Shown here: piece after piece, positions 1 to 64,000 of the stretch | How positions within the stretch are numbered: position 1 is the first letter of the stretch | Layout: each line of letters starts with the position of its first letter | Virus record (IMG/VR): IMGVR_UViG_2899275550_000002 | Location: 1,930 to 65,929 of that record | Origin: a virus | Taxonomy: Duplodnaviria; Caudoviricetes | Length of the DNA stretch: 64,000 bases | Direction: 5' to 3' (one strand) | Notes under the pieces: generated by a model | Seen by the model: only the letters and a program-made list of their open reading frames with translations | The model's database searches: none | Told to the model about the DNA's origin: nothing | Translations under genes and position numbers: made by a program

Positions 1-146
1 TACGGGCACTACAGAACGCCTGAAGGCCATACCAATCACCGACCGGGGGCAGGTGCCAAGGGGTACCCTTTCAGATACCGTATACAACCCTGACCCGAGC
101 TGGGCGAAATCCATTGTCAAGCTCGGGCGTACCTGCAGCTGTTGGG

Positions 147-503
147 CTATGGGCGGAACGCCTTGGGAAGGGCTACCGTCGCAGCACGGCCACAAACGAC
201 ACCTAGTACGATACCAACAAGATCGGCAAACCAATCGTAAAAGCTGCACTCCCGCCCGACATACGGCTGGATGATTTCAATCATCCCGCCAAAGCCCGCA
301 AAAGCAGGAACTGCAACCAGCAGCCAGCTAGGCCGGAAGAAGCTGATCGGGAAGGCTAGAGCTGCAAATGCAAGGGCGTGGTAAATCTTGTCCGACTGTT
401 CGACAGGTGCGGGAACATTGATGATTGGTGTCAGGGTAAGTGCCGCTATGCCCACCGCCAACAGGAAGGTCAGGCCAAGAGCAAGTTTGGATTGTAAGAG
501 CAT
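147..503 (-). CDS. VanZ-family membrane protein
   Basis: Hydrophobic helices with DKIYH, EIIQPYVGR and DWFADLVG motifs typical of VanZ-like proteins. Confidence 0.8.
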   Translation of the reverse strand: MLLQSKLALGLTFLLAVGIAALTLTPIINVPAPVEQSDKIYHALAFAALAFPISFFRPSWLLVAVPAFAGFGGMIEIIQPYVGRECSFYDWFADLVGIVLGVVCGRAATVALPKAFRP

Positions 504-637
504 CGAAATCCTTGAGCAGGTCGCATACCCTTGTTAGGGGAACATCTAGGGTAATTTTCATTATGATATCAGTCAGTTGACTCATTTATAGACTTAGTTA
601 TAATAGGTGCCTTCCTTCTCCTTTCCTGCAGCAAGCC

Positions 638-2070
638 GTGTCCCATAATCCTGATCATGAACAACTAGTTGCCCTGTCTGGAGCAGACCCTGAAACACGC
701 TTCTGGCACAGCGCAAATCCGGACAATTCAGTCCCCCTGTTCCAAGAAATCCAAGGGGACGTACCCTACAAGACCAGCCTCCGCAAAGCGGCCTATGACC
801 TGTATGGCCTGCTCCAGAAGAATAGCCCTGCCGTAGCTGAATCCCCAGCGCTTCCCCGTAAGCCAACTGATGACTTACTAATTTCCGTAATGTTGCTATT
901 GCACAGCCTGTCCTATATTGCGTCCCATCCCCGCATCTTGCGAGACGGAAAGACTTTCGATCAGCAGTATGTTGCGATCCCGCTGAACAAGAACGATTTC
1001 CGACCAAGTCAGAAGTACCAAGATCTGGCCTACAGCCCGTTTCGGAAAGCCGTGTCTGCTTTGAAGCATTTCGCGCTGGAAGGTGGCCGACCATGGATCG
1101 AGTACGTGCCAGGCTTCTTTGACCAGCAGACCAAGCAAGGCAGACGTACGCGCATCGCCCCTAGCAAAGATCTCTGTAATTGGATGCTGCAGCAGGGGCT
1201 GATCTTTCCCAGGCGGACCATCAGCACGACCCCGTCTGATCTGACGGAAAAGCATGGCGTGCTGCAAGTTTCAGTTCCGGACCCTGCTGACCCCGATAAG
1301 AAAATCAAGTTGTTGCTCGACCGTCCCGCGGTAGGTGACGAACTTGTCCTGCCTTTGCTGAATAAATGGCTGGCCAAGCTCGATGTTGCCTGCACGTTGT
1401 CTGACTACGACACCTACACAGCCCACTACGACTATAACCACGGGCATTCGCGGCTTTTTCTGGGCGGGAAAGAGCACTTCCGGCCGTGTTCACGGAGAAA
1501 GATGGCCGTGGGGGAAGGCTGTATGGGCGCTGGGTACAGAACGTCCCAAGCAAATTGCGCCAGTACCTGACCATCGAAGGGCAGCCCACCACCGAACTTG
1601 ATTACCGGAACATGCAGCTGGTCCTGCACTATGCGATGTCTGGAAAGGTTGTGCCTGATGGCGACCTTTATGAAATCGAGGGTCAGGACCGTGATTGGAT
1701 GAAAGCTGTGCTGACTGCCTCGTTGGGCGTGGCAACTAGGGATGACGCGCTGGGCGCATTACGTAAAAAACTTGTCGAAGCAAATCTGTCCCGTGCAGGC
1801 CGTGCAGAAGCACTGTACGACACCTTCTGGGGCCAACACAGCCGCGTCTATCCACATGGGGAAGGCGCAGAAGCGTTGTGGGGGAAGCTGCAGTACGCAG
1901 ACAGCCAAATTGCCCTTAGGGTCTTGCGCTATATGCTGGAACAGAACGTCCCTGCCATCCCGATCCACGACAGTTTCATCGTTCAGGAACAGCACTGGGA
2001 AAAGCTGCACATGGCCATGAGGACGGCTTGGCGGGATTTCTGGCCCCTTACACGGATTAGGATTAAATAA
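638..2070 (+). pseudogene. Frameshifted PolA/T7-RNAP-superfamily (TV-Pol-like) polymerase split into 638..1570 and 1486..2070
   Basis: 3' ORF has GGRLYG, ELDYRNMQ (motif A-like), LQYADSQIA and IHDSF (motif C); the 5' ORF runs into it with a -1 shift near 1481-1486 (EHFR|AVFTEK). Confidence 0.65.
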
Positions 2071-2173
2071 CGTTTGCCATATGGTCTTTAAGGTTACCCC
2101 GCCCGCCGCTGCTGCGAAATTGTCAAGTTAGCGGATTTGTGTGCTGTCTTTCCGAATGACTGCCGCTACGGCG

Positions 2174-3550
2174 TCAGGAATTCTTAAGGAATCCTAGGTC
2201 CACAGCATTCATGGCCGTGGCTTTAACTGATAGGGATGGACCGCTACCGTAACGACTGCCTTCGTTTGAGCCAGTGTGGCCCATGATAAACTCTTGAACG
2301 TCAATCGGCACGGCCGCATCCCGCAGCAAGTCCTTGTAGGTGTGACGAAGGCTATGCACGGTTACGCGAGAATCAGCTTGATCCTCACGGATCTTGCGAA
2401 CGTGCCGCATCAGGGACTTGGACGCGGCATTTTGTGCCTTACCATCCACATCTGTGCGGTAGCTGAACAGCCGTCCTTTGCCTGCAGGCCCAAGTTTAAG
2501 CATGTTCGGGACTGGGATTTCCCGCTGGGACCGGAAGTTCTTCACTATCTTGTTAACCCGGCTCAAGTCGAAGTACTGGATGCCGCCTTCGACCTTGATG
2601 TCGTCCCACTCGAGCAGGGCGGCTTCATCCAAGCGCATACCCGTGGACGCCAAGATACCCAAGCAAAGTCGATCCTGTTCCGGCATGAACAAGCTGAACA
2701 ACTTTTCTAGGTCGGACCGCTTAATGCTCTTGCGGGCAACTGGAGCCCTGCCCTTATTTGCCAACCTTAGTCCAAGGAAGGGGTTGGACTGCAGCCAGCC
2801 CTGTTCGGCCGCATGACCCAGCACAAGACGTACTGCGCCGACATCCCGCTGCAGCGTATTACGTGATGCCGTCTTGCCCAAGTCTGCCGCGAAACTACTG
2901 CCCTGTTGCGCAGTGATGCTGGCGATATCAACATCACCAGCGAATGCCTCGAACTTCTTAACGCCCCGCTCATAGTCATGCCGCGTCCGCTGCCGCTTGA
3001 AGGTCTGCGACGCAAAATACGCCGCAGCTGCTTCGGTCAGCTTCATGCCACCTGTTTCCTTTGCTGTCGCGCGATGCGCTTCCAGCTGTTCCTCAAACTC
3101 CTCGTACGCCGGTTGAACGTCATCTTGCATACGGGCGATCACCATACCTTCTTCAGGATCACGCATTCCGGGGTTTGGCAGATGAAGAACCATCATGGCC
3201 CGCCCCCTTACATCGTCGATCTGTTCACGAAGATCGTCATCCTGCCACTGGTGAGGGTCCCAATTCAGTCCACCGGGCAACACAGCTTGGAGACGTGCCG
3301 CAGCCACGGCGAGAGGGGTATAGACTTTCCCCTTTTCGTCGAACTGCGCGTAAATCTGGCCAGCGATCCCATGTAAACGCCGTTCCGCTTCCGCACGATC
3401 CGCCGTGCCCGCGCTGCGTCGTTCCTGCTTACGCTCGTTGAACGCTGGACGAAGGTCCGGGTGTATCGTCACTTGGACGTACCACTTGCCTTTAACCTGG
3501 ACGAGTTTTGCGGCTGGGTAGGTCATCGTAATGTCCGAAATAATGTCCAC
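2174..3550 (-). CDS. int: Tyrosine recombinase/integrase with DUF6538-like N-terminus
   Basis: Catalytic signature TGMRLDEA (R), HSLRH (HxxR), MGH, RYG (Y); true start may be the ATG of MTYPAAKL. Confidence 0.92.
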   Translation of the reverse strand: MDIISDITMTYPAAKLVQVKGKWYVQVTIHPDLRPAFNERKQERRSAGTADRAEAERRLHGIAGQIYAQFDEKGKVYTPLAVAAARLQAVLPGGLNWDPHQWQDDDLREQIDDVRGRAMMVLHLPNPGMRDPEEGMVIARMQDDVQPAYEEFEEQLEAHRATAKETGGMKLTEAAAAYFASQTFKRQRTRHDYERGVKKFEAFAGDVDIASITAQQGSSFAADLGKTASRNTLQRDVGAVRLVLGHAAEQGWLQSNPFLGLRLANKGRAPVARKSIKRSDLEKLFSLFMPEQDRLCLGILASTGMRLDEAALLEWDDIKVEGGIQYFDLSRVNKIVKNFRSQREIPVPNMLKLGPAGKGRLFSYRTDVDGKAQNAASKSLMRHVRKIREDQADSRVTVHSLRHTYKDLLRDAAVPIDVQEFIMGHTGSNEGSRYGSGPSLSVKATAMNAVDLGFLKNS

Positions 3551-3612
3551 CGCAATGTCGTGCGGGCATGAACATTCAACCAGACAAGGGAATCAAGGGC
3601 AATAGGTGTGGG

Positions 3613-3626
3613 TGGCGGAGACGAAG
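3613..3626 (-). other. Putative att site: 3' remnant of a tRNA-Ser (cttcgtctccgcca)
   Basis: Minus strand reads ...CGTCTCCGCCA, like a tRNA-Ser acceptor end with CCA; lies between the prophage end and the second integrase; only 11-14 nt, no full tRNA. Confidence 0.45.
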
Positions 3627-3690
3627 TTATCTAAACTTGCCGCTCAAACCCAGCAATTGCTAGGGGTAATCGCCAAACTGTGCCGCAAAT

Positions 3691-3711
3691 TGTGAACCAT
3701 AATGTGAACCA
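3691..3711 (+). repeat. Direct repeat TGTGAACCA x2, possible integrase arm-type sites
   Basis: Copies at 3691 and 3703, about 70 nt from the att-like site. Confidence 0.35.
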
Positions 3712-3866
3712 AATCTAGTACTATTTCTTAGCCTGATCAGGTGATGATGCGCCTTTGTAGGCGCGTAAGATAGCGTGAAGCCACGCGCGGTCGGGCGGGC
3801 GACATACGCAGACCATTGCAGAATCAAAGGCGCTTTGTAGGATTGAGACTTTAGCGGGGCGCAGCT

Positions 3867-4508
3867 TTGAACAACGTGGTTTTCCAAGGCATTGACATTG
3901 GAACGGGGGGGGCGGGCGTTCCTGTCTTCGCAGAGTGCCCCAATTGCGGCCCGACGGTTGCCTTAGCACCCAGAATGCCAGGTAGAATTGTTTTACAAGA
4001 CGTGCTGCTGGAGTGTCAGTCGTGTGGAGGCGGTGCTGAACCGATCCCTGGCAAGTATACCTTTGAAATGTCCGTATTTCCTATGCTGGCGTCGGCAAGT
4101 TTAACCCGACAGCAGGCCCGGCGTTTCCTGAAGAAGGCCGAAAAATCGAAATCACTGGAATCTCTGGAACAAGTCAGCGAAACAATCAACCCGGCCTTGG
4201 CTCAAGCGGTCAGTCTCGCCAAAGCAGACAGTAACCCTTTTTCGTCAATCAAAAAGCTATGCAGGATGGTTGCTTTTTTGGGTTCTATTTCCGTTAGGAC
4301 TTTAGGTGGAATTGGATCTGCGGCTGGCGGTATGTACGCACTTGATGAAGCATGGAAACGGTACAATACTTGGTCTGAATCCTCAACGATTGACCAAGGT
4401 CCGAAGTCACAAGCTCATCCAAATCTTCCCGACACTAATGCCAGCCCCAAACGCAAACCCGACCTGAAACCATCGAGCGCCAAGAGCAGAGAACAGAAGG
4501 GCTACTAG
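3867..4508 (+). CDS. Hypothetical moron protein with N-terminal Zn-ribbon
   Basis: 213-aa ORF, CPNC and CQSC pairs, lower GC, opposite strand to the early arm; TTG start uncertain. Confidence 0.6.
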   Translation: MNNVVFQGIDIGTGGAGVPVFAECPNCGPTVALAPRMPGRIVLQDVLLECQSCGGGAEPIPGKYTFEMSVFPMLASASLTRQQARRFLKKAEKSKSLESLEQVSETINPALAQAVSLAKADSNPFSSIKKLCRMVAFLGSISVRTLGGIGSAAGGMYALDEAWKRYNTWSESSTIDQGPKSQAHPNLPDTNASPKRKPDLKPSSAKSREQKGY

Positions 4509-4735
4509 CGGGAAGTGCAGGATGGATGACATCATTGCCTCCTGGGTCTCGTTATGAACCTACATCTATCTAATAGATGTCCTAACAACCCGTTAATTAC
4601 AACATGAGCAATTTCAGCGTACGCAGTGTTGCGCGAACCTTGCGGCCACCACGACTACGGGGTCGCCATGAATGGCCTGTAACCTCGAGACAATGTTTTG
4701 GATATCGGACACCTTTCTCTGGGCAGATGAGCATG

Positions 4736-4957
4736 TCAGGCTATCCGTCCCTTCAACAGAGCCCGAGCCCGCTCGACAGGGCTATTCATTTCTCGGGCGG
4801 CCACCATCAGCCGCGCCGCCTCAAGCTCGCGGTCGATCCGCTCGAAGATCGGCAGCGCCTGCGCGTCGTGGTCGACGGCGCGGGCCGCGATCATCAGCGC
4901 GCGTTCGAGGCGCGCGACAAAGGCCGGGCTGATGGCCTGGCGGGCGTGCGCGGTCAC
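4736..4957 (-). CDS. Phage hypothetical protein
   Basis: Last gene of a chain of 4-nt-overlapping minus-strand ORFs. Confidence 0.7.
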   Translation of the reverse strand: MTAHARQAISPAFVARLERALMIAARAVDHDAQALPIFERIDRELEAARLMVAAREMNSPVERARALLKGRIA

Positions 4958-5292
4958 GGGGCGGGCTCCTTGGCGATCTTGGCGAGGGCGGCGTCGGCTG
5001 CGAGGCGGGCGCGCTGGAGGTCCGCAAACATCCCTTTCGTGTTCACCTTGTCCGACTTGAGGATATGTTCAGCAAGGCCAGCCATGACGTCCCGCGCATC
5101 CGTCAGCGCCGCATACAGATCGTCGGCAGGGGCGACGCGGCGGTGGGTGTATAGCGGGGTCACGCGCCACGCCGTCGCATAGGCAGCTCGCCGCTCGGCG
5201 TGCGCCTTGTCGGTGGTCACGCTGGTTTCGCCCTCCCATGCCAGATCCTCGCAGAGCCAGGCGGCGGGATCGTCGGTCAGTCGTTCGGTCAT
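4954..5292 (-). CDS. Phage hypothetical protein
   Basis: Start MTERLTDD overlaps the upstream stop (ATGA). Confidence 0.7.
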   Translation of the reverse strand: MTERLTDDPAAWLCEDLAWEGETSVTTDKAHAERRAAYATAWRVTPLYTHRRVAPADDLYAALTDARDVMAGLAEHILKSDKVNTKGMFADLQRARLAADAALAKIAKEPAP

Positions 5293-5552
5293 ACCCCTGC
5301 CCTCCCCCACGGCGACGGCGCCCGGCGGCTTTCCAGCATCTCGGGCCCCAGGTTCTTGCGCACCGCCAGATCGGCCGGCACCAGCGCGATGTGGTGCGGC
5401 TTGACCTCGGCGCGGTCGGGGATCGTCACGGCGGCCTTGTCCAGCCAGACGCCATCCTGCCCATGCGGGCGCTGCGTGACCAGGTAGCCGGTGTCCGTCT
5501 CATTCAGGATCCGGCACGGGATCGGGACGATGTGAGGGGTCAGGTCAGGCAT
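5289..5552 (-). CDS. Phage hypothetical protein
   Basis: Translationally coupled ORF in the early arm. Confidence 0.7.
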   Translation of the reverse strand: MPDLTPHIVPIPCRILNETDTGYLVTQRPHGQDGVWLDKAAVTIPDRAEVKPHHIALVPADLAVRKNLGPEMLESRRAPSPWGRAGV

Positions 5553-5838
5553 GGTGGGCTCCGATCCGCATCATTTCAGAAAAATGCGCCCCGTAGACAG
5601 CTCGCAGGTACTTCTGGCCCTTGACCGTCAGAACCCATTGGTTGCCCATCTTCCGATCCTGCCGGATTAGATGATGCCAATGCAGTATCTCGATAGCTGT
5701 GCTGCCGTGGCTATATCCAAAGGCGGTTTTCAGAACGCCCTGATTGACCACAGTGCGAGGGGAAATATCCCCAAAATTGGCAGACCCGTGGCCTCGCTCA
5801 ATTTCATGATCCGAAATGATCTCAGTAGGGTTACCCAT
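5545..5838 (-). CDS. Phage hypothetical protein
   Basis: 97 aa, SD (aaggga), lower GC, overlaps next gene. Confidence 0.7.
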   Translation of the reverse strand: MGNPTEIISDHEIERGHGSANFGDISPRTVVNQGVLKTAFGYSHGSTAIEILHWHHLIRQDRKMGNQWVLTVKGQKYLRAVYGAHFSEMMRIGAHHA

Positions 5839-5905
5839 TGCTAGTCCCTTTCGCTACGGTCGCTCGGGATGGGGGCGGTCGCGCCGCCCCGCACCAGAAC
5901 GGCCC

Positions 5906-6889
5906 TTATCGATTGCCGATTTCGGGGATGCCCATCATCAGCGGCACGCCGGTGTGCTGCGCGGCCTCGTCAAGCGCCTCGCGGGCGGCATCCCGCAGCG
6001 CGGCGTCGGGGTTGTAGAGGGTCGCGAAGAACCGCACGTCCTGGCCTGCCTTGCGGTACCGGAACCGGACGGCAAGGCGGTAAAGCGCGCCTTCCTCGAA
6101 CACCGGGATCGCGATCATGAACAGGTTGGGCAGGCGCAGGGGCTGACCGTCAGGCGTCCGATGCTCATCCAGGAACTGCACTTGGGTTTCGCCCGTGTCG
6201 CGGTTCGTCGTGACGTTCAGGTGCCCCGTCTCGTGGACGGCAAAGCTGCGGGACAGCTGGACCAGGGTGGAATACTGGCCGAACCGGCCCTGGAGCTGCG
6301 CGGCCACCTCGATCATGCGCTGTTCCCAAGGCTCGGCCCCGTCGATGTTGCCGCTCAAGAGCTTCGGCGTCGGATCGAGCAAGTCCTTGGCGTTCTCCTC
6401 GATGAACTCGCCAAACTCGTCCTTGGTCAGGGCCTTGCCGCTGATGCCGGTCCACCGCTTCCATTCATCGGACACCGGAAACTGATAGAGGGCGGTGTGG
6501 CGACCATAGTTGGCGCTCGGATCGCCCTGCCCCTGCTTCAGGTCCGGGGCACCTTCGCCGTGATAGTCGATGATCGAAACCAGCTGGGGCCGAGGCTGCA
6601 GCTGCCCGAACAGCACCGTGTCATCGCCCTTGAAGCGATTGGTCCACTCGATCAGGCTGGGCAGATCGGACAGGACCGCCTTGCCGGTGCGCTGCAGCGG
6701 CTTGAACTGTTCCAGGATGGCCTGATGCTTCTGGGTCAGATCATGCAGCACCATGCCTTTCGGCGCAGCGACGATGAACGGCACCTCGGCGTCGTCAGAG
6801 CTGGGCGTGCTGACCGTCTGGACGGTTCCAAAGTCGCCCAGGTGTTCGAGGATGGTTTCAGCCACGTTCTTGCAGGGTTCTTGGCTCAC
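5906..6889 (-). CDS. DUF2303 (YfdQ-like) phage protein
   Basis: Motifs SLIEWTNRF, SDEWKRW, FGEFIEEN, LFMIAIPVFEEG, RFRYR. Confidence 0.8.
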   Translation of the reverse strand: MSQEPCKNVAETILEHLGDFGTVQTVSTPSSDDAEVPFIVAAPKGMVLHDLTQKHQAILEQFKPLQRTGKAVLSDLPSLIEWTNRFKGDDTVLFGQLQPRPQLVSIIDYHGEGAPDLKQGQGDPSANYGRHTALYQFPVSDEWKRWTGISGKALTKDEFGEFIEENAKDLLDPTPKLLSGNIDGAEPWEQRMIEVAAQLQGRFGQYSTLVQLSRSFAVHETGHLNVTTNRDTGETQVQFLDEHRTPDGQPLRLPNLFMIAIPVFEEGALYRLAVRFRYRKAGQDVRFFATLYNPDAALRDAAREALDEAAQHTGVPLMMGIPEIGNR

Positions 6890-6900
6890 AGGTTCTCTCC

Positions 6901-7260
6901 TTATTCAGCGGTGCGCAGTTCACGGCGGCCGCCGACATCGCGGACCTCCATGCGGGACTGTGCGGGGTTGTGGGTGGTCAGGGCGCCGTCGCCGGTGATC
7001 CAGCCGATGGCCTTGTGCTTCGGCGGCTTGGGGCCGACGATCTTGTCCTCGATCGCCATTTCCATCTGGCCGTGCCGGTCCAGCTTCATGTCGATGGTGA
7101 TGGTGATCTTGCCCTTGGCGGCGGTGCCGAAGTCGTGGGCGAATTGCTTCATCTCGACGTTGTTTGTCTCGATGCGCGCCAGCAGGTCGGGCAGGTAATC
7201 GCCGTTGTCGGCAAGCGATAGCAGCTGGTCGATGCTGCGCAATTCGGGGGCTTTGTTCAC
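6901..7260 (-). CDS. Phage hypothetical protein (usual DUF2303 partner)
   Basis: KGKITITI...LTTHNPAQ pattern, SD ggag, directly upstream of DUF2303. Confidence 0.75.
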   Translation of the reverse strand: MNKAPELRSIDQLLSLADNGDYLPDLLARIETNNVEMKQFAHDFGTAAKGKITITIDMKLDRHGQMEMAIEDKIVGPKPPKHKAIGWITGDGALTTHNPAQSRMEVRDVGGRRELRTAE

Positions 7261-7275
7261 ATCAGTCTCCTTGGG

Positions 7276-7587
7276 TTAAAAGTTGAGGGCCGCGGGTTCG
7301 GGCGTCAGGTCAAACCCGCGCCCGCCGTCCAGCTGGGCCAGCTCCTGATCCATGCTGTAGGCCTTGGGCGTGCCCTGCATGACGGGGGTGCCCGCGCCGC
7401 GCAGACGGTTGCTCCAGCCCTTCTCGCGGGCTGTGCGGGCGACGTGCCGGGCGGTCACACCCCATTCCCGGCAGGCGGGATAGCGGGACACCAGATCGTC
7501 CGCGATTTGTGCGCTGGTGCGTTCCCAGGTGAACTCGGTGCAGTCGTGGTGCAGGATCGCCGCAAGGGCCATGGTGCGCGGGGTCAT
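7276..7587 (-). CDS. Phage hypothetical protein, possible HTH
   Basis: SAQIADDL...TARHVART helix pattern; coupled ORF. Confidence 0.65.
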   Translation of the reverse strand: MTPRTMALAAILHHDCTEFTWERTSAQIADDLVSRYPACREWGVTARHVARTAREKGWSNRLRGAGTPVMQGTPKAYSMDQELAQLDGGRGFDLTPEPAALNF

Positions 7588-7874
7588 GCGACACCGCCTT
7601 TCGGCTCATAGGCGGTCCCGTCCCGGAACATCACCTTGACCAGATTGCCGTCCTCCTGGTGCAGGGACCGGATCAAGGGGTGCCCACCGAAGATAGCACC
7701 GGGTTCCCCCGCCTCGTGACGTGCGATCAGATCGTCCTTTGTCTCGAAAGACATAAGCCCGGCACGCAGCAGGATGCGGACGGCGTCAACTTCTGACCTA
7801 GTGCGGACCTTGGCGCGGAATGCCTCGATCTGCCCCAGCAGCCCGTCGCCCAACTCATAGACACGCCGGGTCAT
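7584..7874 (-). CDS. Putative ribbon-helix-helix DNA-binding protein
   Basis: N-terminal RRVYEL strand followed by IEAFR...RSEVDAVRILL helices. Confidence 0.6.
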   Translation of the reverse strand: MTRRVYELGDGLLGQIEAFRAKVRTRSEVDAVRILLRAGLMSFETKDDLIARHEAGEPGAIFGGHPLIRSLHQEDGNLVKVMFRDGTAYEPKGGVA

Positions 7875-8047
7875 GCGGCACCGCCTGACTGCGCCGCGAA
7901 CTCCCCCGCAGCGGTGATGACCAGCCCGCGCTTGCCCCTTGTGGCGAACCCAGCACTGACCAGTTCCGCGACCGGGTTCTTCGCCTTGGCAGGCGCGCTG
8001 CCCGTGCTGGCGAGCTGATCCAGCAGCTTCTTGGCCTCGGGGCTCAT
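7871..8047 (-). CDS. Small phage hypothetical protein (58 aa, not in ORF track)
   Basis: MSPEAKKLLDQLAS...; fills the gap with 4-nt overlaps on both sides. Confidence 0.65.
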   Translation of the reverse strand: MSPEAKKLLDQLASTGSAPAKAKNPVAELVSAGFATRGKRGLVITAAGEFAAQSGGAA

Positions 8048-8271
8048 GCCGTCACCTCGGCCAGCTCATAGCCGCGCATGAACCCGGCCACGTCGCCCAG
8101 GTAATAGTCGGCGCCCATCTGCATCGGGTCAGAGCCCTCGCAGTAGAAGTAATCGCCAAGGCGCGTGGCCATGACCGGGTTGCGGTGGATCAGGTTCGCA
8201 TCCGCAGGGTGCAGGATGATGCGCGAGAAATCGGGGATTGCCTCGAAGTCGTGGCGGAGGGGGCCGGTCAT
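8044..8271 (-). CDS. Phage hypothetical protein
   Basis: Coupled ORF, 75 aa. Confidence 0.7.
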   Translation of the reverse strand: MTGPLRHDFEAIPDFSRIILHPADANLIHRNPVMATRLGDYFYCEGSDPMQMGADYYLGDVAGFMRGYELAEVTA

Positions 8272-8555
8272 TGAACCAGCCCTGCATTGCGCAGTGCCAG
8301 CTCGCCAGCACCTTCCCCATTGTCCCGGTCGAACAGGCGCGTGTCGATTTCGTCGCGGGCGAAGTTGAGCTTCATCACCCGGCCCTTGAGATAGTCGAAA
8401 TAGGGGCGTTCCCCCCGGTCGGCCAGCAATTGGGCCGCCTCGTCCTCGGTCATGGGCTCGGGGGTGAAATGTATGAACCCCATGCCTAGGGGCTGCGATG
8501 CGTTGTAGAGGGCTGCAAGTGCCTTCGGCTTATCGGCGTCTGCGATCTTGAACAT
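8268..8555 (-). CDS. Phage hypothetical protein
   Basis: Start MFKIADAD with GAGGA SD; ALYNASQPLGMG and YFDYLKGRVMK blocks look conserved. Confidence 0.75.
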   Translation of the reverse strand: MFKIADADKPKALAALYNASQPLGMGFIHFTPEPMTEDEAAQLLADRGERPYFDYLKGRVMKLNFARDEIDTRLFDRDNGEGAGELALRNAGLVQ

Positions 8556-8658
8556 CGGTTGATCCTCGATCTGTTGAAAAGGGCGGGCCGGTGCGGTTCG
8601 CTTCCCGGCCCGCCAGTTCTCCCCGCGCGCCACAGGCGACGGGCGGCGGGGAATGGGG

Positions 8659-9873
8659 TCAGGCGCGGTCGGCGGCGTATTTCCGCAGGTATTCGACCAG
8701 GGCGTCATGTTCGCTGGCGTCGGCCTTCTTGATCGTCTCCAGACGCGCGGCGAACATTTCGAGGGTGGCTTCAATGTCCTCGCCATCATCCAGGCTGAAC
8801 TTGATTTCATCCTCGGTGCGCTGCAGCAGGTCGGTCAGGCTTTCCGTGCCACCAGCAGGCTGCGACAGGTCGAGGCCGGTCTGTTCCTGTTGCGCGGGCT
8901 CGTTGCTCGCCTGGCGGCGCGGCGCGGGCTTGTCCTCGACCTTGGCGCGGGTCTGGCGGCGGGCCGGTTCCCGTTCCCGCTCGGGTTCGATGGTCTGCTG
9001 CGTGGCCCGCTGGTCCTCGATCACCGGATCGCCGCCGACCTCGCCTGTCTCGGGGTCGTGTTCCTCGGCCTCGCCTTCGACCTCGTAGCCGCCCTCCGGG
9101 TTCTGGGCGAATTGCGAGAAATCCACCTGCTGATCGTCGATCGACAACGCATCGCCCAGCTTGCCGCCGTCCATTTCGATGCTGATGGGCAGATACTTGA
9201 ACAGCGCGCGCACGGCGGTCTTGGCCGCCATCTCGTGCTGGTGCGCGATCCAGGGGCTGTCCTTCTTGTTGTATTTGACCGCCGTCTTGTAGCCCTGCGA
9301 CCCGTCGCGGATCGCCATGACTTCATCCCAAGGCAGCACAACAAACGCCTCGCCGTCCGTGAGCTTGGCGTGGCAATAGGCATAGATCGGGTTGACGCGC
9401 TTGCCCTTCGGGCGATGCTTCAGGTGCTGTTCGGACCCATACTCAAAGCTGAACTCGTCGCCTTCATAGACCACATCACCGTGGATATTGACGATGTGGC
9501 CGGAGCGGCGGGCCAGGTCGATCATGCCCTTGTAGCCAAGGATCAGCTGGACCTCGGTGATGTTCTTCCGGTTGTTCTTGAACGGGATCAGGTAGGCATG
9601 GCCGAGAGGCGTGTTTGCCTCAACGCCAAGGCTCGCGCAGGTCATCATGGCCCCTAGCAAGGACAGCGGGTCACACTCGCCCAGCTGGGGCGTGGTCCGC
9701 ATAGCGTTCGCCATCAGGCGCAGCATCCGTTCCGGGCGCATATGGCCCGCAGCGACGGCGGCCAGCTGCTGCTTGGCCTGATCGTTCACCAGCAACTCGC
9801 GGACGTTCGCGACCTGACGGAGGGGTTTGGCGGAAATGGACGTTCCGGCAGATGGGCGGGCAATCTGGTTCAT
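8659..9873 (-). CDS. recT: RecT-family single-strand annealing recombinase
   Basis: ECDPLSLLGAMMTCASLG, GHAYLIPF, ILGYKGMIDLARRSG, MAAKT motifs; acidic C-terminal tail. Confidence 0.92.
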   Translation of the reverse strand: MNQIARPSAGTSISAKPLRQVANVRELLVNDQAKQQLAAVAAGHMRPERMLRLMANAMRTTPQLGECDPLSLLGAMMTCASLGVEANTPLGHAYLIPFKNNRKNITEVQLILGYKGMIDLARRSGHIVNIHGDVVYEGDEFSFEYGSEQHLKHRPKGKRVNPIYAYCHAKLTDGEAFVVLPWDEVMAIRDGSQGYKTAVKYNKKDSPWIAHQHEMAAKTAVRALFKYLPISIEMDGGKLGDALSIDDQQVDFSQFAQNPEGGYEVEGEAEEHDPETGEVGGDPVIEDQRATQQTIEPEREREPARRQTRAKVEDKPAPRRQASNEPAQQEQTGLDLSQPAGGTESLTDLLQRTEDEIKFSLDDGEDIEATLEMFAARLETIKKADASEHDALVEYLRKYAADRA

Positions 9874-9899
9874 GGTTCGGTTCTCCTATCGACCGCGGG

Positions 9900-10874
9900 T
9901 CAGGCGACGGTCTGGGTTTCGATAAAGGTCACGCCCGGGATCTCGGCGGGCCCGCCCTTACGGCGGCGCGCGGCGGTGCAGAGGCGTTCCATCTCCGCGA
10001 TTAGCGCATCCCGGCTGTCGGCATCGGCCAGCAGGAAACCGAAGGCGCGGCGGGCGTTGCTGTCGCCGTCGATCTTGGCGGTGTGGACGGTGCGCGTGGC
10101 CATAGTGCGGCCCCCGCCGGTGGCGCTGGCGATCTGGGCGCGAACGGGTTTGGCCGCTGCCTTGGTGGCCTTCGCGGCATCCTTGGCGGCTTCCTCGGCC
10201 GCAGCCTGCGCGATCACGTCATTTCGGGCCGCTGCCTCGCGGGCCAGACGGTCGGCCTCGTCCTGCTTGCGCTTGGCCTCGGCCTGCGCAGCGCGGCGTT
10301 CCTCATCCAGCTTGCGCTGCTTCTCGGCAGCGAAGGCGGCCAGGATTTTCTTGAGGGACTCGCCCAGCTTCGTCAGCGGCCCGGTCAGCGTCTTGAACTT
10401 GGTGTCGACGGCGGTGGCCGCGTCCATATGCGGCTGCTTGGCAGCCTTGCGGGCGGCCTCGATGTCGGTGTGGCACTTGCGGGCTTGGGTCAGAAAGTCG
10501 TTCAGCTTTCCGGCCTGCTCGTCGTCCTCGACCGTGCCCTTGTCGAGCCACGCGCCGCCAGCGTCGGCCAGCTCGCGAACGCGGACCTCCAAGGCAGCGG
10601 CAATCTCGGGGTCATAGGGCGGCGGATTATTGTGCCCGACACGGGCAAACTGCTTATTCTGAGCTTCTTCGAGGAAAGCCAGCGTTTCGAGGCGCAGCTT
10701 TTCAAGCTCCGGTGCCCGATCGCCCGTGTTGGCGATGTCTGGCAGAACCTTTGTCTCCAGCTCGTGCATCAGGATGCCGACCGGCTGCAGCGATCCACCG
10801 ATGAAGCCGCGTCCGCATTCCACGATATGCCGATGCAGGCTGTCGGCAAAGCTGCTCTGCTGTTGGTCGTTCAT
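9900..10874 (-). CDS. Phage coiled-coil protein next to RecT
   Basis: 324 aa, GHNNPP motif, long Ala/Lys/Glu coiled coil, SD gagagagga. Confidence 0.8.
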   Translation of the reverse strand: MNDQQQSSFADSLHRHIVECGRGFIGGSLQPVGILMHELETKVLPDIANTGDRAPELEKLRLETLAFLEEAQNKQFARVGHNNPPPYDPEIAAALEVRVRELADAGGAWLDKGTVEDDEQAGKLNDFLTQARKCHTDIEAARKAAKQPHMDAATAVDTKFKTLTGPLTKLGESLKKILAAFAAEKQRKLDEERRAAQAEAKRKQDEADRLAREAAARNDVIAQAAAEEAAKDAAKATKAAAKPVRAQIASATGGGRTMATRTVHTAKIDGDSNARRAFGFLLADADSRDALIAEMERLCTAARRRKGGPAEIPGVTFIETQTVA

Positions 10875-10888
10875 GGTCGTGTCCTCTC

Positions 10889-11269
10889 TCAGGGTCTGAT
10901 TGCGGCCATCTGGCCGAGGTCGATGGCGACGTGCGTGGCCGCCATGTCGGGGATCGAAGCGTGGGCGCCGGTCAGCCCGTCATATTCGCTGGCGCTGATC
11001 GGTCGGCAGTACGTCCAGACCGTCTCCGGACGGCACAGGTTGCCATTGCAGATCGCGCGCAGACGCTCGGGGGCGGTCAGCTCGCCCGTCTCCGGGTCGA
11101 TGTCCTGTTCCATCCAGATTTCCACCGGGACGAACGGGCCGCCGCGCACCATCCGGCGCTTGAAATACCCGCATTGCGGTTTATCCTCGACGCGCGACAC
11201 GCGCTCGCCTGCCACCGATCGACGCCAGAAGTCGTAAAGCGCGGCGTGGCTGCTGGGCTGGCGGATCAT
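10889..11269 (-). CDS. Phage hypothetical protein
   Basis: Start MIRQPSS overlaps the upstream stop; PQCGYFKRRMVRGGP block. Confidence 0.75.
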   Translation of the reverse strand: MIRQPSSHAALYDFWRRSVAGERVSRVEDKPQCGYFKRRMVRGGPFVPVEIWMEQDIDPETGELTAPERLRAICNGNLCRPETVWTYCRPISASEYDGLTGAHASIPDMAATHVAIDLGQMAAIRP

Positions 11270-11439
11270 GCGGGCACACGCGCCGGCAGGGCGTCCACCA
11301 TGGCGTCGGTGCGCTTTGCGAGCCGGGACCATTCGTCCGCGGCCGCGGCATCACCGGCCCGGCGCGCGGCGCGCGCGGCATCCCATGCCGCGTCATTGAG
11401 TGCGCGAAGGGTCGCATCGACGGAAAGCAGCTTGCTCAT
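11266..11439 (-). CDS. Small phage hypothetical protein
   Basis: MSKLLSVD..., 57 aa, coupled on both sides. Confidence 0.65.
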   Translation of the reverse strand: MSKLLSVDATLRALNDAAWDAARAARRAGDAAAADEWSRLAKRTDAMVDALPARVPA

Positions 11440-11693
11440 GTCGCCACCGCCTTCGCTTCCAGGTCTTTCATCGCCAGCCGTTCCCAGGCCTCGACGTGCT
11501 GGTCGAGGATGGCGGCATCGCGTCGGCCGAAGCTGGCGGTGCCCATGCGGACTCGGACCAGCCGCACGGCGAGCGGGGTTTGATCGTCCCAAGCAGCTAC
11601 GAAGCTTGCCAGCGCGGGCCGAGGCTCGGCGCGTGGCATCTGCCACATAACCTGAAGCTGGATTTCGTCCTGGCGGATCATGGCGGCGCTCAT
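11436..11693 (-). CDS. Phage hypothetical protein
   Basis: MSAAMIRQ..., coupled ORF. Confidence 0.6.
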   Translation of the reverse strand: MSAAMIRQDEIQLQVMWQMPRAEPRPALASFVAAWDDQTPLAVRLVRVRMGTASFGRRDAAILDQHVEAWERLAMKDLEAKAVAT

Positions 11694-11971
11694 ACGTTCG
11701 CACGCGGGAATGAGGTGTTCGCCAGCCCGTGCTCGACCAGGCACACCACATCGCCCGGATGGACCCGGAACATCGACCATCCGCCGCCAGGCGACGTGAA
11801 GATCAGGATGTCACCGTCCCGCCCGCCGGATGCGCCGAACCAAGTGGGCTTTTCGCCATACTCGGCCTCGTAGTAGGCCTGCGTTGCGGCCATCGACATA
11901 CAATCGGGCGGGACGGCGGCGGCGGGGATGGGTGCCAGCGCGCAGGCGGCACAGATCAGGGCGCGGATCAT
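11690..11971 (-). CDS. Secreted phage hypothetical protein
   Basis: Signal-peptide-like N-terminus MIRALICAACALAPIPAAA. Confidence 0.7.
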   Translation of the reverse strand: MIRALICAACALAPIPAAAVPPDCMSMAATQAYYEAEYGEKPTWFGASGGRDGDILIFTSPGGGWSMFRVHPGDVVCLVEHGLANTSFPRANV

Positions 11972-12420
11972 TTCAGAATCCTCCTCATGATGTAGGCCAG
12001 TGGCAGTGCCGCGAAGGCGCTGGCGAGAAACAGGCCGGAGCCAGACAGCGGCACAGCGGCGATGGGCGGCAGCTCGTGGTCGGGCGTACCCTCGCCGGGC
12101 TGTGGCAGCAGGCCGGGCCGCGTGATCGCGCAGCAGTCGATCAGACCGCCGCCGCCGACAAAGATGGGCAGGCCGCCATGCGAGGGGCCGATGCCACCGG
12201 GGGTTGCCAGCAGCGTGCCGACCGGATCGAATGTGGGCAGATCGAGAACAAATGCCTCGGCGGTCAGCGGATGCGTCAGCGACGGCGCGTCAAAGTCGAA
12301 TTTGGAGAGATAGGCCACGTCCGGTTCAGGTGTGACGTGCAGGCGGTCGGACTCGTCAGAGCGGTGATGCACTAGGACCGGGATGCGGAACCCGATGAGG
12401 TCGAACCAGACGGCAGCCAT
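11968..12420 (-). CDS. Hypothetical protein with VPLxx-CTERM-like C-terminus
   Basis: Ends AAVPLSGSGLFLASAFAALPLAYIMRRILK (VPL + TM + basic); start MAAVWFDLIG. Confidence 0.6.
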   Translation of the reverse strand: MAAVWFDLIGFRIPVLVHHRSDESDRLHVTPEPDVAYLSKFDFDAPSLTHPLTAEAFVLDLPTFDPVGTLLATPGGIGPSHGGLPIFVGGGGLIDCCAITRPGLLPQPGEGTPDHELPPIAAVPLSGSGLFLASAFAALPLAYIMRRILK

Positions 12421-12554
12421 CACAGATCCCCCCGGAGCAGGGCGATGCGGCGCTCGATGTCCATGATCCACTCCGGCACGTTCTGCCAGCGGGCAACGGC
12501 CAGAGCGATGCGGAGCGCGCCCAGCTTGGCGCGGCGTTTCACGTCGCGGATCAT
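12420..12554 (-). CDS. Small phage hypothetical protein
   Basis: MIRDVKRRAKL..., 44 aa, coupled. Confidence 0.55.
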   Translation of the reverse strand: MIRDVKRRAKLGALRIALAVARWQNVPEWIMDIERRIALLRGDL

Positions 12555-12844
12555 TGGGCACCGCCTTCCGACATCAGCGCCTGACAGGCTGACTCGGTCA
12601 GCCCGTTGCAACCTGCCGGGCGGGCGTCGGCGCGGGCCAGACCTTCGAGAAAGGTCGCAGCGATGAAGAGCACGATGGCGATGGCGGCCAGGGCGACAGC
12701 GAGCCGCGCGGGCCAGGACAGCGGCTTGATCGCGCACTCCTTGGCAGGCTGCGCAGCCTTCTCCTGCAGGAAGGCAAACAGCTCGTCGTGATCGGGATCG
12801 CCGCTGCTGCGCGGCGCAGAAGGATGGAAGGGGTCAGCGTGCAT
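12551..12844 (-). CDS. First early-left gene, single-TM protein (alternative start 12910)
   Basis: GGAGG SD before MHADPF; TM segment LAVALAAIAIVLFIAATF. Confidence 0.65.
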   Translation of the reverse strand: MHADPFHPSAPRSSGDPDHDELFAFLQEKAAQPAKECAIKPLSWPARLAVALAAIAIVLFIAATFLEGLARADARPAGCNGLTESACQALMSEGGAQ

Positions 12845-12904
12845 CGGCGGTGCCTCCAGTCTCGGCGGCAGCGATTGTCGCGGCCTGTGAGATGAAGGTG
12901 ACAT

Positions 12905-12944
12905 GGACAATTGTCCGCGTCAACTATAAAAAGGACAATTGTCC
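12905..12944 (-). promoter_or_regulatory. PL-like promoter with two operators GGACAATTGTCC
   Basis: Perfect palindromes at 12905-12916 and 12933-12944 flanking a minus-strand TTGACG (12923-12918). Confidence 0.8.
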
Positions 12945-13012
12945 GCATAGATCGGGACAGAGTAGCACTCAGCCGCTATCCTACCGTGGCTAGCGTCAAG
13001 TAGTAGCGCATG

Positions 13013-13038
13013 AAAAAGCCCGCCGGTTGGGGCGGGCT
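13013..13038 (-). terminator. Rho-independent terminator closing the immunity-region operon
   Basis: 8-bp stem agcccgcc/ggcgggct followed by a T-run on the minus strand. Confidence 0.8.
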
Positions 13039-13059
13039 GGGTTCAATCTGGTGGCGAGA

Positions 13060-13389
13060 TCAGGAGAACAGGCTTGCTATTTCCTCACGGAGGATAACCG
13101 CAACTATCCCGAGGACATATACCGTAAGCCACTTGTAGTCGATCTTGCTGTCCAGCTTGCCTTCCATCCTGGCGAGCTGGATCTTGATAGCGGACATGTC
13201 CTCGCGATACGAACGCAGGTCCGCTTTCACTTCTTTCATGTCCTCTACCAAGCGATCTACGCGCGCGTCCATGCCGCCTCCTGTTGGGCCACCCCCACCA
13301 TGTGGGATGTTTGGTCCGAAAGGCAAGCGCGAGACGAAGTCCACGACCCGCGGGTCTGGAGGCGGATCCGGTCTATCTGAGTTTGCCAT
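13060..13389 (-). CDS. Coiled-coil, C-terminally anchored membrane protein (immunity-region accessory)
   Basis: GGGGPTGGGMDARVDRL, heptad coiled coil, C-terminal TM WLTVYVLGIVAVIL. Confidence 0.75.
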   Translation of the reverse strand: MANSDRPDPPPDPRVVDFVSRLPFGPNIPHGGGGPTGGGMDARVDRLVEDMKEVKADLRSYREDMSAIKIQLARMEGKLDSKIDYKWLTVYVLGIVAVILREEIASLFS

Positions 13390-13642
13390 CTTCCCCCCAA
13401 ATACAATCGTGTGCGGCTGTCATTGCTTCCTGTAGTTGTTGCGCACGCTCTCTAAGGGATTGTGCCTGCTCCTCCGTGATTTGTTGGCCAGAGATTGTGC
13501 GAGAGTTAGTTGCGCTCAGTTCAAACGACAGGGTGCCCACCGTCTGAATCGCATTATATAGATGCGCCATAGCGGTCTGTGCGTACAGAACGTCTTTTTG
13601 CAATCGGTCGAATTCGTCCCTGCTGACCAAGCCGCTGCTCAT
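13373..13642 (-). CDS. Hypothetical protein (immunity-region accessory)
   Basis: 89 aa, GAGAGGA SD, overlaps next gene. Confidence 0.7.
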   Translation of the reverse strand: MSSGLVSRDEFDRLQKDVLYAQTAMAHLYNAIQTVGTLSFELSATNSRTISGQQITEEQAQSLRERAQQLQEAMTAAHDCIWGEDGKLR

Positions 13643-13652
13643 GTTGATCCTC

Positions 13653-13904
13653 TCATTCCCGACCGCTACGAATTGAGTCGTGCTTCGCCTGCATCTCGGC
13701 GCGCTTAAGGTCGATCCATGTGCCGACCAAGGAGCGCCCAGGGCGGATCGAAGACAGACCCGCGTATGCTAACACGCAGCCTGAGACGGCGAGGATCGCG
13801 ATCACCATCAGCCAGCCCTCTAGGTTGAGATCGTCCACATAGGCGACCATCGTGCCGAACGACATCCCGCCAAAGCCAGCCAGTGCGGTGATCACTCTCA
13901 ACAT
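13653..13904 (-). CDS. Two-TM membrane protein (immunity-region accessory)
   Basis: Two hydrophobic helices, 83 aa; TTG start. Confidence 0.65.
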   Translation of the reverse strand: MLRVITALAGFGGMSFGTMVAYVDDLNLEGWLMVIAILAVSGCVLAYAGLSSIRPGRSLVGTWIDLKRAEMQAKHDSIRSGRE

Positions 13905-13976
13905 CTAGTTATCCCCTGATTCTTCCTCAAGAAAATGTGGTCAACCTATCTTTAGGGCAGTTGCGCACTACGCAAT

Positions 13977-13991
13977 GTTCCGCTTACGTTC
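13977..13991 (+). promoter_or_regulatory. Alphaproteobacterial LexA (SOS) box
   Basis: Exact GTTC-N7-GTTC (gttc cgcttac gttc) in an intergenic region, 8 nt before a TACAAT -10-like hexamer (13999-14004). Confidence 0.75.
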
Positions 13992-14018
13992 TTATGTGTA
14001 CAATGGGGTGGGGGTTGG

Positions 14019-14210
14019 ATGTCAGATGATCTTGTCGGATTCGTTTCATCCCTGCGGCGCATCATTGCGGAGCCGTGCCCGCGTCGTCGCGCCGTCCTCG
14101 TGCAGCGGCTCGCAGAATGTCCCGCTCTTCTGGCGTCAGTGAGCGCCACAGATCTACGGCTTCGGATCGAAGATCAGCGGTCTGGTCATGGAGCATCTCG
14201 TCGAGAGTGA
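14019..14210 (+). CDS. Candidate SOS-induced small protein antisense to the repressor 3' end (possible antirepressor)
   Basis: 63-aa ORF directly after the LexA box and -10; G-rich SD; overlaps cI on the opposite strand. Confidence 0.4.
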   Translation: MSDDLVGFVSSLRRIIAEPCPRRRAVLVQRLAECPALLASVSATDLRLRIEDQRSGHGASRRE

Positions 14211-14397
14211 AGCCCAGCGCGTTTGCGAGCTTCACGGCGTCGTCGACATTGGTCGAGGCGCGCTCGCCCTTGCCCGCCCGCTGCATGAATTTCGTCACTT
14301 GGTCGGTTGATACGCCCGCCTCTTGGCACAGGCGCGAGATCGACCAGCCAGAGCTGGTCAGGGCTTCTTTAAGGGCGTCGTAGAAGCGTCTAGGCAT
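14062..14397 (-). CDS. Prophage repressor (XRE/CI-like HTH) without S24 peptidase domain
   Basis: SISRLCQEAGVSTDQVTKF HTH, AVKLANALGFTLDEM; divergent from the cro-like gene; only 111 aa. Confidence 0.85.
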   Translation of the reverse strand: MPRRFYDALKEALTSSGWSISRLCQEAGVSTDQVTKFMQRAGKGERASTNVDDAVKLANALGFTLDEMLHDQTADLRSEAVDLWRSLTPEERDILRAAARGRRDDAGTAPQ

Positions 14398-14434
14398 GTG
14401 GGTATTTAGCTGGATAGCTGGCTAGCAAGCTAGC

Positions 14435-14476
14435 GGACAAAAGTCCATTGACATGATCAGGACAAAAGTCCATGTT
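14435..14476 (+). promoter_or_regulatory. PR-like promoter with two operators GGACAAAAGTCC
   Basis: Operators at 14435-14446 and 14460-14471 bracket TTGACA (14448-14453); 17-nt spacer to CATGTT. Confidence 0.8.
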
Positions 14477-14482
14477 CGCTGC

Positions 14483-14701
14483 ATGGACCGAGAAAAACTC
14501 ATCACCCTCATCAAGGAACACGCCGAGAATTTCGGCCTTGCTCCTGCAACCATCACTGGGAAGGCGGTCGATAATAGCCGCCTTTACAGCCGATTGGTCA
14601 GCGGCGGTGACTGCACCACATCGATCGCCGCAAAGGTGAGCGATTGGGTTGATGCAGATCGTGCCCGCCGCTCCGAAGCAATGAAAGGGGCGGCAGAATG
14701 A
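14483..14701 (+). CDS. Cro-like transcriptional regulator
   Basis: 72 aa, ATITGKAVDNSRLYSRL HTH-like; first gene right of the switch. Confidence 0.8.
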   Translation: MDREKLITLIKEHAENFGLAPATITGKAVDNSRLYSRLVSGGDCTTSIAAKVSDWVDADRARRSEAMKGAAE

Positions 14702-15033
14702 CCGCCCCTTCAACCCACTGTTTTGATGACTTCTCCGCACAGGGAAACATCAACACAGGAGCCTACCCAATGTCCTCTGGAAAGAATTCCGGCCTATCCG
14801 GCCGCCGGTCGGTCATGAGCTATCGCCAGCACTTCGCGATCGTCTGGCAACGGTTCATCACCGAGAACTTCGACAGCCCAGCCCACGCGGCCCATGTGTT
14901 CCAGGTCGATGCCTCGACAGCCGCGAACTGGTGGACCGGGCAGAACGCCCCGTCCGGCTGGGTGGTCGGTCGAGCGATTGCCGATCCCCTCCTGCGCGAT
15001 GCCGCGCTTCACCTTCTGACGGGGCAACCATGA
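14698..15033 (+). CDS. CII-like HTH regulator (start may be 14770)
   Basis: AAHVFQVDASTAANWWTGQNAPSG HTH; position after cro. Confidence 0.65.
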   Translation: MTAPSTHCFDDFSAQGNINTGAYPMSSGKNSGLSGRRSVMSYRQHFAIVWQRFITENFDSPAHAAHVFQVDASTAANWWTGQNAPSGWVVGRAIADPLLRDAALHLLTGQP

Positions 15034-15164
15034 GAAGAATTCTCATCACCTTCTACAGCGCGCAGATCATGGCGGCGCTGCGCCTCGGCACGTTCGGGGA
15101 ATGGTGGGCTGCTCGCGCAGCGCATCGTTTGGGAAAACTTTCGGGGGAAGATTCCTCAAAATGA
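15030..15164 (+). CDS. Small phage hypothetical protein
   Basis: 44 aa, 4-nt overlaps on both sides. Confidence 0.55.
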   Translation: MRRILITFYSAQIMAALRLGTFGEWWAARAAHRLGKLSGEDSSK

Positions 15165-15817
15165 ATATCCTGATCGCCTGCGAAACCTCTGGCGTCATGC
15201 GCCGCGCCTTCGCCGCCCGCGGCCATGATGTCTGGTCCTGCGACCTGCTTGCGGCCGAGGACGGCAGCAACCGCCATATCCGGGGCGACGTGCGCGACAT
15301 CCTGGACGATGGGTGGGATCTGATGGCTGTGCTTCATCCGCCCTGCACGCGCCTCTGCAACAGCGGCGTCCGGTGGCTGCACACCCCACCGCCGGGCAAG
15401 ACCCGCGACCAGATGTGGGCCGAGCTGGCCGAGGGCGTGGACCTGTTCGCGGCCTGCTGGAACGCACCGATCCCGCGCGTGGCTGTCGAGAACCCTGTGA
15501 TGCACAAGCACGCCCGCGACCGGATGCCGGCCAGCCTGCCCAAGCCCCAGATCGTTCAGCCGTGGTGGTTTGGGGAACCGTTTTTCAAGGCGACGGGGTT
15601 CTATCTCCGTGGTTTGCCGGAACTGACCCCCACCAACCGCCTGACGCCTCCCAAGCCTGGCGCCGATGACCACAAAGCATGGTCTGCCATCCACCGCGCA
15701 CCGCCCGGCCCAGATCGCTGGAAGGTCCGGAGCCGCACGTTTCAGGGCGTGGCCGAGGCCTGCGCCGACCAATGGGGGAATGAGGCAGTCAGCGCCGCAA
15801 AGGTGGTGGCGACATGA
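15161..15817 (+). CDS. Compact C5-cytosine DNA methyltransferase-like protein
   Basis: ILIACETSG (motif I-like), SCDL, HPPC (catalytic PC), ENP, RSRTFQGVAEACADQWG (motif X-like). Confidence 0.75.
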   Translation: MNILIACETSGVMRRAFAARGHDVWSCDLLAAEDGSNRHIRGDVRDILDDGWDLMAVLHPPCTRLCNSGVRWLHTPPPGKTRDQMWAELAEGVDLFAACWNAPIPRVAVENPVMHKHARDRMPASLPKPQIVQPWWFGEPFFKATGFYLRGLPELTPTNRLTPPKPGADDHKAWSAIHRAPPGPDRWKVRSRTFQGVAEACADQWGNEAVSAAKVVAT

Positions 15818-16527
15818 CCGTCAACGCCTCTGCCAGCAGCTATTTTGAAGCCATCAGCGGGCAAGGGAATCGACCCGAAGCCGCCGTGCCGCTGCTGCCC
15901 GACGCCCCGGTAGCACGGAAGCCAAAGCGTGACGCTGCTCGCCGCGCCGAGGACTTCTACCCGACAGCCCAGCCCGAGGCGATCCGCGCGCTGTTCGCCC
16001 GCGACGGCGCGCGAATCCGCGAGTGCGGCACGGTCTGGGAGCCCGCCTGTGGCGACGGTGCGCTTGTGCGCGAGATCCGCGCGATGGGCATGCCCTGCTG
16101 CGCGTCTGACCTGATCGACCGAGGATGCCCCGACAGCTGGACCGCCGATTTCTATACCTGCTTTCGCAGCCGGGGCCGGGCCATCATCACCAACCCCCCG
16201 TTCAGCGAGATAACCGCCCGCGACGGGCACGGGCGCTGGTTGCGGCACACGCTAGACATGCCGGGCTGGGACTATCTGGCGCTTTTGCTAGGCTGGGAGT
16301 GGCCTGCCGGGAAGATCAATGGCCTTGGCAAGCTGATGGATGAACAGCCGTTCTCCTACTGCTACCTGATGCGGTGGAAGCTGGACTTCACCGGCCAAGG
16401 TCAAGCACCGCAGCGCAATGCCTGGTTCGTGTGGGACCGGCGCGACCCGCGCGGCAATGGCCTGGGCGATCCTGGGTTCCGATGGCTCGATCGAGTGGAC
16501 GGGCGCCAAGGGGAGATGCCCCTATGA
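15814..16527 (+). CDS. Amino (N6-A/N4-C) DNA methyltransferase
   Basis: DFYPT, VWEPACGDG (SAM binding), IITNPPF (catalytic). Confidence 0.85.
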   Translation: MTVNASASSYFEAISGQGNRPEAAVPLLPDAPVARKPKRDAARRAEDFYPTAQPEAIRALFARDGARIRECGTVWEPACGDGALVREIRAMGMPCCASDLIDRGCPDSWTADFYTCFRSRGRAIITNPPFSEITARDGHGRWLRHTLDMPGWDYLALLLGWEWPAGKINGLGKLMDEQPFSYCYLMRWKLDFTGQGQAPQRNAWFVWDRRDPRGNGLGDPGFRWLDRVDGRQGEMPL

Positions 16528-16826
16528 CCACCCCCAACCGCTGCTATTGGGTTCGCGACACCGCCGATCCGGGTTTCGAAATCCTCATACCGATGTGCTG
16601 GGCAACCGTTACGGCAGGGCCGGAATTCTGCACCTGTGCTGTTCCTGCCAGCCGAATTGAAGCCGCCGAGCGCGGCCGATCCATTGCGGAGCAGCATGTG
16701 CTTCGGATGCGCGACAGGCGCGTCTCAGACCTCGATCATCAGCAGCAGCATTGGAACCAGGTTCGACGCCTGCGCGCGCGGATCGCAGAGCTGGAAGCGG
16801 CATTGGCCGAGCGGGTGGAGCCATGA
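16524..16826 (+). CDS. Phage hypothetical protein, Cys-rich N-terminus and coiled coil
   Basis: MTTPNRCYW..., coupled ORF. Confidence 0.65.
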   Translation: MTTPNRCYWVRDTADPGFEILIPMCWATVTAGPEFCTCAVPASRIEAAERGRSIAEQHVLRMRDRRVSDLDHQQQHWNQVRRLRARIAELEAALAERVEP

Positions 16827-17125
16827 GCGACACCGCGAGCGTCAAACTTGAAGCAGGATGGGCCGTCATACGCTTGCCCGAGGCTGACCGCGATCAGCTC
16901 TTGGCCGACCTGGCCGAGTGCCCATGCCGGGCCCCCAAATCCGCCGCCACAGCCGAGGAACGCGCCTGGCTGTGCGAGCAGCTGGCGGAGCTGCCCGTGC
17001 GCGTGCCGCTGCATCGCATCCACGGGCTGCGCGTGGCGCTGAATTCGTGCCCATGCACCGGGCCGACCGCCGCGGGCGATACCATCAGAGAGCGCCTGAA
17101 CAGGGCGCTGGGAAGGCTGAAATGA
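16823..17125 (+). CDS. Phage hypothetical protein with internal CPC duplication
   Basis: Two similar halves each containing CPC. Confidence 0.65.
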   Translation: MSDTASVKLEAGWAVIRLPEADRDQLLADLAECPCRAPKSAATAEERAWLCEQLAELPVRVPLHRIHGLRVALNSCPCTGPTAAGDTIRERLNRALGRLK

Positions 17126-17595
17126 CAGCGCACCGCATGACAGCCGCGCAGCTGATCGAGATGCAGAAGCCGAAGGCGAAGCCGCGCGTGGACCGCGAGG
17201 GCCCGATCCATAGGGCGATCCTGGACCATCTGCGCATCGTGCTGCCGCCCCAGACCGTGATCCATCACAGCCCGAATGCCATTGGCCTATCCGGCCAGCA
17301 GATCATGCGCCAGATCGCCCTGAACGAGGCCATGGGCACCGTCAAAGGGTTCCCCGATCTGACCTGCATCCTGCCGGGCCCTCGCTTCTGGCTGTTCGAG
17401 GTGAAGGCCGAGGGCAACTATCCCGACAAGGACCAGCGCGCCCTGCATGACCGCCTGCGCGGCCTGGGATGCGCCGTGGCCGTGGTGCGCGACACCTTCG
17501 ATGTGGACGAGGCGATCGCCTCTTGGGGCGGCGTCGATGGCCCGCTGACCGATAGGCAGCTCCGCGACATGATCGTGGGAGGATCGGAGGAATGA
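17122..17595 (+). CDS. VRR-NUC (PD-(D/E)xK) nuclease, resolvase-like
   Basis: E...GFPDL...FEVK...Q motif set. Confidence 0.85.
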   Translation: MTAHRMTAAQLIEMQKPKAKPRVDREGPIHRAILDHLRIVLPPQTVIHHSPNAIGLSGQQIMRQIALNEAMGTVKGFPDLTCILPGPRFWLFEVKAEGNYPDKDQRALHDRLRGLGCAVAVVRDTFDVDEAIASWGGVDGPLTDRQLRDMIVGGSEE

Positions 17596-18485
17596 GCTAT
17601 CGCCTCGTTGACATGGTGCTGGAGTCTAGCCTGACGGACGCGACGGAGACCGCCGTGATGATCGCCTTGGCGTCCCATGCCGACAAATACTGCTCGTGCT
17701 ATCCCTCGATCGCACGCTTGGCCAAGCTGTCACGCTACAAGGACAGGGCCGTTCAGAGCGCCCTCAAGCGGCTGTCTGCGCGTGGCGTGATCTCGGTTAA
17801 GGTCGGCGGCGGGCGTGGCGGGGCCAGTTTCTACACCATCAATCCGGCCGCATTGAAGCCCGCAGCAGATGCGCCTTTTCAGCCGGAAAACCCCGCAGCA
17901 GATGCACCCTTTCTCGGTAAAAAACCCCGCAGCAGAAACACCGTTTCAGACGACAAAACCCCGCATCTAAAACCAGAAACCCCGCATCTGACGACAGAAA
18001 ACCCCGCAGCAGATGCACCCGAACCTGTCATAGAACCGATCAAGAAGAAGCAGCCGCCGCCGGAATCGCCCGCGCAGCTTGTCGATTTTCAGCTTGTCCC
18101 GAAGCTGACGCAGGCCCTCGGTTTCGACCTGCACGGGGTCATCCCGAAATACTGGATAACACCCGATGCGGCGCTGATCGCGGCACGATGGCAGACCGAT
18201 CTGGGCCTGACAGCCGAGGAAGTAATCCACGTCGCTGTGCAGAGCATGAAGGTCCACGGCACCCCCGCCGAAGGCCCGAAGGCATTGGTCCGCGCCATGC
18301 AGGACTATGCCGCCGCGAAGAACGCCCCCCCGCTAGAACCCACCCAAGGAGGCCACCATGCCCAAGGACGCCAACCTGCCCGCCCAGATCGCGGCGCCGC
18401 TGCCGCCGACGACGCCCTACGCGATCGCATCGAGGGAGCCGTTCGAAATCGCAGCCCATCGAAGCGCGGTATCTGCTTTGACTGA
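17592..18485 (+). CDS. Replication initiator (lambda O-like, N-terminal wHTH)
   Basis: CYPSIARLAKLSRYKDRAVQSALKRL wHTH followed by an internal repeat block. Confidence 0.85.
   Translation: MSYRLVDMVLESSLTDATETAVMIALASHADKYCSCYPSIARLAKLSRYKDRAVQSALKRLSARGVISVKVGGGRGGASFYTINPAALKPAADAPFQPENPAADAPFLGKKPRSRNTVSDDKTPHLKPETPHLTTENPAADAPEPVIEPIKKKQPPPESPAQLVDFQLVPKLTQALGFDLHGVIPKYWITPDAALIAARWQTDLGLTAEEVIHVAVQSMKVHGTPAEGPKALVRAMQDYAAAKNAPPLEPTQGGHHAQGRQPARPDRGAAAADDALRDRIEGAVRNRSPSKRGICFD
17855..18019 (+). repeat. Iteron array / putative origin inside the initiator gene
   Basis: Six copies of (A)AACCCCGCAGCAGA(TGC) or AACCCCGCATCT at about 17855, 17887, 17921, 17955, 17977, 17998. Confidence 0.8.
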
Positions 18486-18888
18486 AGTGATCATGGACGG
18501 CTACTGGCGCGATGATCTGAGCCAGGCCAAGCGATCCGCCATCTTGGCAGACTGGTGCGACGAACTGGAGGACTGGCCGCTGAACAGCATCCAGGCCGCG
18601 TTTCGCAAGCACCGGCGTGATCGCCCCGACAAGAAGCCCAATCCTGGTCATATCCTGCAGCTGCTGAACAAGGCATGGGGCGAACACAATGCGCCGGCCG
18701 TGCGCGCTGCCATGGCCGCCACGCAGGAGGCGCCGCGCGAACCGATCAGTGCCGAACGCGCCAGCGCGATCCTTGAGGAGCTGGGCTTTGCCGTGAAGCG
18801 CGTCGAGCCCACGCAAGACCGCGCCACCAACGCCGAGGTCAAGCGGCAGGTCCAGGAGCTGCAGGCCACACCGGAGGGAGAGCCGTGA
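18358..18888 (+). CDS. Putative helicase loader (P-like)
   Basis: GGAGG SD inside the initiator gene; WCDELEDWPLNSIQAAF...KPNPGHI pattern. Confidence 0.65.
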   Translation: MPKDANLPAQIAAPLPPTTPYAIASREPFEIAAHRSAVSALTEVIMDGYWRDDLSQAKRSAILADWCDELEDWPLNSIQAAFRKHRRDRPDKKPNPGHILQLLNKAWGEHNAPAVRAAMAATQEAPREPISAERASAILEELGFAVKRVEPTQDRATNAEVKRQVQELQATPEGEP

Positions 18889-19187
18889 CCGCCGAATATC
18901 AGATCCTGCGCGGCCTTTTCATCCGCGTGATCCACCTGGCGTTCGATGACGCCCGCAAGGAGGTTCTCGATGCTCGTCGCAAGCTGCGCAACGAGGTCAG
19001 CCGGGCCAAACCGCAAAGCCGCCAGAAGGTCGAGGCGTTCTACCAGGCGCGTGTCGACCAGGCCATCGCAGCCCATCGCCGCTACTTCGAGAGCAAGGAT
19101 TACCGGATCGTCTGCAGCTGGGCCGATCTGTTCATCCGCCCCGATGACATGATGCGCGCGATCGAAGCCCCGGAAGTCGAGACATGA
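18885..19187 (+). CDS. Phage hypothetical protein
   Basis: Coupled ORF with GGAG SD; position where a late regulator could lie. Confidence 0.7.
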   Translation: MTAEYQILRGLFIRVIHLAFDDARKEVLDARRKLRNEVSRAKPQSRQKVEAFYQARVDQAIAAHRRYFESKDYRIVCSWADLFIRPDDMMRAIEAPEVET

Positions 19188-19459
19188 GCCGGTTCCGCCT
19201 GACAGCAAAGGTCCGCAAGAACGCCGACTACATTGCCCTGTCGCGGTTTCTGGATGATCTGGGCCTGCCCCACGAGGTCGTGCAGCCCAACGCCAAGGGG
19301 CACCCTGCCCTGCGCATCACCCTGCCCACCGGCACGCTCATGGATCACCACATCGCCTGCACGCCGCGCGGCTGGTGCAACGCCCCGGCAAGGGTCGCAG
19401 CCCTGCGGCGCAAGCTGATCGAGGCAGGCGCACTGGCCAAGCCGCACAGCATCGTCTGA
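19184..19459 (+). CDS. Phage hypothetical protein, possibly HicA-like fold
   Basis: KGHP...ACTPRG...ALRRKL pattern; coupled ORF. Confidence 0.6.
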   Translation: MSRFRLTAKVRKNADYIALSRFLDDLGLPHEVVQPNAKGHPALRITLPTGTLMDHHIACTPRGWCNAPARVAALRRKLIEAGALAKPHSIV

Positions 19460-19476
19460 GTTTACAGCCGCAGATT

Positions 19477-19490
19477 CGGACAATTGTCCG
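19477..19490 (+). promoter_or_regulatory. Fifth operator CGGACAATTGTCCG upstream of the packaging genes
   Basis: 14-bp perfect palindrome identical in core to the PL operators, directly followed by TTGATT. Confidence 0.7.
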
Positions 19491-19571
19491 TTGATTGCGC
19501 CCACTGTTCGTGAGATTTGTGAACCAATCACAGCCGTCGATTATCCGTCATTACCCCGTCATTCGGAAGCC

Positions 19572-20153
19572 ATGCTCAAAAGCCCCCGCCAACAAGCCTT
19601 TTGCGAACAGTACGTTATCCTTCGGGATGGCGCGAAAGCGGCTGTCGCAGCGGGCTACAGCCCCAAGCGCGCAGCCGTGACGGCCTACGAGTTCATGCAG
19701 CGGGATGACATCCAGGCGGAGCTGACGCGCCTGCGCGAAATTCGCGACAAAGACTTTGGGATGACCGCAGGCGACGTGCTGCGCGAGATTGCCCAGATCG
19801 CCCTGGCCGACATTGGCGACGTGCTGGAATGGGGGCTGGAGGAGGTTCTGGGCGACGATGGCCTGCCCATGACCCTGCCCGATGGCAACCCGATCATGCG
19901 GCCCGTTATTACCCCGGTCAATTCACGCGACATCGCGCCCGGCAAGCGCCGCGCGATCAAGTCCGTCAGCATGTCCGAGAAGGGCACCTTCAAGCTGGAG
20001 CTGGCCGACCGCAGCAAGGCCCTCGAAATGCTCGGCCGCCACTTCGGCCTGTTCGAGAAGGACAACGAGCAGGCGGGCAAAGCCGCCGCCGGGTCCGTCG
20101 CAGCCCTCATTGCCGCGTGCCAGGGCAAGCCCCTGATGCCCGGCGCAGATTGA
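19572..20153 (+). CDS. terS: Terminase small subunit
   Basis: RQQAFCEQY...AAVAAGYS, KALEMLGRHFGLF. Confidence 0.9.
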   Translation: MLKSPRQQAFCEQYVILRDGAKAAVAAGYSPKRAAVTAYEFMQRDDIQAELTRLREIRDKDFGMTAGDVLREIAQIALADIGDVLEWGLEEVLGDDGLPMTLPDGNPIMRPVITPVNSRDIAPGKRRAIKSVSMSEKGTFKLELADRSKALEMLGRHFGLFEKDNEQAGKAAAGSVAALIAACQGKPLMPGAD

Positions 20154-20212
20154 CCGGCGCCATGGATTACCACCGCGCCCAACCCAAGCCTCACAGCGTC
20201 CAGGAGGGACAG

Positions 20213-21385
20213 ATGAGCGATACCACCCCTAAGACCGCCGCCATCGTTGAGCTTTTCGATGTCGATTCACCGTTTGAAGGGCCTGCGGTCCGCTGCCGCA
20301 TCAAGCCTACCGGCCTGATGGTAACCGAAGGTGGCCGCGATGCCTCGGGTCGGGTTTCGCCCGACATCGCAGAAGCCATCGCCAATCTGGCGCTTGCGAT
20401 CCGGCTGAAGAACGAGGGACGGTCCCAAGCGCATCTGCGCGATGCGATCAGCGAGGCGGGGCCGGGCCACTTCATCACGATCAAGACACGCGAGACTAAC
20501 ACCATCTCCAAAGTCCTGACCGATGGGAACGTCCTGCTGATCGAGGGTAGGCTGATCGACGACAAGCACATCTACGAGCCGGGGGACGTGGTTCCGCGCA
20601 GGGTCTGGCATCGCCTCACTGGCAACCCGCCTACCCCCATTGTCGACCCCGACATGACGCCCGAGGAAGCACGCGAGCTGCTGCGCCGCGCGGGGCCTGG
20701 GCCGATTAGCTTCACCAAAGACGACACCGCAGCGTCAGGGTTTTACAAGGTCAACGTGCCTAACATAGGCAAGCTGGACGCCAGCAAGATCACGATTAAG
20801 GGCGAGGAACAGAAAGCCCCCCCGCTGTTCACCATCCAGAGCAAGCGCGGCGTGGTCGAGATTACCGAATCCGGCGTCCGCGCAAACGATGGCGACCATG
20901 ATGGCACGCTGATGAAGCACGCCATGGCCGCCCTGCCCCTGATCCTCGAACGCGAGCGCGACCGGCAGCTGTATGGGCCCCATAAGGTGATCAGCCTGCA
21001 GGACGCCGTGACGGCGATACGCGAGGCCATCGAGGATGGTGACGACGCGACGGTGGACGCCGCAGGTGATGCCATCGCGGAGCTGGTCCGGTTCATCGGG
21101 CGCGCGGATGACGACGACACGGAGCTGGCCGAGGCCATCGCTCACGAGCGCAAGCGGGCGCAGGCCGAGGAAGCAGAGCGCGGCAGCGCAGAGACGATCA
21201 CCGACGCCGAGGCCCACACGGGCGTTGCCGAGGGGCTGGCCGCAGCAGGACGGCTGACCTTTCGCGGCGAGCCGGTAAAAAAGGACCATCATTTCACAAC
21301 CAAGGAACACAGGTCGGTCGATCCGGTCACGGGCCGCGTCACGGAAACCACCACGACCACCCATAGCTGGACGCCGCGGCGCTGA
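20213..21385 (+). CDS. Hypothetical protein between terS and terL
   Basis: 390 aa from MSDTTPK, AGGAG SD; no motif recognised. Confidence 0.7.
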   Translation: MSDTTPKTAAIVELFDVDSPFEGPAVRCRIKPTGLMVTEGGRDASGRVSPDIAEAIANLALAIRLKNEGRSQAHLRDAISEAGPGHFITIKTRETNTISKVLTDGNVLLIEGRLIDDKHIYEPGDVVPRRVWHRLTGNPPTPIVDPDMTPEEARELLRRAGPGPISFTKDDTAASGFYKVNVPNIGKLDASKITIKGEEQKAPPLFTIQSKRGVVEITESGVRANDGDHDGTLMKHAMAALPLILERERDRQLYGPHKVISLQDAVTAIREAIEDGDDATVDAAGDAIAELVRFIGRADDDDTELAEAIAHERKRAQAEEAERGSAETITDAEAHTGVAEGLAAAGRLTFRGEPVKKDHHFTTKEHRSVDPVTGRVTETTTTTHSWTPRR

Positions 21386-21456
21386 TGGCCCAGCCCCGCG
21401 CCATAGCAACGACATGGGCCGCCACGCGCGGCCCCTTTCGCATGGCGCGGCGATGA

Positions 21457-23052
21457 ATGAGCCGCGATTGGTCCCAGCCCCTGACCGAACCCCTGCCGGC
21501 GCCCAGCACGCCGGAAGAATGGGCCGCCTGCCTGGCAGACCCCTGGTGGCGGATATGCTCGGGCGTCCTCTACAAGATCATGGTCAAGGGCGACGACCAG
21601 GACGACACGGAGATAGGTCAGCTGGAGCCGTTCTTGCCGAACGTCAACCAGCTGCGGTTCCTGCATCGGTTCCACTATCGCAACACCATCCTGAAAGCCC
21701 GGCAGTTGGGCTTCACGACCTTTGCCGCCATCTGGGGGCTGGATCGTGCTTTGTGGACGAAAAACCAACGCTGCGGGATCATCGCGCAGGATCAGGACAC
21801 GGCATCCGCCATCCTGAAGGACAAGGTGCTGCTGGCCTACGAGAACATGCCGCAGCACATCACCGACGCGATGGGGTTCAAGAACCGCACCGCGAAGGAG
21901 CTGCACTTCGCCCACAACAACAGCTCGATGCGCGTGGCCACGTCGATGCGGGGCGGCACCATCCATTTCCTGCACGTCTCGGAGCTGGGCAAGATCAGCG
22001 CCACCTATCCGGCCAAGGCCAAGGAGGTCCAGACGGGATCGCTGCCAGCGGTGCCCGCAGCAGGTATCGCCACGATCGAGTCCACCGCCGAGGGCGCAGA
22101 GGGGCTGTTCTTTGACATGACCAGCCGCGCCGAAGCCCTCGCCATCTCGAACACGCCCCTGAACAAGGGCGATTACAAGTTCCATTTCTTCCCGTGGTTC
22201 ATGGAGCCCGGCTATCGGGCCGACCCTGCGCGCGTGCGGATCAGCCTCAAGCAGCACGAGTACTTCGACAAGCTGGAGGCCGAGACAGGCCACTCGATCG
22301 ATATGCACCAGCGCGCCTGGTATGTGATCAAGCTGGAAGCCGATTTCAGCGGCGACCAGCAGATGATGCAGCAGGAGATGCCCAGCACGCCCGCCGAGGC
22401 GTGGTCGCGCAGCACCGCCGGCACATTCCTGACACCCCAGATCACCGCAGCCCGCGCCGCAGGCCGTATCGGGAAAGTGCCGCACGTCGCATCCCTGCCC
22501 GTCCACACCTTCTGGGACATTGGCGGCAGCGACGGCACCGGCATCTGGATGGGCCAGCAGGTCGGCCTGTCTATGCACATGATCCGCTACCTGGAGGACT
22601 GGAGCAAAGGCTACGCCCACTTCATCAACCAGATCGAGAGCCACGGCTATGTTCTGGGCGATCACTACCTGCCGCACGATGCCGCGGCAGAGCGCCAGGG
22701 CAAGGATGGCCTCTATTCGCCCCTGTCCATGCTGCAAGACCTGCGCCCGCGCTGGCGGTTCCACATCGTGCCCCGCATCCACGACTTCACCGCAGGCATC
22801 ACCATCCTGCGCGAGCGGTTCAACGAGCTGTGGATCGACGCCGAGGGCTGCAAGGAGGGCATCACCCACCTGGAGCTGTACCGCAAGCGGTTTAACACCA
22901 GCACCAAGACCTTCGCAGACGAGCCGCAGAAGCATGACGGCCACTCCGAAGCCCCCGACGCCCTGCGCCAGTGGGCGCAAGGGTTCACCCCCTCCCACGC
23001 AACAGGCGAGCGGAAGAAGCCCGTGCGCCGCAGATCAGGACTGACAGCATGA
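21457..23052 (+). CDS. terL: Terminase large subunit
   Basis: ILKARQLGFTT (Walker A), LHVSE (Walker B), FWDIG and HYLPHDA (RNase H-like nuclease). Confidence 0.95.
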   Translation: MSRDWSQPLTEPLPAPSTPEEWAACLADPWWRICSGVLYKIMVKGDDQDDTEIGQLEPFLPNVNQLRFLHRFHYRNTILKARQLGFTTFAAIWGLDRALWTKNQRCGIIAQDQDTASAILKDKVLLAYENMPQHITDAMGFKNRTAKELHFAHNNSSMRVATSMRGGTIHFLHVSELGKISATYPAKAKEVQTGSLPAVPAAGIATIESTAEGAEGLFFDMTSRAEALAISNTPLNKGDYKFHFFPWFMEPGYRADPARVRISLKQHEYFDKLEAETGHSIDMHQRAWYVIKLEADFSGDQQMMQQEMPSTPAEAWSRSTAGTFLTPQITAARAAGRIGKVPHVASLPVHTFWDIGGSDGTGIWMGQQVGLSMHMIRYLEDWSKGYAHFINQIESHGYVLGDHYLPHDAAAERQGKDGLYSPLSMLQDLRPRWRFHIVPRIHDFTAGITILRERFNELWIDAEGCKEGITHLELYRKRFNTSTKTFADEPQKHDGHSEAPDALRQWAQGFTPSHATGERKKPVRRRSGLTA

Positions 23053-23264
23053 GCAACCAAGCCCCCACCCCGAGCCTGACCGATCTGGAAGCGCGCCTTG
23101 AGATGTCGATGCGTGCCACGCTGAAAGCCGCCGCCGATGTCGTCGCGGCAGGCGGCAGCGTCGAGGAAACCGCCAGCACCAGCAAGCTGAAGGACGGCCT
23201 CCTCGTCCAGGGCATTGTCATGGTGTCGATGACCGGCTTCAAGCAAGAGCCGGTGACGCCGTGA
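23049..23264 (+). CDS. Small phage hypothetical protein
   Basis: Start overlaps the terL stop. Confidence 0.6.
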   Translation: MSNQAPTPSLTDLEARLEMSMRATLKAAADVVAAGGSVEETASTSKLKDGLLVQGIVMVSMTGFKQEPVTP

Positions 23265-23467
23265 GCTCGCCGCAATCCCCCCGCACCTCGGTGCTGCAAT
23301 TCGCGGCGCAGGTCGCAGCCCAGCAGACCACAGCAGCCCTGACCGTCATCGCCCTCCGCGAGGATGGCAGCGTCACCATCCAGACCGAGGGCGACGTTGC
23401 GATGTTCCTGCTGGCGGTTGAGCAAGCCAAGCACTCCATGCTGGCGAACCTTGGCAAGGAGGGCTGA
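23261..23467 (+). CDS. Small phage hypothetical protein
   Basis: Coupled ORF, GTG start. Confidence 0.55.
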   Translation: MSSPQSPRTSVLQFAAQVAAQQTTAALTVIALREDGSVTIQTEGDVAMFLLAVEQAKHSMLANLGKEG

Positions 23468-23470
23468 CCA

Positions 23471-23986
23471 GTGAATCCGCGCTTCAAGCTCGCCCGCATG
23501 TCCCTGGACGCCCGCCCGGTGGTCGACCTTGCCATGCGACATTTCGAGACGGTCAGCGGCAATATCCGCGTGACCGGGACATGGTTCATGGACCCGGATA
23601 CGCGCCGCAGCCAGCCGTGCCTGGTGCTGACCGATGCAACCAAGCCCCTGCGGACCGATCGCGTGGTGCCCTGCATCGTCACCCTGGATCAGGCGTGGCG
23701 CTGGACGGTCGAGATGGGCGAGCCCCAGCACGTCTGGCCCATCATCGCAGGATGGATTCGGGAAGGCGTCCTGCCTGGCCAGCCCACGAACAAGCAGGAC
23801 ATGTGGGCTGTTTTTGACGCGATTCAGTGCCGCCTGACTGATATGATGATGATGCCGCCGATGCCTGCCGCCCCGGCCGCGAAATATGGCACGCCCCCCG
23901 AAACTGTCGGGGAGCTGGTCATCACGGATCGAAACACCGGGGCGGTGTTGCAAGAGGTGGAGCTGACCAAGCATGTTCGACATTGA
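23471..23986 (+). CDS. Phage hypothetical protein upstream of portal
   Basis: 171 aa with GGAGG SD, overlaps portal start. Confidence 0.75.
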   Translation: MNPRFKLARMSLDARPVVDLAMRHFETVSGNIRVTGTWFMDPDTRRSQPCLVLTDATKPLRTDRVVPCIVTLDQAWRWTVEMGEPQHVWPIIAGWIREGVLPGQPTNKQDMWAVFDAIQCRLTDMMMMPPMPAAPAAKYGTPPETVGELVITDRNTGAVLQEVELTKHVRH

Positions 23987-26249
23987 TTTTTCGGGTGGCC
24001 GCATCCTCACGGTGAACGGCCACCCCTACAATTCGCGGCCCGGCGAGGTGCCGTTCATCGACAGCGCGGCTGCGCAAATCCAGAGCGACCAAGGCCGGTC
24101 CGTAGGCGAGGCCAAGGTCGACAAGCTAGACCAGCCGAAGGCCCAAGAGCTGTTCAAGCGCCTTCTGGCCATCTATCGCTACGAGTTGGAGCGACAGGCG
24201 CAGAACCGCTACGAAATGCGGGTCGATGAGGATTTCTACGATCATATCCAGTGGACGCTGGAGGAGGTCGCAGAGCTTGAAGGCCGTGGGCAAGCGCCGC
24301 TGGTGTTCAACCTGATCCAGACCACGATCAACTGGCTGCTGGGCACGCAGCGCCGCGCGCCGCAGGATTACAAGATCCTGCCCCGCACGAAATACGGGCT
24401 GCAGTCTGCCGAGTCCAAGACGGAGCTGCTCCGCCACGTCCGCGACGTGAACCACTCGAACCACCATGTCAGCCTGGCATTTGCGGATGCGGTCAAGGCG
24501 GGCATCGGCTGGCTTGAGACGGGCGAAGGCGACCCCGCCGAGGGCGTGCGCGTGTTCGATCGGCGCGAGCCCTGGGCCAATATGCTGTGGGACAGCCGCG
24601 CGCAGGAGATGGACCTGTCCGACTGTCGCTATGTCACCCGCATGAAATGGCTCGATCTGGACATTGCGGCGGCCCTGTTCCCCAAGCGCATCGGCATCCT
24701 CGAAAAGTCCAGGGAAAACCGCCTCTATATGGTCGGCCAGTCGGACTATGGCGACGACGCCAGCGACAGCCACGAGGAAGACACCAACACCAACGTGGGC
24801 CACGAGGTCACGTCCGGTGGCGCCTATATCCGCGACCGCATCCGCTGCATCGAGATGTGGTTCAAGATGCCTGCCACAGTGCCGGTTATCTCGGGCGGTC
24901 AGTTCCGCGGCGAGGTCTTCGATGAATGGTCGCGCGGCCACTGGGATGAGATGGTCCACGAGCGCGCAACCCTGGTGATGCGCCCCCGCATGGTGATCCA
25001 TGTGGCCGTGATGACCGAGTTCGGCTTGCTGGACCTGCGCCAGTCGCCCTATCGCCACAACCGCTTCCCCTTCACCCCCATGTGGGGCTATCGCCGCGCG
25101 CGCGACGGGATGCCCTATGGCGCGATCCGAGGCCTGCGCGGCCCGCAGCGCGACCTGAACAAGCGCGCGTCCAAGGCCCTGCACCACCTGTCAACGGTTC
25201 AGGTGACGGTCGAGGACGGCGCGGTGGATGACATCGAGGAACTGCGCGATGAGGCGGGCCGCCCCGACAGCGTGATCGTCTACAAGGCAGGCAAGCAGCC
25301 CCCGAGGATCGACAAGAACACCGAGGTCGCAGCCGCCCATCTGCAGCTGATGGACAAGGACGCGCAGATGATCCAGTCGGTCGGCGGCGTGACCGACGAA
25401 AACCTGGGGCGCAGGTCCAACGCCACCAGCGGCAAGGCCATCATGGCCCGGCAGGATCAGGGTTCGCTGGCGACCAGCACCTTCTTTGACAACCTGCGCT
25501 ATGCGGCCATGCTGCACGGCGAGAAGCAGATCATCAACGTCGAACAGTTCTACACCGAGCAGGATGAAATCCGCATTCTGGACAGCCGGGGCAAGCCTGA
25601 CTTCAAGCAGGTCAACGACCCCGAGCATCCCGAGAACGCGATCGACATGTTCAAGGCCGACTTCATCATCGAGGAGGAAGATTGGCGGGCCAGCACGCGA
25701 CAGGCGCAGGCCGAGCAGCTGCTGCAGCTCATGGAACGCCTGGCGGCCACAGCGCCCGAGATCGTTATTCAGACCCTCGATCTGACCATCGAGGCGCTGG
25801 ACGTGCCGAAGCGGGACGAGATCGTGAAGCGCATCCGGCAGATCACCGGTGCCGCTGACCCCGACGAGGATCCGAACAACCCGAGCGAGGAGACGATCCA
25901 GCGTCAGCAGGCCGCCAATGCCGCCGCAGCGATGCAGCAGCGCGCCCAGGAGGCCGAGATTGCCGGTCTGGAGGCCAAGACCGCCAAGACGCAGGTCGAG
26001 GCACAGAAGGTCAGCGCAAGCCTGCGTGGGACAAGCCTGGACGATCTGAAGAAGGCCGTCGAGGCCGCGATGCAGATTGCCGGTGCGCCGGCCATCGGTG
26101 CCGCCGTCGATCAGATCATGGCCGCCGCGATGGAGGACGCCCAAGCCGAAGGCCAAGCGCCCGCAATGGCCCCCGAGATTGACCCCGCAATGGGCGCTGA
26201 ACCGCCCATGCCCGACCCGGCAGCACCCCCCGCTGCCCTGCCCATGTGA
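23973..26249 (+). CDS. Portal protein (P22-like)
   Basis: RGQAPLVFNLI, LWDS...DLSDCRY, SPYRHNRFPF, QRDLNKR, SGKAIMARQDQG; position after terL. Confidence 0.92.
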   Translation: MFDIDFSGGRILTVNGHPYNSRPGEVPFIDSAAAQIQSDQGRSVGEAKVDKLDQPKAQELFKRLLAIYRYELERQAQNRYEMRVDEDFYDHIQWTLEEVAELEGRGQAPLVFNLIQTTINWLLGTQRRAPQDYKILPRTKYGLQSAESKTELLRHVRDVNHSNHHVSLAFADAVKAGIGWLETGEGDPAEGVRVFDRREPWANMLWDSRAQEMDLSDCRYVTRMKWLDLDIAAALFPKRIGILEKSRENRLYMVGQSDYGDDASDSHEEDTNTNVGHEVTSGGAYIRDRIRCIEMWFKMPATVPVISGGQFRGEVFDEWSRGHWDEMVHERATLVMRPRMVIHVAVMTEFGLLDLRQSPYRHNRFPFTPMWGYRRARDGMPYGAIRGLRGPQRDLNKRASKALHHLSTVQVTVEDGAVDDIEELRDEAGRPDSVIVYKAGKQPPRIDKNTEVAAAHLQLMDKDAQMIQSVGGVTDENLGRRSNATSGKAIMARQDQGSLATSTFFDNLRYAAMLHGEKQIINVEQFYTEQDEIRILDSRGKPDFKQVNDPEHPENAIDMFKADFIIEEEDWRASTRQAQAEQLLQLMERLAATAPEIVIQTLDLTIEALDVPKRDEIVKRIRQITGAADPDEDPNNPSEETIQRQQAANAAAAMQQRAQEAEIAGLEAKTAKTQVEAQKVSASLRGTSLDDLKKAVEAAMQIAGAPAIGAAVDQIMAAAMEDAQAEGQAPAMAPEIDPAMGAEPPMPDPAAPPAALPM

Positions 26250-26260
26250 GAGGAAACACC

Positions 26261-36009: not shown

Positions 36010-36560
36010 GCGGCTATGCGATTATCGACCCAACAGGGCTGGTCATTGGCCGCGAGGAAGGATCGTCCTTCCTGAACGCCGTGAATGGGGGCGGGGCCTT
36101 CGGAACCGTGGTGCTGTTGAAAGATGGCGAGACAGTCGCGGTCAACCAAACCGCGTTCATCGACAACGAGTTCGTTTCCATCCCCCCGCGGCCTGCGCCT
36201 TGGGCAACCTGGTCGGGATCGGAATGGATCGACCCGCGCACGCCAGCGGACATGCAGGCGGCGCTTTATGCCGCGCGGGATGCCGCAACCCGCGAGAAGT
36301 CGGATTTACTCATGACGATGATGGCCGTGGGCGCACTTTCCCAGGAAGATGCGCGGGCCGCAGCGCGAGGCGAAGTGCCTCCGTCCTACCAAGCCGCTTT
36401 CGATCAACTGCCGCTGGAAGCGCAAACCTATGCCCTGGTGAAGTGGCCTTCGGATCAGGTCATCAGCCGGAACAACCCTATGGTGCTGCTATTCGCCCAT
36501 GAGGCGAACATCACGCCCGAGCAGCTGGACGAGTTTTTCGGCGTCCAGACACCGACCTGA
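36006..36560 (+). CDS. Tail fibre assembly-like protein
   Basis: RPAPWATWSGSEWID motif; directly after the fibre gene. Confidence 0.7.
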   Translation: MSGYAIIDPTGLVIGREEGSSFLNAVNGGGAFGTVVLLKDGETVAVNQTAFIDNEFVSIPPRPAPWATWSGSEWIDPRTPADMQAALYAARDAATREKSDLLMTMMAVGALSQEDARAAARGEVPPSYQAAFDQLPLEAQTYALVKWPSDQVISRNNPMVLLFAHEANITPEQLDEFFGVQTPT

Positions 36561-36576
36561 GAGAGAGGAAAAGACC

Positions 36577-37068
36577 ATGGCGACCAAGATCACCTTCATG
36601 ACCAACCAGCAGGCGCATCACCTGGAGGTCGCAAAGCAGCTGACCGGATCGGATGGGTTCATGTCCGACGCCCGCGCCATCGCAGCCTATCTGCCGGGCG
36701 ACACCGGCATGGACCTGCTGGCCGTGGCCGTGTTCGAGTGTTTCCGGGGTGGCCGTGCCGAGCTGCACCTTGGCTGCGCGCCGGGCAAGCGCCTGACGCC
36801 GGAGATCATCACCACCGTCAGCACGCTTGCCTTCCATCCCAAGTTCTTCGGGGTGGACACGCTGGTCTGCCGGGTTCCGACGCAGAACGTGAACGCGATC
36901 TGCACGCTCCTGAAGATCGGTTTCGAGGTCGAATACCGTGACCGCTCTAGCGTTGTCGGCGGCGGGGATGGTATCGTGCTGTCACTGTCCAAAGAGACGG
37001 TATTGGCCTCTGCCGGGCCTGTCGATGAAGATTACCGGGCCCAGATGGCACCGGTCGAACAGGAGTAA
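36577..37068 (+). CDS. GNAT-fold protein (T7 gp13/DUF2824-like)
   Basis: AELH, NVNAICTLLKIGFEVE; position before the ejection proteins. Confidence 0.7.
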   Translation: MATKITFMTNQQAHHLEVAKQLTGSDGFMSDARAIAAYLPGDTGMDLLAVAVFECFRGGRAELHLGCAPGKRLTPEIITTVSTLAFHPKFFGVDTLVCRVPTQNVNAICTLLKIGFEVEYRDRSSVVGGGDGIVLSLSKETVLASAGPVDEDYRAQMAPVEQE

Positions 37069-37073
37069 GGCAG

Positions 37074-38009
37074 ATGGGCGGCGGTGGCGCACCGAAAGCA
37101 GACCCCAATATCGGTATCGCGGCCCTCAAAAGCGCGGAAATCGGTGAGAAATACCTTGGCTGGATGCAGGAGCAGGCCAAGGTCACGAATGAATGGGCAG
37201 CGGAGGACCGCGCCCGGTGGTCGGACACGTTCAAGCCCCTGCAGGACAGCTATATCGCGGACGCGAAGGCATGGGACACGCCCGGCCGCCGCCAGTCGGC
37301 ATCCCGCGAGGCCATCGCAGATGTGCGCCTGCAAGGGCGCGTTGCGGATGGATCGCGGACCCGGCAAGCGATGGCGATGGGGATAAACCCGAACAGCGGA
37401 CGGTTCCTTGCTAGCCAGCGCGACGGCGCGAATGACATGGCACTGGCGGCGGTCGGCGCCGGGAACATGGCCCGCGACCGGATCGAGGCCCAGGGCGAAC
37501 AGAAGATGGCGAACGCGATCAATCTGGGTTCCGGGTTGGGCGTGAACCCTGCGACCAGCATGGGGCTATCCAACAGTGCCATCAGCGCGGGCGCGAACGG
37601 CGCGATGAGCGGATATGGTCAGCAGGGCCAAATGCTGAACACGCAATTCCAGCAGCAAATGCAGGGCTATCAGGCCAAGCAGGCAAATATCGGGGCCATG
37701 TTCGGCGCAGCAGGATCGGTGGCGGGCATGATGCTGTCTTCCAAGGACGCCAAGACCAACAAGAAGCCGGTCAAGGACGGCATGGGCATCGAGGCCGTGC
37801 GCAAGATGCCGGTCGAGGAATGGGACTACAAGCCGGGCATGGGCGACGGCGGCCACCATGTCGGGGCCTATGCCGAGGACTTCCAGAAGGCCACCGGCAA
37901 GGGCGACGGCAAGACCATCGACATTGCGTCCTACCTGGGCACGCTCACCAAGGCCGTGCAGGATCTGGACAACCGGATGCGCGGCAAGGGCGGGAGGGCG
38001 GCAGCATGA
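37074..38009 (+). CDS. Ejection/internal virion protein with C-terminal peptidase-S74-like domain
   Basis: Gly/Ala/Gln/Met-rich body; SSKDAK...WDYK...HVGAYAED...LTKAVQDL. Confidence 0.7.
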   Translation: MGGGGAPKADPNIGIAALKSAEIGEKYLGWMQEQAKVTNEWAAEDRARWSDTFKPLQDSYIADAKAWDTPGRRQSASREAIADVRLQGRVADGSRTRQAMAMGINPNSGRFLASQRDGANDMALAAVGAGNMARDRIEAQGEQKMANAINLGSGLGVNPATSMGLSNSAISAGANGAMSGYGQQGQMLNTQFQQQMQGYQAKQANIGAMFGAAGSVAGMMLSSKDAKTNKKPVKDGMGIEAVRKMPVEEWDYKPGMGDGGHHVGAYAEDFQKATGKGDGKTIDIASYLGTLTKAVQDLDNRMRGKGGRAAA

Positions 38010-38773
38010 GCCTCGCCAATTCCATCGGCAGCTTCGCGCAGGGTTTTGCAAACGGGGCAACCGCCAAAAAGGACCGGGCCGAGCGCGCCGCCGTCATGGC
38101 GCAGAACGACAGACTGATCGACATGATGGGCCAGCAGATGCAGAGAGGCGGCGCGCAGGGCGGATTCGGTGCCATGCCGCCCGCTGGCGGTCTGGGCTAT
38201 GGCGGGGCGGCCCCGGCCAATGACGGCGCACCCCCGGCCACCGGATCAGCCGGCGCATCTGCAGGCGACTTCAAGCCCGGCCAGACGATCGACCTGTGGT
38301 CCCTCATGGATAAGCACGAGGGCGCAGGGGATTACGATACCTTGTTCGGGCACAGCCAGCGCGACGGCCAGTTCAAGGGCACGCGCATCAGCAACATGAC
38401 CATCGGTCAGGCCATCGACTTCGCCAACCCCCGCGGCGCCTATGGGCAGTGGGTGGCGGGCAAGAACGGCGGGACCGTGGCAACCCCGATGGGCCGTCAC
38501 CAGATCGTCGGCAGCACCTTGAAGCGGGCGGCTGAACAGATGGGGCTGGACCCCTCGACGCCGTTTAACCGTGACACGCAAGACGCCGTTGCCCGGCACC
38601 TGGCCGCCAACCGGCTGCGCGGGGCATCATCGCCCGAGGCCGCCCGCGCGGCGATCCGTTCCGAATGGGTGGGGTTCCGCAAGGTGCCCGACGCCCAACT
38701 TGACCAGGCCATCAGCGGCTTTCGAGAGCAATACATGGGCGGTGGCGTCGGCGCCCGGCCCCCGGTTTCGTAA
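38006..38773 (+). CDS. Ejection protein with lysozyme-like domain
   Basis: HEGAGDYDTLFG, GRHQIVGSTL, FNRDTQD, EWVGF. Confidence 0.75.
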   Translation: MSLANSIGSFAQGFANGATAKKDRAERAAVMAQNDRLIDMMGQQMQRGGAQGGFGAMPPAGGLGYGGAAPANDGAPPATGSAGASAGDFKPGQTIDLWSLMDKHEGAGDYDTLFGHSQRDGQFKGTRISNMTIGQAIDFANPRGAYGQWVAGKNGGTVATPMGRHQIVGSTLKRAAEQMGLDPSTPFNRDTQDAVARHLAANRLRGASSPEAARAAIRSEWVGFRKVPDAQLDQAISGFREQYMGGGVGARPPVS

Positions 38774-38784
38774 AGGAGGCCCCG

Positions 38785-40665
38785 ATGAGCTTGGGTAATG
38801 GATTCGCCAGCTTCGTGAACGGCTTTGTCGGCGGGCGCGACACGCGCGACCGCTGGGAGGATCGCAAGGACAGCAAAGAGCGGCAGAAGGTGCTGGACGA
38901 ATATGAGGCCGAGCGTCAGAAGCGCTTGGGCGACATGCACGGCTGGGCGGGCGAACAGCACCAGTGGGCGGGGCAGACGCACCGGTCGCAGATGACCGAT
39001 GCGCAGCAGCGCCAGCGCCTTGCAGACTTGGGCTGGGAGGACACGCAGGCCACCCGGGCCGCGCTGGCCGAGGCCGACGCCGCGGCCTTCGGCGGGATGG
39101 GCGGCGGGATGGGGGCAACCCCGCCCCCGGCGAACCAGCCCGGCCCGATCCAGACCGCAGCGATATCAACGCAAGGCTCGCCCCCCACGCAGGGCGGGAC
39201 GCCGCAGCTGGGCTATGGGGCCGCAGCCGAGGGCATCCCCCGCCCGGCCATGCCGCTGCGCGATCCGGCCACGCAGCCGCAATACAGCCATGGTACCGCC
39301 GCCCCCGTGGTTGCGCCGCAGCGCGCCGCACAGGAGGGCATGGGGGCTGCGCCCGAGGCCGAGGCCGATCCCCTGCTGGTCGAGAACCCCGATGGCACGT
39401 TCACGCCCCTGCGCGGTCCGCGCGATGCCACCGAGCAGATGGCACTGGCCGAGGCCGCCAAGGCTGGCCGCCTCAAGCAGGGCGATGCGTCCGCAGATCG
39501 TCAGGCGCAGGTCGATGCCGCTGGTATGTCCCGGGCGACCGAGAACCCCGTGGCCCGCGCGCTCCGCCTCGATGAAGGCAATGAGCTGGGCGGCGATGGC
39601 ATGGCGACCCGCAACGTCGCGCAGGCCGGAAAGCACCTGAACCGCACGGCAGTGAAGGCTTATGATGCGGTGGGCAATCAGGCGGTGCGCGGCGGCGAGA
39701 CGATCGCGGCGGGCGTCAACGCCATCAGCAGGTGGATGACCGGCGAGGATGCGGTGAGTGCCCCGGAGCGGTTCGACACGCTCAACCGCAATGCCCCCGC
39801 CTTCCCCGACGCGCCTGCGACGGTGCCGAAGGATGCCGACGAGGGCCAGGCCGCAGCGGCGACCGGCGCGGAATCGGCACTAGAGGCCGCCACCAGCACG
39901 CCCGCCGGAGCCGCGGCGATAGAGGCCATGCCGTCCCTGGGCGTCAAGCCGGGCCAGCCCATGACGCCCGCGCAGATCGACCGCGCCGCGCAGACTCACA
40001 TGCAGAGCTATCGCGACAACGGCCTGCCCATCATCACGCGCGAGCTGATGCGCCAGGGCAAGTTCGCGGAGGCCGAGACGCTGCGGACCTTCGTGAACGA
40101 TGCCGCCGCGCAGGACGGGATGAAAGCATGGTCGGGCGCGGTGTTTGCGGCTCTGTCGGGCGACGTGGACACCGCCGCCGCGCGCATGATCGACGCCTAT
40201 AACAGCAGCGGCTATTTCGATGATGGATTCGAGATCGTCAAAGACAAGACGGACCTGATCCGCGACGACGATGGCACGGTCATGGGCCTGCGGCTGACGC
40301 GGCGCAACCAGTCCACAGGTGAGGAAACGACCGAGGAAGGCACCATTGGCGACGTGATCGAGCGTGGCCTGTGGCTGCTGTCGCCCGAGCAGGCGGCGCA
40401 GCAGTATATGGCCCAGCAGCAGGCCATTGCAGTGCGCCTGGCCGAGATGGACGCCGAGCGGCGCGAGCTGGGTGGCGACATTATCAAGGAGCAGGCCAAG
40501 CAGGCGGATGCTAACGCCCTCAAGCTCATCGAGTTGACCGCTGATAGCCTTGGTCAGCCGACGATGACCCTGGAGGAAGCGCGGGCGGCCATAGCGGGCC
40601 AGGGCGCGCCGGAAGAAGGCTCGGCAGAGGACGATGTGCCGATGCTGCGCCGCCCCGAACGGTGA
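38785..40665 (+). CDS. Ejection/internal virion protein
   Basis: 626 aa, GFASFVNGF N-terminus like the preceding gene, Ala/Gln-rich. Confidence 0.75.
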   Translation: MSLGNGFASFVNGFVGGRDTRDRWEDRKDSKERQKVLDEYEAERQKRLGDMHGWAGEQHQWAGQTHRSQMTDAQQRQRLADLGWEDTQATRAALAEADAAAFGGMGGGMGATPPPANQPGPIQTAAISTQGSPPTQGGTPQLGYGAAAEGIPRPAMPLRDPATQPQYSHGTAAPVVAPQRAAQEGMGAAPEAEADPLLVENPDGTFTPLRGPRDATEQMALAEAAKAGRLKQGDASADRQAQVDAAGMSRATENPVARALRLDEGNELGGDGMATRNVAQAGKHLNRTAVKAYDAVGNQAVRGGETIAAGVNAISRWMTGEDAVSAPERFDTLNRNAPAFPDAPATVPKDADEGQAAAATGAESALEAATSTPAGAAAIEAMPSLGVKPGQPMTPAQIDRAAQTHMQSYRDNGLPIITRELMRQGKFAEAETLRTFVNDAAAQDGMKAWSGAVFAALSGDVDTAAARMIDAYNSSGYFDDGFEIVKDKTDLIRDDDGTVMGLRLTRRNQSTGEETTEEGTIGDVIERGLWLLSPEQAAQQYMAQQQAIAVRLAEMDAERRELGGDIIKEQAKQADANALKLIELTADSLGQPTMTLEEARAAIAGQGAPEEGSAEDDVPMLRRPER

Positions 40666-40714
40666 TCCTGCTTGAGTGAAAGCCCCCGCCCATGTCATAA
40701 CGGCAGGGCGGGGA

Positions 40715-40763
40715 CATAGGACATGGGCTCGCTGATCCACACCCTCGGAGAAGCCCCATGTCC
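40715..40763 (+). promoter_or_regulatory. DarB leader RNA switch
   Basis: CAT-AGGAC-ATG hairpin; GGACATGGG (40719-40727) is complementary to CCCATGTCC (40755-40763), which covers the ATG. Confidence 0.7.
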
Positions 40764-43700
40764 GGCAATACGCCCGCTGCCCGCGCAATTGCGCAGATCG
40801 ACGCCCTCTATGGTGCGCAGACCGCCCCCCAATCTACCGACATCAAGGCGATTTCGCGCAAGACGCGCGTGCCGGTCAATGTGCTGGTGGCGCTGGACGA
40901 GGGCCGCGGCGATCTGAAGGCGGTCGAGGCTCATGCCACCCGGATCGCGCAGGCGGTCGAGGCGGGCAAGCCGATCGAGGATGCCATCTATGAGGTTGCG
41001 GGCGACGAGGGGCGCGGGCGGGCTATCCTGGACACCGCCTATGATCTGGCAGACCGGATGGAGCCCCCTGCCCCCGCCGCCGCCGACAGCGGCAATGATG
41101 GGCGCGTGGGTATCGCGGAAGGCGTGGCCGGGATCGCGCGGGATTTCGGATCGGGGATGCTGCGCGCGGGCGGTGGTGCGCTGGAAGCGGCCGGCGTGGT
41201 GGCCGACGAGGCCGTACGCGGCGCGTTCAGCGATGATCCGTCCCAGGCAACGCCCCTGCGCGGAGCAGGCCGGGCGGCGGGCGACGTGGCGCGCGGCGCG
41301 GGCGAAGGCATCGCGGCGGGGCGCAGCGAGGATTACCAGCGTGTGCGCGAGGGCACGCAGCCGGGCGGCAGTCTGGCGGACCCGTCCAGTTGGTCCCTTG
41401 GCGACGATCCGTCAATGCTGGGCCTTGCGGGCCTGACTGCCGAGGGTCTGGGTTCCATGGCCCCCGTGGTGGCCGCTGGCGTCCTGACCAAGAGCCCGGC
41501 GCTGGCCGGTTCGATCGTCGGCGGCCTGATGGGCGGCGGCGAGGGCGTCGAGACGGGCCGCCAGTTCGTCCAGGACGCGGCCAAGACCCTGGATGAGAAC
41601 GGGCGCCCGGTCATCGAGGGACTGCCGGAATACCAGAAGTTGCGCGAGGCGGGCACCAGCCACGACCGCGCCGTGGCCGATCTGACGCGCCGGGCCGAGA
41701 ACGAGGCCGGGTTCCGGCAGGGCATGGTGGCGGGCCTGGGCGGCGCTGCGACCAACCGCATCCTGATGGGCGCTGACGGCTGGCTTGGGCGCGGCGGGCG
41801 GCTGGCGCGCGCTGGCAAGAAGGGCGCGGCGTCGGCGCTGGAGGAGGGCGCGCAGGAAACCGCAGAGGGCGTGGCCGGGGGCCTGGGCATCGAGGCGGCC
41901 ACCGGGGCCAATGTCGACCTGATGGAGGACAGCTTCGGTGATTTCGTCGCGGGCTCGCTGGCCGGTGGCGCAATGGGCGCAGGCGCGGGCGCATTGGGGC
42001 GCGGAACGGATCGACCGGACCCGCAGCCCGACACCCCGCCTGCCCCGCCCGAGCGGCTGGCCCTGCCCGCGCCCGAGAACGGCGGCACGATCTTTGGCCG
42101 CCCACCTTCCGCCGACATCAACCCGGCGATGCCCTTGGGCCTGCCGTCTCCCACCAACGGCGGAACCATTATCCCCCCGGCACCGGCCCCGCGCCAGCCG
42201 GGCGAGCCAGAGCCGATCACGGTTCGGCAGACCCCCGATTTAGCCGGGCCGTCTCCTGACGCGCCCGCACCCTTGGTCCCGGCTGGCGGCAGCAGCCTGG
42301 ATCAGACCGCCGCGCCTACCCTTTCCTCCTCCCTCGGGGCGGGCGCGGCGGTTCCTGATGCCGGAATGGGTATCATGCCCGTTCCCCCGGTTGCCCCGCC
42401 TGCCGGGCCAGTCGAAGCGATCGCACAGAGCCTTGCGGCGTCGATTCCGGCGCCGGTGGCCGAACCCGCCCCCCGGTTCCCCGATCAGAAGCCGGGCGCT
42501 ACGGTCCTGCTGGGAAGCCCGGAAGGCGCGAACGAGAATGCGGTGTTCCTGCGCGAGACGCCCGAGGGCGCGCTGGTGCGGATTCAGGGCCAGGAGGTCG
42601 AGCTGACGCCCGAGGCGTTCGACGCGGCCCGCAATCAGGCCGAGGTGAACCAGAACCGCGAGGAAACCCCGCGGGGCGATCTGGGCGGCAACTCGGTGGC
42701 GGCATCGGTCGGCGCCAAGAAGCGCACCCCCATTGCCCTGTCGGTCGAGGAAGAATTTGCCCGGCTGAACCCGGAGCAGGCCCGCAAGCGCCTCGACGGG
42801 CTGACGGCACAAGCCAAGCAGCGCGGCTGGGATGCCCGCCGCCGGAACCTGCGCACCATCCTGGAGGGGCGCATTGCACTCGGAGGACCGGCCAATGTGG
42901 AACCCACAAGCGCAGAAGATGGGCCCGAGGGCGGGCCTGCCCCCGCTGGGGTGGATGATGTGCGCGCGGACAGCGGCGAAGGAGCTGCAGCGCGCGGGGT
43001 TCCTGACCAGGAAGGAGCGCAAGCGCCTGGTGGCATGGATCGAGAACCCGGAGAGGGAGCAACCCGACCCGAGCCTGACGGCGGTGCTGTGGGCGGTCTG
43101 GATGTGGCAGGCGACACCGGGAAGCTGGGCGGTTCACTGACCGCAGCCCGCGCGGCCGGGCTGATCACGCACACCACCAAGAAGGGCAAGGCCAAGACCG
43201 GCTATGTGCTGCAAGGCGTGACCAAGGCCGAGGCCGACGCGATCGACCCCTATTCGTTCAAGAAGGACGGCGGCGTGTTCGTAAACGCCGAGCGGGCCGA
43301 TGCGTTCGCGCCTGCTGAAAACGCAGCCAAATCCAACCCGGAGGTTCTCACAGTTGGTGTAGACAAACAGAAGCCCCCCCGTGTAAAAAGGGACACGCGG
43401 GAGGCCTCGAATGACAACGCACCGAATGTCGAAAACGGTCGAGTACGGAACCTGGCAACGGATGAAAGCCAGATGCCTACGGCCGACGCACAAGGATTAT
43501 CCGACATACGGAGGGGCGGGGATAACGATAGCCCCGGAATGGGTGGACGACTTTCCGGCCTTCCTAGCGGAGGTCGGGCTGAAGCCGAGCCCAATCCACT
43601 CGATCGACCGGATCAAGCCGGAACTGGGCTATCGTCCAGGCAACGTTCGATGGGCGACGCCTCAGCAGCAAGCGGAGAACAGGCCGGGGTTCGTCAAAGA

Positions 43701-46700
43701 CTTGGCGGGCAAAACGGCGATGGAAACAGCCAAAGCGGCGGGGATCGTTCCATCGACCCTGTATCGCAGGCTGGCAGTCGGGATGCCGATGGAGAAGGTG
43801 TTGAGCAACCAGCGCCTTCCAACCGGTCCATATCGGAGGATGCTGACCCACAACGGCGAGTCGCTTCCGCTGAAGGTATGGGCGCGGAAGGTGGGGTTGA
43901 AGCCAACGACACTTCGCGAGAGGCTACGGCGCGGCTGGACGGTCAATCAGGCACTGACGACGCGGGTGTAACAGCCCCCGCCGCTGCCCCACCCCCGACC
44001 GGCGTGGCCGCGGCACTGTCCGACGCCGACCAGGCGCGCATGGCAGAGCTGAAGAATAAGCTGGCCGACCGGCTGCGGAACCAGGCCAACAGCGGCCTCG
44101 ATCCCGAATTGCTGGGCATGGCCGTCGAGCTGACCGGCCTCTATGTGAAAGGCGGCATCCGCAAGTTCGGCGCCATGCTGCGCGATTTCATGGCCGACAC
44201 AGGCCTGACGGCGCGCGAATCCCAACGCTACATGCGCGCGGCCTACAATGACGTGCGCGACAATGCCGATCTGAACGGCGAGGACGTGAGCGCGTTCGAC
44301 ACCGCCGATCAGGTCATGGCCGAAGTCCGCGCCGCGCTGGCCGAGCCCGAGACGGCACCTGTCGAAACAGCCACATCGCAAGAATCGCCCGAAGGTGATA
44401 GCATCGGGCAGGACACTCAACCGGAGGGCGCGCCCGATGATCGAAACAGCACTGATGAAGGCGATGGTCGAGCAAGCCCCGACCGAGGCCCGCAAGATCC
44501 AGAAACGCGGCCCGAACGCGCTGAAGGATCACGTCAGCGCCGTGGTCGAGCGGACGCGGGCCAATCTGGACCCGAACCCGACGCAGGACGATCCGGCGGG
44601 CGACGTGATGATGCGCGAGATGGTGATGGCCGAAGCGATGGCCGAGCTGTCGATGGGCAACGACTAGAGCCAGGCCGAAACCACGTTATCCCCGAGGGCG
44701 GCCTTGCCCTAAAAGGCGGCGACAAGACCCGCGCCCGTGCTGCCGTGAAGGCCATCGAGATCGTGCGCGATCTGGAGCGCGAGGGGCGGCCTGCCACCTA
44801 TAATGAACGTCAGCAGCTCGCCCAATACGGCGGTGCGGGCGTCCTCGCCCCTGCCCTGCCCAACAGCGCGGGCAAGATCAGGATGGAGGACATCGCCGCC
44901 GATCTGGACCACCTGCTGACGCCCGAGGAACGGGCGACCATCGAAAAGACCAGCCAATATGCCTTCTATACGGCTGAACCCGTCCTGCGGAATATGTGGG
45001 CGCTGGCGCAGCGCCTTGGCTTCACCGGCGGCCAGGTGTTCGAGCCCGGTATGGGTGTGGGCGGTTTCGCGGGTACCATGCCCAAGAGCGTGTTCGGCCA
45101 GTATTCCGGCATCGAGCTGGATCATGTCACGGCCAAGATCGCCGCGGCGCTTTACCCGCAGTCGCACATCAAGCACGGCGATTTCATCCAGACCCCCATG
45201 CCGCGGGACTTCTACGACCTAGTGATCGGCAACCCGCCCTTCTCGCAGACCAAGATCACCGCCGACCCCGCCTATCCGCAGGGGTTCATGATCCACGACT
45301 ATTTCTTCGCCAAGAGCCTCGACAGCGTGCGGCCGGGCGGCCTGCTGATGTTCGTGACCAGCGCCGGCACGATGAACAAGCGCAACACCAAGGCCCGCGA
45401 CTATCTGGCCGACCGGGCCGACTTGGTGGGCGCGGTCCGCCTGCCCAACACCGCCTTTGCGGAGAACGGCACGCAGGTCACGACCGACATCATCGTGCTG
45501 CGCAAGCGTCTGGAGGGCGAGGCCGAGGCCAACCCGGCATGGCGCGAATCCACGCTGGTCACATACCCGGATGGCAAGGGTGGCACGGTCGATCTGGCCG
45601 TGAACCGCTATTTCCAGGAGAACCCCGAGATGATCCTTGGGGAGCAGGGTGCATTCGACACGCTGGTCGGCGCCCCCCGGATCGGCGTGCGCCCGCGCGA
45701 GGGTGCGAACCTGGCGCGCGACCTGCGCACCGCCTTGGAGAGCTTTCCCGAGCGCATCATGTCGGCCCCGTCTGCCCTGCAGATGATGGACGGCCCCCGC
45801 GATGCCACCAGCGCCGAGACGAAAACCGGCAGCTATTACCTGAAGGATGGCGAGCTGTGGCAGTTCGACGGACGCGAGGGCAAGCCGGTCCAGCGCAAGG
45901 GCAAGAGCGGCGGCGGGATGACCAAGGGGGATTACGAGCTGATTACCCAGCTGGTGCCCATCAGGAACGCCCTGCGCGCCGTCTATACCGCCGATCTGGC
46001 CGAGACGGATGCCACCGCCGCCCGAGCGGAGCTGAACCGCCTCTATGACGCCTTCGTGGAAAAGAACGGCCCCCTGAACAAGGTCGAGGAAAGCTATCGC
46101 CGCCCGTCCGCTGTTGAGCTGGAAGGGCTGCGCCAGCGTGCGGCCGAGGACGCGCGGTCTGCCGGGCTGGATTTCGACACCGGCAGCTTCGATGCCGGGC
46201 CGCTGATCGAGGCAGAGGCCAGCATGGCCGCCATCGCCCGCGCGCGGCGCGAGGCCTCCCATGAGCCGGGATACCGGGAAGGCACGTTCAACCCCGATGC
46301 CGTGCCCGACAAGGTGATCGAGAAGTTCCCGAACATGGACCCCTTCCGGGGCGATCCCGAATCCTTCCGGCTGCGCGCCATCGAGAAGTTCGACCGGGCA
46401 ACCGGCCAGGCCCGCAAGACCCGCGTGTTCACCGAGAACGCGGTGAAGAAGGCCACCGCGCCCAAGATTAATTCCCCCGAGGATGCACTCCTGCACCAGC
46501 TGGCCGATACCGGGCGGATCGACATCGACCGGATCGCGGAGGCATCGGGATCGACGCCTGAGCGCGTCCGCGCCGAGTTGAAGGGCAAGGTGTTCGAGAA
46601 CCCGGCCACGGGCGAGATGGAGACGCGGACCCGCTACCTTTCGGGCAATGTGCGGCGCAAGCTGGCCGAGGCGCAGGCCGCCATCGCACGCGACATCCGC

Positions 46701-49700
46701 TTTGCCGAGAACGTGGCCGAGTTGGAGAAGGTCATCCCCGACCCGATCCCGCGCAGCGGCATTGTCGTACCCCTGGGCGCGCATTGGTTCGATCATGGCC
46801 TCTATGCTGAGTTCGCCAAGTCGAAAGGGCTGACCCTCAAGGCCGAGTTCAAGCGCGCCCTGGGCCAGTGGATTGTCGATGGCGATAAGAGCAGCGCACC
46901 GGCCAAGAACGAATGGGGCACCGAGGACGTGCCGTTCGCGGAGATGATGCGCCGCGCCATGAACAACAAGCCCATGCGCGTGTCGCGGACGGTGAAGAAC
47001 GCGGATGGCAGCACCACGACCTTTGTGGACGAGGAAGCCACCCAGGCCGCCGCCGACAAGGCAGCCGAGCTGCGCACCGCCTTTGCCGACTGGCTGTGGT
47101 CCGACGAGGCCCGGGCCGAGATGCTGGAGGAACGCTATAACGAGGCGTTTAATGCCGAGGTGGCGCCCGTCTATGATGGTGCCTACCTGACCACGCCGGG
47201 TATCAACGCAGGCTGGACCTGGCGGCCCCACCAGACCGCTGTTGTCGCGCGCATCCTGCAGTCGGGCAGCACCTACATGGCCCATGCGGTCGGCGCCGGT
47301 AAAACCAGCGCCATGATCGGCGCAGGCATGGAGGCCCGCCGCCTCGGGCTGGCACAGCGCCCGTGGTATTCGGTCCCGAACCACATGCTTGTGCAGTTCG
47401 CCACCGAGTTCCAGGAGCAATACCCGCTGGCGAATATCCTGGTTGCGGACGAGAACAACTTCCAGGGCGACCGTCGCCGCCAGTTCGTCGCGGACGCGGC
47501 CAGCGGCGATTACGATGCCGTCATCATCACGCACAGCGCGTTCGAGCTGATCCCGTCCAGCCCCGCCGCCAAGGCCGCTGTGGTCGAGGGGATGCTTGCC
47601 GACCTGCGCGAGCTGATCCAGGACCAGAGCGACAACCCACGCGATCGAGTGCCCGGCCAGGATCAGGCCACCCTGGGCGCGCTGAAATCCGTCGCTGCGG
47701 CCTTGGGCATCAAGGAAGGCAAGAAGGACGCAGGCGATAAGGTCAGCACCGCCAAGAAGATCGCGCAGATGATGGAGCAGGCCGAACAGCGCCTGACCGC
47801 CATGACGCAGGACACCGGCAAGGACGAGGTGTTCACCTTCGATGAGATCGGCGTCGACATGCTGTTCGTGGACGAGGCCCATCTGTTCCGCAAGCTGTCC
47901 TTCGCCACGACCAACGGCAGCATCAAAGGCATCGACCCCAAGGGGTCCAGCATGTCGATGGACCTCTACATCAAATCTCGATCGGTGGACCGGCGCAATC
48001 CGGGCCGCGGGCTGGTGTTCGCCTCGGGAACGCCGATCACCAACACCATGGCCGAGCTGTTCAGCCTGCAGCGTTTCATGCAGCCGCAGGCGTTGGACGA
48101 GCGCAACATCAGCGCCTTCGATGCCTGGGCGGCAACCTTTGGCGAGGTGGCGAGTGAATTGGAGCAGACCCCGGATGGGGGCTACAAGGAGGTCAGCCGG
48201 TTCAGCAAGTTCGTGAACACGCCCGAGCTGTCGTTGATGGTGCGGCAGGTCATGGACATCGTGACCAGCGCCGACCTTGAGAAATACGTCACCCGCCCGC
48301 AGCTGCGCGGCGGCGGGCGCAACCTGGTCGTGATCGAGTCCAGCCCGGAGCAGAAGGCGTTCCAGCGCGACCTGGCCGCTCGCATGAGGGCCATGCAGCA
48401 GCGCAAGGGCAAGCCGAAGCCCGGCGATGACATCATGCTGAACGTGGTGAACGATGGCCGCCTGGCTGCGATCGACATGCGGCTTGTGGACCCCACCGCC
48501 AGCGGCGAGGGCTCGAAGCTTGAGCGGATGATCCAGAATGTCTATCAGGGCTGGAAGGCCGGGGCCGATGCGCCCCTGCATGGCGTGAAGCCGGAAGGCG
48601 GCTATACCGCCAAGCCGGTGATGCGCGGCGCCACCACGCAGATCATCTTTTCCACGCTTGGCGTGAACCCCTCGAAGCACAATCCGAGCTTTTCGGTGCA
48701 TCGCCATATCAAGGCATCACTGATCCGCATGGGCGTGCCCGAGAGCGACATCATCATGGCGGGCGACCTGAAATCGCACCTGGCCAAGCAGCGCGCGTTC
48801 AACGACATGAACGAGGGCAAGCGCCGAATCCTGATCGGGTCCAAGTCGATCTTCACGGGCGTCAACGCGCAGCGCCGCCTGGCGCAAATCCACAACCTCG
48901 ACCCGCTATGGTTCCCCGCCGACGATGAGCAGCGCAACGGGCGCGGCATCCGGCAGGGGAACATGAACCCCGAGATCGCGATCAACGACTATTCGACCAA
49001 AGGCACCTATGACGCGACCATGTGGCAGATGATGGGCCGCAAGGCCGCATTCATCGAGGGCTTCTATCGCGGCGACCCGACCATGCGGGACATGGAGGAT
49101 CTGGGCGAGGCCAGCGCGTTCGAGCAGGCCAAGGCCATGACCACGAGCGACCCGCGCATCCTGCAGCTGACCGAGCTGAAAACCGAGCGCGACAAGCTGC
49201 GCCGCCGGGCGGGGGCCGTGGATACGCAGCGATCCAAGCTGCGCGCGCAGATCAGGTCGGCCATGCGCGGAATCGAGTTCAACCGCGACGAGGCGCGCAA
49301 AGTCGAACCCATCACGGGGGTGATCCCCGATCTTTCGGGCGACAAGTTCAAGATGCGCGTCGGCGCCACCGAGTTCGACAGCCGCAAGGAGGCTGGCGAG
49401 GCGATCATGGCGCGCGTCGAGGCGCTGGCCGAGGCTGGCAAGTCGGTGAGCGAGATTGTCGTCGGCAACATCGGCGGGTTCCCCGTCGAGGCTGACTGGT
49501 CGGAGCTCATGAAAAGCGCCCGCGTGGGCGTCCGTCACAGCCCGGTCATGGACCTGGCCGATGCCGAGTTCAGCGACGATCCCGTGGGCCTTGTCCGCAA
49601 GCTGGAACACGCCCTGAAGAAGCCGGAACGCTATCTGGAGTTCTATCAGGCCGAGGGGGCCAAGGCCGAGCGCCAGGCCGCCGCGCTGCGCGCCCAGCTG

Positions 49701-52700
49701 GAGGGCGTGAAGGAGTTTGCCGACCAGGCTAAGCTGGATGGCCTGGAAACCGAGATTGACACGCTGCAGGCGGCGCTGGTCGCGGATGCGGCGGCGGCCG
49801 AGGCCGAAGGCAATCAGGACGGACAGGTGGATGCCCCGCAGGAGTCCCGCTTCACAGCCGAGCCGGTTGTGAGCCTCACGGGCGACGAGCTGGGGGATTG
49901 GTCGGATATGCGCGACCTAGGCATGAAAGCCGAGGCTTGGTATCGGGAGAACCTTGTCGGCACGACCGTCACGATGGGCCAAACAGGCTGGAAGGTGCAG
50001 TTTGGCCGCGTGGGCTCGAAGAAGTTGGGCGGCCGGAAAGGTGATTTCCTGCTGCGGGCCGTGCCAGCCCTCGCGGCAATGATCGAGCAAGGAACGCTCG
50101 TTTCGAGCCAAGGCGACAGGAAGCGCGGCAACGAACGTCTGAAGTTCCATACCGTCCGGGCGCGTGTCTCGGTCGGCGGAGAGACGCATAATCTGTTCAT
50201 CACCATCCGAGAGGACGGTAATGGCCACTATCACTATGATCTGTCGATGGAGAACGGTGCCGAGGTCAGAAATTCAGGCGCGGCTGGTCGGGTAACTGAA
50301 GCCCGGAGCGGCGGTCTGAACGACCTCGGCACAATCAACATGGAGATCGCGGACAACTCTGTCAACGGCGCTGATCCTGAAATGACCCCTGCTTTTGCGC
50401 GTGCGATCAACGCTGCGGCCCGCGCGGAGCTGGAGAAGATCGGGATTGCCGGTCGTGTCCGGGCCGAGGCCGGGGGCGAGGGCCGCGCGGCTGGCACCTA
50501 TCAGCGCGGCGTCATCCGCATCCTTCGCACCCGCGCAGGCAAGTGGCGGCACACGCTCGATCACGAGATACTGCACGCTCTGCGCGACCCCGAGGCCTGG
50601 AGCGGCGAGGCGGGCCTGTTCACCCGGGCGGAATGGAGCGCCCTGGCGCGGGCGGCGCGGGCCGACAAGGCCGTGCGCGAGCGCGTCGAGGCGGCCTATC
50701 CTGATCTGACCGAGGCCGGGCGCACCGAGGAGATGGTGGCGGAGTTCTATGCCGATTGGGCACAGGGCAACCGTGAGGCCCCTGCCGGGCCGATGGCAAA
50801 TGCCCTGGGCCGCATCCGATCCTTCTTCAATGCCGTGGCGTCCGCGCTGCGCGGCGAGGGGTTCCAGGACGCGGCCACGATCATGCGGCGGATCGCCGGG
50901 GGCGAGGTCGGCGGGCGCGGGCCGGATGGGCCCGGTACCGGGCGCGGCGCGGCGCGCGAGCAGCGTAACATGGATGGCCTGACCAGTGCCCTGCGCGAGG
51001 GTGCCGCCCGGACCCGGAAACGGAGCGGGGTGGCCGCCCGCGCGCTGTTCAGCCGCGAGGCATGGAGCAATTCGCCCGAGGTGTTCAGCAATTTCCTGAC
51101 CGACGCCATGGGCCGCAACCAGCAGTTCAACCTGCTGGGCGCGGTGCCGGGCTATTCCCTGTTCAAGGAGCTGGGCAAGAACCTGTCGGCGGCCCAGACC
51201 TATCTGGGGCTCAAGCAGTCGATGGATGCCGAACGCAACGACTGGCAGGCCCGCGCCGCCGCAGCGGTGGACGAGTGGACCAAGATCGGCCGCAAGGACC
51301 AGGAGGCCAACACCCGCCTCATGGACCTGATGCACGAAAGCACGCTGGCTGGTATCGACCCGAGCAAGACCGACGACTGGCGGCACCCGCACCTGGACAG
51401 CGCGCGGCGCATCGACCGCGCCGATGTTGCCAGCCCCGAGGATCGCGCCTTTGCCGCCCGCGTGGCGCAGGAGATCGCGGACCATGAGGCAACCTATGAC
51501 CGCCTCAAGCGGCAGTTCGACGCGCTGCCGGCCGATTTCCAGTCCCTCTATGGCAAGGTCCGCGACGAATACGCGACTATGGCCGACGCGACCGATCAGG
51601 CCGTGCTGGACAACGTGAAGGTGGCGAACGAGCTGGCACTGAAGCGTGCCCAGAAGAAGCACAAGGACGAGATGCAGCGCATCAAGGACGAGGGGCTGAC
51701 CGGGGCTGCGCGCGACGAGGCCGTCGACCAGGCCGACCGTCGCCTGGCCGCCACCCAGAAGCGGGCGCGGGACAACGGCGCGGCCAGGATGGCAAGTCTG
51801 CGCGCAGCCTTCGAGACGAACCGCCTCAAGGGCCCGTATTTCCCGCTCGCTCGCTTCGGCAGCTATTTCGTCTCCGTGCGGGATGCCGATGGCGCTGTCA
51901 TTTCGTTCAGCCGGTTCGAGAAGAAAGCCCAGCAGGAGGACGAGGTGGCCCGCGCCGAAAAAGAGGGCGCGGCGGAAGGCTGGACCGTCACCCGTGGCGT
52001 CCTGGGCGGCGATGCCGACCTGAAAGGCATGGTGGACCCGCGCTTTGTGAGCGAGGTCGAGGGCATTCTGTCGGAATCGGACGCCAGCCCGGAGACGATG
52101 GACGCGATCTGGCAGCATTGGCTGGAGAGCCTGCCTGACCTGTCGGTGCGCAAGAGCCGGATCCACCGCAAGGGCCGGTCAGGATTCAACAAGGATGCGG
52201 TGCGGGCCTTTTCGTCGGCGATGTTCCACGGCGCGCACAACCTGGCGCGGCTGCGGTATGGCCTGCGCATGGATGATGCCCTGAACGAGGCCGAGGCGCA
52301 GGCCGGGCGTCAGGCTGATCCCGAGCGGGCCGGGTTCGTGGTGCGTGAGATGCGCCAGCGGCACAATTTCACCATGAAGCCGACGAACAACCCGTTGGTG
52401 ACGGCGGGCACGTCGCTCGCCTTCGTCTGGTATCTGGGCATGTCGCCTGCCTCTGCGCTGGTCAACATCAGCCAGACCACCATCTTCGGCGTGCCGATCC
52501 TGCGCACAGCCTTCCCCAAGGCGGGCGTGACGGGAGCCACAAAAGCCCTGGGCAAGGCCGCCGCTGATTTCGGGCGCGGCAAGGGCTGGACCGAGCGCAG
52601 CAAGAACCTGACCGAGGATGAGCGGGCCGCGATCCAGGAAGGCTATCGCCGGGGCACGATCGACAAGACGCAGGCGCATGATCTGGCCGCCGTCGCGGAG

Positions 52701-53942
52701 TCGGGCGTAGCCTACAACCCGACCCGCGAGAAGGTGATGCGGACCATCGGGTTCATGTTCCACCATGCCGAGCGCCTGAACCGTGAGGTGACGTTCCTGG
52801 CAGCCTACCGGCTGGCGCGGGCGGATGGTCGCGATCATGATGCCTCGATCAACGATGCCGCCGACCTGACCTGGCGCACGCATTTCGATTACCAGAACAC
52901 CGCGCGCCCGCGGATGATGCAGGGGGATTTCGAGAAGATCATCTTCACCTTCCGCAATTTCACGGTGAACGCGCTGTATCGCCTATTCCGCGACACGCAC
53001 CAAGCGTTCGCGGGCGCCACGGCAGAGGAACGGCGCGAGGCACGCGGCCAGCTGGTCGGCGTCAGCCTGTCGATGATGGCCCATGCCGGGATCAAGGGCG
53101 TCTGGGGCTATGGCCTGTTGATGGCCCTGCTGGGCGCGGTGATGCCGGGCGGCGATGGCGACGACATCGAGGACTGGATTCAGGACGCGCTTCTGATGGA
53201 GGGCGATGATCTGGGCACGGCCGCATGGAATTGGGCGATGGGCATGGTCCTGCACGGCGTTCCCGGAACGGTCACAGGTACCAGCCTGACGGAACGGCTT
53301 GGGATGCCAAACCTGTGGTTCCGCCCCCCTCGCGAGGGCACCGAAGGCCAGGACGTTTGGGCGCACTACCTGGAGCAGTTTGCGGGGCCTGTCGTGGGTA
53401 TCGGCGGGCAGTTCATGTCGGGCCTGTCGATGATCGGGGATGCCTGGTCGGAAGGGAACGGCGACAACCTGATGCGCGGCGCTGAGAAGCTGGTGCCCAA
53501 TTTCGTGAGCAACGGCGTCATCAAGCCCGCCCGGTTCATGACCTATGGAGCGAACAGCTATTATGGCGATCCGCTGATGGAGGTTGGGCCCCTCGATGCG
53601 GTGCGTACCGCCATGGGGTTCACGCCTGCCGAGCTGGCCGAGCGGTATCAGATCAACGCGCGCCTCAAGGCCCGCGAGCGGGAGATTACGGGCCGCCGCG
53701 CCCGCATCCACCGGCTGATCGGAAAGGCCATGCAGGATGGGGGCGAGATCCCGGCGCGCGTCATGCGCGACATGCAGGAGTTCAACCGCGAGTTCCCCGA
53801 ATACCCGATCACCCGCGACACGATCCGGCAGTCGATCCGCAGCCGAGCGCGGGCGAAGGAGCGCAACGAATTCGGCGTGACGCTTAACAGCAAGCTGAAT
53901 GACCGCCTGCGCGGCGAGATGCCCACGCCGGTCTATAACTGA
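40758..53942 (+). CDS. Giant DarB-like polyvalent protein (N6-MTase + SNF2 helicase + metallopeptidase + PLxRFG domain)
   Basis: FEPGMGVG and GNPPF (about 45040-45245), HAVGAGKT (about 47283), DEAH (about 47871), HEILH (about 50562), PLARFG (about 51843). Confidence 0.92.
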   Translation: MSGNTPAARAIAQIDALYGAQTAPQSTDIKAISRKTRVPVNVLVALDEGRGDLKAVEAHATRIAQAVEAGKPIEDAIYEVAGDEGRGRAILDTAYDLADRMEPPAPAAADSGNDGRVGIAEGVAGIARDFGSGMLRAGGGALEAAGVVADEAVRGAFSDDPSQATPLRGAGRAAGDVARGAGEGIAAGRSEDYQRVREGTQPGGSLADPSSWSLGDDPSMLGLAGLTAEGLGSMAPVVAAGVLTKSPALAGSIVGGLMGGGEGVETGRQFVQDAAKTLDENGRPVIEGLPEYQKLREAGTSHDRAVADLTRRAENEAGFRQGMVAGLGGAATNRILMGADGWLGRGGRLARAGKKGAASALEEGAQETAEGVAGGLGIEAATGANVDLMEDSFGDFVAGSLAGGAMGAGAGALGRGTDRPDPQPDTPPAPPERLALPAPENGGTIFGRPPSADINPAMPLGLPSPTNGGTIIPPAPAPRQPGEPEPITVRQTPDLAGPSPDAPAPLVPAGGSSLDQTAAPTLSSSLGAGAAVPDAGMGIMPVPPVAPPAGPVEAIAQSLAASIPAPVAEPAPRFPDQKPGATVLLGSPEGANENAVFLRETPEGALVRIQGQEVELTPEAFDAARNQAEVNQNREETPRGDLGGNSVAASVGAKKRTPIALSVEEEFARLNPEQARKRLDGLTAQAKQRGWDARRRNLRTILEGRIALGGPANVEPTSAEDGPEGGPAPAGVDDVRADSGEGAAARGVPDQEGAQAPGGMDREPGEGATRPEPDGGAVGGLDVAGDTGKLGGSLTAARAAGLITHTTKKGKAKTGYVLQGVTKAEADAIDPYSFKKDGGVFVNAERADAFAPAENAAKSNPEVLTVGVDKQKPPRVKRDTREASNDNAPNVENGRVRNLATDESQMPTADAQGLSDIRRGGDNDSPGMGGRLSGLPSGGRAEAEPNPLDRPDQAGTGLSSRQRSMGDASAASGEQAGVRQRLGGQNGDGNSQSGGDRSIDPVSQAGSRDADGEGVEQPAPSNRSISEDADPQRRVASAEGMGAEGGVEANDTSREATARLDGQSGTDDAGVTAPAAAPPPTGVAAALSDADQARMAELKNKLADRLRNQANSGLDPELLGMAVELTGLYVKGGIRKFGAMLRDFMADTGLTARESQRYMRAAYNDVRDNADLNGEDVSAFDTADQVMAEVRAALAEPETAPVETATSQESPEGDSIGQDTQPEGAPDDRNSTDEGDGRASPDRGPQDPETRPERAEGSRQRRGRADAGQSGPEPDAGRSGGRRDDARDGDGRSDGRAVDGQRLEPGRNHVIPEGGLALKGGDKTRARAAVKAIEIVRDLEREGRPATYNERQQLAQYGGAGVLAPALPNSAGKIRMEDIAADLDHLLTPEERATIEKTSQYAFYTAEPVLRNMWALAQRLGFTGGQVFEPGMGVGGFAGTMPKSVFGQYSGIELDHVTAKIAAALYPQSHIKHGDFIQTPMPRDFYDLVIGNPPFSQTKITADPAYPQGFMIHDYFFAKSLDSVRPGGLLMFVTSAGTMNKRNTKARDYLADRADLVGAVRLPNTAFAENGTQVTTDIIVLRKRLEGEAEANPAWRESTLVTYPDGKGGTVDLAVNRYFQENPEMILGEQGAFDTLVGAPRIGVRPREGANLARDLRTALESFPERIMSAPSALQMMDGPRDATSAETKTGSYYLKDGELWQFDGREGKPVQRKGKSGGGMTKGDYELITQLVPIRNALRAVYTADLAETDATAARAELNRLYDAFVEKNGPLNKVEESYRRPSAVELEGLRQRAAEDARSAGLDFDTGSFDAGPLIEAEASMAAIARARREASHEPGYREGTFNPDAVPDKVIEKFPNMDPFRGDPESFRLRAIEKFDRATGQARKTRVFTENAVKKATAPKINSPEDALLHQLADTGRIDIDRIAEASGSTPERVRAELKGKVFENPATGEMETRTRYLSGNVRRKLAEAQAAIARDIRFAENVAELEKVIPDPIPRSGIVVPLGAHWFDHGLYAEFAKSKGLTLKAEFKRALGQWIVDGDKSSAPAKNEWGTEDVPFAEMMRRAMNNKPMRVSRTVKNADGSTTTFVDEEATQAAADKAAELRTAFADWLWSDEARAEMLEERYNEAFNAEVAPVYDGAYLTTPGINAGWTWRPHQTAVVARILQSGSTYMAHAVGAGKTSAMIGAGMEARRLGLAQRPWYSVPNHMLVQFATEFQEQYPLANILVADENNFQGDRRRQFVADAASGDYDAVIITHSAFELIPSSPAAKAAVVEGMLADLRELIQDQSDNPRDRVPGQDQATLGALKSVAAALGIKEGKKDAGDKVSTAKKIAQMMEQAEQRLTAMTQDTGKDEVFTFDEIGVDMLFVDEAHLFRKLSFATTNGSIKGIDPKGSSMSMDLYIKSRSVDRRNPGRGLVFASGTPITNTMAELFSLQRFMQPQALDERNISAFDAWAATFGEVASELEQTPDGGYKEVSRFSKFVNTPELSLMVRQVMDIVTSADLEKYVTRPQLRGGGRNLVVIESSPEQKAFQRDLAARMRAMQQRKGKPKPGDDIMLNVVNDGRLAAIDMRLVDPTASGEGSKLERMIQNVYQGWKAGADAPLHGVKPEGGYTAKPVMRGATTQIIFSTLGVNPSKHNPSFSVHRHIKASLIRMGVPESDIIMAGDLKSHLAKQRAFNDMNEGKRRILIGSKSIFTGVNAQRRLAQIHNLDPLWFPADDEQRNGRGIRQGNMNPEIAINDYSTKGTYDATMWQMMGRKAAFIEGFYRGDPTMRDMEDLGEASAFEQAKAMTTSDPRILQLTELKTERDKLRRRAGAVDTQRSKLRAQIRSAMRGIEFNRDEARKVEPITGVIPDLSGDKFKMRVGATEFDSRKEAGEAIMARVEALAEAGKSVSEIVVGNIGGFPVEADWSELMKSARVGVRHSPVMDLADAEFSDDPVGLVRKLEHALKKPERYLEFYQAEGAKAERQAAALRAQLEGVKEFADQAKLDGLETEIDTLQAALVADAAAAEAEGNQDGQVDAPQESRFTAEPVVSLTGDELGDWSDMRDLGMKAEAWYRENLVGTTVTMGQTGWKVQFGRVGSKKLGGRKGDFLLRAVPALAAMIEQGTLVSSQGDRKRGNERLKFHTVRARVSVGGETHNLFITIREDGNGHYHYDLSMENGAEVRNSGAAGRVTEARSGGLNDLGTINMEIADNSVNGADPEMTPAFARAINAAARAELEKIGIAGRVRAEAGGEGRAAGTYQRGVIRILRTRAGKWRHTLDHEILHALRDPEAWSGEAGLFTRAEWSALARAARADKAVRERVEAAYPDLTEAGRTEEMVAEFYADWAQGNREAPAGPMANALGRIRSFFNAVASALRGEGFQDAATIMRRIAGGEVGGRGPDGPGTGRGAAREQRNMDGLTSALREGAARTRKRSGVAARALFSREAWSNSPEVFSNFLTDAMGRNQQFNLLGAVPGYSLFKELGKNLSAAQTYLGLKQSMDAERNDWQARAAAAVDEWTKIGRKDQEANTRLMDLMHESTLAGIDPSKTDDWRHPHLDSARRIDRADVASPEDRAFAARVAQEIADHEATYDRLKRQFDALPADFQSLYGKVRDEYATMADATDQAVLDNVKVANELALKRAQKKHKDEMQRIKDEGLTGAARDEAVDQADRRLAATQKRARDNGAARMASLRAAFETNRLKGPYFPLARFGSYFVSVRDADGAVISFSRFEKKAQQEDEVARAEKEGAAEGWTVTRGVLGGDADLKGMVDPRFVSEVEGILSESDASPETMDAIWQHWLESLPDLSVRKSRIHRKGRSGFNKDAVRAFSSAMFHGAHNLARLRYGLRMDDALNEAEAQAGRQADPERAGFVVREMRQRHNFTMKPTNNPLVTAGTSLAFVWYLGMSPASALVNISQTTIFGVPILRTAFPKAGVTGATKALGKAAADFGRGKGWTERSKNLTEDERAAIQEGYRRGTIDKTQAHDLAAVAESGVAYNPTREKVMRTIGFMFHHAERLNREVTFLAAYRLARADGRDHDASINDAADLTWRTHFDYQNTARPRMMQGDFEKIIFTFRNFTVNALYRLFRDTHQAFAGATAEERREARGQLVGVSLSMMAHAGIKGVWGYGLLMALLGAVMPGGDGDDIEDWIQDALLMEGDDLGTAAWNWAMGMVLHGVPGTVTGTSLTERLGMPNLWFRPPREGTEGQDVWAHYLEQFAGPVVGIGGQFMSGLSMIGDAWSEGNGDNLMRGAEKLVPNFVSNGVIKPARFMTYGANSYYGDPLMEVGPLDAVRTAMGFTPAELAERYQINARLKAREREITGRRARIHRLIGKAMQDGGEIPARVMRDMQEFNREFPEYPITRDTIRQSIRSRARAKERNEFGVTLNSKLNDRLRGEMPTPVYN
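42895..43140 (+). CDS. Small gene nested in the +1 frame of the DarB-like ORF
   Basis: GGAGG at 42882, 8 nt before ATG; 81-aa Trp-rich helical product; the DarB frame here reads as low-complexity linker. Confidence 0.5.
   Translation: MWNPQAQKMGPRAGLPPLGWMMCARTAAKELQRAGFLTRKERKRLVAWIENPEREQPDPSLTAVLWAVWMWQATPGSWAVH
43411..43971 (+). CDS. HNH homing endonuclease nested in the +1 frame of the DarB-like ORF
   Basis: YGTWQRMKARC, YGGAGITI, SIDRI...GYRPGNVRWAT...QAEN; two C-terminal HTH-like repeats; GGGAGG SD; lower GC. Confidence 0.88.
   Translation: MTTHRMSKTVEYGTWQRMKARCLRPTHKDYPTYGGAGITIAPEWVDDFPAFLAEVGLKPSPIHSIDRIKPELGYRPGNVRWATPQQQAENRPGFVKDLAGKTAMETAKAAGIVPSTLYRRLAVGMPMEKVLSNQRLPTGPYRRMLTHNGESLPLKVWARKVGLKPTTLRERLRRGWTVNQALTTRV
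44437..44667 (+). CDS. Small gene nested in the +1 frame of the DarB-like ORF
   Basis: GGAGGG at 44423, 8 nt before ATG; 76-aa helical product (MIETALMKAMVEQAP...). Confidence 0.55.
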   Translation: MIETALMKAMVEQAPTEARKIQKRGPNALKDHVSAVVERTRANLDPNPTQDDPAGDVMMREMVMAEAMAELSMGND

Positions 53943-53986
53943 CGCTGGCGCGACATGGGGGTGATCTGTTAGATTGCCCCCATCCG

Positions 53987-54033
53987 CTCGCACAGGACGT
54001 GACGAGGCCCCACCGATCAGGAGCCCCACGTCC
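53987..54033 (+). promoter_or_regulatory. Leader RNA switch of the second tail module
   Basis: CTCG-CAC-AGGAC-GTG-(A)-CGAG hairpin; GGACGTG (53995-54001) is complementary to CACGTCC (54027-54033). Confidence 0.75.
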
Positions 54034-54273
54034 ATGGCCGATTACCCCGATATCCTCGTTGGTCCCGATTACGTCGATCTGCCCGTGGCAGACGAGCCGA
54101 CCGTCATCTACGTGGACGGCGATGCGCGCATCACGTCACACAGCGCGCCCGCAGGAGCGACCCAGGGCATCCCGCTCAAGGCGGGCAATCTCTATCCACT
54201 GAGCGCCGACAACGCCTTCAAGATTAAATCCGACCAGGGCACCCCTGTCACCGTGGTTCGGGCCACGGCCTGA
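54034..54273 (+). CDS. Small beta-rich structural protein
   Basis: CAGGAG SD; 79 aa; GIPLKAG motif. Confidence 0.75.
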   Translation: MADYPDILVGPDYVDLPVADEPTVIYVDGDARITSHSAPAGATQGIPLKAGNLYPLSADNAFKIKSDQGTPVTVVRATA

Positions 54274-55064
54274 TGCGTTGGGCGTTCGCTGACAGGCGAT
54301 GGCAGCTGGGCTACAGCCCCATCTTCAAAAGGGGCACCTTCCTGTCGTTGGCCCCGCGCTTTGCCGTGCAGCCCGCCCTGACGGCGGCGTTGGCGATGGC
54401 AGGCGAACCCATCGGCGTTTTGCTGGGCGAACCGGCAGACCCATCGGTCAATCTGACCTATGCGCTGGACCTGGGCGGTGAGGACGTGTCCGAGCTGCTA
54501 TCCGGGGGCACCATCACGCCACCGGCCAACCTGACTGCGCCCGCGATCCTTTACCTGACCGTGACCCTGACAGACGCGGAGAACCGGACCCGCGTGCGCG
54601 TCATCGCGCTGCAGATCGCCCCGCGCCCCGTCATCACCCCGCCCTTCTTCGATCCCGAGCCTCGGTTCCATCCTGCCACCGCGCGGGCAGGCGAGCAAAT
54701 CCGAGTCCTCTGGGGCGAGTATGGCGGGACGGAGCCCATCGAGGTCGAGTTCTTCCTCGATCTGAACGATGTCGACATGCTGCCTGACCTTCTGCCGGGC
54801 GATCTGCTGGACCTTCCTGCAGCTGGCACGCTCACGGCGCGCGTGCGCCTGACCGGGCCGGGCGATGTGGTGGTCGAGGCCACCGCTGTCGCGACAATCG
54901 AGGCCGCACTGGTGCCGCCGCCTGATCCAGACCCCGATCCCGAGCCGGTGCAGACCGTCATCATCCCGACCCGCCTTGGCTACATCGTCGTGAGCCTGGC
55001 GCCGGTCCCCGATTTCACATTCGAGCCGACCACGAGCGGCTACATCGTAAAGGAACCTGTCTGA
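54273..55064 (+). CDS. Ig-like virion accessory protein
   Basis: Beta-rich, Pro-rich; coupled to neighbours. Confidence 0.7.
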   Translation: MRWAFADRRWQLGYSPIFKRGTFLSLAPRFAVQPALTAALAMAGEPIGVLLGEPADPSVNLTYALDLGGEDVSELLSGGTITPPANLTAPAILYLTVTLTDAENRTRVRVIALQIAPRPVITPPFFDPEPRFHPATARAGEQIRVLWGEYGGTEPIEVEFFLDLNDVDMLPDLLPGDLLDLPAAGTLTARVRLTGPGDVVVEATAVATIEAALVPPPDPDPDPEPVQTVIIPTRLGYIVVSLAPVPDFTFEPTTSGYIVKEPV

Positions 55065-56677
55065 TGGCTGTCGCAATTGGAACCATGGCCCGCCTGAAGA
55101 ACGGCGGTGCCTGGTCGTTCTTCCCTGGTGGGCCTGAGACTGCCGTTGAGGCGTTCGGCCCCGGCGTTGAGATCGAGATCAGGACGGTTGGCGAGGTCTT
55201 CGACCTTGAAACTCTGCCGGCTGTCTCGGCGCCAACGATCAACCAGCCTGACCCGATCGTCGTGCCTTTCGGAACCGGCTTCACCGACAACATGGCCCAC
55301 CGCGTTTCTGGCGGCGTGCCGCCCTATACCTTCTCGCAGGTTCAGGCGGCCCCCCTGCCCCTGGGCGTGACCATCACGGCAGGCGGGAACCTGACGGGTA
55401 GCAACCAGTTCCCGGTCGGCGGCTATGGGTGGTCTGTGCGCGTGACCGATAGCCGGGTCACGGATGGCGAGCCCGATCCGCAATCCGCAACGATCAACTA
55501 TCTGCTGACGGTAGAGGCGCTGCCGCAGGTCACGCCGCACTGGGTCGTCACATCTGACCAGCGCGCGATTATCGACGGGGTGACCGCAGAAAGCGGCATC
55601 ATCAGCTTCACGCTGACCGAGCCCGAAGCCTATGCCGGAACCCACACCGTGAACACGGCGCTGCTTGCCGCTGGCCCCGTCTGCCTCGTCCCGCCAAGGG
55701 TGGTCGAGGCAACGCAAAATCCGGGTTTTCTGGTGATGATCCCCGGCCTGTGGGTCAGCCTGTCGGAGACAATTACGATCGATCCGCGATTTGTCCGAGA
55801 TAACGATGTGCTGCCCGATACGGGCCTGTCGTTCGACATCTATCCTGCATATGAGTTTAGCGTGGCTGTGGACGGTGGTAAGACAATTTACCCGCGAGAG
55901 ACGGTGACGGACGCCAATGGGGCGCGGTCTGCGCAGCCGGAGGCAGGGTATTTCGTTGAGCCTACGCCGGTTGTCACACCCGGCAACTCGTTCGAACCGA
56001 CTGACGCGCGAATTGCTCGCACCAGCGGAGCGTCTGTCTCGTCGTTCACACTGACTTCGGTGAACCTCGGAGCGCCTGACCCCAACCGTGTCATTGAGAT
56101 TGACATGGGCGGACGGATCGGCACGACCGCAGGGACTGCGATCACTGCTGTGACCATCGGCGGCGTGGCGGCGACCCCCTTATCCCCGCAGTCTGCGAAG
56201 GTCGAGCATCCTTCGTCTGGCGACGTTTTCGGCGCGGTGTGGTCAGCCCCTGTCCCCGAAGGCACTTCCGGTAATGTGGTTATATCCTTCAGTCAACCGG
56301 AAGCGCCGGTATTTGCCGTGCAGGTATGGCGCAGGGTTGGACTTGTTAGCGATGCACCCGTTTTCGTGACTGACAACGTTAGCGGCAACGGCACTGTGTC
56401 CCGGACTGTTTCGATGCTGGGAGGAGAGCGGGTTGTTTTCGGCATCGCGTCCCGGCGCGGCATGGGCGAGGGCGTCGAGCTTTTCACGCCCTCTGCGAAC
56501 CTGACTCAGATTGCCGACATCAGCCCCGGCACGGTCAGCGGCGCAGCCGCTGTCCAACTCTTCATCGGCACCGACTTTGCGGAAGCCGAAGGGCCGCAGA
56601 CATACAGCGCAACCAGCGCATCGTCTGGTTCGTCAAACATCGTCACTTGGACGCGCAAATTGCGCGCAGCGGGATAA
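55064..56677 (+). CDS. Ig-domain tail accessory / adapter protein
   Basis: SGGVPPYTFS putative Ig repeat, GLWV...ITI...RD segment, C-terminal beta domain. Confidence 0.75.
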   Translation: MAVAIGTMARLKNGGAWSFFPGGPETAVEAFGPGVEIEIRTVGEVFDLETLPAVSAPTINQPDPIVVPFGTGFTDNMAHRVSGGVPPYTFSQVQAAPLPLGVTITAGGNLTGSNQFPVGGYGWSVRVTDSRVTDGEPDPQSATINYLLTVEALPQVTPHWVVTSDQRAIIDGVTAESGIISFTLTEPEAYAGTHTVNTALLAAGPVCLVPPRVVEATQNPGFLVMIPGLWVSLSETITIDPRFVRDNDVLPDTGLSFDIYPAYEFSVAVDGGKTIYPRETVTDANGARSAQPEAGYFVEPTPVVTPGNSFEPTDARIARTSGASVSSFTLTSVNLGAPDPNRVIEIDMGGRIGTTAGTAITAVTIGGVAATPLSPQSAKVEHPSSGDVFGAVWSAPVPEGTSGNVVISFSQPEAPVFAVQVWRRVGLVSDAPVFVTDNVSGNGTVSRTVSMLGGERVVFGIASRRGMGEGVELFTPSANLTQIADISPGTVSGAAAVQLFIGTDFAEAEGPQTYSATSASSGSSNIVTWTRKLRAAG

Positions 56678-56687
56678 GGAAGTCATC

Positions 56688-59339
56688 ATGCCCCTTTATT
56701 TTCACAGCCCGCTTCTGGCAGGCAACCCGTTCGAAGGAACCGCAGGCGATGGTATGGTGCCGGGGTCGGTTTCAGTTTCCGAATGGGGGGAGGTCGCAAC
56801 CTCGGTTCCCGTCGCCGCCGCGCGCGACGGGCGCATGTCTATCGTGGACTATGATCTGGCGTCTGTTTCACACGGCGATATATCGCCAGCGTCAGGAGGA
56901 TCGACGTATGTGGACCTGAACGACCTTCCTCCCGGAAACGGGCTGACGCAGATCGCAGCGACGACCACCGACGGCGGTAGCATTTCTATCGAGGTCAGGC
57001 CCCGAAACACGCTGCACAGTTTCTCAAACGGTCGCGGATGGATGCTGCCCATCGACCCGTCCACCGGGCGGCTGCAATTTGAGATCGGGCGCAACGGGCG
57101 GAAATACTACGCAACGGCGGGCGCGCACGGCTACACCAAGCAGATGATTGCTGACGAAACCGGGCTGTCTCTTTCCTCAATTTCGGACAGCTACATTCGG
57201 ACAAGCACCGTTTATGGACGTTCGCCGGAAAAGGCTTTGGATATTGCAACGGTCCTGAATATCTGGGCTTCAGATACAAGAGGGCTGTTCAATTCTAACT
57301 GGCTTATTCTTCAGAGAGGGTATGATTACTCTAATGTTGAACAAGTTTTCATAAATAACCAAGGATGGGTTTCCAGGTCGGCGTCAGGCGAAAGTCCGCT
57401 GCATCCAATCCTTATTACCTCTTATGGAGACTTGGCCCTAGACACCCCTGTTCTTAAAGGTATCGAGGCCAACTTCCAGAATGAAGAGATTTACACTTGG
57501 CTTGCCTACCAAGATGTTGATTTTAAGCGTTACAAGGTTGCATCACGGTTTTCTTCGATTTTCAGCCATGTAAAAATTGTCAACAAGGATTTCAATTTTA
57601 AGGGCGGTCATCGGACCCTTTATATGTGCGCCGGAATTAATGCCACATGGTTCAAAGAAGAACTTTCCCCTCGTCTGTATTGGGGCGGCGACAGCCCAGG
57701 TGGAACGCCCCCGCATGACGGGGCTTGCGGAGTTTATCACTCGGGCACGCTTTCTTTGCTGATGCTCAAGTGCTTCATCGACCAAGCCGGGTGGAGCGAT
57801 GGTTTTAGTCGCCTTGACCCGTCTATTGATTTCCCGCTTTACCCTACCGAACTTGTTCACAACGTTTATGGCCAATATGGTAGCCTGAACGTCATTATCC
57901 GCGAACTGTTCACGTCGCGCGCGGGGGCGCAGGGCATCCAGCAGCGCGGGGGCGGTGTGATCGAGGACGTATTCTTTCTGGACAACAACATCGCGGGGAA
58001 CAATTTCGGGGTCGGGGCATACAACATTCCCGGCGAGGGAAACACACCCGTTTATCGGCACACCGTCACCACATCATGCGGTGGCCGACGCGGACCTAAC
58101 CGCCCACCCGCGCGGAATTGGGGGCTTGAAGTGGGAAGCCGTGGCGGGGTTGCGCACAACACCATCTTCATGCACGCGCGAAACCCTAATGATCCGGTCG
58201 AGATAGCGACCAGGATTGCAGGAAGAAACTCATTTGATCCGCGTCACCCTGACACTGAGCTGGGGTGGTGGGTTCGCTCATTCGTCCACAACTATGCGAC
58301 CGAGTGGACCTCTCAAGAAAATGCTGTGGCTCTGGGTCGCGATCCTGCCATGCTGAACCAAGTCACTGTGCAGAATTTCATTTCAACGCGGATGGACACG
58401 ACTGGCATTGAGGAGATCGACAAGATCCAGGCATATTGCATGTTCATGCGAACGCTGACCCCGGCGCAGCGCGTGGCGGAACTGCAAGCCGTTCTGGCCT
58501 ATTTCCGCGCCCCGTGGGGCCTAAACATTCCCGCGCGCATCAACCCGACGACTGCGGTTTTCCAGCCCGCGACGGAGATCACGTCCGGAATCCTCTATGC
58601 CGACCGGGACAACTGGTCCACGCAGGACATTCCGGGCGTGCAGCACGTCGACACCGTGCAAGCGCGGGGCGTGGCGGTTCGGTTCGGCGAGAACACCGTC
58701 AACCTGGTCAGCTATGATAGCGAGGGCGGCAAGCTGGAACTGTCGTCGGGCAAGATGACTGTCGGCACCTTGGCGAACTGCCGACAGGTCACGACGATCA
58801 TATCCGGGCAGGTCTTCATCACCAGCCAGGAGAACGTGGAGACCTATCGTGCAGAAAGCGGGCGCATCGTTTTGAACGGGGCGGCCACCGGCCACAACCT
58901 AATCGTGGACGGTCAAAGCCCCGAGGTCGCACTTGGCCCAAACCATATCATCGCCAGCGGCAAGGTCATGGACCTGCGGTGCGGGCGGCAGGGCGCGGTC
59001 GGCTGGATCGGCACCGGAACGGCAACGCTGACCATCGCGGCAGGCGGCACGCTGCGGTTCCGCCGCTTCATGCTGGACAGCACCGTTACGGCCGCCGTCA
59101 CGGCCGCAAGCCGCATGTCGATTTTGGAGAGGTTCCGGCTCACCGGAGACGATCCACAACCAACCGTCGCGGCCAGCCTTGTGCTGGCGGCCGGGTCGAT
59201 TGTCGAGGTCGATACCACAGGCGTCGCACCCGGCACCTACGACCTGACCGGACCCGGCGTCACCGTCGTGAACCAAGGCGCGACCCTGCCCGCAGGCGTT
59301 GCCGTGGTCGGCGGCGTGCTGCGGCTGACGGTCAGCTAA
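56688..59339 (+). CDS. Tailspike/depolymerase-like receptor-binding protein
   Basis: Start MPLYFHSP with AAGGA SD; 883 aa beta-helix-like; low-GC core at about 57150-57900. Confidence 0.7.
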   Translation: MPLYFHSPLLAGNPFEGTAGDGMVPGSVSVSEWGEVATSVPVAAARDGRMSIVDYDLASVSHGDISPASGGSTYVDLNDLPPGNGLTQIAATTTDGGSISIEVRPRNTLHSFSNGRGWMLPIDPSTGRLQFEIGRNGRKYYATAGAHGYTKQMIADETGLSLSSISDSYIRTSTVYGRSPEKALDIATVLNIWASDTRGLFNSNWLILQRGYDYSNVEQVFINNQGWVSRSASGESPLHPILITSYGDLALDTPVLKGIEANFQNEEIYTWLAYQDVDFKRYKVASRFSSIFSHVKIVNKDFNFKGGHRTLYMCAGINATWFKEELSPRLYWGGDSPGGTPPHDGACGVYHSGTLSLLMLKCFIDQAGWSDGFSRLDPSIDFPLYPTELVHNVYGQYGSLNVIIRELFTSRAGAQGIQQRGGGVIEDVFFLDNNIAGNNFGVGAYNIPGEGNTPVYRHTVTTSCGGRRGPNRPPARNWGLEVGSRGGVAHNTIFMHARNPNDPVEIATRIAGRNSFDPRHPDTELGWWVRSFVHNYATEWTSQENAVALGRDPAMLNQVTVQNFISTRMDTTGIEEIDKIQAYCMFMRTLTPAQRVAELQAVLAYFRAPWGLNIPARINPTTAVFQPATEITSGILYADRDNWSTQDIPGVQHVDTVQARGVAVRFGENTVNLVSYDSEGGKLELSSGKMTVGTLANCRQVTTIISGQVFITSQENVETYRAESGRIVLNGAATGHNLIVDGQSPEVALGPNHIIASGKVMDLRCGRQGAVGWIGTGTATLTIAAGGTLRFRRFMLDSTVTAAVTAASRMSILERFRLTGDDPQPTVAASLVLAAGSIVEVDTTGVAPGTYDLTGPGVTVVNQGATLPAGVAVVGGVLRLTVS

Positions 59340-59889
59340 CCCGCCTGCGGCGCTTTCGCATCATCGCGAGAGCGCCGAATCCAAGAGGAAGAAGGGCGGC
59401 AGACGCGGGGAGCGGAACGGGCGCTATTTGTATGTTCTCGATAGCCAGATCTACATAGCTAACATTCTCTAGATTATTTGGCATTAGGGAGAGAATATTT
59501 TGCTCGCCATTCAGAAATGAAAATACAAAGCCGTCACCTAGGGGAGACGTTCCTATTGCCCAAAAACCGGAAATCCACGACTGATCCGTAATATTCCATT
59601 TTTCTCCACGTGAGGTTAACGTGATATCAGCGCAGTAATCAGCGGGCAGATAGGTGATTGATGCGCGCATGGGGACGGAAACGTCTTTTGTATATGGTCC
59701 GTAAGACGTGATGCTTGATCCATCATAGGTTTCCGCCTCTTTGAAAAACAAATCAAAGCTGTATTTAACCTTCTGGCCAAAAATCGGCGGGTCATAAAAG
59801 TCCGAACGGTCACAAAACCCCGTCGCAGCCTCAGCCGCCGACCCAATACCTAGCGCTGCCACCGCAGCCAAAACCGCACTCTTAATCAT
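59332..59889 (-). CDS. VPLPA-CTERM exosortase-target surface protein (moron)
   Basis: Signal peptide MIKSAVLAAVAALGIGSAAEA; C-terminal APVPLPASAALLPLGFGALAMMRKRRRR; low GC; opposite strand. Confidence 0.88.
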   Translation of the reverse strand: MIKSAVLAAVAALGIGSAAEAATGFCDRSDFYDPPIFGQKVKYSFDLFFKEAETYDGSSITSYGPYTKDVSVPMRASITYLPADYCADITLTSRGEKWNITDQSWISGFWAIGTSPLGDGFVFSFLNGEQNILSLMPNNLENVSYVDLAIENIQIAPVPLPASAALLPLGFGALAMMRKRRRRVS

Positions 59890-60060
59890 CTTCCACCTCT
59901 CGCGCCGAATCGACGTTGGTTTCACCAGTGCGTGAATAGTCTGCGCAACGCGCAAAAGAGTCTCGGTGAAACGTTTCCGCTTGCTGCAACCTTAGATTGC
60001 GCGAACACGGTCCCGCGCCCGATCCCGATGCATTCGGCCTAGCCCCGCCCCCTGCCCGTC

Positions 60061-60121
60061 TGGTATGATACCAGCACGCACAGGACGTGCCCCTTCCCCC
60101 GCTACAGGAGAGGCACGTCTG
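60061..60121 (+). promoter_or_regulatory. Lysis operon promoter and leader RNA switch
   Basis: TGgTATGAT extended -10; GCAC-AGGAC-GTGC hairpin (60078-60090); GACGTGC is complementary to GCACGTC (60113-60119). Confidence 0.75.
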
Positions 60122-60502
60122 ATGAGCGTTCCCCAATTGATCTACGAGATGTTCATGTCGCCCGGCACGCCGCAGGGTAACTATGAGCGCATGGCCGCGG
60201 CGTTCGGCCACGCCATGATCGGCGTGCTGCTGGCCGCCGCGCTGCTGCGGCCCATGGCACGCCGCCCTTGGCTAGCAAGTGGCCTGGCGCTGGCCATCTA
60301 CCTGCCCTGGGAGATCGGCCAGCTGCTTATCGCCGGATCGTCACTGGCAGACAGCGCGATCGACGCGGGCGCGGTTCTGGCCGGCGCGCTGATCGCCGCA
60401 TCCCTGTGGACCCGGCGCCTGCCGCTGGTCCTCGTCCTGGCCCCGGTGCTTGTGCTGCTGGGCCGTGCCATCCCCGAGAAGCAGCGGGGCGGCGATGAGT
60501 GA
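60122..60502 (+). CDS. Multi-TM membrane protein, first lysis-module gene
   Basis: 3-4 TM helices; GH, WEIGQ and DSAID resemble VanZ-like residues; CAGGAG SD. Confidence 0.7.
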   Translation: MSVPQLIYEMFMSPGTPQGNYERMAAAFGHAMIGVLLAAALLRPMARRPWLASGLALAIYLPWEIGQLLIAGSSLADSAIDAGAVLAGALIAASLWTRRLPLVLVLAPVLVLLGRAIPEKQRGGDE

Positions 60503-61073
60503 GAAAACCCAAGCGTTCGGCGCATTCCTGCTGGACGAGGCGAAGAAGTGGGCCGCCCGAACCTTCATCATGCTCATGGTGGCGGTGTTCGTCCTCCTGG
60601 TGACGCCGATGAAGGATCGCCTCGAACGCATCTGGAACAGCCCCGATTTACTGGCCGAGGTGCTGAACAAGCTGGACGAGCTGTCGGCAGAGGTCCAGCG
60701 TGCCACCGGCGAGGATCGCGTGATCTTCGAGGTGCCGGGCCAGTCCTTCGTGCGCGAGCCGGTTCACCTGGGCGAACAGATCACCCTGAACATGGTCCTG
60801 CGCCGTACCAAGCTGGGCACGCCCTGCACGCTCCTGAACCGGACAGCGATCTTCACCGACGAGACGGGCATTGCCAATGCCGGGCTGACGATCCGCCCAG
60901 CCCGCCAGGTCGGCGCGGCTGATACCCTGATCCGGCTCATGCTCGATGTTCCCCAGCAGGTCCAGACGGGCCGCGTGACGGTCTATCTGTCGCTGGAGTT
61001 CGATTGCGGCGGCAAGCCGGTGTTCGATCAGACCCGCCCCGTCGCCTTCGCCCTGCTGGAGAAGCCGTCATGA
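60495..61073 (+). CDS. Single N-terminal TM protein with periplasmic domain (lysis accessory candidate)
   Basis: TM TFIMLMVAVFVLLVT, soluble domain with two Cys. Confidence 0.7.
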   Translation: MSEKTQAFGAFLLDEAKKWAARTFIMLMVAVFVLLVTPMKDRLERIWNSPDLLAEVLNKLDELSAEVQRATGEDRVIFEVPGQSFVREPVHLGEQITLNMVLRRTKLGTPCTLLNRTAIFTDETGIANAGLTIRPARQVGAADTLIRLMLDVPQQVQTGRVTVYLSLEFDCGGKPVFDQTRPVAFALLEKPS

Positions 61074-61282
61074 TGAGCCGCCGCAAGCGCCTGTCCATCG
61101 CTGCAAATCGCTGCATAGGCGGCCCTGTAGGAGAAACGCTTTGCGCACATGCCCATCGGTCAGGCTGGGCGCGCTTCGATGGCGCCATGCAGATCCTCTT
61201 TCGTGATCCAACCCACTGCGAGGGGGAACATCTCGACCGCCTCGCCTTGCCTGAAAATGTGAACCAAAGGACTGATCCATGA
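61070..61282 (+). CDS. Small hypothetical protein
   Basis: 70 aa, coupled on both sides; Cys/His residues. Confidence 0.55.
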   Translation: MMSRRKRLSIAANRCIGGPVGETLCAHAHRSGWARFDGAMQILFRDPTHCEGEHLDRLALPENVNQRTDP

Positions 61283-62019
61283 TGAACCGCATCGCCAACC
61301 ACCACACCGGGGGCGGTTACGAGCCTTCGGCGCTGGATTTGAGCCACTATCACAAGCTGATTTCCCTGGACGGGACGGTTCACGATGGGCGGCACCCGAT
61401 CGCCGCGAACGCGCCCGGCCGCCCGCTGGTCGCGGGGCGCTATGCGGCCCATACCCGCGCGCTGAACACCGGCACGATCGGCAACGCGCTTTGCGCCATG
61501 GCGAACGGCGACTGGCGCAGCCCCTTTGCCTGCCGAACCTTTCCCCTGCCCGCCCAGGTCGAGGCGCTGGTGCAGCTGAACGCGCGCCAGTGCGTCGAAT
61601 ATGGCATCCCCGTAACCCGGGCGACGGTTCTTTCACATGGCGAGGTCGAGCTGACGCTTGGCATCAAGCAGGCTGGCAAGTGGGATTTCGACTACGATTT
61701 CATGGACCGCACCGCCACGCGCGATCCCATCGCCATCGGTGACAAGTTCCGGGCCCGCGTGCTGGCCGCGATCGAGGGCCTGGGCCAAGGGGCGCCGTGC
61801 GCCGCGCCCTCGCCGCGCCCGGTCCTCCGCCGCGGCGCATCGGGGGGCGACGTGCGCGAGCTCCAGTCCCTGCTGAACCGCCGGGGCGCAAATCTGGACA
61901 TGGATGGAGGCTTTGGCCCCGCGACCTTCGCGGCGGTCGTGTCCTTCCAACGGCGTTCGCAGCTCCGGCAGGATGGCCTGGTCGGAGCTATTACCTGGGC
62001 GGCCCTGCTGCCCTGCTGA
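61279..62019 (+). CDS. Endolysin: N-acetylmuramoyl-L-alanine amidase plus PG-binding domain
   Basis: HHT, YHKLISLDG, AHT, VLSHGE, KWD; C-terminal LRRG...VRELQ...DGGFGPAT...DGLVG. Confidence 0.92.
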   Translation: MMNRIANHHTGGGYEPSALDLSHYHKLISLDGTVHDGRHPIAANAPGRPLVAGRYAAHTRALNTGTIGNALCAMANGDWRSPFACRTFPLPAQVEALVQLNARQCVEYGIPVTRATVLSHGEVELTLGIKQAGKWDFDYDFMDRTATRDPIAIGDKFRARVLAAIEGLGQGAPCAAPSPRPVLRRGASGGDVRELQSLLNRRGANLDMDGGFGPATFAAVVSFQRRSQLRQDGLVGAITWAALLPC

Positions 62020-62053
62020 TCTTCAACCGCGCCGAGGCGCAAGAGGGACTGAC

Positions 62054-62440
62054 ATGGATAGACTGATCGACATCATGGGGCCGCTGCTGCTGTCCTACCT
62101 GCCCGCGCTGATCGACGCGGTTCTCGCGCCCGCCCTGCTGGCCGCAGCAGGCTTCGCCGCCCGCAAGTGGCAAATCCAGATCGCGGATGCACACATCCAG
62201 AAGGCGCACCAGGCGCTTAAAACCGCCGCCCTGGCCGGGCTGCGCAAGGGGCTGACCGGCACGCGCCTGGAGGCGTTCATTCAGGATCAGGCCCGCGCCA
62301 GCTCGCCCACGGCGATGAGCAAGCTGGAGGCCAAGGCCACCGGCCCGGTCCTGCAGAACATCATCCTGTCGAAGATCGAGGACGCTTCGCATGATGCGCT
62401 GTCGCGGGCCCTGGAAAAGGCGCTGCCCAAGCCGCGATAA
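62054..62440 (+). CDS. Putative holin
   Basis: N-terminal TM followed by basic amphipathic helices; directly after the endolysin. Confidence 0.65.
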   Translation: MDRLIDIMGPLLLSYLPALIDAVLAPALLAAAGFAARKWQIQIADAHIQKAHQALKTAALAGLRKGLTGTRLEAFIQDQARASSPTAMSKLEAKATGPVLQNIILSKIEDASHDALSRALEKALPKPR

Positions 62441-62460
62441 GCTTGGTCGACATTAGACCG

Positions 62461-62485
62461 AAGGGCCGCCTCCGGGCGGCCTTTT
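62461..62485 (+). terminator. Terminator between the lysis operon and the convergent integrase operon
   Basis: ggccgcc-tccg-ggcggcc stem plus T-run. Confidence 0.8.
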
Positions 62486-62709
62486 CACACCTTATGCACA
62501 GGAACGTCCCGCAGCTCTGGCTTCAATGTGCCGATCCGGTTCTCATGCCAGGATGTGAGGAACGTGACATGCTCGATCGCTTTCAGACCACAGGCCCCGC
62601 AACGCGCCCGGCGGATCAACTCGTCTCGATGAACCCAATGAGACGTGGCTATGTAAGCCCGATGCCCGCAGGCACATGAAACCTCATAGTAGGCTGGGTC
62701 AGGGGGCAT
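62485..62709 (-). CDS. Small Zn-finger protein downstream of the integrase
   Basis: CACGH and CGACG; start MPPDPAYY 1 nt after the integrase stop. Confidence 0.65.
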   Translation of the reverse strand: MPPDPAYYEVSCACGHRAYIATSHWVHRDELIRRARCGACGLKAIEHVTFLTSWHENRIGTLKPELRDVPVHKV

Positions 62710-62710
62710 G

Positions 62711-64000
62711 TCAGATCGCGGCCTTGGCCACCTGATCACGCAGGAACGCCAGATCGCCGCCCGAGCCGTAGCGTTCCCGGTTCAGGCTGTGACCCAGCAT
62801 GTCGCGCCGCACCCGCTCATCTATGCCAGCCGTCAGCATCCGGTCCTCGAACGCATGGCGCAGGGAATAGAGGCTGTGTGCCGGCGTCTCCAGCAAGCCA
62901 TTCTCACGCAGGAACTTGTTCACGGTGGCCGATAGCCCGGCGCTATTCTTTGCATAGCGGGGGAACCCGCCCGGAGCCTGCCGGAACGCATCGAGGCTGA
63001 CGCCGACCAGCGGGATAGCGCGCTTGCTGTGCGAGGTCTTGAGCGTGCGGTTCTCGTTCCGCTGGATCAGGATGTGGGGGACCGGATCGGAGAGGCGGAT
63101 TTCGCCAGGCATCAGCCCGGCCCCCTCGGACGGGCGATAGCCGGTGTTGACCATGCCGAGCAGGATCAGGCGCGCGTCCAAGTTTAGCCCGTTCAGCGCC
63201 CCTGGCGCCAGCAGCTTGTCGCGGATCCAGCTGCGCGAGAACGGCGGCCGCACATCGTCCTTGTCCGTGTCGGTCCGCAGCATCAAGCCTTCGGTCGAGA
63301 ACCCGAGCTGGATGCCCTTTGCGCGGCAGACCCGTTTCCAGCTGCCGATCAGGTGGGTAAAGTCCTTGTTCGCGGTGTCGGCACGCGTCTCGCCTTCCAT
63401 TACCCGATCTACCCACCACTTGCGAAACGCATACATGTCGTCGGTCGTGACCTCGGCCAGGGCCTTGTTGCCGACCACCTCGATGAAATTGCGCGTGGCC
63501 TTGATCCGGGGGTTCTTCCACCGTCTGATCTGGTCATCGTTCTTGCCGCGCAGATCCTCGATGGCGACATCATAGAAGGCGTCCAGTGCTTGTTCGACCG
63601 TCAACACCGGGGGCGAGGCCAGCCCGAGGGCCGCATCAGCTTCGCGGGGATCGAACCGCCCGGCCCCGTCAACGGTCGATTCGAGCCGGGTCAGCAGGTC
63701 CGCGACGGGCAGCTGGGCGACATCGGGCGCGGACAGGTAGCGATAGCCCCGGCGCTGAGCCAGGTTGCGGGCGGCGGCCATGCGATCCTCGGCGGCCTTG
63801 TCCTGGCCGACGAGCTTGGCCTCCCATGCCTCAAGCATTTCTCGCCAGACATCGCCCGCCTTGGACTGTGCCAGGGCGCGGCTGTCGGTGTGCAGGCTGA
63901 TATGGACGATCGTCCGCGGTTCGACCGCCGAATAGCGCACCGGCACCCGCTTGCGGATATGCCAGGTGTTCTCTCGCAGGATGATCGTGGGCGTCCGCAT
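62711..64000 (-). CDS. int: Prophage tyrosine integrase (DUF6538-like N-terminus); start at the window edge
   Basis: NTGYRPSE (R), YSLRH, LGH, RERYG (Y). Confidence 0.93.
   Translation of the reverse strand: MRTPTIILRENTWHIRKRVPVRYSAVEPRTIVHISLHTDSRALAQSKAGDVWREMLEAWEAKLVGQDKAAEDRMAAARNLAQRRGYRYLSAPDVAQLPVADLLTRLESTVDGAGRFDPREADAALGLASPPVLTVEQALDAFYDVAIEDLRGKNDDQIRRWKNPRIKATRNFIEVVGNKALAEVTTDDMYAFRKWWVDRVMEGETRADTANKDFTHLIGSWKRVCRAKGIQLGFSTEGLMLRTDTDKDDVRPPFSRSWIRDKLLAPGALNGLNLDARLILLGMVNTGYRPSEGAGLMPGEIRLSDPVPHILIQRNENRTLKTSHSKRAIPLVGVSLDAFRQAPGGFPRYAKNSAGLSATVNKFLRENGLLETPAHSLYSLRHAFEDRMLTAGIDERVRRDMLGHSLNRERYGSGGDLAFLRDQVAKAAI

Follow-up and report, generated by a model that had tools for sequence, protein, structure and literature searches.

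The window analysed here (IMGVR_UViG_2899275550_000002:1930-65929) is a 64,000-nt stretch of prophage DNA carrying genes for RecT, a DUF2303 protein, a replication-type HTH protein and a tyrosine integrase. The genome around it is Paracoccus-like, and Paracoccus names are attached to homologues of its 111-aa repressor. The repressor gene (14062–14397, minus strand) occupies the lambdoid cI position and is divergent from a cro-position gene (14453–14701, plus strand), the first gene of the rightward early operon. On the 3' side of the repressor gene lies an accessory cassette of three genes (13013–13904, minus strand), whose small proteins gave no significant Pfam match and none of which resembles AimR. 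An unannotated 63-aa gene (14019–14210, plus strand; conserved in 23 loci, alignment A3), which we consider a candidate SOS-induced antirepressor, is convergent with the repressor gene, sharing 149 nt with its 3' end; it is preceded by a LexA (SOS) box of the alphaproteobacterial type (13977–13991, plus strand), with 27 nt separating the box from the ATG at 14019. Elsewhere in the window, the late region holds a single ORF of 4394 codons (40758–53942), with a GC3 of 0.82 that is typical of real genes here.

Repressor and operators

The repressor consists of an HTH domain (residues 5–69) and a C-terminal helical hairpin (residues 73–105), and its AlphaFold model is all-helical (pLDDT 86). Pfam gave weak HTH_3/HTH_31/HTH_26 matches only and PHROG weak matches to transcriptional regulators and repressors; neither Pfam nor the AlphaFold model revealed an S24 domain. 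The sequence-only reading of this locus, which had described a 111-aa repressor lacking an S24 autoprotease, was thus confirmed. Because the protein is short, all-helical and devoid of the S24 domain, it would need an indirect route to induction. In a fold search, the best PDB match was SinR in the SinR/SinI complex (1b0n_A; E 2.5e-3, TM about 0.5, 16% identity), and oligomerisation would, from the model, proceed through the hairpin. PDB sequence matches of the repressor profile (designed repeat proteins, a TAL effector) were judged spurious. A repressor-peptide search of the genome contigs found nothing, and neither DNA nor protein had a match in the phage collection.

Two GGACAAAAGTCC operators (14435–14471) lie in the PR/PRM region between the repressor gene and the cro-position gene. 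The window contains five GGACAAWWGTCC palindromes in total (8 strand-matches, vs 0 expected by shuffling): they are paired at two early promoters (12905–12944 and 14435–14471) and single before the packaging genes (19478–19489), the second operator pair, at 12905/12933, being located beyond the three small accessory genes.

LexA box and start signals

The box, GTTCCGCTTACGTTC, is a GTTC-CGCTTAC-GTTC direct repeat, and GTTC-N7-GTTC is the published LexA motif of alphaproteobacteria (PMC3323433). The host has both recA and lexA, the latter found in contig C25, and their promoters carry GAAC-N7-GAAC (GAACAAGACAAGAAC at recA, GAACATAGGTAGAAC at lexA). Since both promoters carry the same motif, the box can be regarded as a host SOS operator—the identity that had been proposed for it from the sequence—and LexA would bind and repress at 13977–13991. 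The motif occurs 93 times in the whole 3.96-Mb genome and four times in the window, where 1.28 occurrences are expected (2 of 100 shuffles reach four). The other three window boxes (6866, 28528 and 60624) all lie within genes; the perfect GTTC-N7-GTTC at 6866–6880 falls in the first codons of the DUF2303 gene (5906–6889, minus strand), which follows the RecT gene in the leftward recombination operon.

A candidate promoter region extends over 13961–14004 (plus strand), in which a consensus scan gave no sigma-70 match. One candidate pair is TTGCGC (13961–13966) as -35 with TTACGT (13984–13989), which overlaps the box, as -10; the other candidate -10 is TACAAT (13999–14004), separated from the box by 7 nt. 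A perfect box before TACAAT and a 63-codon ORF had been reported from the sequence alone, and this arrangement held up, with 7 nt and 27 nt between the elements. As a conserved -10, TACAAT was rejected, being absent from that position in most relatives. In the window, L011, L013 and L016, a TTGnnn hexamer precedes the box by 10 nt, and would put the -10 over the second half-site. Promoter geometry differs among loci (box-to-ATG 11–36 nt); in those where merely 14–17 nt separate box and ATG, a -10 downstream of the box is impossible, and the promoter must therefore overlap the box.

Between TACAAT and the start codon lies a G-rich, Shine-Dalgarno-like stretch, GGGGTGGGGG (14005–14014, plus strand). 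All 23 homologues with an intact ORF have an ATG or GTG start behind a similar stretch, located within approximately 15 nt upstream of the start and mostly at 3–9 nt.

Conservation of the box and the small ORF

We gathered repressor relatives from assemblies, metagenomes, viral contigs and species genomes, and small-ORF relatives by a six-frame profile search of 400 genomes of the family. Absence of box and ORF from relatives had been set down in advance as an outcome that would speak against the proposed switch; instead, a perfect box ending 11–36 nt before the small-ORF start was found in 16 of 24 distinct loci, a box being counted as near the ORF when it lay within 65 nt upstream of the start codon. 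The rest of those loci (101 kb) contained only 4 boxes, and the density near the ORF is about 260 times the background, although the 24 loci are related, so that the counts are not independent and their independence is overstated. The half-sites are invariant across loci, while the N7 spacers differ in almost every one, and in 2 of the 16 the box is inverted yet still adjoins the ORF. That flanks and spacers diverged while the half-sites were kept argues for selection on the site itself. Taken by itself, the window offers little evidence; it is this conservation in relatives that lifts the box and the ORF above chance.

The next leftward gene in relatives encodes 67–188 aa and lies roughly 60–265 nt from the box, whereas box-to-ORF spacing is steady. 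Because the leftward gene varies in both length and distance, the box appears to belong to the ORF and not to the accessory cassette, which we accordingly do not list as its target. Eight of the 24 loci (L012, L015, L019, L024, L026, L054, L053 and L042) have no perfect box near the ORF, the L053 box having one mismatch and the L042 box lying at a distance of 149 nt, so that not every member of the small-ORF family is under SOS control.

Across the family, the small protein ranges from 58 to 78 aa, the overlap from about 122 to 224 nt and the dual-coding length from 41 to 74 codons. At distant loci, where the repressors are only 21–29% identical overall to that of the window, the C-terminal segment 'L.PEER.ILLAAARG' and the antisense ORF are both kept; in every locus found, the small ORF is physically tied to this repressor segment. 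In L002 (247–468) and L007 (3188–3385), the repressor tail is 17 residues longer and the whole small ORF, start included, lies within the repressor gene, with the LexA box only 13–14 nt beyond the repressor stop codon.

Other upstream elements are seen at three loci. L024 (1487–1650) and L026 (809–970), the two most distant repressor relatives (45% identity), have two GGACA-N4-TGTCC palindromes approximately 60–110 nt upstream of the small ORF and no LexA box; these palindromes are of the same kind as the repressor operators in the window, and might be part of the neighbouring leftward promoter. In L056 (1623–2837), a metagenome contig of about 50% GC, a 258-aa HTH_3 protein divergent from the small ORF stands in place of the LexA box; there the 58-aa small ORF was called, and the overlapping 98-aa HTH repressor was left uncalled. 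Given these three cases, the controlling input of the small gene appears exchangeable.

Three further observations concern individual relatives. L011, with a repressor 84% identical to that of the window, has an in-frame TAA at ORF codon 7 (approximately 3359–3379, minus strand) and an intact LexA box; possible explanations are decay to a pseudogene, a sequencing error or a variant that cannot be induced. In the genome of the window itself, L003 (G000:C57:79463-79660) contains a 254-aa open frame that starts with an HTH 47% identical to the repressor N-terminus, a length compatible with a cleavable cI/LexA-like repressor from a different prophage. A possible link between the relative L007/L029 and phiPam-6, a mitomycin-inducible phage of P. 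aminophilus, was sought through the published att repeat of the phage, which the provirus record lacks.

Dual coding and selection

The claim that the ORF overlaps the cI 3' end on the opposite strand was upheld: the dual-coding segment (14062–14210) specifies repressor residues 63–111 on the minus strand and small-ORF residues 15–63 on the plus strand. When we resampled the repressor's synonymous codons with the protein kept, the antisense frame was open in 50% of trials for the window, and the chance of an open frame at a single locus was 0.06–0.74. Openness alone was rejected as evidence, the chance of an open frame being too high. The GC3 of the ORF is 0.52, low and atypical for genes of this genome. 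The frame is open in 16 of 17 loci found through the repressor alone, and the product of the resampling chances over 15 resampled loci is about 3e-5, a value that treats related loci as independent and is thus overstated. Contigs of about 50% GC, where the frame would be open by chance with a probability of 0.06–0.14, also retain the ORF.

The overlap coincides with reduced synonymous variation in the repressor gene. Pairwise synonymous diversity was 0.575 at repressor codons 2–62 vs 0.424 at codons 76–103 (Mann-Whitney by column, p 0.0014). Within the overlap, single codons are frozen (E79 GAA in 14/14, A80 GCC in 13/13, A99 GCA in 15/16, R103 CGC in 12/12), and CTT, CGA, GCT and ATT predominate at L76, R77/R100, A97/A98 and I94, respectively. 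The frozen codons are rare in the 65% GC background; in the non-overlapped part of the repressor, A27, V29 and R40 use all their codons. Repressor third positions are small-ORF second codon positions; in the small protein, the frozen bases preserve R47-L48, which hardly varies, and the V-Q-Q/R-L stretch.

Selection was also seen where the ORF lies clear of the conserved repressor core. Over its first 24 codons, which face intergenic DNA or the variable repressor tail, no other of the six frames reaches so high a pS or so low a pN/pS (0.66) as the ORF frame, in an alignment that was built on that frame and favours it somewhat. Between the closest pairs, the same region showed pN of 0.23–0.33 and pS of 0.68–0.84. 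Judged by these ratios, purifying selection acts on the tip of the ORF that lies beyond the repressor core, and, as far as codon comparisons can tell, the small ORF is a real gene. Translation of 14019–14210 is predicted, and is indirectly supported by the conserved starts, the ribosome-binding stretches and pN/pS.

The small protein and its family

AlphaFold predicted three helices for the small protein (residues 2–17, 21–32 and 35–56), with a pLDDT of 81.5 from 16 sequences. Among 1.84 billion proteins searched with a profile, 42 matched, of which 38 are small (45–131 aa) and share the core 'LR.I..LP.G.ER..LVQRLA..PAL'; the presence of small family proteins in this library implies that gene callers sometimes call the ORF. 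There were no matches when the ORF was used in a word-based protein search, and the ESM Atlas gave no usable match.

Neither the ORF nor 10 diverse homologues had a match in Pfam or PHROG, antirepressor families included, a result that bears on homology only and not on mechanism. Fold searches of the PDB and BFVD/viral models yielded nothing beyond generic helical matches (E > 0.5, Z at most 6.3). As a test of hairpin mimicry, the ORF and repressor profiles were compared with each other, and the probability was 0.1%. Across these searches, the small protein has no sequence or fold likeness to any known antirepressor.

Comparison with known induction systems

The closest parallel in layout is the AimX-AimC pair of Bacillus phi106 and relatives, the 'extended arbitrium' module. 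In phi106, the gene for the 29-aa AimX comes just after a LexA site and shares 30 bp with the end of aimC, the short repressor gene; AimX heterodimerises with the helical C-terminal oligomerisation domain of AimC, abolishing DNA binding. Function survives recoding of aimX and is lost in a start-to-stop mutant, which makes the antisense RNA dispensable (bioRxiv 10.1101/2025.11.23.689978, Kabel et al. 2025). Both systems have a LexA site followed by a small ORF that is convergent with, and overlaps, the end of the repressor gene, a likeness drawn from layout and published descriptions. AimC is a short HTH repressor, unresponsive to RecA, with a small helical C-terminal oligomerisation domain, and the repressor here is modelled as an HTH with a hairpin; the AimX of BMBtp14 is predicted to have three helices, as is the small protein of the window. 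Unlike phi106, the present locus has no AimR/AimP genes, has an alphaproteobacterial host and a GTTC-N7-GTTC box, and encodes a larger protein (58–78 aa vs 29 aa) with a longer overlap (about 122–224 nt vs 30 bp) that bears a measurable dual-coding signature. The arrangement, first regarded as unusually compact, is thus less unusual than thought, phi106 having the same layout.

SinI is a small helical protein that antagonises SinR via the C-terminal hook. The repressor model has the layout of Bacillus subtilis SinR (PDB 1b0n), an HTH followed by a C-terminal helical hook, by a weak match. SinI, however, is neither under LexA control nor antisense to sinR, and is not of phage origin. We consider the SinR/SinI parallel, an architectural one drawn from the model, to be weak but apt.

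The same logic—a non-cleavable repressor, a LexA-controlled promoter and a small inactivating protein—is known from 186 Tum, N15 AntC and Gifsy GfoA/GfhA/GftA (PMC3121763, PMC10432266). Unlike the ORF described here, those genes lie far from the repressor gene without overlapping it, and are preceded by LexA boxes of the E. coli type. In the TF-smORF modules of Vibrio linear plasmid-like phages (Silpe et al. 2023, PMC10432266), a small protein likewise inactivates its partner repressor without proteolysis; these modules are SOS-independent, lie between repA and telN and have no overlap with the repressor gene, and it is the L056 layout that resembles them.

Proposed mechanism and alternatives

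We regard it as moderately probable that the locus is the SOS induction module of this Paracoccus-type prophage, in which a LexA-repressed small antirepressor binds the C-terminal helical hairpin of the repressor. In the lysogen, host LexA on the box (13977–13991) would keep the rightward promoter shut; upon DNA damage, LexA would be cleaved and the promoter would fire towards the repressor gene. The 63-residue, three-helix protein would then be translated from 14019–14210, opposite the last 49 repressor codons, and would most likely bind the hairpin (73–105), blocking the oligomerisation needed on the paired GGACAAWWGTCC operators. Inactivation of the repressor would release the early lytic promoters, and the transcript, antisense to the repressor mRNA and co-directional with the cro-side operon, may make a lesser contribution. 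What the sequences establish is the box, the gene, their conservation and the dual-coding signature; LexA binding, the promoter elements and the binding of the protein to the repressor are the parts of this scheme that we infer. Inactivation of the repressor by the small protein is suggested by three considerations: no other SOS input to the repressor is visible, the other three window boxes lying inside genes; the linkage to the repressor C-terminal segment is obligatory; and there is precedent. Overall, the sequence comparisons support the original interpretation of the locus as an SOS induction switch.

The function assigned to the small protein comes purely from inference, with no homology or fold match to constrain it, and a protein that is real and SOS-induced could act on a target other than the repressor, such as SOS modulation, cell division or another phage step. 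LexA-controlled prophage genes with other roles do exist: the Gifsy antirepressor genes, 1.3 kb past the replication genes, adjoin dinI homologues (PMC3121763). We nevertheless consider such a target unlikely, because the gene is tied to the repressor C-terminal segment in every locus, with repressors down to 21–29% identity, because the repressor would otherwise have no visible SOS route and because the layout matches that of an antirepressor module shown experimentally in phi106.

Less likely again, and rather improbable as the principal mechanism, is that the LexA-controlled transcript works mainly as RNA—through antisense pairing, collision or read-through to the cro side—with the peptide irrelevant or secondary. 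The transcript necessarily runs antisense through the repressor gene and, as the search of 13300–14900 revealed no terminator-like site on the plus strand, could reach cro at 14453; the frozen synonymous sites could in principle reflect an RNA constraint. The lambda OOP RNA, a short convergent transcript over the cII 3' end with a LexA site in its promoter (PMC5869508, PMC2327240), is comparable in layout, but it is non-coding and targets cII and not the maintenance repressor, whereas the transcript here carries a conserved, selected ORF. Against an RNA-only effect, 23 loci conserve both the start codon and the ribosome-binding stretch, selection at the protein level is detected in the ORF part outside the repressor core, the frozen third positions keep chemically consistent ORF residues (R47-L48, V-Q-Q/R-L), and the fold of the small protein is predicted with confidence. 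By analogy, the experimentally dispensable antisense RNA of phi106, where recoded aimX worked and the start-to-stop mutant failed, also argues for protein as the effector. An RNA mechanism may contribute.

That the box controls the leftward cassette (13904 to 13013) or is a chance match, the ORF being a by-product of the repressor sequence in GC-rich DNA, is very improbable: the box does lie between the repressor gene and the cassette, the host recA/lexA boxes are in the GAAC orientation, which points leftward here, the excess of boxes in the window is weak (4 vs 1.3 expected) and the antisense frame had a 0.50 chance of being open, but box-to-ORF spacing is held at 11–36 nt while leftward gene length and distance vary, 16 of 17 repressor-found loci keep the frame open, as do loci at 50% GC, and start signals and selection are present in the ORF frame.

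Significance

The antirepressor logic (Tum, AntC, Gifsy) and the convergent, overlapping layout (phi106) were already known. New features are the family to which the small protein belongs, the occurrence of that family across Rhodobacterales-type prophages, an overlap of this length with its clear dual-coding footprint, and the apparent cassette behaviour. On this last point we tentatively suggest, as a conceivable though doubtful reading, that the antirepressor and the repressor domain it recognises share the two strands of the same 120–220 bp, forming an inseparable key-and-lock cassette that has spread onto diverged HTH domains. If so, recombination could not split the cassette, and overprinting would keep induction specificity matched to the repressor in mosaic phages.

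If the proposed antirepressor mechanism is true, it would explain how widespread Rhodobacterales prophages with short non-cleavable repressors sense DNA damage; such prophages occur in the genera Paracoccus, Pararhodobacter and Haematobacter, among others, and in numerous metagenome contigs. The locus also adds an undescribed small-protein family, usually missed by standard annotation because its genes lie antisense inside another gene; in some contigs, the gene caller chose the small ORF and dropped the repressor. It further provides a well-supported bacterial case of long antisense dual coding (41–74 codons) with a footprint on codon choice. Taken with AimX-AimC of phi106, the locus suggests a general induction design for prophages that has evolved repeatedly, in which a small gene under LexA control runs into the end of the repressor gene.

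Follow-up and report, generated by a model that had tools for sequence, protein, structure and literature searches.

A start-codon-burying stem in the leader of the giant DarB-like gene of a Bcep22-like prophage: a candidate translational switch for a phage CsrA-like protein

In phage Mu, the Com protein binds the mom mRNA beside a stem-loop in which the mom start codon lies, and thereby activates the translation of this toxic DNA-modification gene. The 5'-terminal stabiliser hairpins of the ompA leader and the T7 gene 10 leader leave the Shine-Dalgarno (SD) sequence as well as the AUG free. In E. coli ymdA, CsrA binds to the 5' side of a hairpin, opens this SD-sequestering structure, and activates translation (PMC7492729), and an activation of similar kind by CsrA has been described for hmsE of Y. 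pestis (PMC10294631). The respective binding sites are typified by the CsrB repeat CAGGA(U/A/C)G and by the SELEX core ACA..GGA..GU (PMC7652899). Phages also carry csrA genes, which have been catalogued (PMC7366521, PMC8450108), and in Bcep22-like phages the gene has been annotated as a "CsrA-like regulator" or called a moron (PMC9144972); in this literature such phage genes are treated as accessory and their role is given as unknown (PMC9144972, PMC7366521, PMC8450108). Our literature search yielded no paper that names phage late-mRNA leaders as targets of phage csrA genes.

The locus analyzed here is the leader of a giant DarB-like gene. As in ymdA, the 5' arm of a hairpin in which the ribosome start is hidden carries a site with GGA (the box at 40715-40725 overlaps the arm at 40719-40727), a protein of the CsrA family is available, and the predicted outcome is translational activation. 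Unlike in ymdA, the protein would be a divergent phage-encoded homolog without an Arg44 equivalent in a host without CsrA, not only the SD but also the AUG and codon 2 are hidden in the hairpin, which is far more stable (approximately -25 kcal/mol), and one box is common to four late genes. As for Com and mom, a small phage-encoded RNA-binding protein is proposed to open a start-codon-burying hairpin, whereby the stem-loop contains the start codon of a DNA modification/anti-restriction gene. In contrast to Mu, this genome has no Com-type zinc ribbon, so that the candidate comes from the CsrA family, and the device is also found on capsid and lysis genes and is thus not specific to a toxic gene. 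With the ompA and T7 gene 10 stabilisers the locus shares a stable stem-loop in the vicinity of the 5' end predicted for a strongly expressed phage message; here, however, the stem-loop pairs both the SD and the AUG.

The window, by which we mean the whole stretch of 64,000 nucleotides of viral DNA that was analyzed, is embedded in a contig of 202.7 kb. Its capsid protein is 51-54% identical to the capsids of Bcep22, JC1, DC1, GP4, and PEp14, and judging from these similarities the element is an integrated Bcep22-like podophage (prophage). The giant gene is flanked by virion genes. Its product carries the Pfam domains N6_Mtase, Eco57I, SNF2-rel, Helicase_C, LPD3, and LPD39 and shows 38% identity over 1332 aa to gp75 of Bcep22 ("DarB-like antirestriction") as well as 25.8% identity to darB of phage P7 over 52% of the MTase-helicase part (E = 1e-19). 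By domain content and identity we regard it as a DarB-like anti-restriction or large polyvalent virion protein, which combines an N6-adenine methyltransferase and a helicase in one protein. Among its relatives (P0003-P0025, L004-L013), which range from 2500 to 5657 aa in length (5100 aa for P0003 from Paracoccus sp. NSM), the N-terminal part of approximately 400 aa and LPD39 are common and the middle domains are swapped, whereby some relatives carry the MTase-helicase part and others ART-PolyVal, LPD1, MuF_C, PBECR3, or LPD5. On this domain comparison, the giant protein appears as a modular cargo protein on a constant N-terminal part.

A preliminary description of this DNA had claimed that a stem of 9 bp in the leader of the giant gene buries the AUG itself together with the second codon. 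This could be confirmed. The two arms (Table 1) are exact reverse complements that form nine Watson-Crick pairs around a loop of 27 nt, and the ATG within the 3' arm is the first start codon of the 4394-aa ORF, with codon 2 (TCC) also inside the helix. The minimum free energy (MFE) of the 59-nt region 40712-40770 is -24.7 kcal/mol (z = -3.1), which was equalled by 1 of 200 shuffles, and the 141-nt region 40660-40800 gave z = -4.85, equalled by none of 200. In the fold of the predicted transcript (40707-40790) all nine pairs reach probabilities of 0.97-1.0, and the AUG is paired with p = 1.0. Also the SD sequence GGAG is not free in the loop, since in the predicted fold its GGA pairs with the UCC at 40736-40738 in an inner helix, and AUG and SD GGA are thus both paired (p = 0.95-1.0). 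The opening energy of the initiation region of the giant gene, 23.2 kcal/mol, lies at the top of a range obtained with a crude gene caller that makes spurious opposite-strand calls in GC-rich DNA, and keeping the box single-stranded in this leader was computed to cost approximately 15 kcal/mol. By chance, 0.21% of the window positions hold a triplet under a 9-bp perfect helix with the partner at most 60 nt upstream, and approximately 0.13 such helices would be expected over about 60 gene starts. On its own, i.e., without paralogs and orthologs, the stem is only suggestive evidence; it becomes solid because the motif recurs and is conserved in orthologs.

Table 1. Positions of the features discussed in the text, given in window coordinates.
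Feature	Position	Strand	Basis or remark
CsrA-like gene P0026, 76 aa, candidate trans factor	27443..27673	+	Directly before capsid leader; Pfam, family profile
Paralogous leader of the major capsid gene (phrog_334)	27682..27739	+	Box at 27682; 7-bp arm ends at AUG 27737
Stop codon of upstream virion structural gene (ORF 38785..40665, P0002)	40663..40665	+	phrog_9667 "virion structural protein"
GCTTGAG block (40670-40676) with -35-like element TTGAGT (40672-40677)	40670..40677	+	Conserved in orthologs
Upstream hairpin, arms 40684-40691 and 40706-40713	40684..40713	+	MFE structure of 40660-40800
-10-like block TGTCATAAC	40693..40701	+	Conserved block, in loop of upstream hairpin
Leader box CATAGGACATG, giant-gene copy of CAYAGGAYRTG	40715..40725	+	Common to four late leaders; resembles CsrA site
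5' arm of AUG-burying stem, GGACAUGGG (GGACATGGG as DNA)	40719..40727	+	Sequence, folding
SD sequence GGAG	40747..40750	+	7 nt 5' of AUG; sequence, folding
3' arm of AUG-burying stem, CCCAUGUCC (CCCATGTCC as DNA)	40755..40763	+	Holds AUG (40758-40760) and codon 2 UCC (40761-40763)
Gene of 4394-aa DarB-like polyvalent protein	40758..53942	+	Pfam; identity to Bcep22 gp75 and P7 darB
Paralogous leader of 79-aa gene after the giant gene	53991..54036	+	AUG at 54034
Paralogous leader of 126-aa membrane (holin-like) lysis-module gene	60079..60124	+	AUG at 60122

Other structures and starts in this region were considered and rejected. A 3-bp mini-hairpin, which had been proposed as the alternative conformation, is unstable alone (+2.2 kcal/mol) and was ruled out as an intrinsic second state. 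The ATG at 40723, which opens a 64-aa ORF in another frame, was discarded as alternative start, since its sole SD-like sequence (AGGA) lies only 1 nt before it and the N-termini of the homologs align at Met 40758. A third copy of the arm, CCCATGTC at 40689-40696, does not qualify as an anti-sequestor, as it is not conserved in four orthologous loci (L004-L007) and the MFE structure retains both hairpins. No terminator-like site that would indicate an intrinsic terminator or attenuator was found in 40400-41000, and the stem is followed by coding sequence and no U-run. Searches with Rfam 15 matched no family at gathering score in the whole window, the sole match in 40600-40850 being a chance snoRNA (E = 2.3). 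Elsewhere in the window, another 9-bp perfect helix over an ATG triplet occurs at 21404-21442, just 5' of the terminase large-subunit ORF (21457..23052).

Upstream of the stem, an alignment of 11 orthologous regions between the stop at 40665 and the AUG revealed four conserved blocks, namely GCTTGAG, TGTCATAAC, the box CATAGGACATG, and the ATG. GCTTGAG is kept in 10 of the 11 leaders at a fixed distance of 17-18 nt from the -10-like block. A strict sigma-70 promoter scan of 40400-41000 called no promoter; to go by the conserved blocks only, GCTTGAG and TGTCATAAC would constitute one, in which case the message would start near 40706-40709, approximately 12 nt before the stem. Formation of the upstream hairpin would be limited to RNA that reads through from the gene upstream. 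Its arms differ in sequence among orthologs and stay complementary (judged by eye, no formal count), and no U-run follows. Hairpins with an extended -10-like element in the loop (TGnTAnnnT or TGTCATAAC) precede leaders at 40684-40713, 53952-53985, and 60059-60075, and hairpins of this kind, with arms that are complementary by eye, also occur downstream of the giant gene in L004-L013 and in Bcep22 (L023). In Bcep22 the hairpin arms are one repeated sequence (GGTGCG.../...CGCACC) that is found at many late intergenic sites. The -10-holding hairpin may serve to stabilise the 3' end of the upstream message while overlapping the next promoter, or it may have another role.

The stem had also been assigned to a family of four leaders, and this assignment was borne out. 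The box CAYAGGAYRTG (CAYAGGAYRUG in RNA) is present in four copies in intergenic leaders on the + strand, at 27682, 40715, 53991, and 60079, with a complementary arm recurring before the capsid, giant, post-giant, and lysis genes. The four leaders follow a common plan, in which the box is followed by a loop with an AGGAG or GGAG SD and by a complementary arm that ends at or over the AUG, and their whole-leader MFEs range from -22.5 to -24.7 kcal/mol. The spacing of the arms is 22 to 34 nt (own count). Within the whole genome of 3.96 Mb there are 102 relaxed matches to the box, and an exact 7-nt complement at most 64 nt downstream was found for 3 of the 102, all of which are these leaders; the fourth leader of the set pairs with one G.U. 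Differences between the paralogs are compensatory, as for GGAUGUG/CACAUCC versus GGACGUG/CACGUCC. The giant-gene stem had been described as the strongest of the four. It is indeed the longest uninterrupted Watson-Crick helix, but the arms of the lysis leader form the stronger duplex (-20.6 compared to -18.4 kcal/mol; post-giant -14.0, capsid -12.6). The order of arm strength runs opposite to the expected copy number, for which there are four leaders only. In the loop of the capsid leader there is an inner hairpin (27695-27722), the sequence of which is conserved with the capsid leaders of two distant relatives (L031, L032). The suggestion that the giant gene of 13 kb is locked on account of a toxic product had to be abandoned, as the same device is found on the major capsid, 79-aa, and lysis genes and the DarB-like genes of Bcep22 and PEp14 lack such a leader.

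A search for homologs of the N-terminus of the giant protein led to ten loci (L004-L013) with conserved gene order. In 200 genomes of the same bacterial family the N-terminus gave one weak match only, and a viral contig collection yielded no relative of the giant N-terminus or of the upstream protein. The box is present in all ten orthologous giant-gene leaders, and in each of their MFE structures the AUG is paired at least in part, whereby three pairing registers are used. The near clade (L004, L005, L006, L007) keeps the helix of the window, with a G.U in L006 where the box reads G. In the far clade (L009-L013) it is mostly the 5' half of the box that pairs with a sequence ending in the AUG, and an extra helix sequesters an SD of the GGGGU type; in L010, L012, and L013 CAUAGGA pairs with UCCUAUG. 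In L008, CGUGG pairs with CCAUG. The preliminary observation on the AUG thus extends to the orthologs, in which the burial is conserved by different base pairs. The post-giant leader was likewise found at 10 of 10 loci and shows compensatory changes, e.g., GGAUG/CAUCC and GGAAG/CUUCC. Over 24 non-redundant leaders, cognate arms pair with a mean of -16.2 kcal/mol versus -12.8 kcal/mol for non-cognate arms, and none of 20,000 permutations was as low; this result also holds after removal of duplicates. Owing to several G.U pairs, pairing is stronger in the sense strand (mean -16.2 kcal/mol) than in the antisense strand (-15.0 kcal/mol), the difference amounting to 2 to 5 kcal/mol in L006, L007, and Bcep22. 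As the arms co-vary and the sense strand pairs better, the helix is a selected feature at the RNA level. Read as DNA, the inverted repeat could represent two operator half-sites or a late-promoter element, for which the conservation of the box as sequence and the -35-like and -10-like blocks just upstream would speak. However, the four window leaders differ in the spacing of their arms, orthologs use shifted pairing registers, the arms retain complementarity and not sequence, only in the sense strand do several of the pairs read G.U, and the distance from the -10-like block to the box ranges from 9 to 20 nt (own count, window leaders). We consider such a DNA-level function highly improbable.

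The two arms differ in how they are conserved. The 5' arm is kept as sequence, the 3' arm shifts its register to remain complementary, and the residues that precede the helix (GCACA or GCAUA) are conserved though they are often unpaired. From the alignments, a conserved 5' arm together with an adapting 3' arm would be the pattern expected of a protein-bound box. It might also be that the leaders act in cis only: a 5' stem-loop would guard the late messages from decay and set a fixed low initiation rate without any trans factor, the conservation of the box would have some other cause, and host RNAs would be the targets of the neighbouring CsrA-like gene, which corresponds to the "moron" view. 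This would agree with the capsid hairpins of PEp14 and SopranoGao, which are homologous and, in the manner of a simple 5' stabiliser, are located upstream of an SD that is free, with arm strengths that rise from the high-copy capsid over the giant to the lysis gene as in fixed tuning (four leaders only), and with the treatment of the phage csrA gene as accessory and of unknown role (PMC9144972, PMC8450108). A hairpin for stability or tuning, however, needs no conserved 5' arm, whereas the box is kept in four unrelated genes as well as in phages that infect alpha-, beta-, and gammaproteobacteria. Furthermore, the conserved pre-helix residues, the co-occurrence of the box with the CsrA-like gene, and a host without a CsrA network into which an accessory CsrA could plug argue against it, and we regard a function in cis alone as unlikely.

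The candidate for a trans-acting factor is P0026, whose gene adjoins a scaffold-like gene on one side and the capsid leader on the other. P0026 alone scores 22 bits on the Pfam CsrA model PF02599, which is below the cut-off of 27. A profile of its 13-member family matches RsmE (2jpp) with E = 1.2e-8 and E. coli CsrA with approximately 4e-7 over the whole beta-strand core, and PF02599 is matched by 13 of the 13 family members. On the strength of this profile, P0026 is classified as a divergent protein of the CsrA family. In the host genome (100% complete) there is no PF02599 match above the cut-off, P0026 itself being the best match; the host is without canonical CsrA. For E. coli CsrA, Arg44 is required for RNA binding. 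P0026 and its close relatives have Phe at the equivalent position, which is variable in the family as a whole, with Arg only in L020 and L021. A search of the whole genome for the Com-type zinc ribbon PF10122 gave a best score of 14.7 bits versus a cut-off of 22.9, and this match lies outside the prophage.

The position of the gene is shared with other phages. A CsrA-like gene lies directly 5' of the capsid leader here and in L017, L031, L032, Bcep22, DC1, PEp14, and SopranoGao, in GP4 one small gene is inserted between the two, and six prophages from the same bacterial family have equivalent small ORFs before the capsid gene. The prophage therefore has in common with other Bcep22-like podophages the gene order scaffold, CsrA-like gene, leader, and capsid as well as the same box family, and it differs from them in that the alphaproteobacterial lineage draws the giant DarB-like gene into the leader set and in that the near-clade helix runs into the coding sequence (AUG and codon 2). 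Bcep22, PBC5, and Atu_ph08 have both the CsrA-like gene and a box leader. By contrast, the Stx phage P27 and the Vibrio phage 1.205.O, which belong to the same capsid family, have neither box nor CsrA-like gene and only a gap of 23-24 nt before the capsid gene. In the phages sampled, box and CsrA-like gene thus occur together or are both absent, in a sample that is small and confounded by relatedness. The gp75 gene of Bcep22 has a different leader without the box, and the DarB-like gene of PEp14 starts 9 nt after its neighbour and has no such leader, but in the cultured Sinorhizobium phage PBC5 a box leader precedes the DarB-like gene, with the 3' arm and the AUG buried. The inclusion of the giant gene thus characterizes the alphaproteobacterial lineage. 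In the PBC5 record (NC_003324.1, L038) the DarB-like gene is annotated as two CDS (gp21, gp22) with a gap of 1.6 kb in between, and the head genes are on the strand opposite to the other virion genes, which may be an old assembly or annotation problem. In Atu_ph08 the annotated GTG start of the capsid gene (L027:1262) sits inside the box; the true start is probably an ATG 33 nt downstream, which is buried by the box in an 8-bp helix.

As to the box itself, the capsid, post-giant, and lysis copies contain an exact CAGGAUG or CAGGACG, and the giant-gene copy reads UAGGACA, in which the GGA is present and two flanking positions are off the CsrB consensus, making it the most deviant copy in the window. 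The box core is GGA in Bcep22, GP4, and DC1, UGA in PEp14 (L024), PBC5 (L038), and Atu_ph08 (L027), and AGA in SopranoGao (L028) and L008; L033:32114 is also among the relatives with a box reading UGA or AGA instead of GGA. Thus, canonical CsrA specificity cannot hold throughout the family. PEp14 and SopranoGao have enterobacterial hosts with their own CsrA, and a non-GGA box could avoid cross-talk with the host protein. This is not the whole story, because PBC5 and Atu_ph08 infect alphaproteobacteria. It may also be that the non-GGA box reflects an altered specificity of the phage protein.

Based on these data, we propose that the stem is a default OFF state, which would be opened when the phage CsrA-like protein binds the box, so that translation is switched on; we give this reading a probability of roughly 45%. 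In this model, the stem would represent a box-type 5' leader in its closed, non-translatable form; leaders of this type are carried by four late messages, which encode the capsid, the giant DarB-like protein, the virion module after it, and lysis. P0026 would be made from the head operon and would bind the box as it leaves the RNA polymerase, approximately 30 nt before the complementary arm is made, and capture of the box would keep the initiation region open for translation, in a manner like E. coli CsrA at ymdA. The transcription start, the binding of P0026 to the box, and an activating rather than repressing effect are what we infer here; the four leaders are probably RNA targets of the phage CsrA-like protein. 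A box-binding opener that acts in trans is what the 5' arm kept as sequence, the conserved pre-helix residues, and the lock on the capsid gene would point to. The capsid gene carries the same lock and needs heavy translation, and therefore the stems must open late in infection, which favours activation over a permanent brake. Since approximately 15 kcal/mol are needed to hold the box open, an opening at equilibrium is doubtful and co-transcriptional capture would be needed. Of the activation model put forward in the preliminary description, the trans factor has thus become credible with a phage CsrA-family protein and the precedent of ymdA (PMC7492729), but not a simple equilibrium opening. 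The Phe at the Arg44 position, the UGA and AGA boxes, the cost of opening, and the possibility that a dimer could bridge box and SD and thus repress all weaken the activation model.

The latter possibility amounts to the same RNA and protein with the opposite sign, whereby the CsrA-like protein would repress or tune translation as a negative feedback on late proteins, either through a bridge between the box and the GGA of the SD, in the way known from glgC and hag, or by a clamp on the closed hairpin like that of RsmA at psl. Repression is the outcome for most known CsrA targets (PMC7652899), and the regulator gene is located in the same late cluster as its candidate targets. Like in classical CsrA/RsmA repression (glgC, B. 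subtilis hag, RsmE-hcnA, RsmA-psl), the box resembles sites of the CsrB and SELEX type and a second GGA is available in the SD at a distance that a dimer can bridge, the two GGAs being 28 nt apart in the giant leader and SDs of the AGGAG type being present in all four window leaders. Unlike in the classical cases, the box GGA is base-paired in the default fold and not exposed in a hairpin loop, and the AUG region is complementary to the box, a property that is dispensable for repression by bridging. In addition, many orthologous giant-gene leaders have an SD of the GGGGU type without GGA, the hairpins are already so stable (-22 to -25 kcal/mol) that a clamp would be unneeded, and the capsid message could not be translated at all if a repressor acted in addition to a closed hairpin. 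Repression by the CsrA-like protein is thus, in our opinion, a rather improbable outcome.

For an experimental approach to the activation model, the preliminary description had named the giant-gene leader as the best single object and a synonymous change of codon 2 as a means to break the stem. Folding of the leader with UCC changed to AGC leaves a 6-bp helix and the AUG paired with p = 1.0, so that this change would not break the stem. The capsid leader is conserved in cultured phages and would serve equally well or better as an object.

A broader and somewhat more tentative reading is that the CsrA-family genes of Bcep22-like phages are dedicated translational activators of late genes, which would have a relaxed NGA specificity and open their leaders co-transcriptionally, and that in the alphaproteobacterial lineage, including PBC5, the controlled set has grown to the giant injected DarB-like protein and the lysis genes. 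New in this study are the giant-gene leader, its three pairing registers, and the case of PBC5. The giant-gene leader indicates that the controlled set can expand to a giant DarB-like gene and that the helix can extend into the coding sequence. If the proposed model is true, it would provide a function for the CsrA-like genes beside the capsid gene in a group of podophages of approximately 60 kb, which comprises phages of Burkholderia, Ralstonia, Erwinia, Klebsiella, Sinorhizobium, and Agrobacterium. It would also represent a natural case of CsrA-type activation by hairpin opening in a host without any Csr system. Late protein synthesis would then be gated after transcription and not by transcription only, by means of a phage-owned translational switch that would control the capsid, the injected anti-restriction protein, the tail module, and lysis together.

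Follow-up and report, generated by a model that had tools for sequence, protein, structure and literature searches.

How can a complete homing endonuclease gene sit in the middle of a giant phage gene without interrupting it? The question is raised by the stretch of 64,000 nucleotides analysed here (the window), which comes from a Bcep22-like Paracoccus phage. An open reading frame of 4394 aa, encoding a DarB-like polyvalent virion protein, extends over 40758..53942 (assigned from the ORF list, Pfam and protein comparison; like the other parts of the locus, it is on the + strand), and a 186-aa predicted HNH homing-endonuclease gene (ORF list, phrog_3377 match) occupies 43411..43971, inside it and in the +1 frame ((43411-40758) mod 3 = 1). 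The original prediction, a complete HNH gene within an open DarB-like frame, preceded by a GGGAGG Shine-Dalgarno sequence and lying in a patch of lower GC, was borne out on these points: both ORFs are present, host-frame stops across the HNH gene number 0, GGGAGG is found at 43399..43404 with a 6-nt spacer before the ATG, and GC is 0.56-0.63 across 43300-43900, against 0.66-0.75 in the flanks. We consider it likely that the locus is a 'hidden' free-standing HNH cassette, placed one base out of phase in a variable inter-domain slot of the polyvalent gene.

The host gene lies downstream of genes for portal, terminase and an internal virion protein, in the late structural operon. Its product comprises N6-MTase, SNF2-type helicase, LPD3, LPD39 and Eco57I domains and a PLxRFG-type C-terminus; Pfam matches were obtained for LPD39 (E 7e-59) and LPD3 (E 5e-25), and for N6_Mtase, Eco57I and SNF2/helicase as well. 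Giant and multi-domain, with LPD domains, a methyltransferase and a helicase, and encoded in the phage virion module, it has the properties by which polyvalent proteins are recognised (Iyer et al. 2017). Its core aligns with the 'DarB-like antirestriction' proteins of Bcep22 and BcepMigl at 42% identity, with 94% of 1366 aa covered. The alignment with P1 DarB is limited to the MTase segment (31% over ~200 aa, E 1e-19), so that 'DarB-like' is used here as an annotation label, which does not imply orthology to P1 DarB. A relative of the HNH was searched for in the DarB-like gene of Ralstonia phage Heva, and none was found.

The 186-aa protein matches the phrog_3377 'HNH endonuclease' profile over residues 1-185 (profile positions 4-188 of 196, E 4e-47), while the Pfam HNH models gave no match. 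Homologues were found in protein databases (123 at E<=1e-10) and in 783 phage records, and H63, N78 and N90 are invariant across 13 aligned sequences. The protein consists of a PacI-like nuclease domain (residues 1-93) followed by two C-terminal helix-turn-helix modules (AF2 model, pLDDT 83). Its top fold match is the HNH enzyme PacI (78 residues, 24% identity, rmsd 3.5 A), with a Z of 6.0, which is below the level where fold matches are safe alone; by fold comparison, the C-terminal modules are similar to the DNA-binding domains of I-TevI and I-HmuI. Foldseek against the PDB returned nothing at E<=0.001, and a PDB profile search no meaningful match. The HNH is present once in the phage genome, and a scan of genome contigs with it yielded one distant and uninformative locus, in Brevundimonas (40%). 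At the level of sequence, these comparisons place the gene, complete and conserved, in a large family of phage HNHs.

Upstream of the gene, RNA folding predicts a hairpin in the low-GC leader (43370..43408) that pairs the Shine-Dalgarno sequence with a C-run; the folding energy over 43356-43425 is -25.9 kcal/mol (z -3.56). This hairpin is not conserved in two relatives of the HNH, L011 and L014, in which a Shine-Dalgarno sequence is found at the same spacing (AAGGAGG and AAGGAG, respectively). No sigma-70 promoter was detected by a scan of 43000-44300. A TAGACA-N18-TAAAAA motif read by hand in the leader was discarded as a promoter, being below the criteria of the scan.

What stands at this position in alleles without the HNH? 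The closest allele, L176, has flanks 94% identical to those of the window. A conserved small domain on the left (43098..43315), with 93-99% identity to L176, ends at 43315, and identity restarts at 43985 with a conserved domain on the right (43985..44400, AAALSxxDQARMAELK...). Between them, the segment unique to the window allele (43316..43984) is 669 nt long, or 223 codons, and includes a short remnant of a shared linker, SNPExLTV, around 43331-43355. L176 has 1026 nt at this place, i.e. 342 codons containing an InPase module. The original prediction had expected some 200 additional linker residues, and an insertion whose length is a multiple of 3. Both lengths, 669 and 1026, are indeed multiples of 3, but relative to L176 the cassette takes the place of other sequence and is not an addition.

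More generally, the slot contains 215-931 aa of other modules in 22 homologous polyvalent proteins and is different in each homologue compared. There is no empty-slot allele among them, so that neither a simple insertion event nor its target can be defined. The cassette is also absent from G020 and G032 and from metagenome relatives X3 and X8; in contigs of metagenome relatives, matching stops at 43312-43315 and restarts at 43993-43995. Divergence from L176 does not rise towards the slot, so that no co-conversion tract is detectable. The cassette may have come by ordinary module-swapping recombination, not homing. An assembly error fusing separate ORFs, which had been raised as a possible objection, is countered on the left side, where contigs of metagenome run X1 agree exactly with 43262-43467 and span the junction; the right junction (43884-43992) is covered by no independent sequencing-run contig, and none joins the flanks across the cassette. 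The sequencing runs listed for the locus include no RNA run, and none of them contains over a quarter of its sequence words.

Is the open host frame more than an accident? In the present phase, every host codon begins with the third base of an HNH codon. For a host stop to appear, an HNH codon must therefore end in T and be followed by one that starts with AA, AG or GA, and synonymous HNH changes alone suffice to remove such a stop. When the HNH gene was shuffled synonymously, the host frame was stop-free in 3.3% of trials (P = 0.033), with a mean of 2.8 stops. T was found at 0 of 38 at-risk third positions, against 10% elsewhere. The single case is only moderately improbable, so the argument rests on recurrence among homologues. 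In the clade formed by the window, L011, L012 and L014 (SH-aLRT 98), all four HNH genes share this phase, each within an open host frame, in three contexts: the HNH of L014 is inside an LPD38 protein, and the host of L011 has a different downstream domain. The tree is resolved only for this clade, and branching outside it gives no count of independent origins. Among 143 more distant homologues, picked by HNH similarity alone, 6 are stop-free in the window's phase where 0.55 are expected; the alternative phase is never stop-free. All 6 sit inside longer ORFs, 4 of which have recognised domains (PolA with an intein, ddrB-ParB, InPase, PolA), and one of the 6 has 39% GC, where 12 stops are expected. 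A pooled Fisher test on 'embedded' loci is circular, the group being defined by zero stops, and was left out as evidence. Finally, when the same DNA is compared between the window and L011, identity is 75% for the HNH frame and 44% for the host frame, so that the HNH is the conserved frame. As judged from these reading frames, the overlapping layout is real and selected, beyond chance.

The same observations bear on the strongest competing account, namely that an HNH landed in a frame that happens to be open, in a polyvalent protein that is impaired or becoming a pseudogene, with nothing adapted. Taken alone, the window's open frame might reflect a fortunate insertion that selection then filtered, and not an adapted design: the shuffle value for this gene alone would allow it, long open alternative frames are common in GC-rich DNA (e.g. 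a 1162-aa antisense ORF at 45219..48707), and the window allele lacks the InPase module that the closest allele has. Yet all 4394 codons of the host ORF are intact, with the register kept from one side of the HNH to the other, and neither the four clade members nor the excess of stop-free distant homologues, the 39% GC case included, is expected from chance or decay. The host-frame read-through itself (43356..43984, ~209 residues, characterised by composition and structure model) is polar, with 12% hydrophobic residues and a GRAVY of -1.07; the hydrophobic share in the same frame of non-embedded homologues is 24+-3%, so that the read-through is ~3 SD below, which again argues against chance. 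Altogether, we regard chance or decay as unlikely.

The read-through peptide matches only natural low-complexity linkers of other polyvalent proteins. In a single-sequence structure model it has no secondary structure (pLDDT 33-49), while its flanks fold. Such a composition would follow from the phase, as a G/C first position and a purine-rich second position would give Gly, Asp, Glu, Arg, Gln and Ala, i.e. a linker-like sequence. Two candidates for further read-throughs, P0128 (216 aa) and P0136 (243 aa), turned out to be ordinary hydrophobic-containing domains unrelated to the window's linker.

A domesticated nuclease is somewhat less probable still. Here the HNH would not be homing, or no longer, and would benefit the phage, for instance as a DNA-binding or nicking factor expressed together with the virion module, the linker being used as coding space. 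Its place in the late structural operon and its intact catalytic residues would fit, and phage HNH proteins with non-homing roles exist (PMC11855218, section 4.2). The distribution is nevertheless sporadic, as neither the 94%-identical allele nor the same-genus homologues have the gene; only one copy is present in the genome, close relatives are in unrelated host genes, and the lower GC suggests a recent arrival. Together, these features are typical of selfish elements.

Phage group I introns often house HNH genes, and the original prediction had kept an unrecognised intron as an alternative. If a self-splicing intron, or another removal at the RNA level, carried the HNH, the read-through would never be in the mature protein. 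The stable leader hairpin could be taken as a sign of it, and atypical introns can slip past covariance models. Searched against Rfam at E<=10, however, the region 42300-45000 gave no intron, only noise (snoRNA, lncRNA and sRNA, E 0.8-8). Less than 100 nt of the slot (~95 nt) is outside the Shine-Dalgarno sequence and ORF, and none of it is common to the 75%-identical L011 copy, whose similarity to the window is limited to the Shine-Dalgarno sequence and ORF. Moreover, there would be no reason to select for an open host frame in a segment that splicing removes. As to protein splicing, the Pfam scan of the host protein found no intein family and no Intein_splicing or Hint match, although it does detect the PolA intein inside which L031, a relative of the window's HNH, is overprinted; only 13 and 4 host codons are left between the flanking homology and the cassette. 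A homologous published case reached the same no-intron conclusion (PMC11855218). An intron is thus very improbable, and the proposal of splicing-free dual coding in a tolerant linker gains support from the lack of intron or intein signals, from the phase kept open in the clade and in other lineages, and from a polar read-through without predicted structure.

Least credible of all is a +1 ribosomal frameshift at the leader A-run and rare AGG codon (43385-43392), fusing the 876 N-terminal host residues to the HNH into a nuclease-tipped cargo protein: the host-frame AAA AGG does come just after the last HNH-frame stop (43384-43386), so that a +1 slip would enter the HNH, but the motif is missing in L011, L012 and L014, which keep a Shine-Dalgarno sequence and their own start codon, the A-run is in the hairpin loop and not upstream of a stimulatory structure, and the HNH family offers no precedent.

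Returning to the hidden cassette, we propose that it is made up of a short leader with a Shine-Dalgarno sequence and of the ORF, whose stop codon lies at the extreme end of the cassette. In translating the host gene, ribosomes would read straight through it, and the ~209 polar, unstructured residues would serve as a linker between two folded modules; with such a linker, neither RNA nor protein splicing would be needed. The HNH would be made separately, by internal initiation at its own Shine-Dalgarno sequence and ATG. The cassette probably spreads when alleles lacking the HNH are cut and then repaired by recombination within the conserved flanks, and homing here would have put the cassette where the InPase module stands in the closest allele. 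A bolder version, which we put forward as tentative and rather doubtful, is that the window, L011, L012 and L014 form a 'frame-neutral' homing lineage specialised for the disordered linkers found in giant phage proteins of the polyvalent type, with third positions tuned for in-phase linker read-through, in which homing replaces neighbouring modules (here InPase), and that in the window the hairpin sequestering the Shine-Dalgarno sequence couples HNH translation to the passage of host-frame ribosomes. If true, such a lineage would drive domain shuffling in anti-defence cargo proteins.

Nested and overprinted genes of several kinds are available for comparison. Gibb and Edgell (2007) reportedly described mobE, an HNH gene located within nrdA in Aeromonas phage Aeh1. 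Like the window's gene, it is a free-standing HNH in a phage coding region, with no intron or intein; its RBS is controlled by a hairpin, and it leaves nrdA as two ORFs, each translated on its own (genes in pieces), whereas the host frame of the window runs through the nuclease gene. In Bacillus subtilis, comS encodes a 46-aa regulatory peptide within srfA-B. It shares with the HNH an own RBS, the +1 frame and a location inside a giant multi-module gene, but it arose in place and is not a mobile, horizontally acquired nuclease gene. In inteins with an out-of-frame homing endonuclease (bioRxiv 10.1101/2025.01.02.630785; for a cyanobacterial dnaX intein, bioRxiv 10.64898/2026.09.14.751524), a nuclease gene is also overprinted on a host frame that must stay open. 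There, the read-through is removed by protein splicing, while the window has no splicing domain, nor room for one.

The original prediction had presented the arrangement as a different strategy. This did not hold, as hidden out-of-frame HNHs have been reported in mycobacteriophage methylases by Arsenault, Gosselin and Gogarten (Genes 2025;16:178, PMC11855218). Their ShiLan domain, in mycobacteriophage DNA methylases, resembles the cassette in its ~200 codons, across which the host frame gains no stop, in its disjunct distribution among close alleles, and in its limits: the ORF starts only a few bases inside the insertion and stops within its last four bases (TAAC), and the cassettes of the window and L011 also end in TAAC. 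It differs by its HNH type (a central HNH and two zinc fingers), by the use of the third frame, by a GTG start without Shine-Dalgarno sequence, and by inserting inside a conserved catalytic domain, where the window's cassette is in an inter-domain linker.

One of the closest cases is gp60 of Mycobacterium phage Pacc40, a helicase-methylase (PMC11855218). Several features are common to it and the window: a complete nuclease ORF is read in a frame other than that of the host ORF, which continues across it unbroken; neither an intron nor an intein can be detected; the host-frame product of the segment is disordered; and the host combines a helicase with a DNA methylase. The two nucleases are homologous (49% over 85 aa, E 7e-22), and both resemble PacI (Fig. 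5E of PMC11855218 for Pacc40). Their phases differ, the Pacc40 HNH being +2 (L175, 7866..8345, with gp60 starting at 7102) and that of the window +1. Unlike the window's HNH, that of Pacc40 carries an additional Cys-rich part at its N-terminus and has neither of the two C-terminal helix-turn-helix modules. The host in the window is a polyvalent virion protein of a proteobacterial phage, and the cassette stands at the module site of the closest allele. No RBS was found in Pacc40 by the authors, in contrast with the canonical GGGAGG of the window; how a hidden gene is translated was a question left by the 2025 paper, to which the window and its closest relatives bring a canonical Shine-Dalgarno sequence before the start. 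We conclude that the window is a new example and not a new principle. It adds a codon-level rule for its phase (HNH codons do not end in T when the next one begins with AA, AG or GA) and a usable detector, a stop-free alternative frame combined with a family match. Gene callers suppress nested genes (the window's own HNH is missing from a collection of 5.8 billion proteins), so that homing endonucleases in long ORFs are systematically under-counted. With the window, the 'hidden HNH' lifestyle, recently described for actinobacteriophage methylases, now includes a podophage of a proteobacterium (Paracoccus) and giant virion proteins of the polyvalent, DarB-like type.

The large gene is a 13,185-nt ORF of 4394 aa on the + strand (40758..53942), and the HNH ORF (561 nt, 186 aa, 43411..43971, +) lies entirely inside it. 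The two starts are offset by 2653 nt, which places the HNH gene in the +1 frame. A GGGAGG motif (43399-43404) ends 6 nt before the HNH ATG, and translation of 43110-44201 in the large frame gave zero stops. GC content is 0.56-0.63 at 43300-43900, compared to 0.66-0.75 on either side. The arrangement of the original prediction is thus confirmed, namely both ORFs in these frames, the Shine-Dalgarno (SD) motif, the lower-GC patch and a host frame without a stop through the HNH gene, which is present in one copy in the genome. An antisense ORF of 1162 aa (45219-48707, -) also lies within the polyvalent gene, and G020, a homologous gene devoid of HNH, contains one of 1836 aa (L007, 6719-12229). Such long antisense ORFs are spurious open frames, typical of GC-rich DNA here, meaning that an open frame alone is weak proof in such DNA.

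Pfam matches of the host ORF are LPD39, LPD3, N6_Mtase/Eco57I and SNF2/helicase-C, and its Paracoccus relatives are annotated 'PLxRFG domain-containing protein'. The methylase-helicase core (1366 aa, 94% aligned) shares 42% identity with proteins annotated 'DarB-like antirestriction' in Bcep22-group podophages, and the alignment with P1 DarB is restricted to the methylase. A virion module (21457-40665) lies 5′ of the gene, with the terminase large subunit (21457-23052), portal (23973-26249), an internal virion protein (31328-32911) and a structural protein (38785-40665). From these domain matches, relatives and upstream genes, we conclude that the host gene encodes a polyvalent virion cargo protein of a Bcep22-like Paracoccus podophage or prophage.

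The small ORF is matched along its entire length by phrog_3377 'HNH endonuclease' (E 4e-47), other HNH and restriction-endonuclease PHROGs ranking below. Residues H63, N78 and N90 are invariant in an alignment of 13 members, within the block HS-DR...PGN-RWA...Q..N. In the AlphaFold model (pLDDT 83), the N-terminal domain finds its top PDB match in PacI, an HNH restriction enzyme (Z 6.0, rmsd 3.5 Å over 78 residues, 24% identity), and the C-terminal side has two helix-turn-helix modules similar to those by which I-TevI and I-HmuI bind DNA. No significant hit came from the Pfam HNH models, from Foldseek or from PDB sequence searches, so that the nuclease assignment is based on the PHROGs, together with the motif and a fold match of moderate strength. 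Homologues number 123 in the protein collection (E≤1e-10), and relatives are found in 783 cultured-phage records. The HNH protein of the window itself is missing from this collection of 5.8 billion proteins, because gene callers report the long host ORF alone, a practice by which protein databases systematically miss embedded nucleases.

Could the open host frame be due to chance? In the +1 phase, a host codon combines base 3 of an HNH codon with bases 1 and 2 of the following one, so that a host stop can only arise where an HNH codon with T at its end precedes a codon starting with AA, AG or GA. None of the 38 at-risk sites of the window HNH has a T, compared to 10% T-ending codons among the others. 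When synonymous codons were shuffled within the HNH gene, 3.3% of trials kept the host frame open, and the average number of stops was 2.8. Taken alone, the open frame of the window is suggestive, not decisive, and it is the comparative data that decide. The nuclease groups with its nearest relatives (75%, 53% and 50% identity) in a clade supported by an SH-aLRT of 98, in which each closest relative has the same phase as in the window and sits inside an open frame. This frame is open throughout the 1546-nt contig L011, corresponds in contig L014 to a 5′-open LPD38 polyvalent ORF of 1852 aa, and extends in contigs L012 and L013 from the beginning of the contig up to where the next called gene ends.

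A further 160 loci were picked among metagenome and viral contigs by HNH similarity alone. Of 143 near-full-length homologues, 6 were stop-free in that phase, for 0.55 expected from their own T3 usage; the remaining ones had 1 to 43 stops, and the other sense phase was stop-free in no homologue. All 6 sit inside longer ORFs, 4 of which have recognisable domains: PolA and an intein (L031), ddrB-ParB (L015), 2H-SAK and InPase (L016), and PolA (L083). The strongest single case for selection is L083, a locus of only 39% GC in which the HNH relative (870-1499) lies in the same phase of an open PolA-like frame (2-1774): 0 host-frame stops were found for about 12 expected, and the host frame stops 275 nt past the HNH. 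At L031, 0 stops were found for 5.6 expected. A pooled test on the embedded loci was circular, and was discarded as evidence.

Comparison of the same DNA between the window and L011 gave 75% identity in the HNH frame versus 44% in the host frame, which makes the nuclease the conserved protein, with a host frame constrained mainly against stops. The read-through product has 12% hydrophobic residues, compared to 24±3% in the same frame of non-embedded homologues (GC≥0.55), and a GRAVY of −1.07. It matches only natural Gly/Asp/Arg/Ser-rich linkers elsewhere in polyvalent proteins. A single-sequence AlphaFold model, which is weak evidence, shows it devoid of secondary structure (pLDDT 33-49), with helices and strands in the flanking domains.

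The window and L011 have SD-like motifs at equal spacing to the start (GGGAGG and AAGGAGG, respectively), as does L014 (AAGGAG), which supports independent initiation of the HNH. In the window, a predicted hairpin (43370-43408) pairs the SD with a C7 run and carries in its loop an A5G3 run, just past the last HNH-frame stop. The fold of 43356-43425 reaches −25.9 kcal/mol (z −3.56; 0 of 200 shuffles as stable). The hairpin is not conserved, the equivalent regions of L011 and L014 folding no better than shuffles. As a lead only, host-frame ribosomes might open this hairpin, and HNH synthesis would then be coupled to host translation.

Splicing of the segment, which the original prediction kept as an unrecognised intron, is a second alternative. 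A permissive Rfam scan detected no intron and no other relevant family, and no intein family was found in the host protein, while the same scan finds one in L031. Similarity between the window and L011 is limited to the SD and the ORF, beginning at GGAGGCCTC and ending at the TAAC that contains the stop codon. The slot sequence outside them amounts to less than 100 nt, with just 13 and 4 host codons between the flanking homology and the cassette. Removal of the segment from the RNA would also make selection for an open frame pointless. Taken together, these points make splicing unlikely. Given the stop-free phase in the clade and in 6 of 143 homologues, a splicing-free, dual-coding reading of the HNH in the host frame is instead quite probable. 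Regarding the assembly, low-coverage metagenome contigs from two runs, which may be the source sample, match 43262-43670 and 43399-43883 exactly; this coverage takes in the left junction, not the right one.

The closest allele without HNH, Logan contig L176, is ∼94% identical to window 42066-43315 and 43985-55936. Between these flanks, 669 nt in the window face 1026 nt in L176; the L176 segment encodes an InPase domain together with a longer linker and another stretch. Both lengths are multiples of three, as anticipated, but the cassette is not a plain insertion adding about 200 linker residues: it occupies the place of the InPase module. The SNPExLTV motif, 5′ of InPase in L176 and G020, is retained in the window at ∼43331-43355, just before the HNH leader. 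In two metagenome relatives the match ends at 43312-43315 and restarts at 43993-43995. This slot lies between a small left domain and the AAALS...ARMAELK domain. Across 12 homologues with both flanking domains (P0126-P0137), it holds 215-931 aa of unrelated modules, among which InPase and, in G020, a cytosine-methylase-like stretch, and it is empty in none. The slot is thus a hypervariable hot spot of module exchange. No drop in identity to L176 is seen close to the slot, hence no visible co-conversion tract, and the cassette may have arrived either by homing or by ordinary module-swapping recombination, which are not distinguishable here. The L176 gene was called as two overlapping ORFs (1-1083 and 1032-12242), and its alignment with the window is broken by a 1-nt gap near 42940 and by a longer gap near 42398, which may reflect either a genuine frameshift or an error in the Logan assembly.

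The strategy is not a new one, contrary to what had been proposed. Two insertions in phage methylase genes, the ShiLan domain and one in Pacc40 gp60, were described by Arsenault, Gosselin and Gogarten (Genes 2025;16:178, PMC11855218) as each hiding a complete HNH-type ORF out of frame. In both, the methylase frame is uninterrupted and reads as disordered sequence across the insertion, neither an intron nor an intein is detectable, and the distribution is disjunct. Translation of the hidden gene was posed as a question, the authors finding no RBS. The unrelated ShiLan HNH has the same last four bases, TAAC, as the cassette in the window (43968-43972) and L011 (634-638); stop codons differ in L014 (TGA) and L012 (TAG), and the shared end may be a coincidence. 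The hidden ORF of Mycobacterium phage Pacc40 (L175, 7866..8345) is homologous to the nuclease domain of the window (49% over 85 aa, E 7e-22), and its host gene is likewise a helicase-methylase. It lies in phase +2 relative to gp60, whereas the window HNH is in +1, meaning that both sense phases are used by this family. Overprinting within inteins has also been reported (bioRxiv 10.1101/2025.01.02.630785, and a 2026 dnaX preprint), and L031 provides such a case with an HNH: the relative (3242-3751) overprints, in the +1 frame, the middle of the intein (Intein_splicing, host residues 792-1050) of a DNA polymerase A ORF (685-4494). Several features of the present case extend what is known of hidden HNHs: the phage is proteobacterial, the host is a polyvalent virion protein, the phase is +1 and follows a simple codon rule, the SD is canonical, the cassette occupies a module slot, and the HNH clade as a whole stays embedded although its host genes differ.
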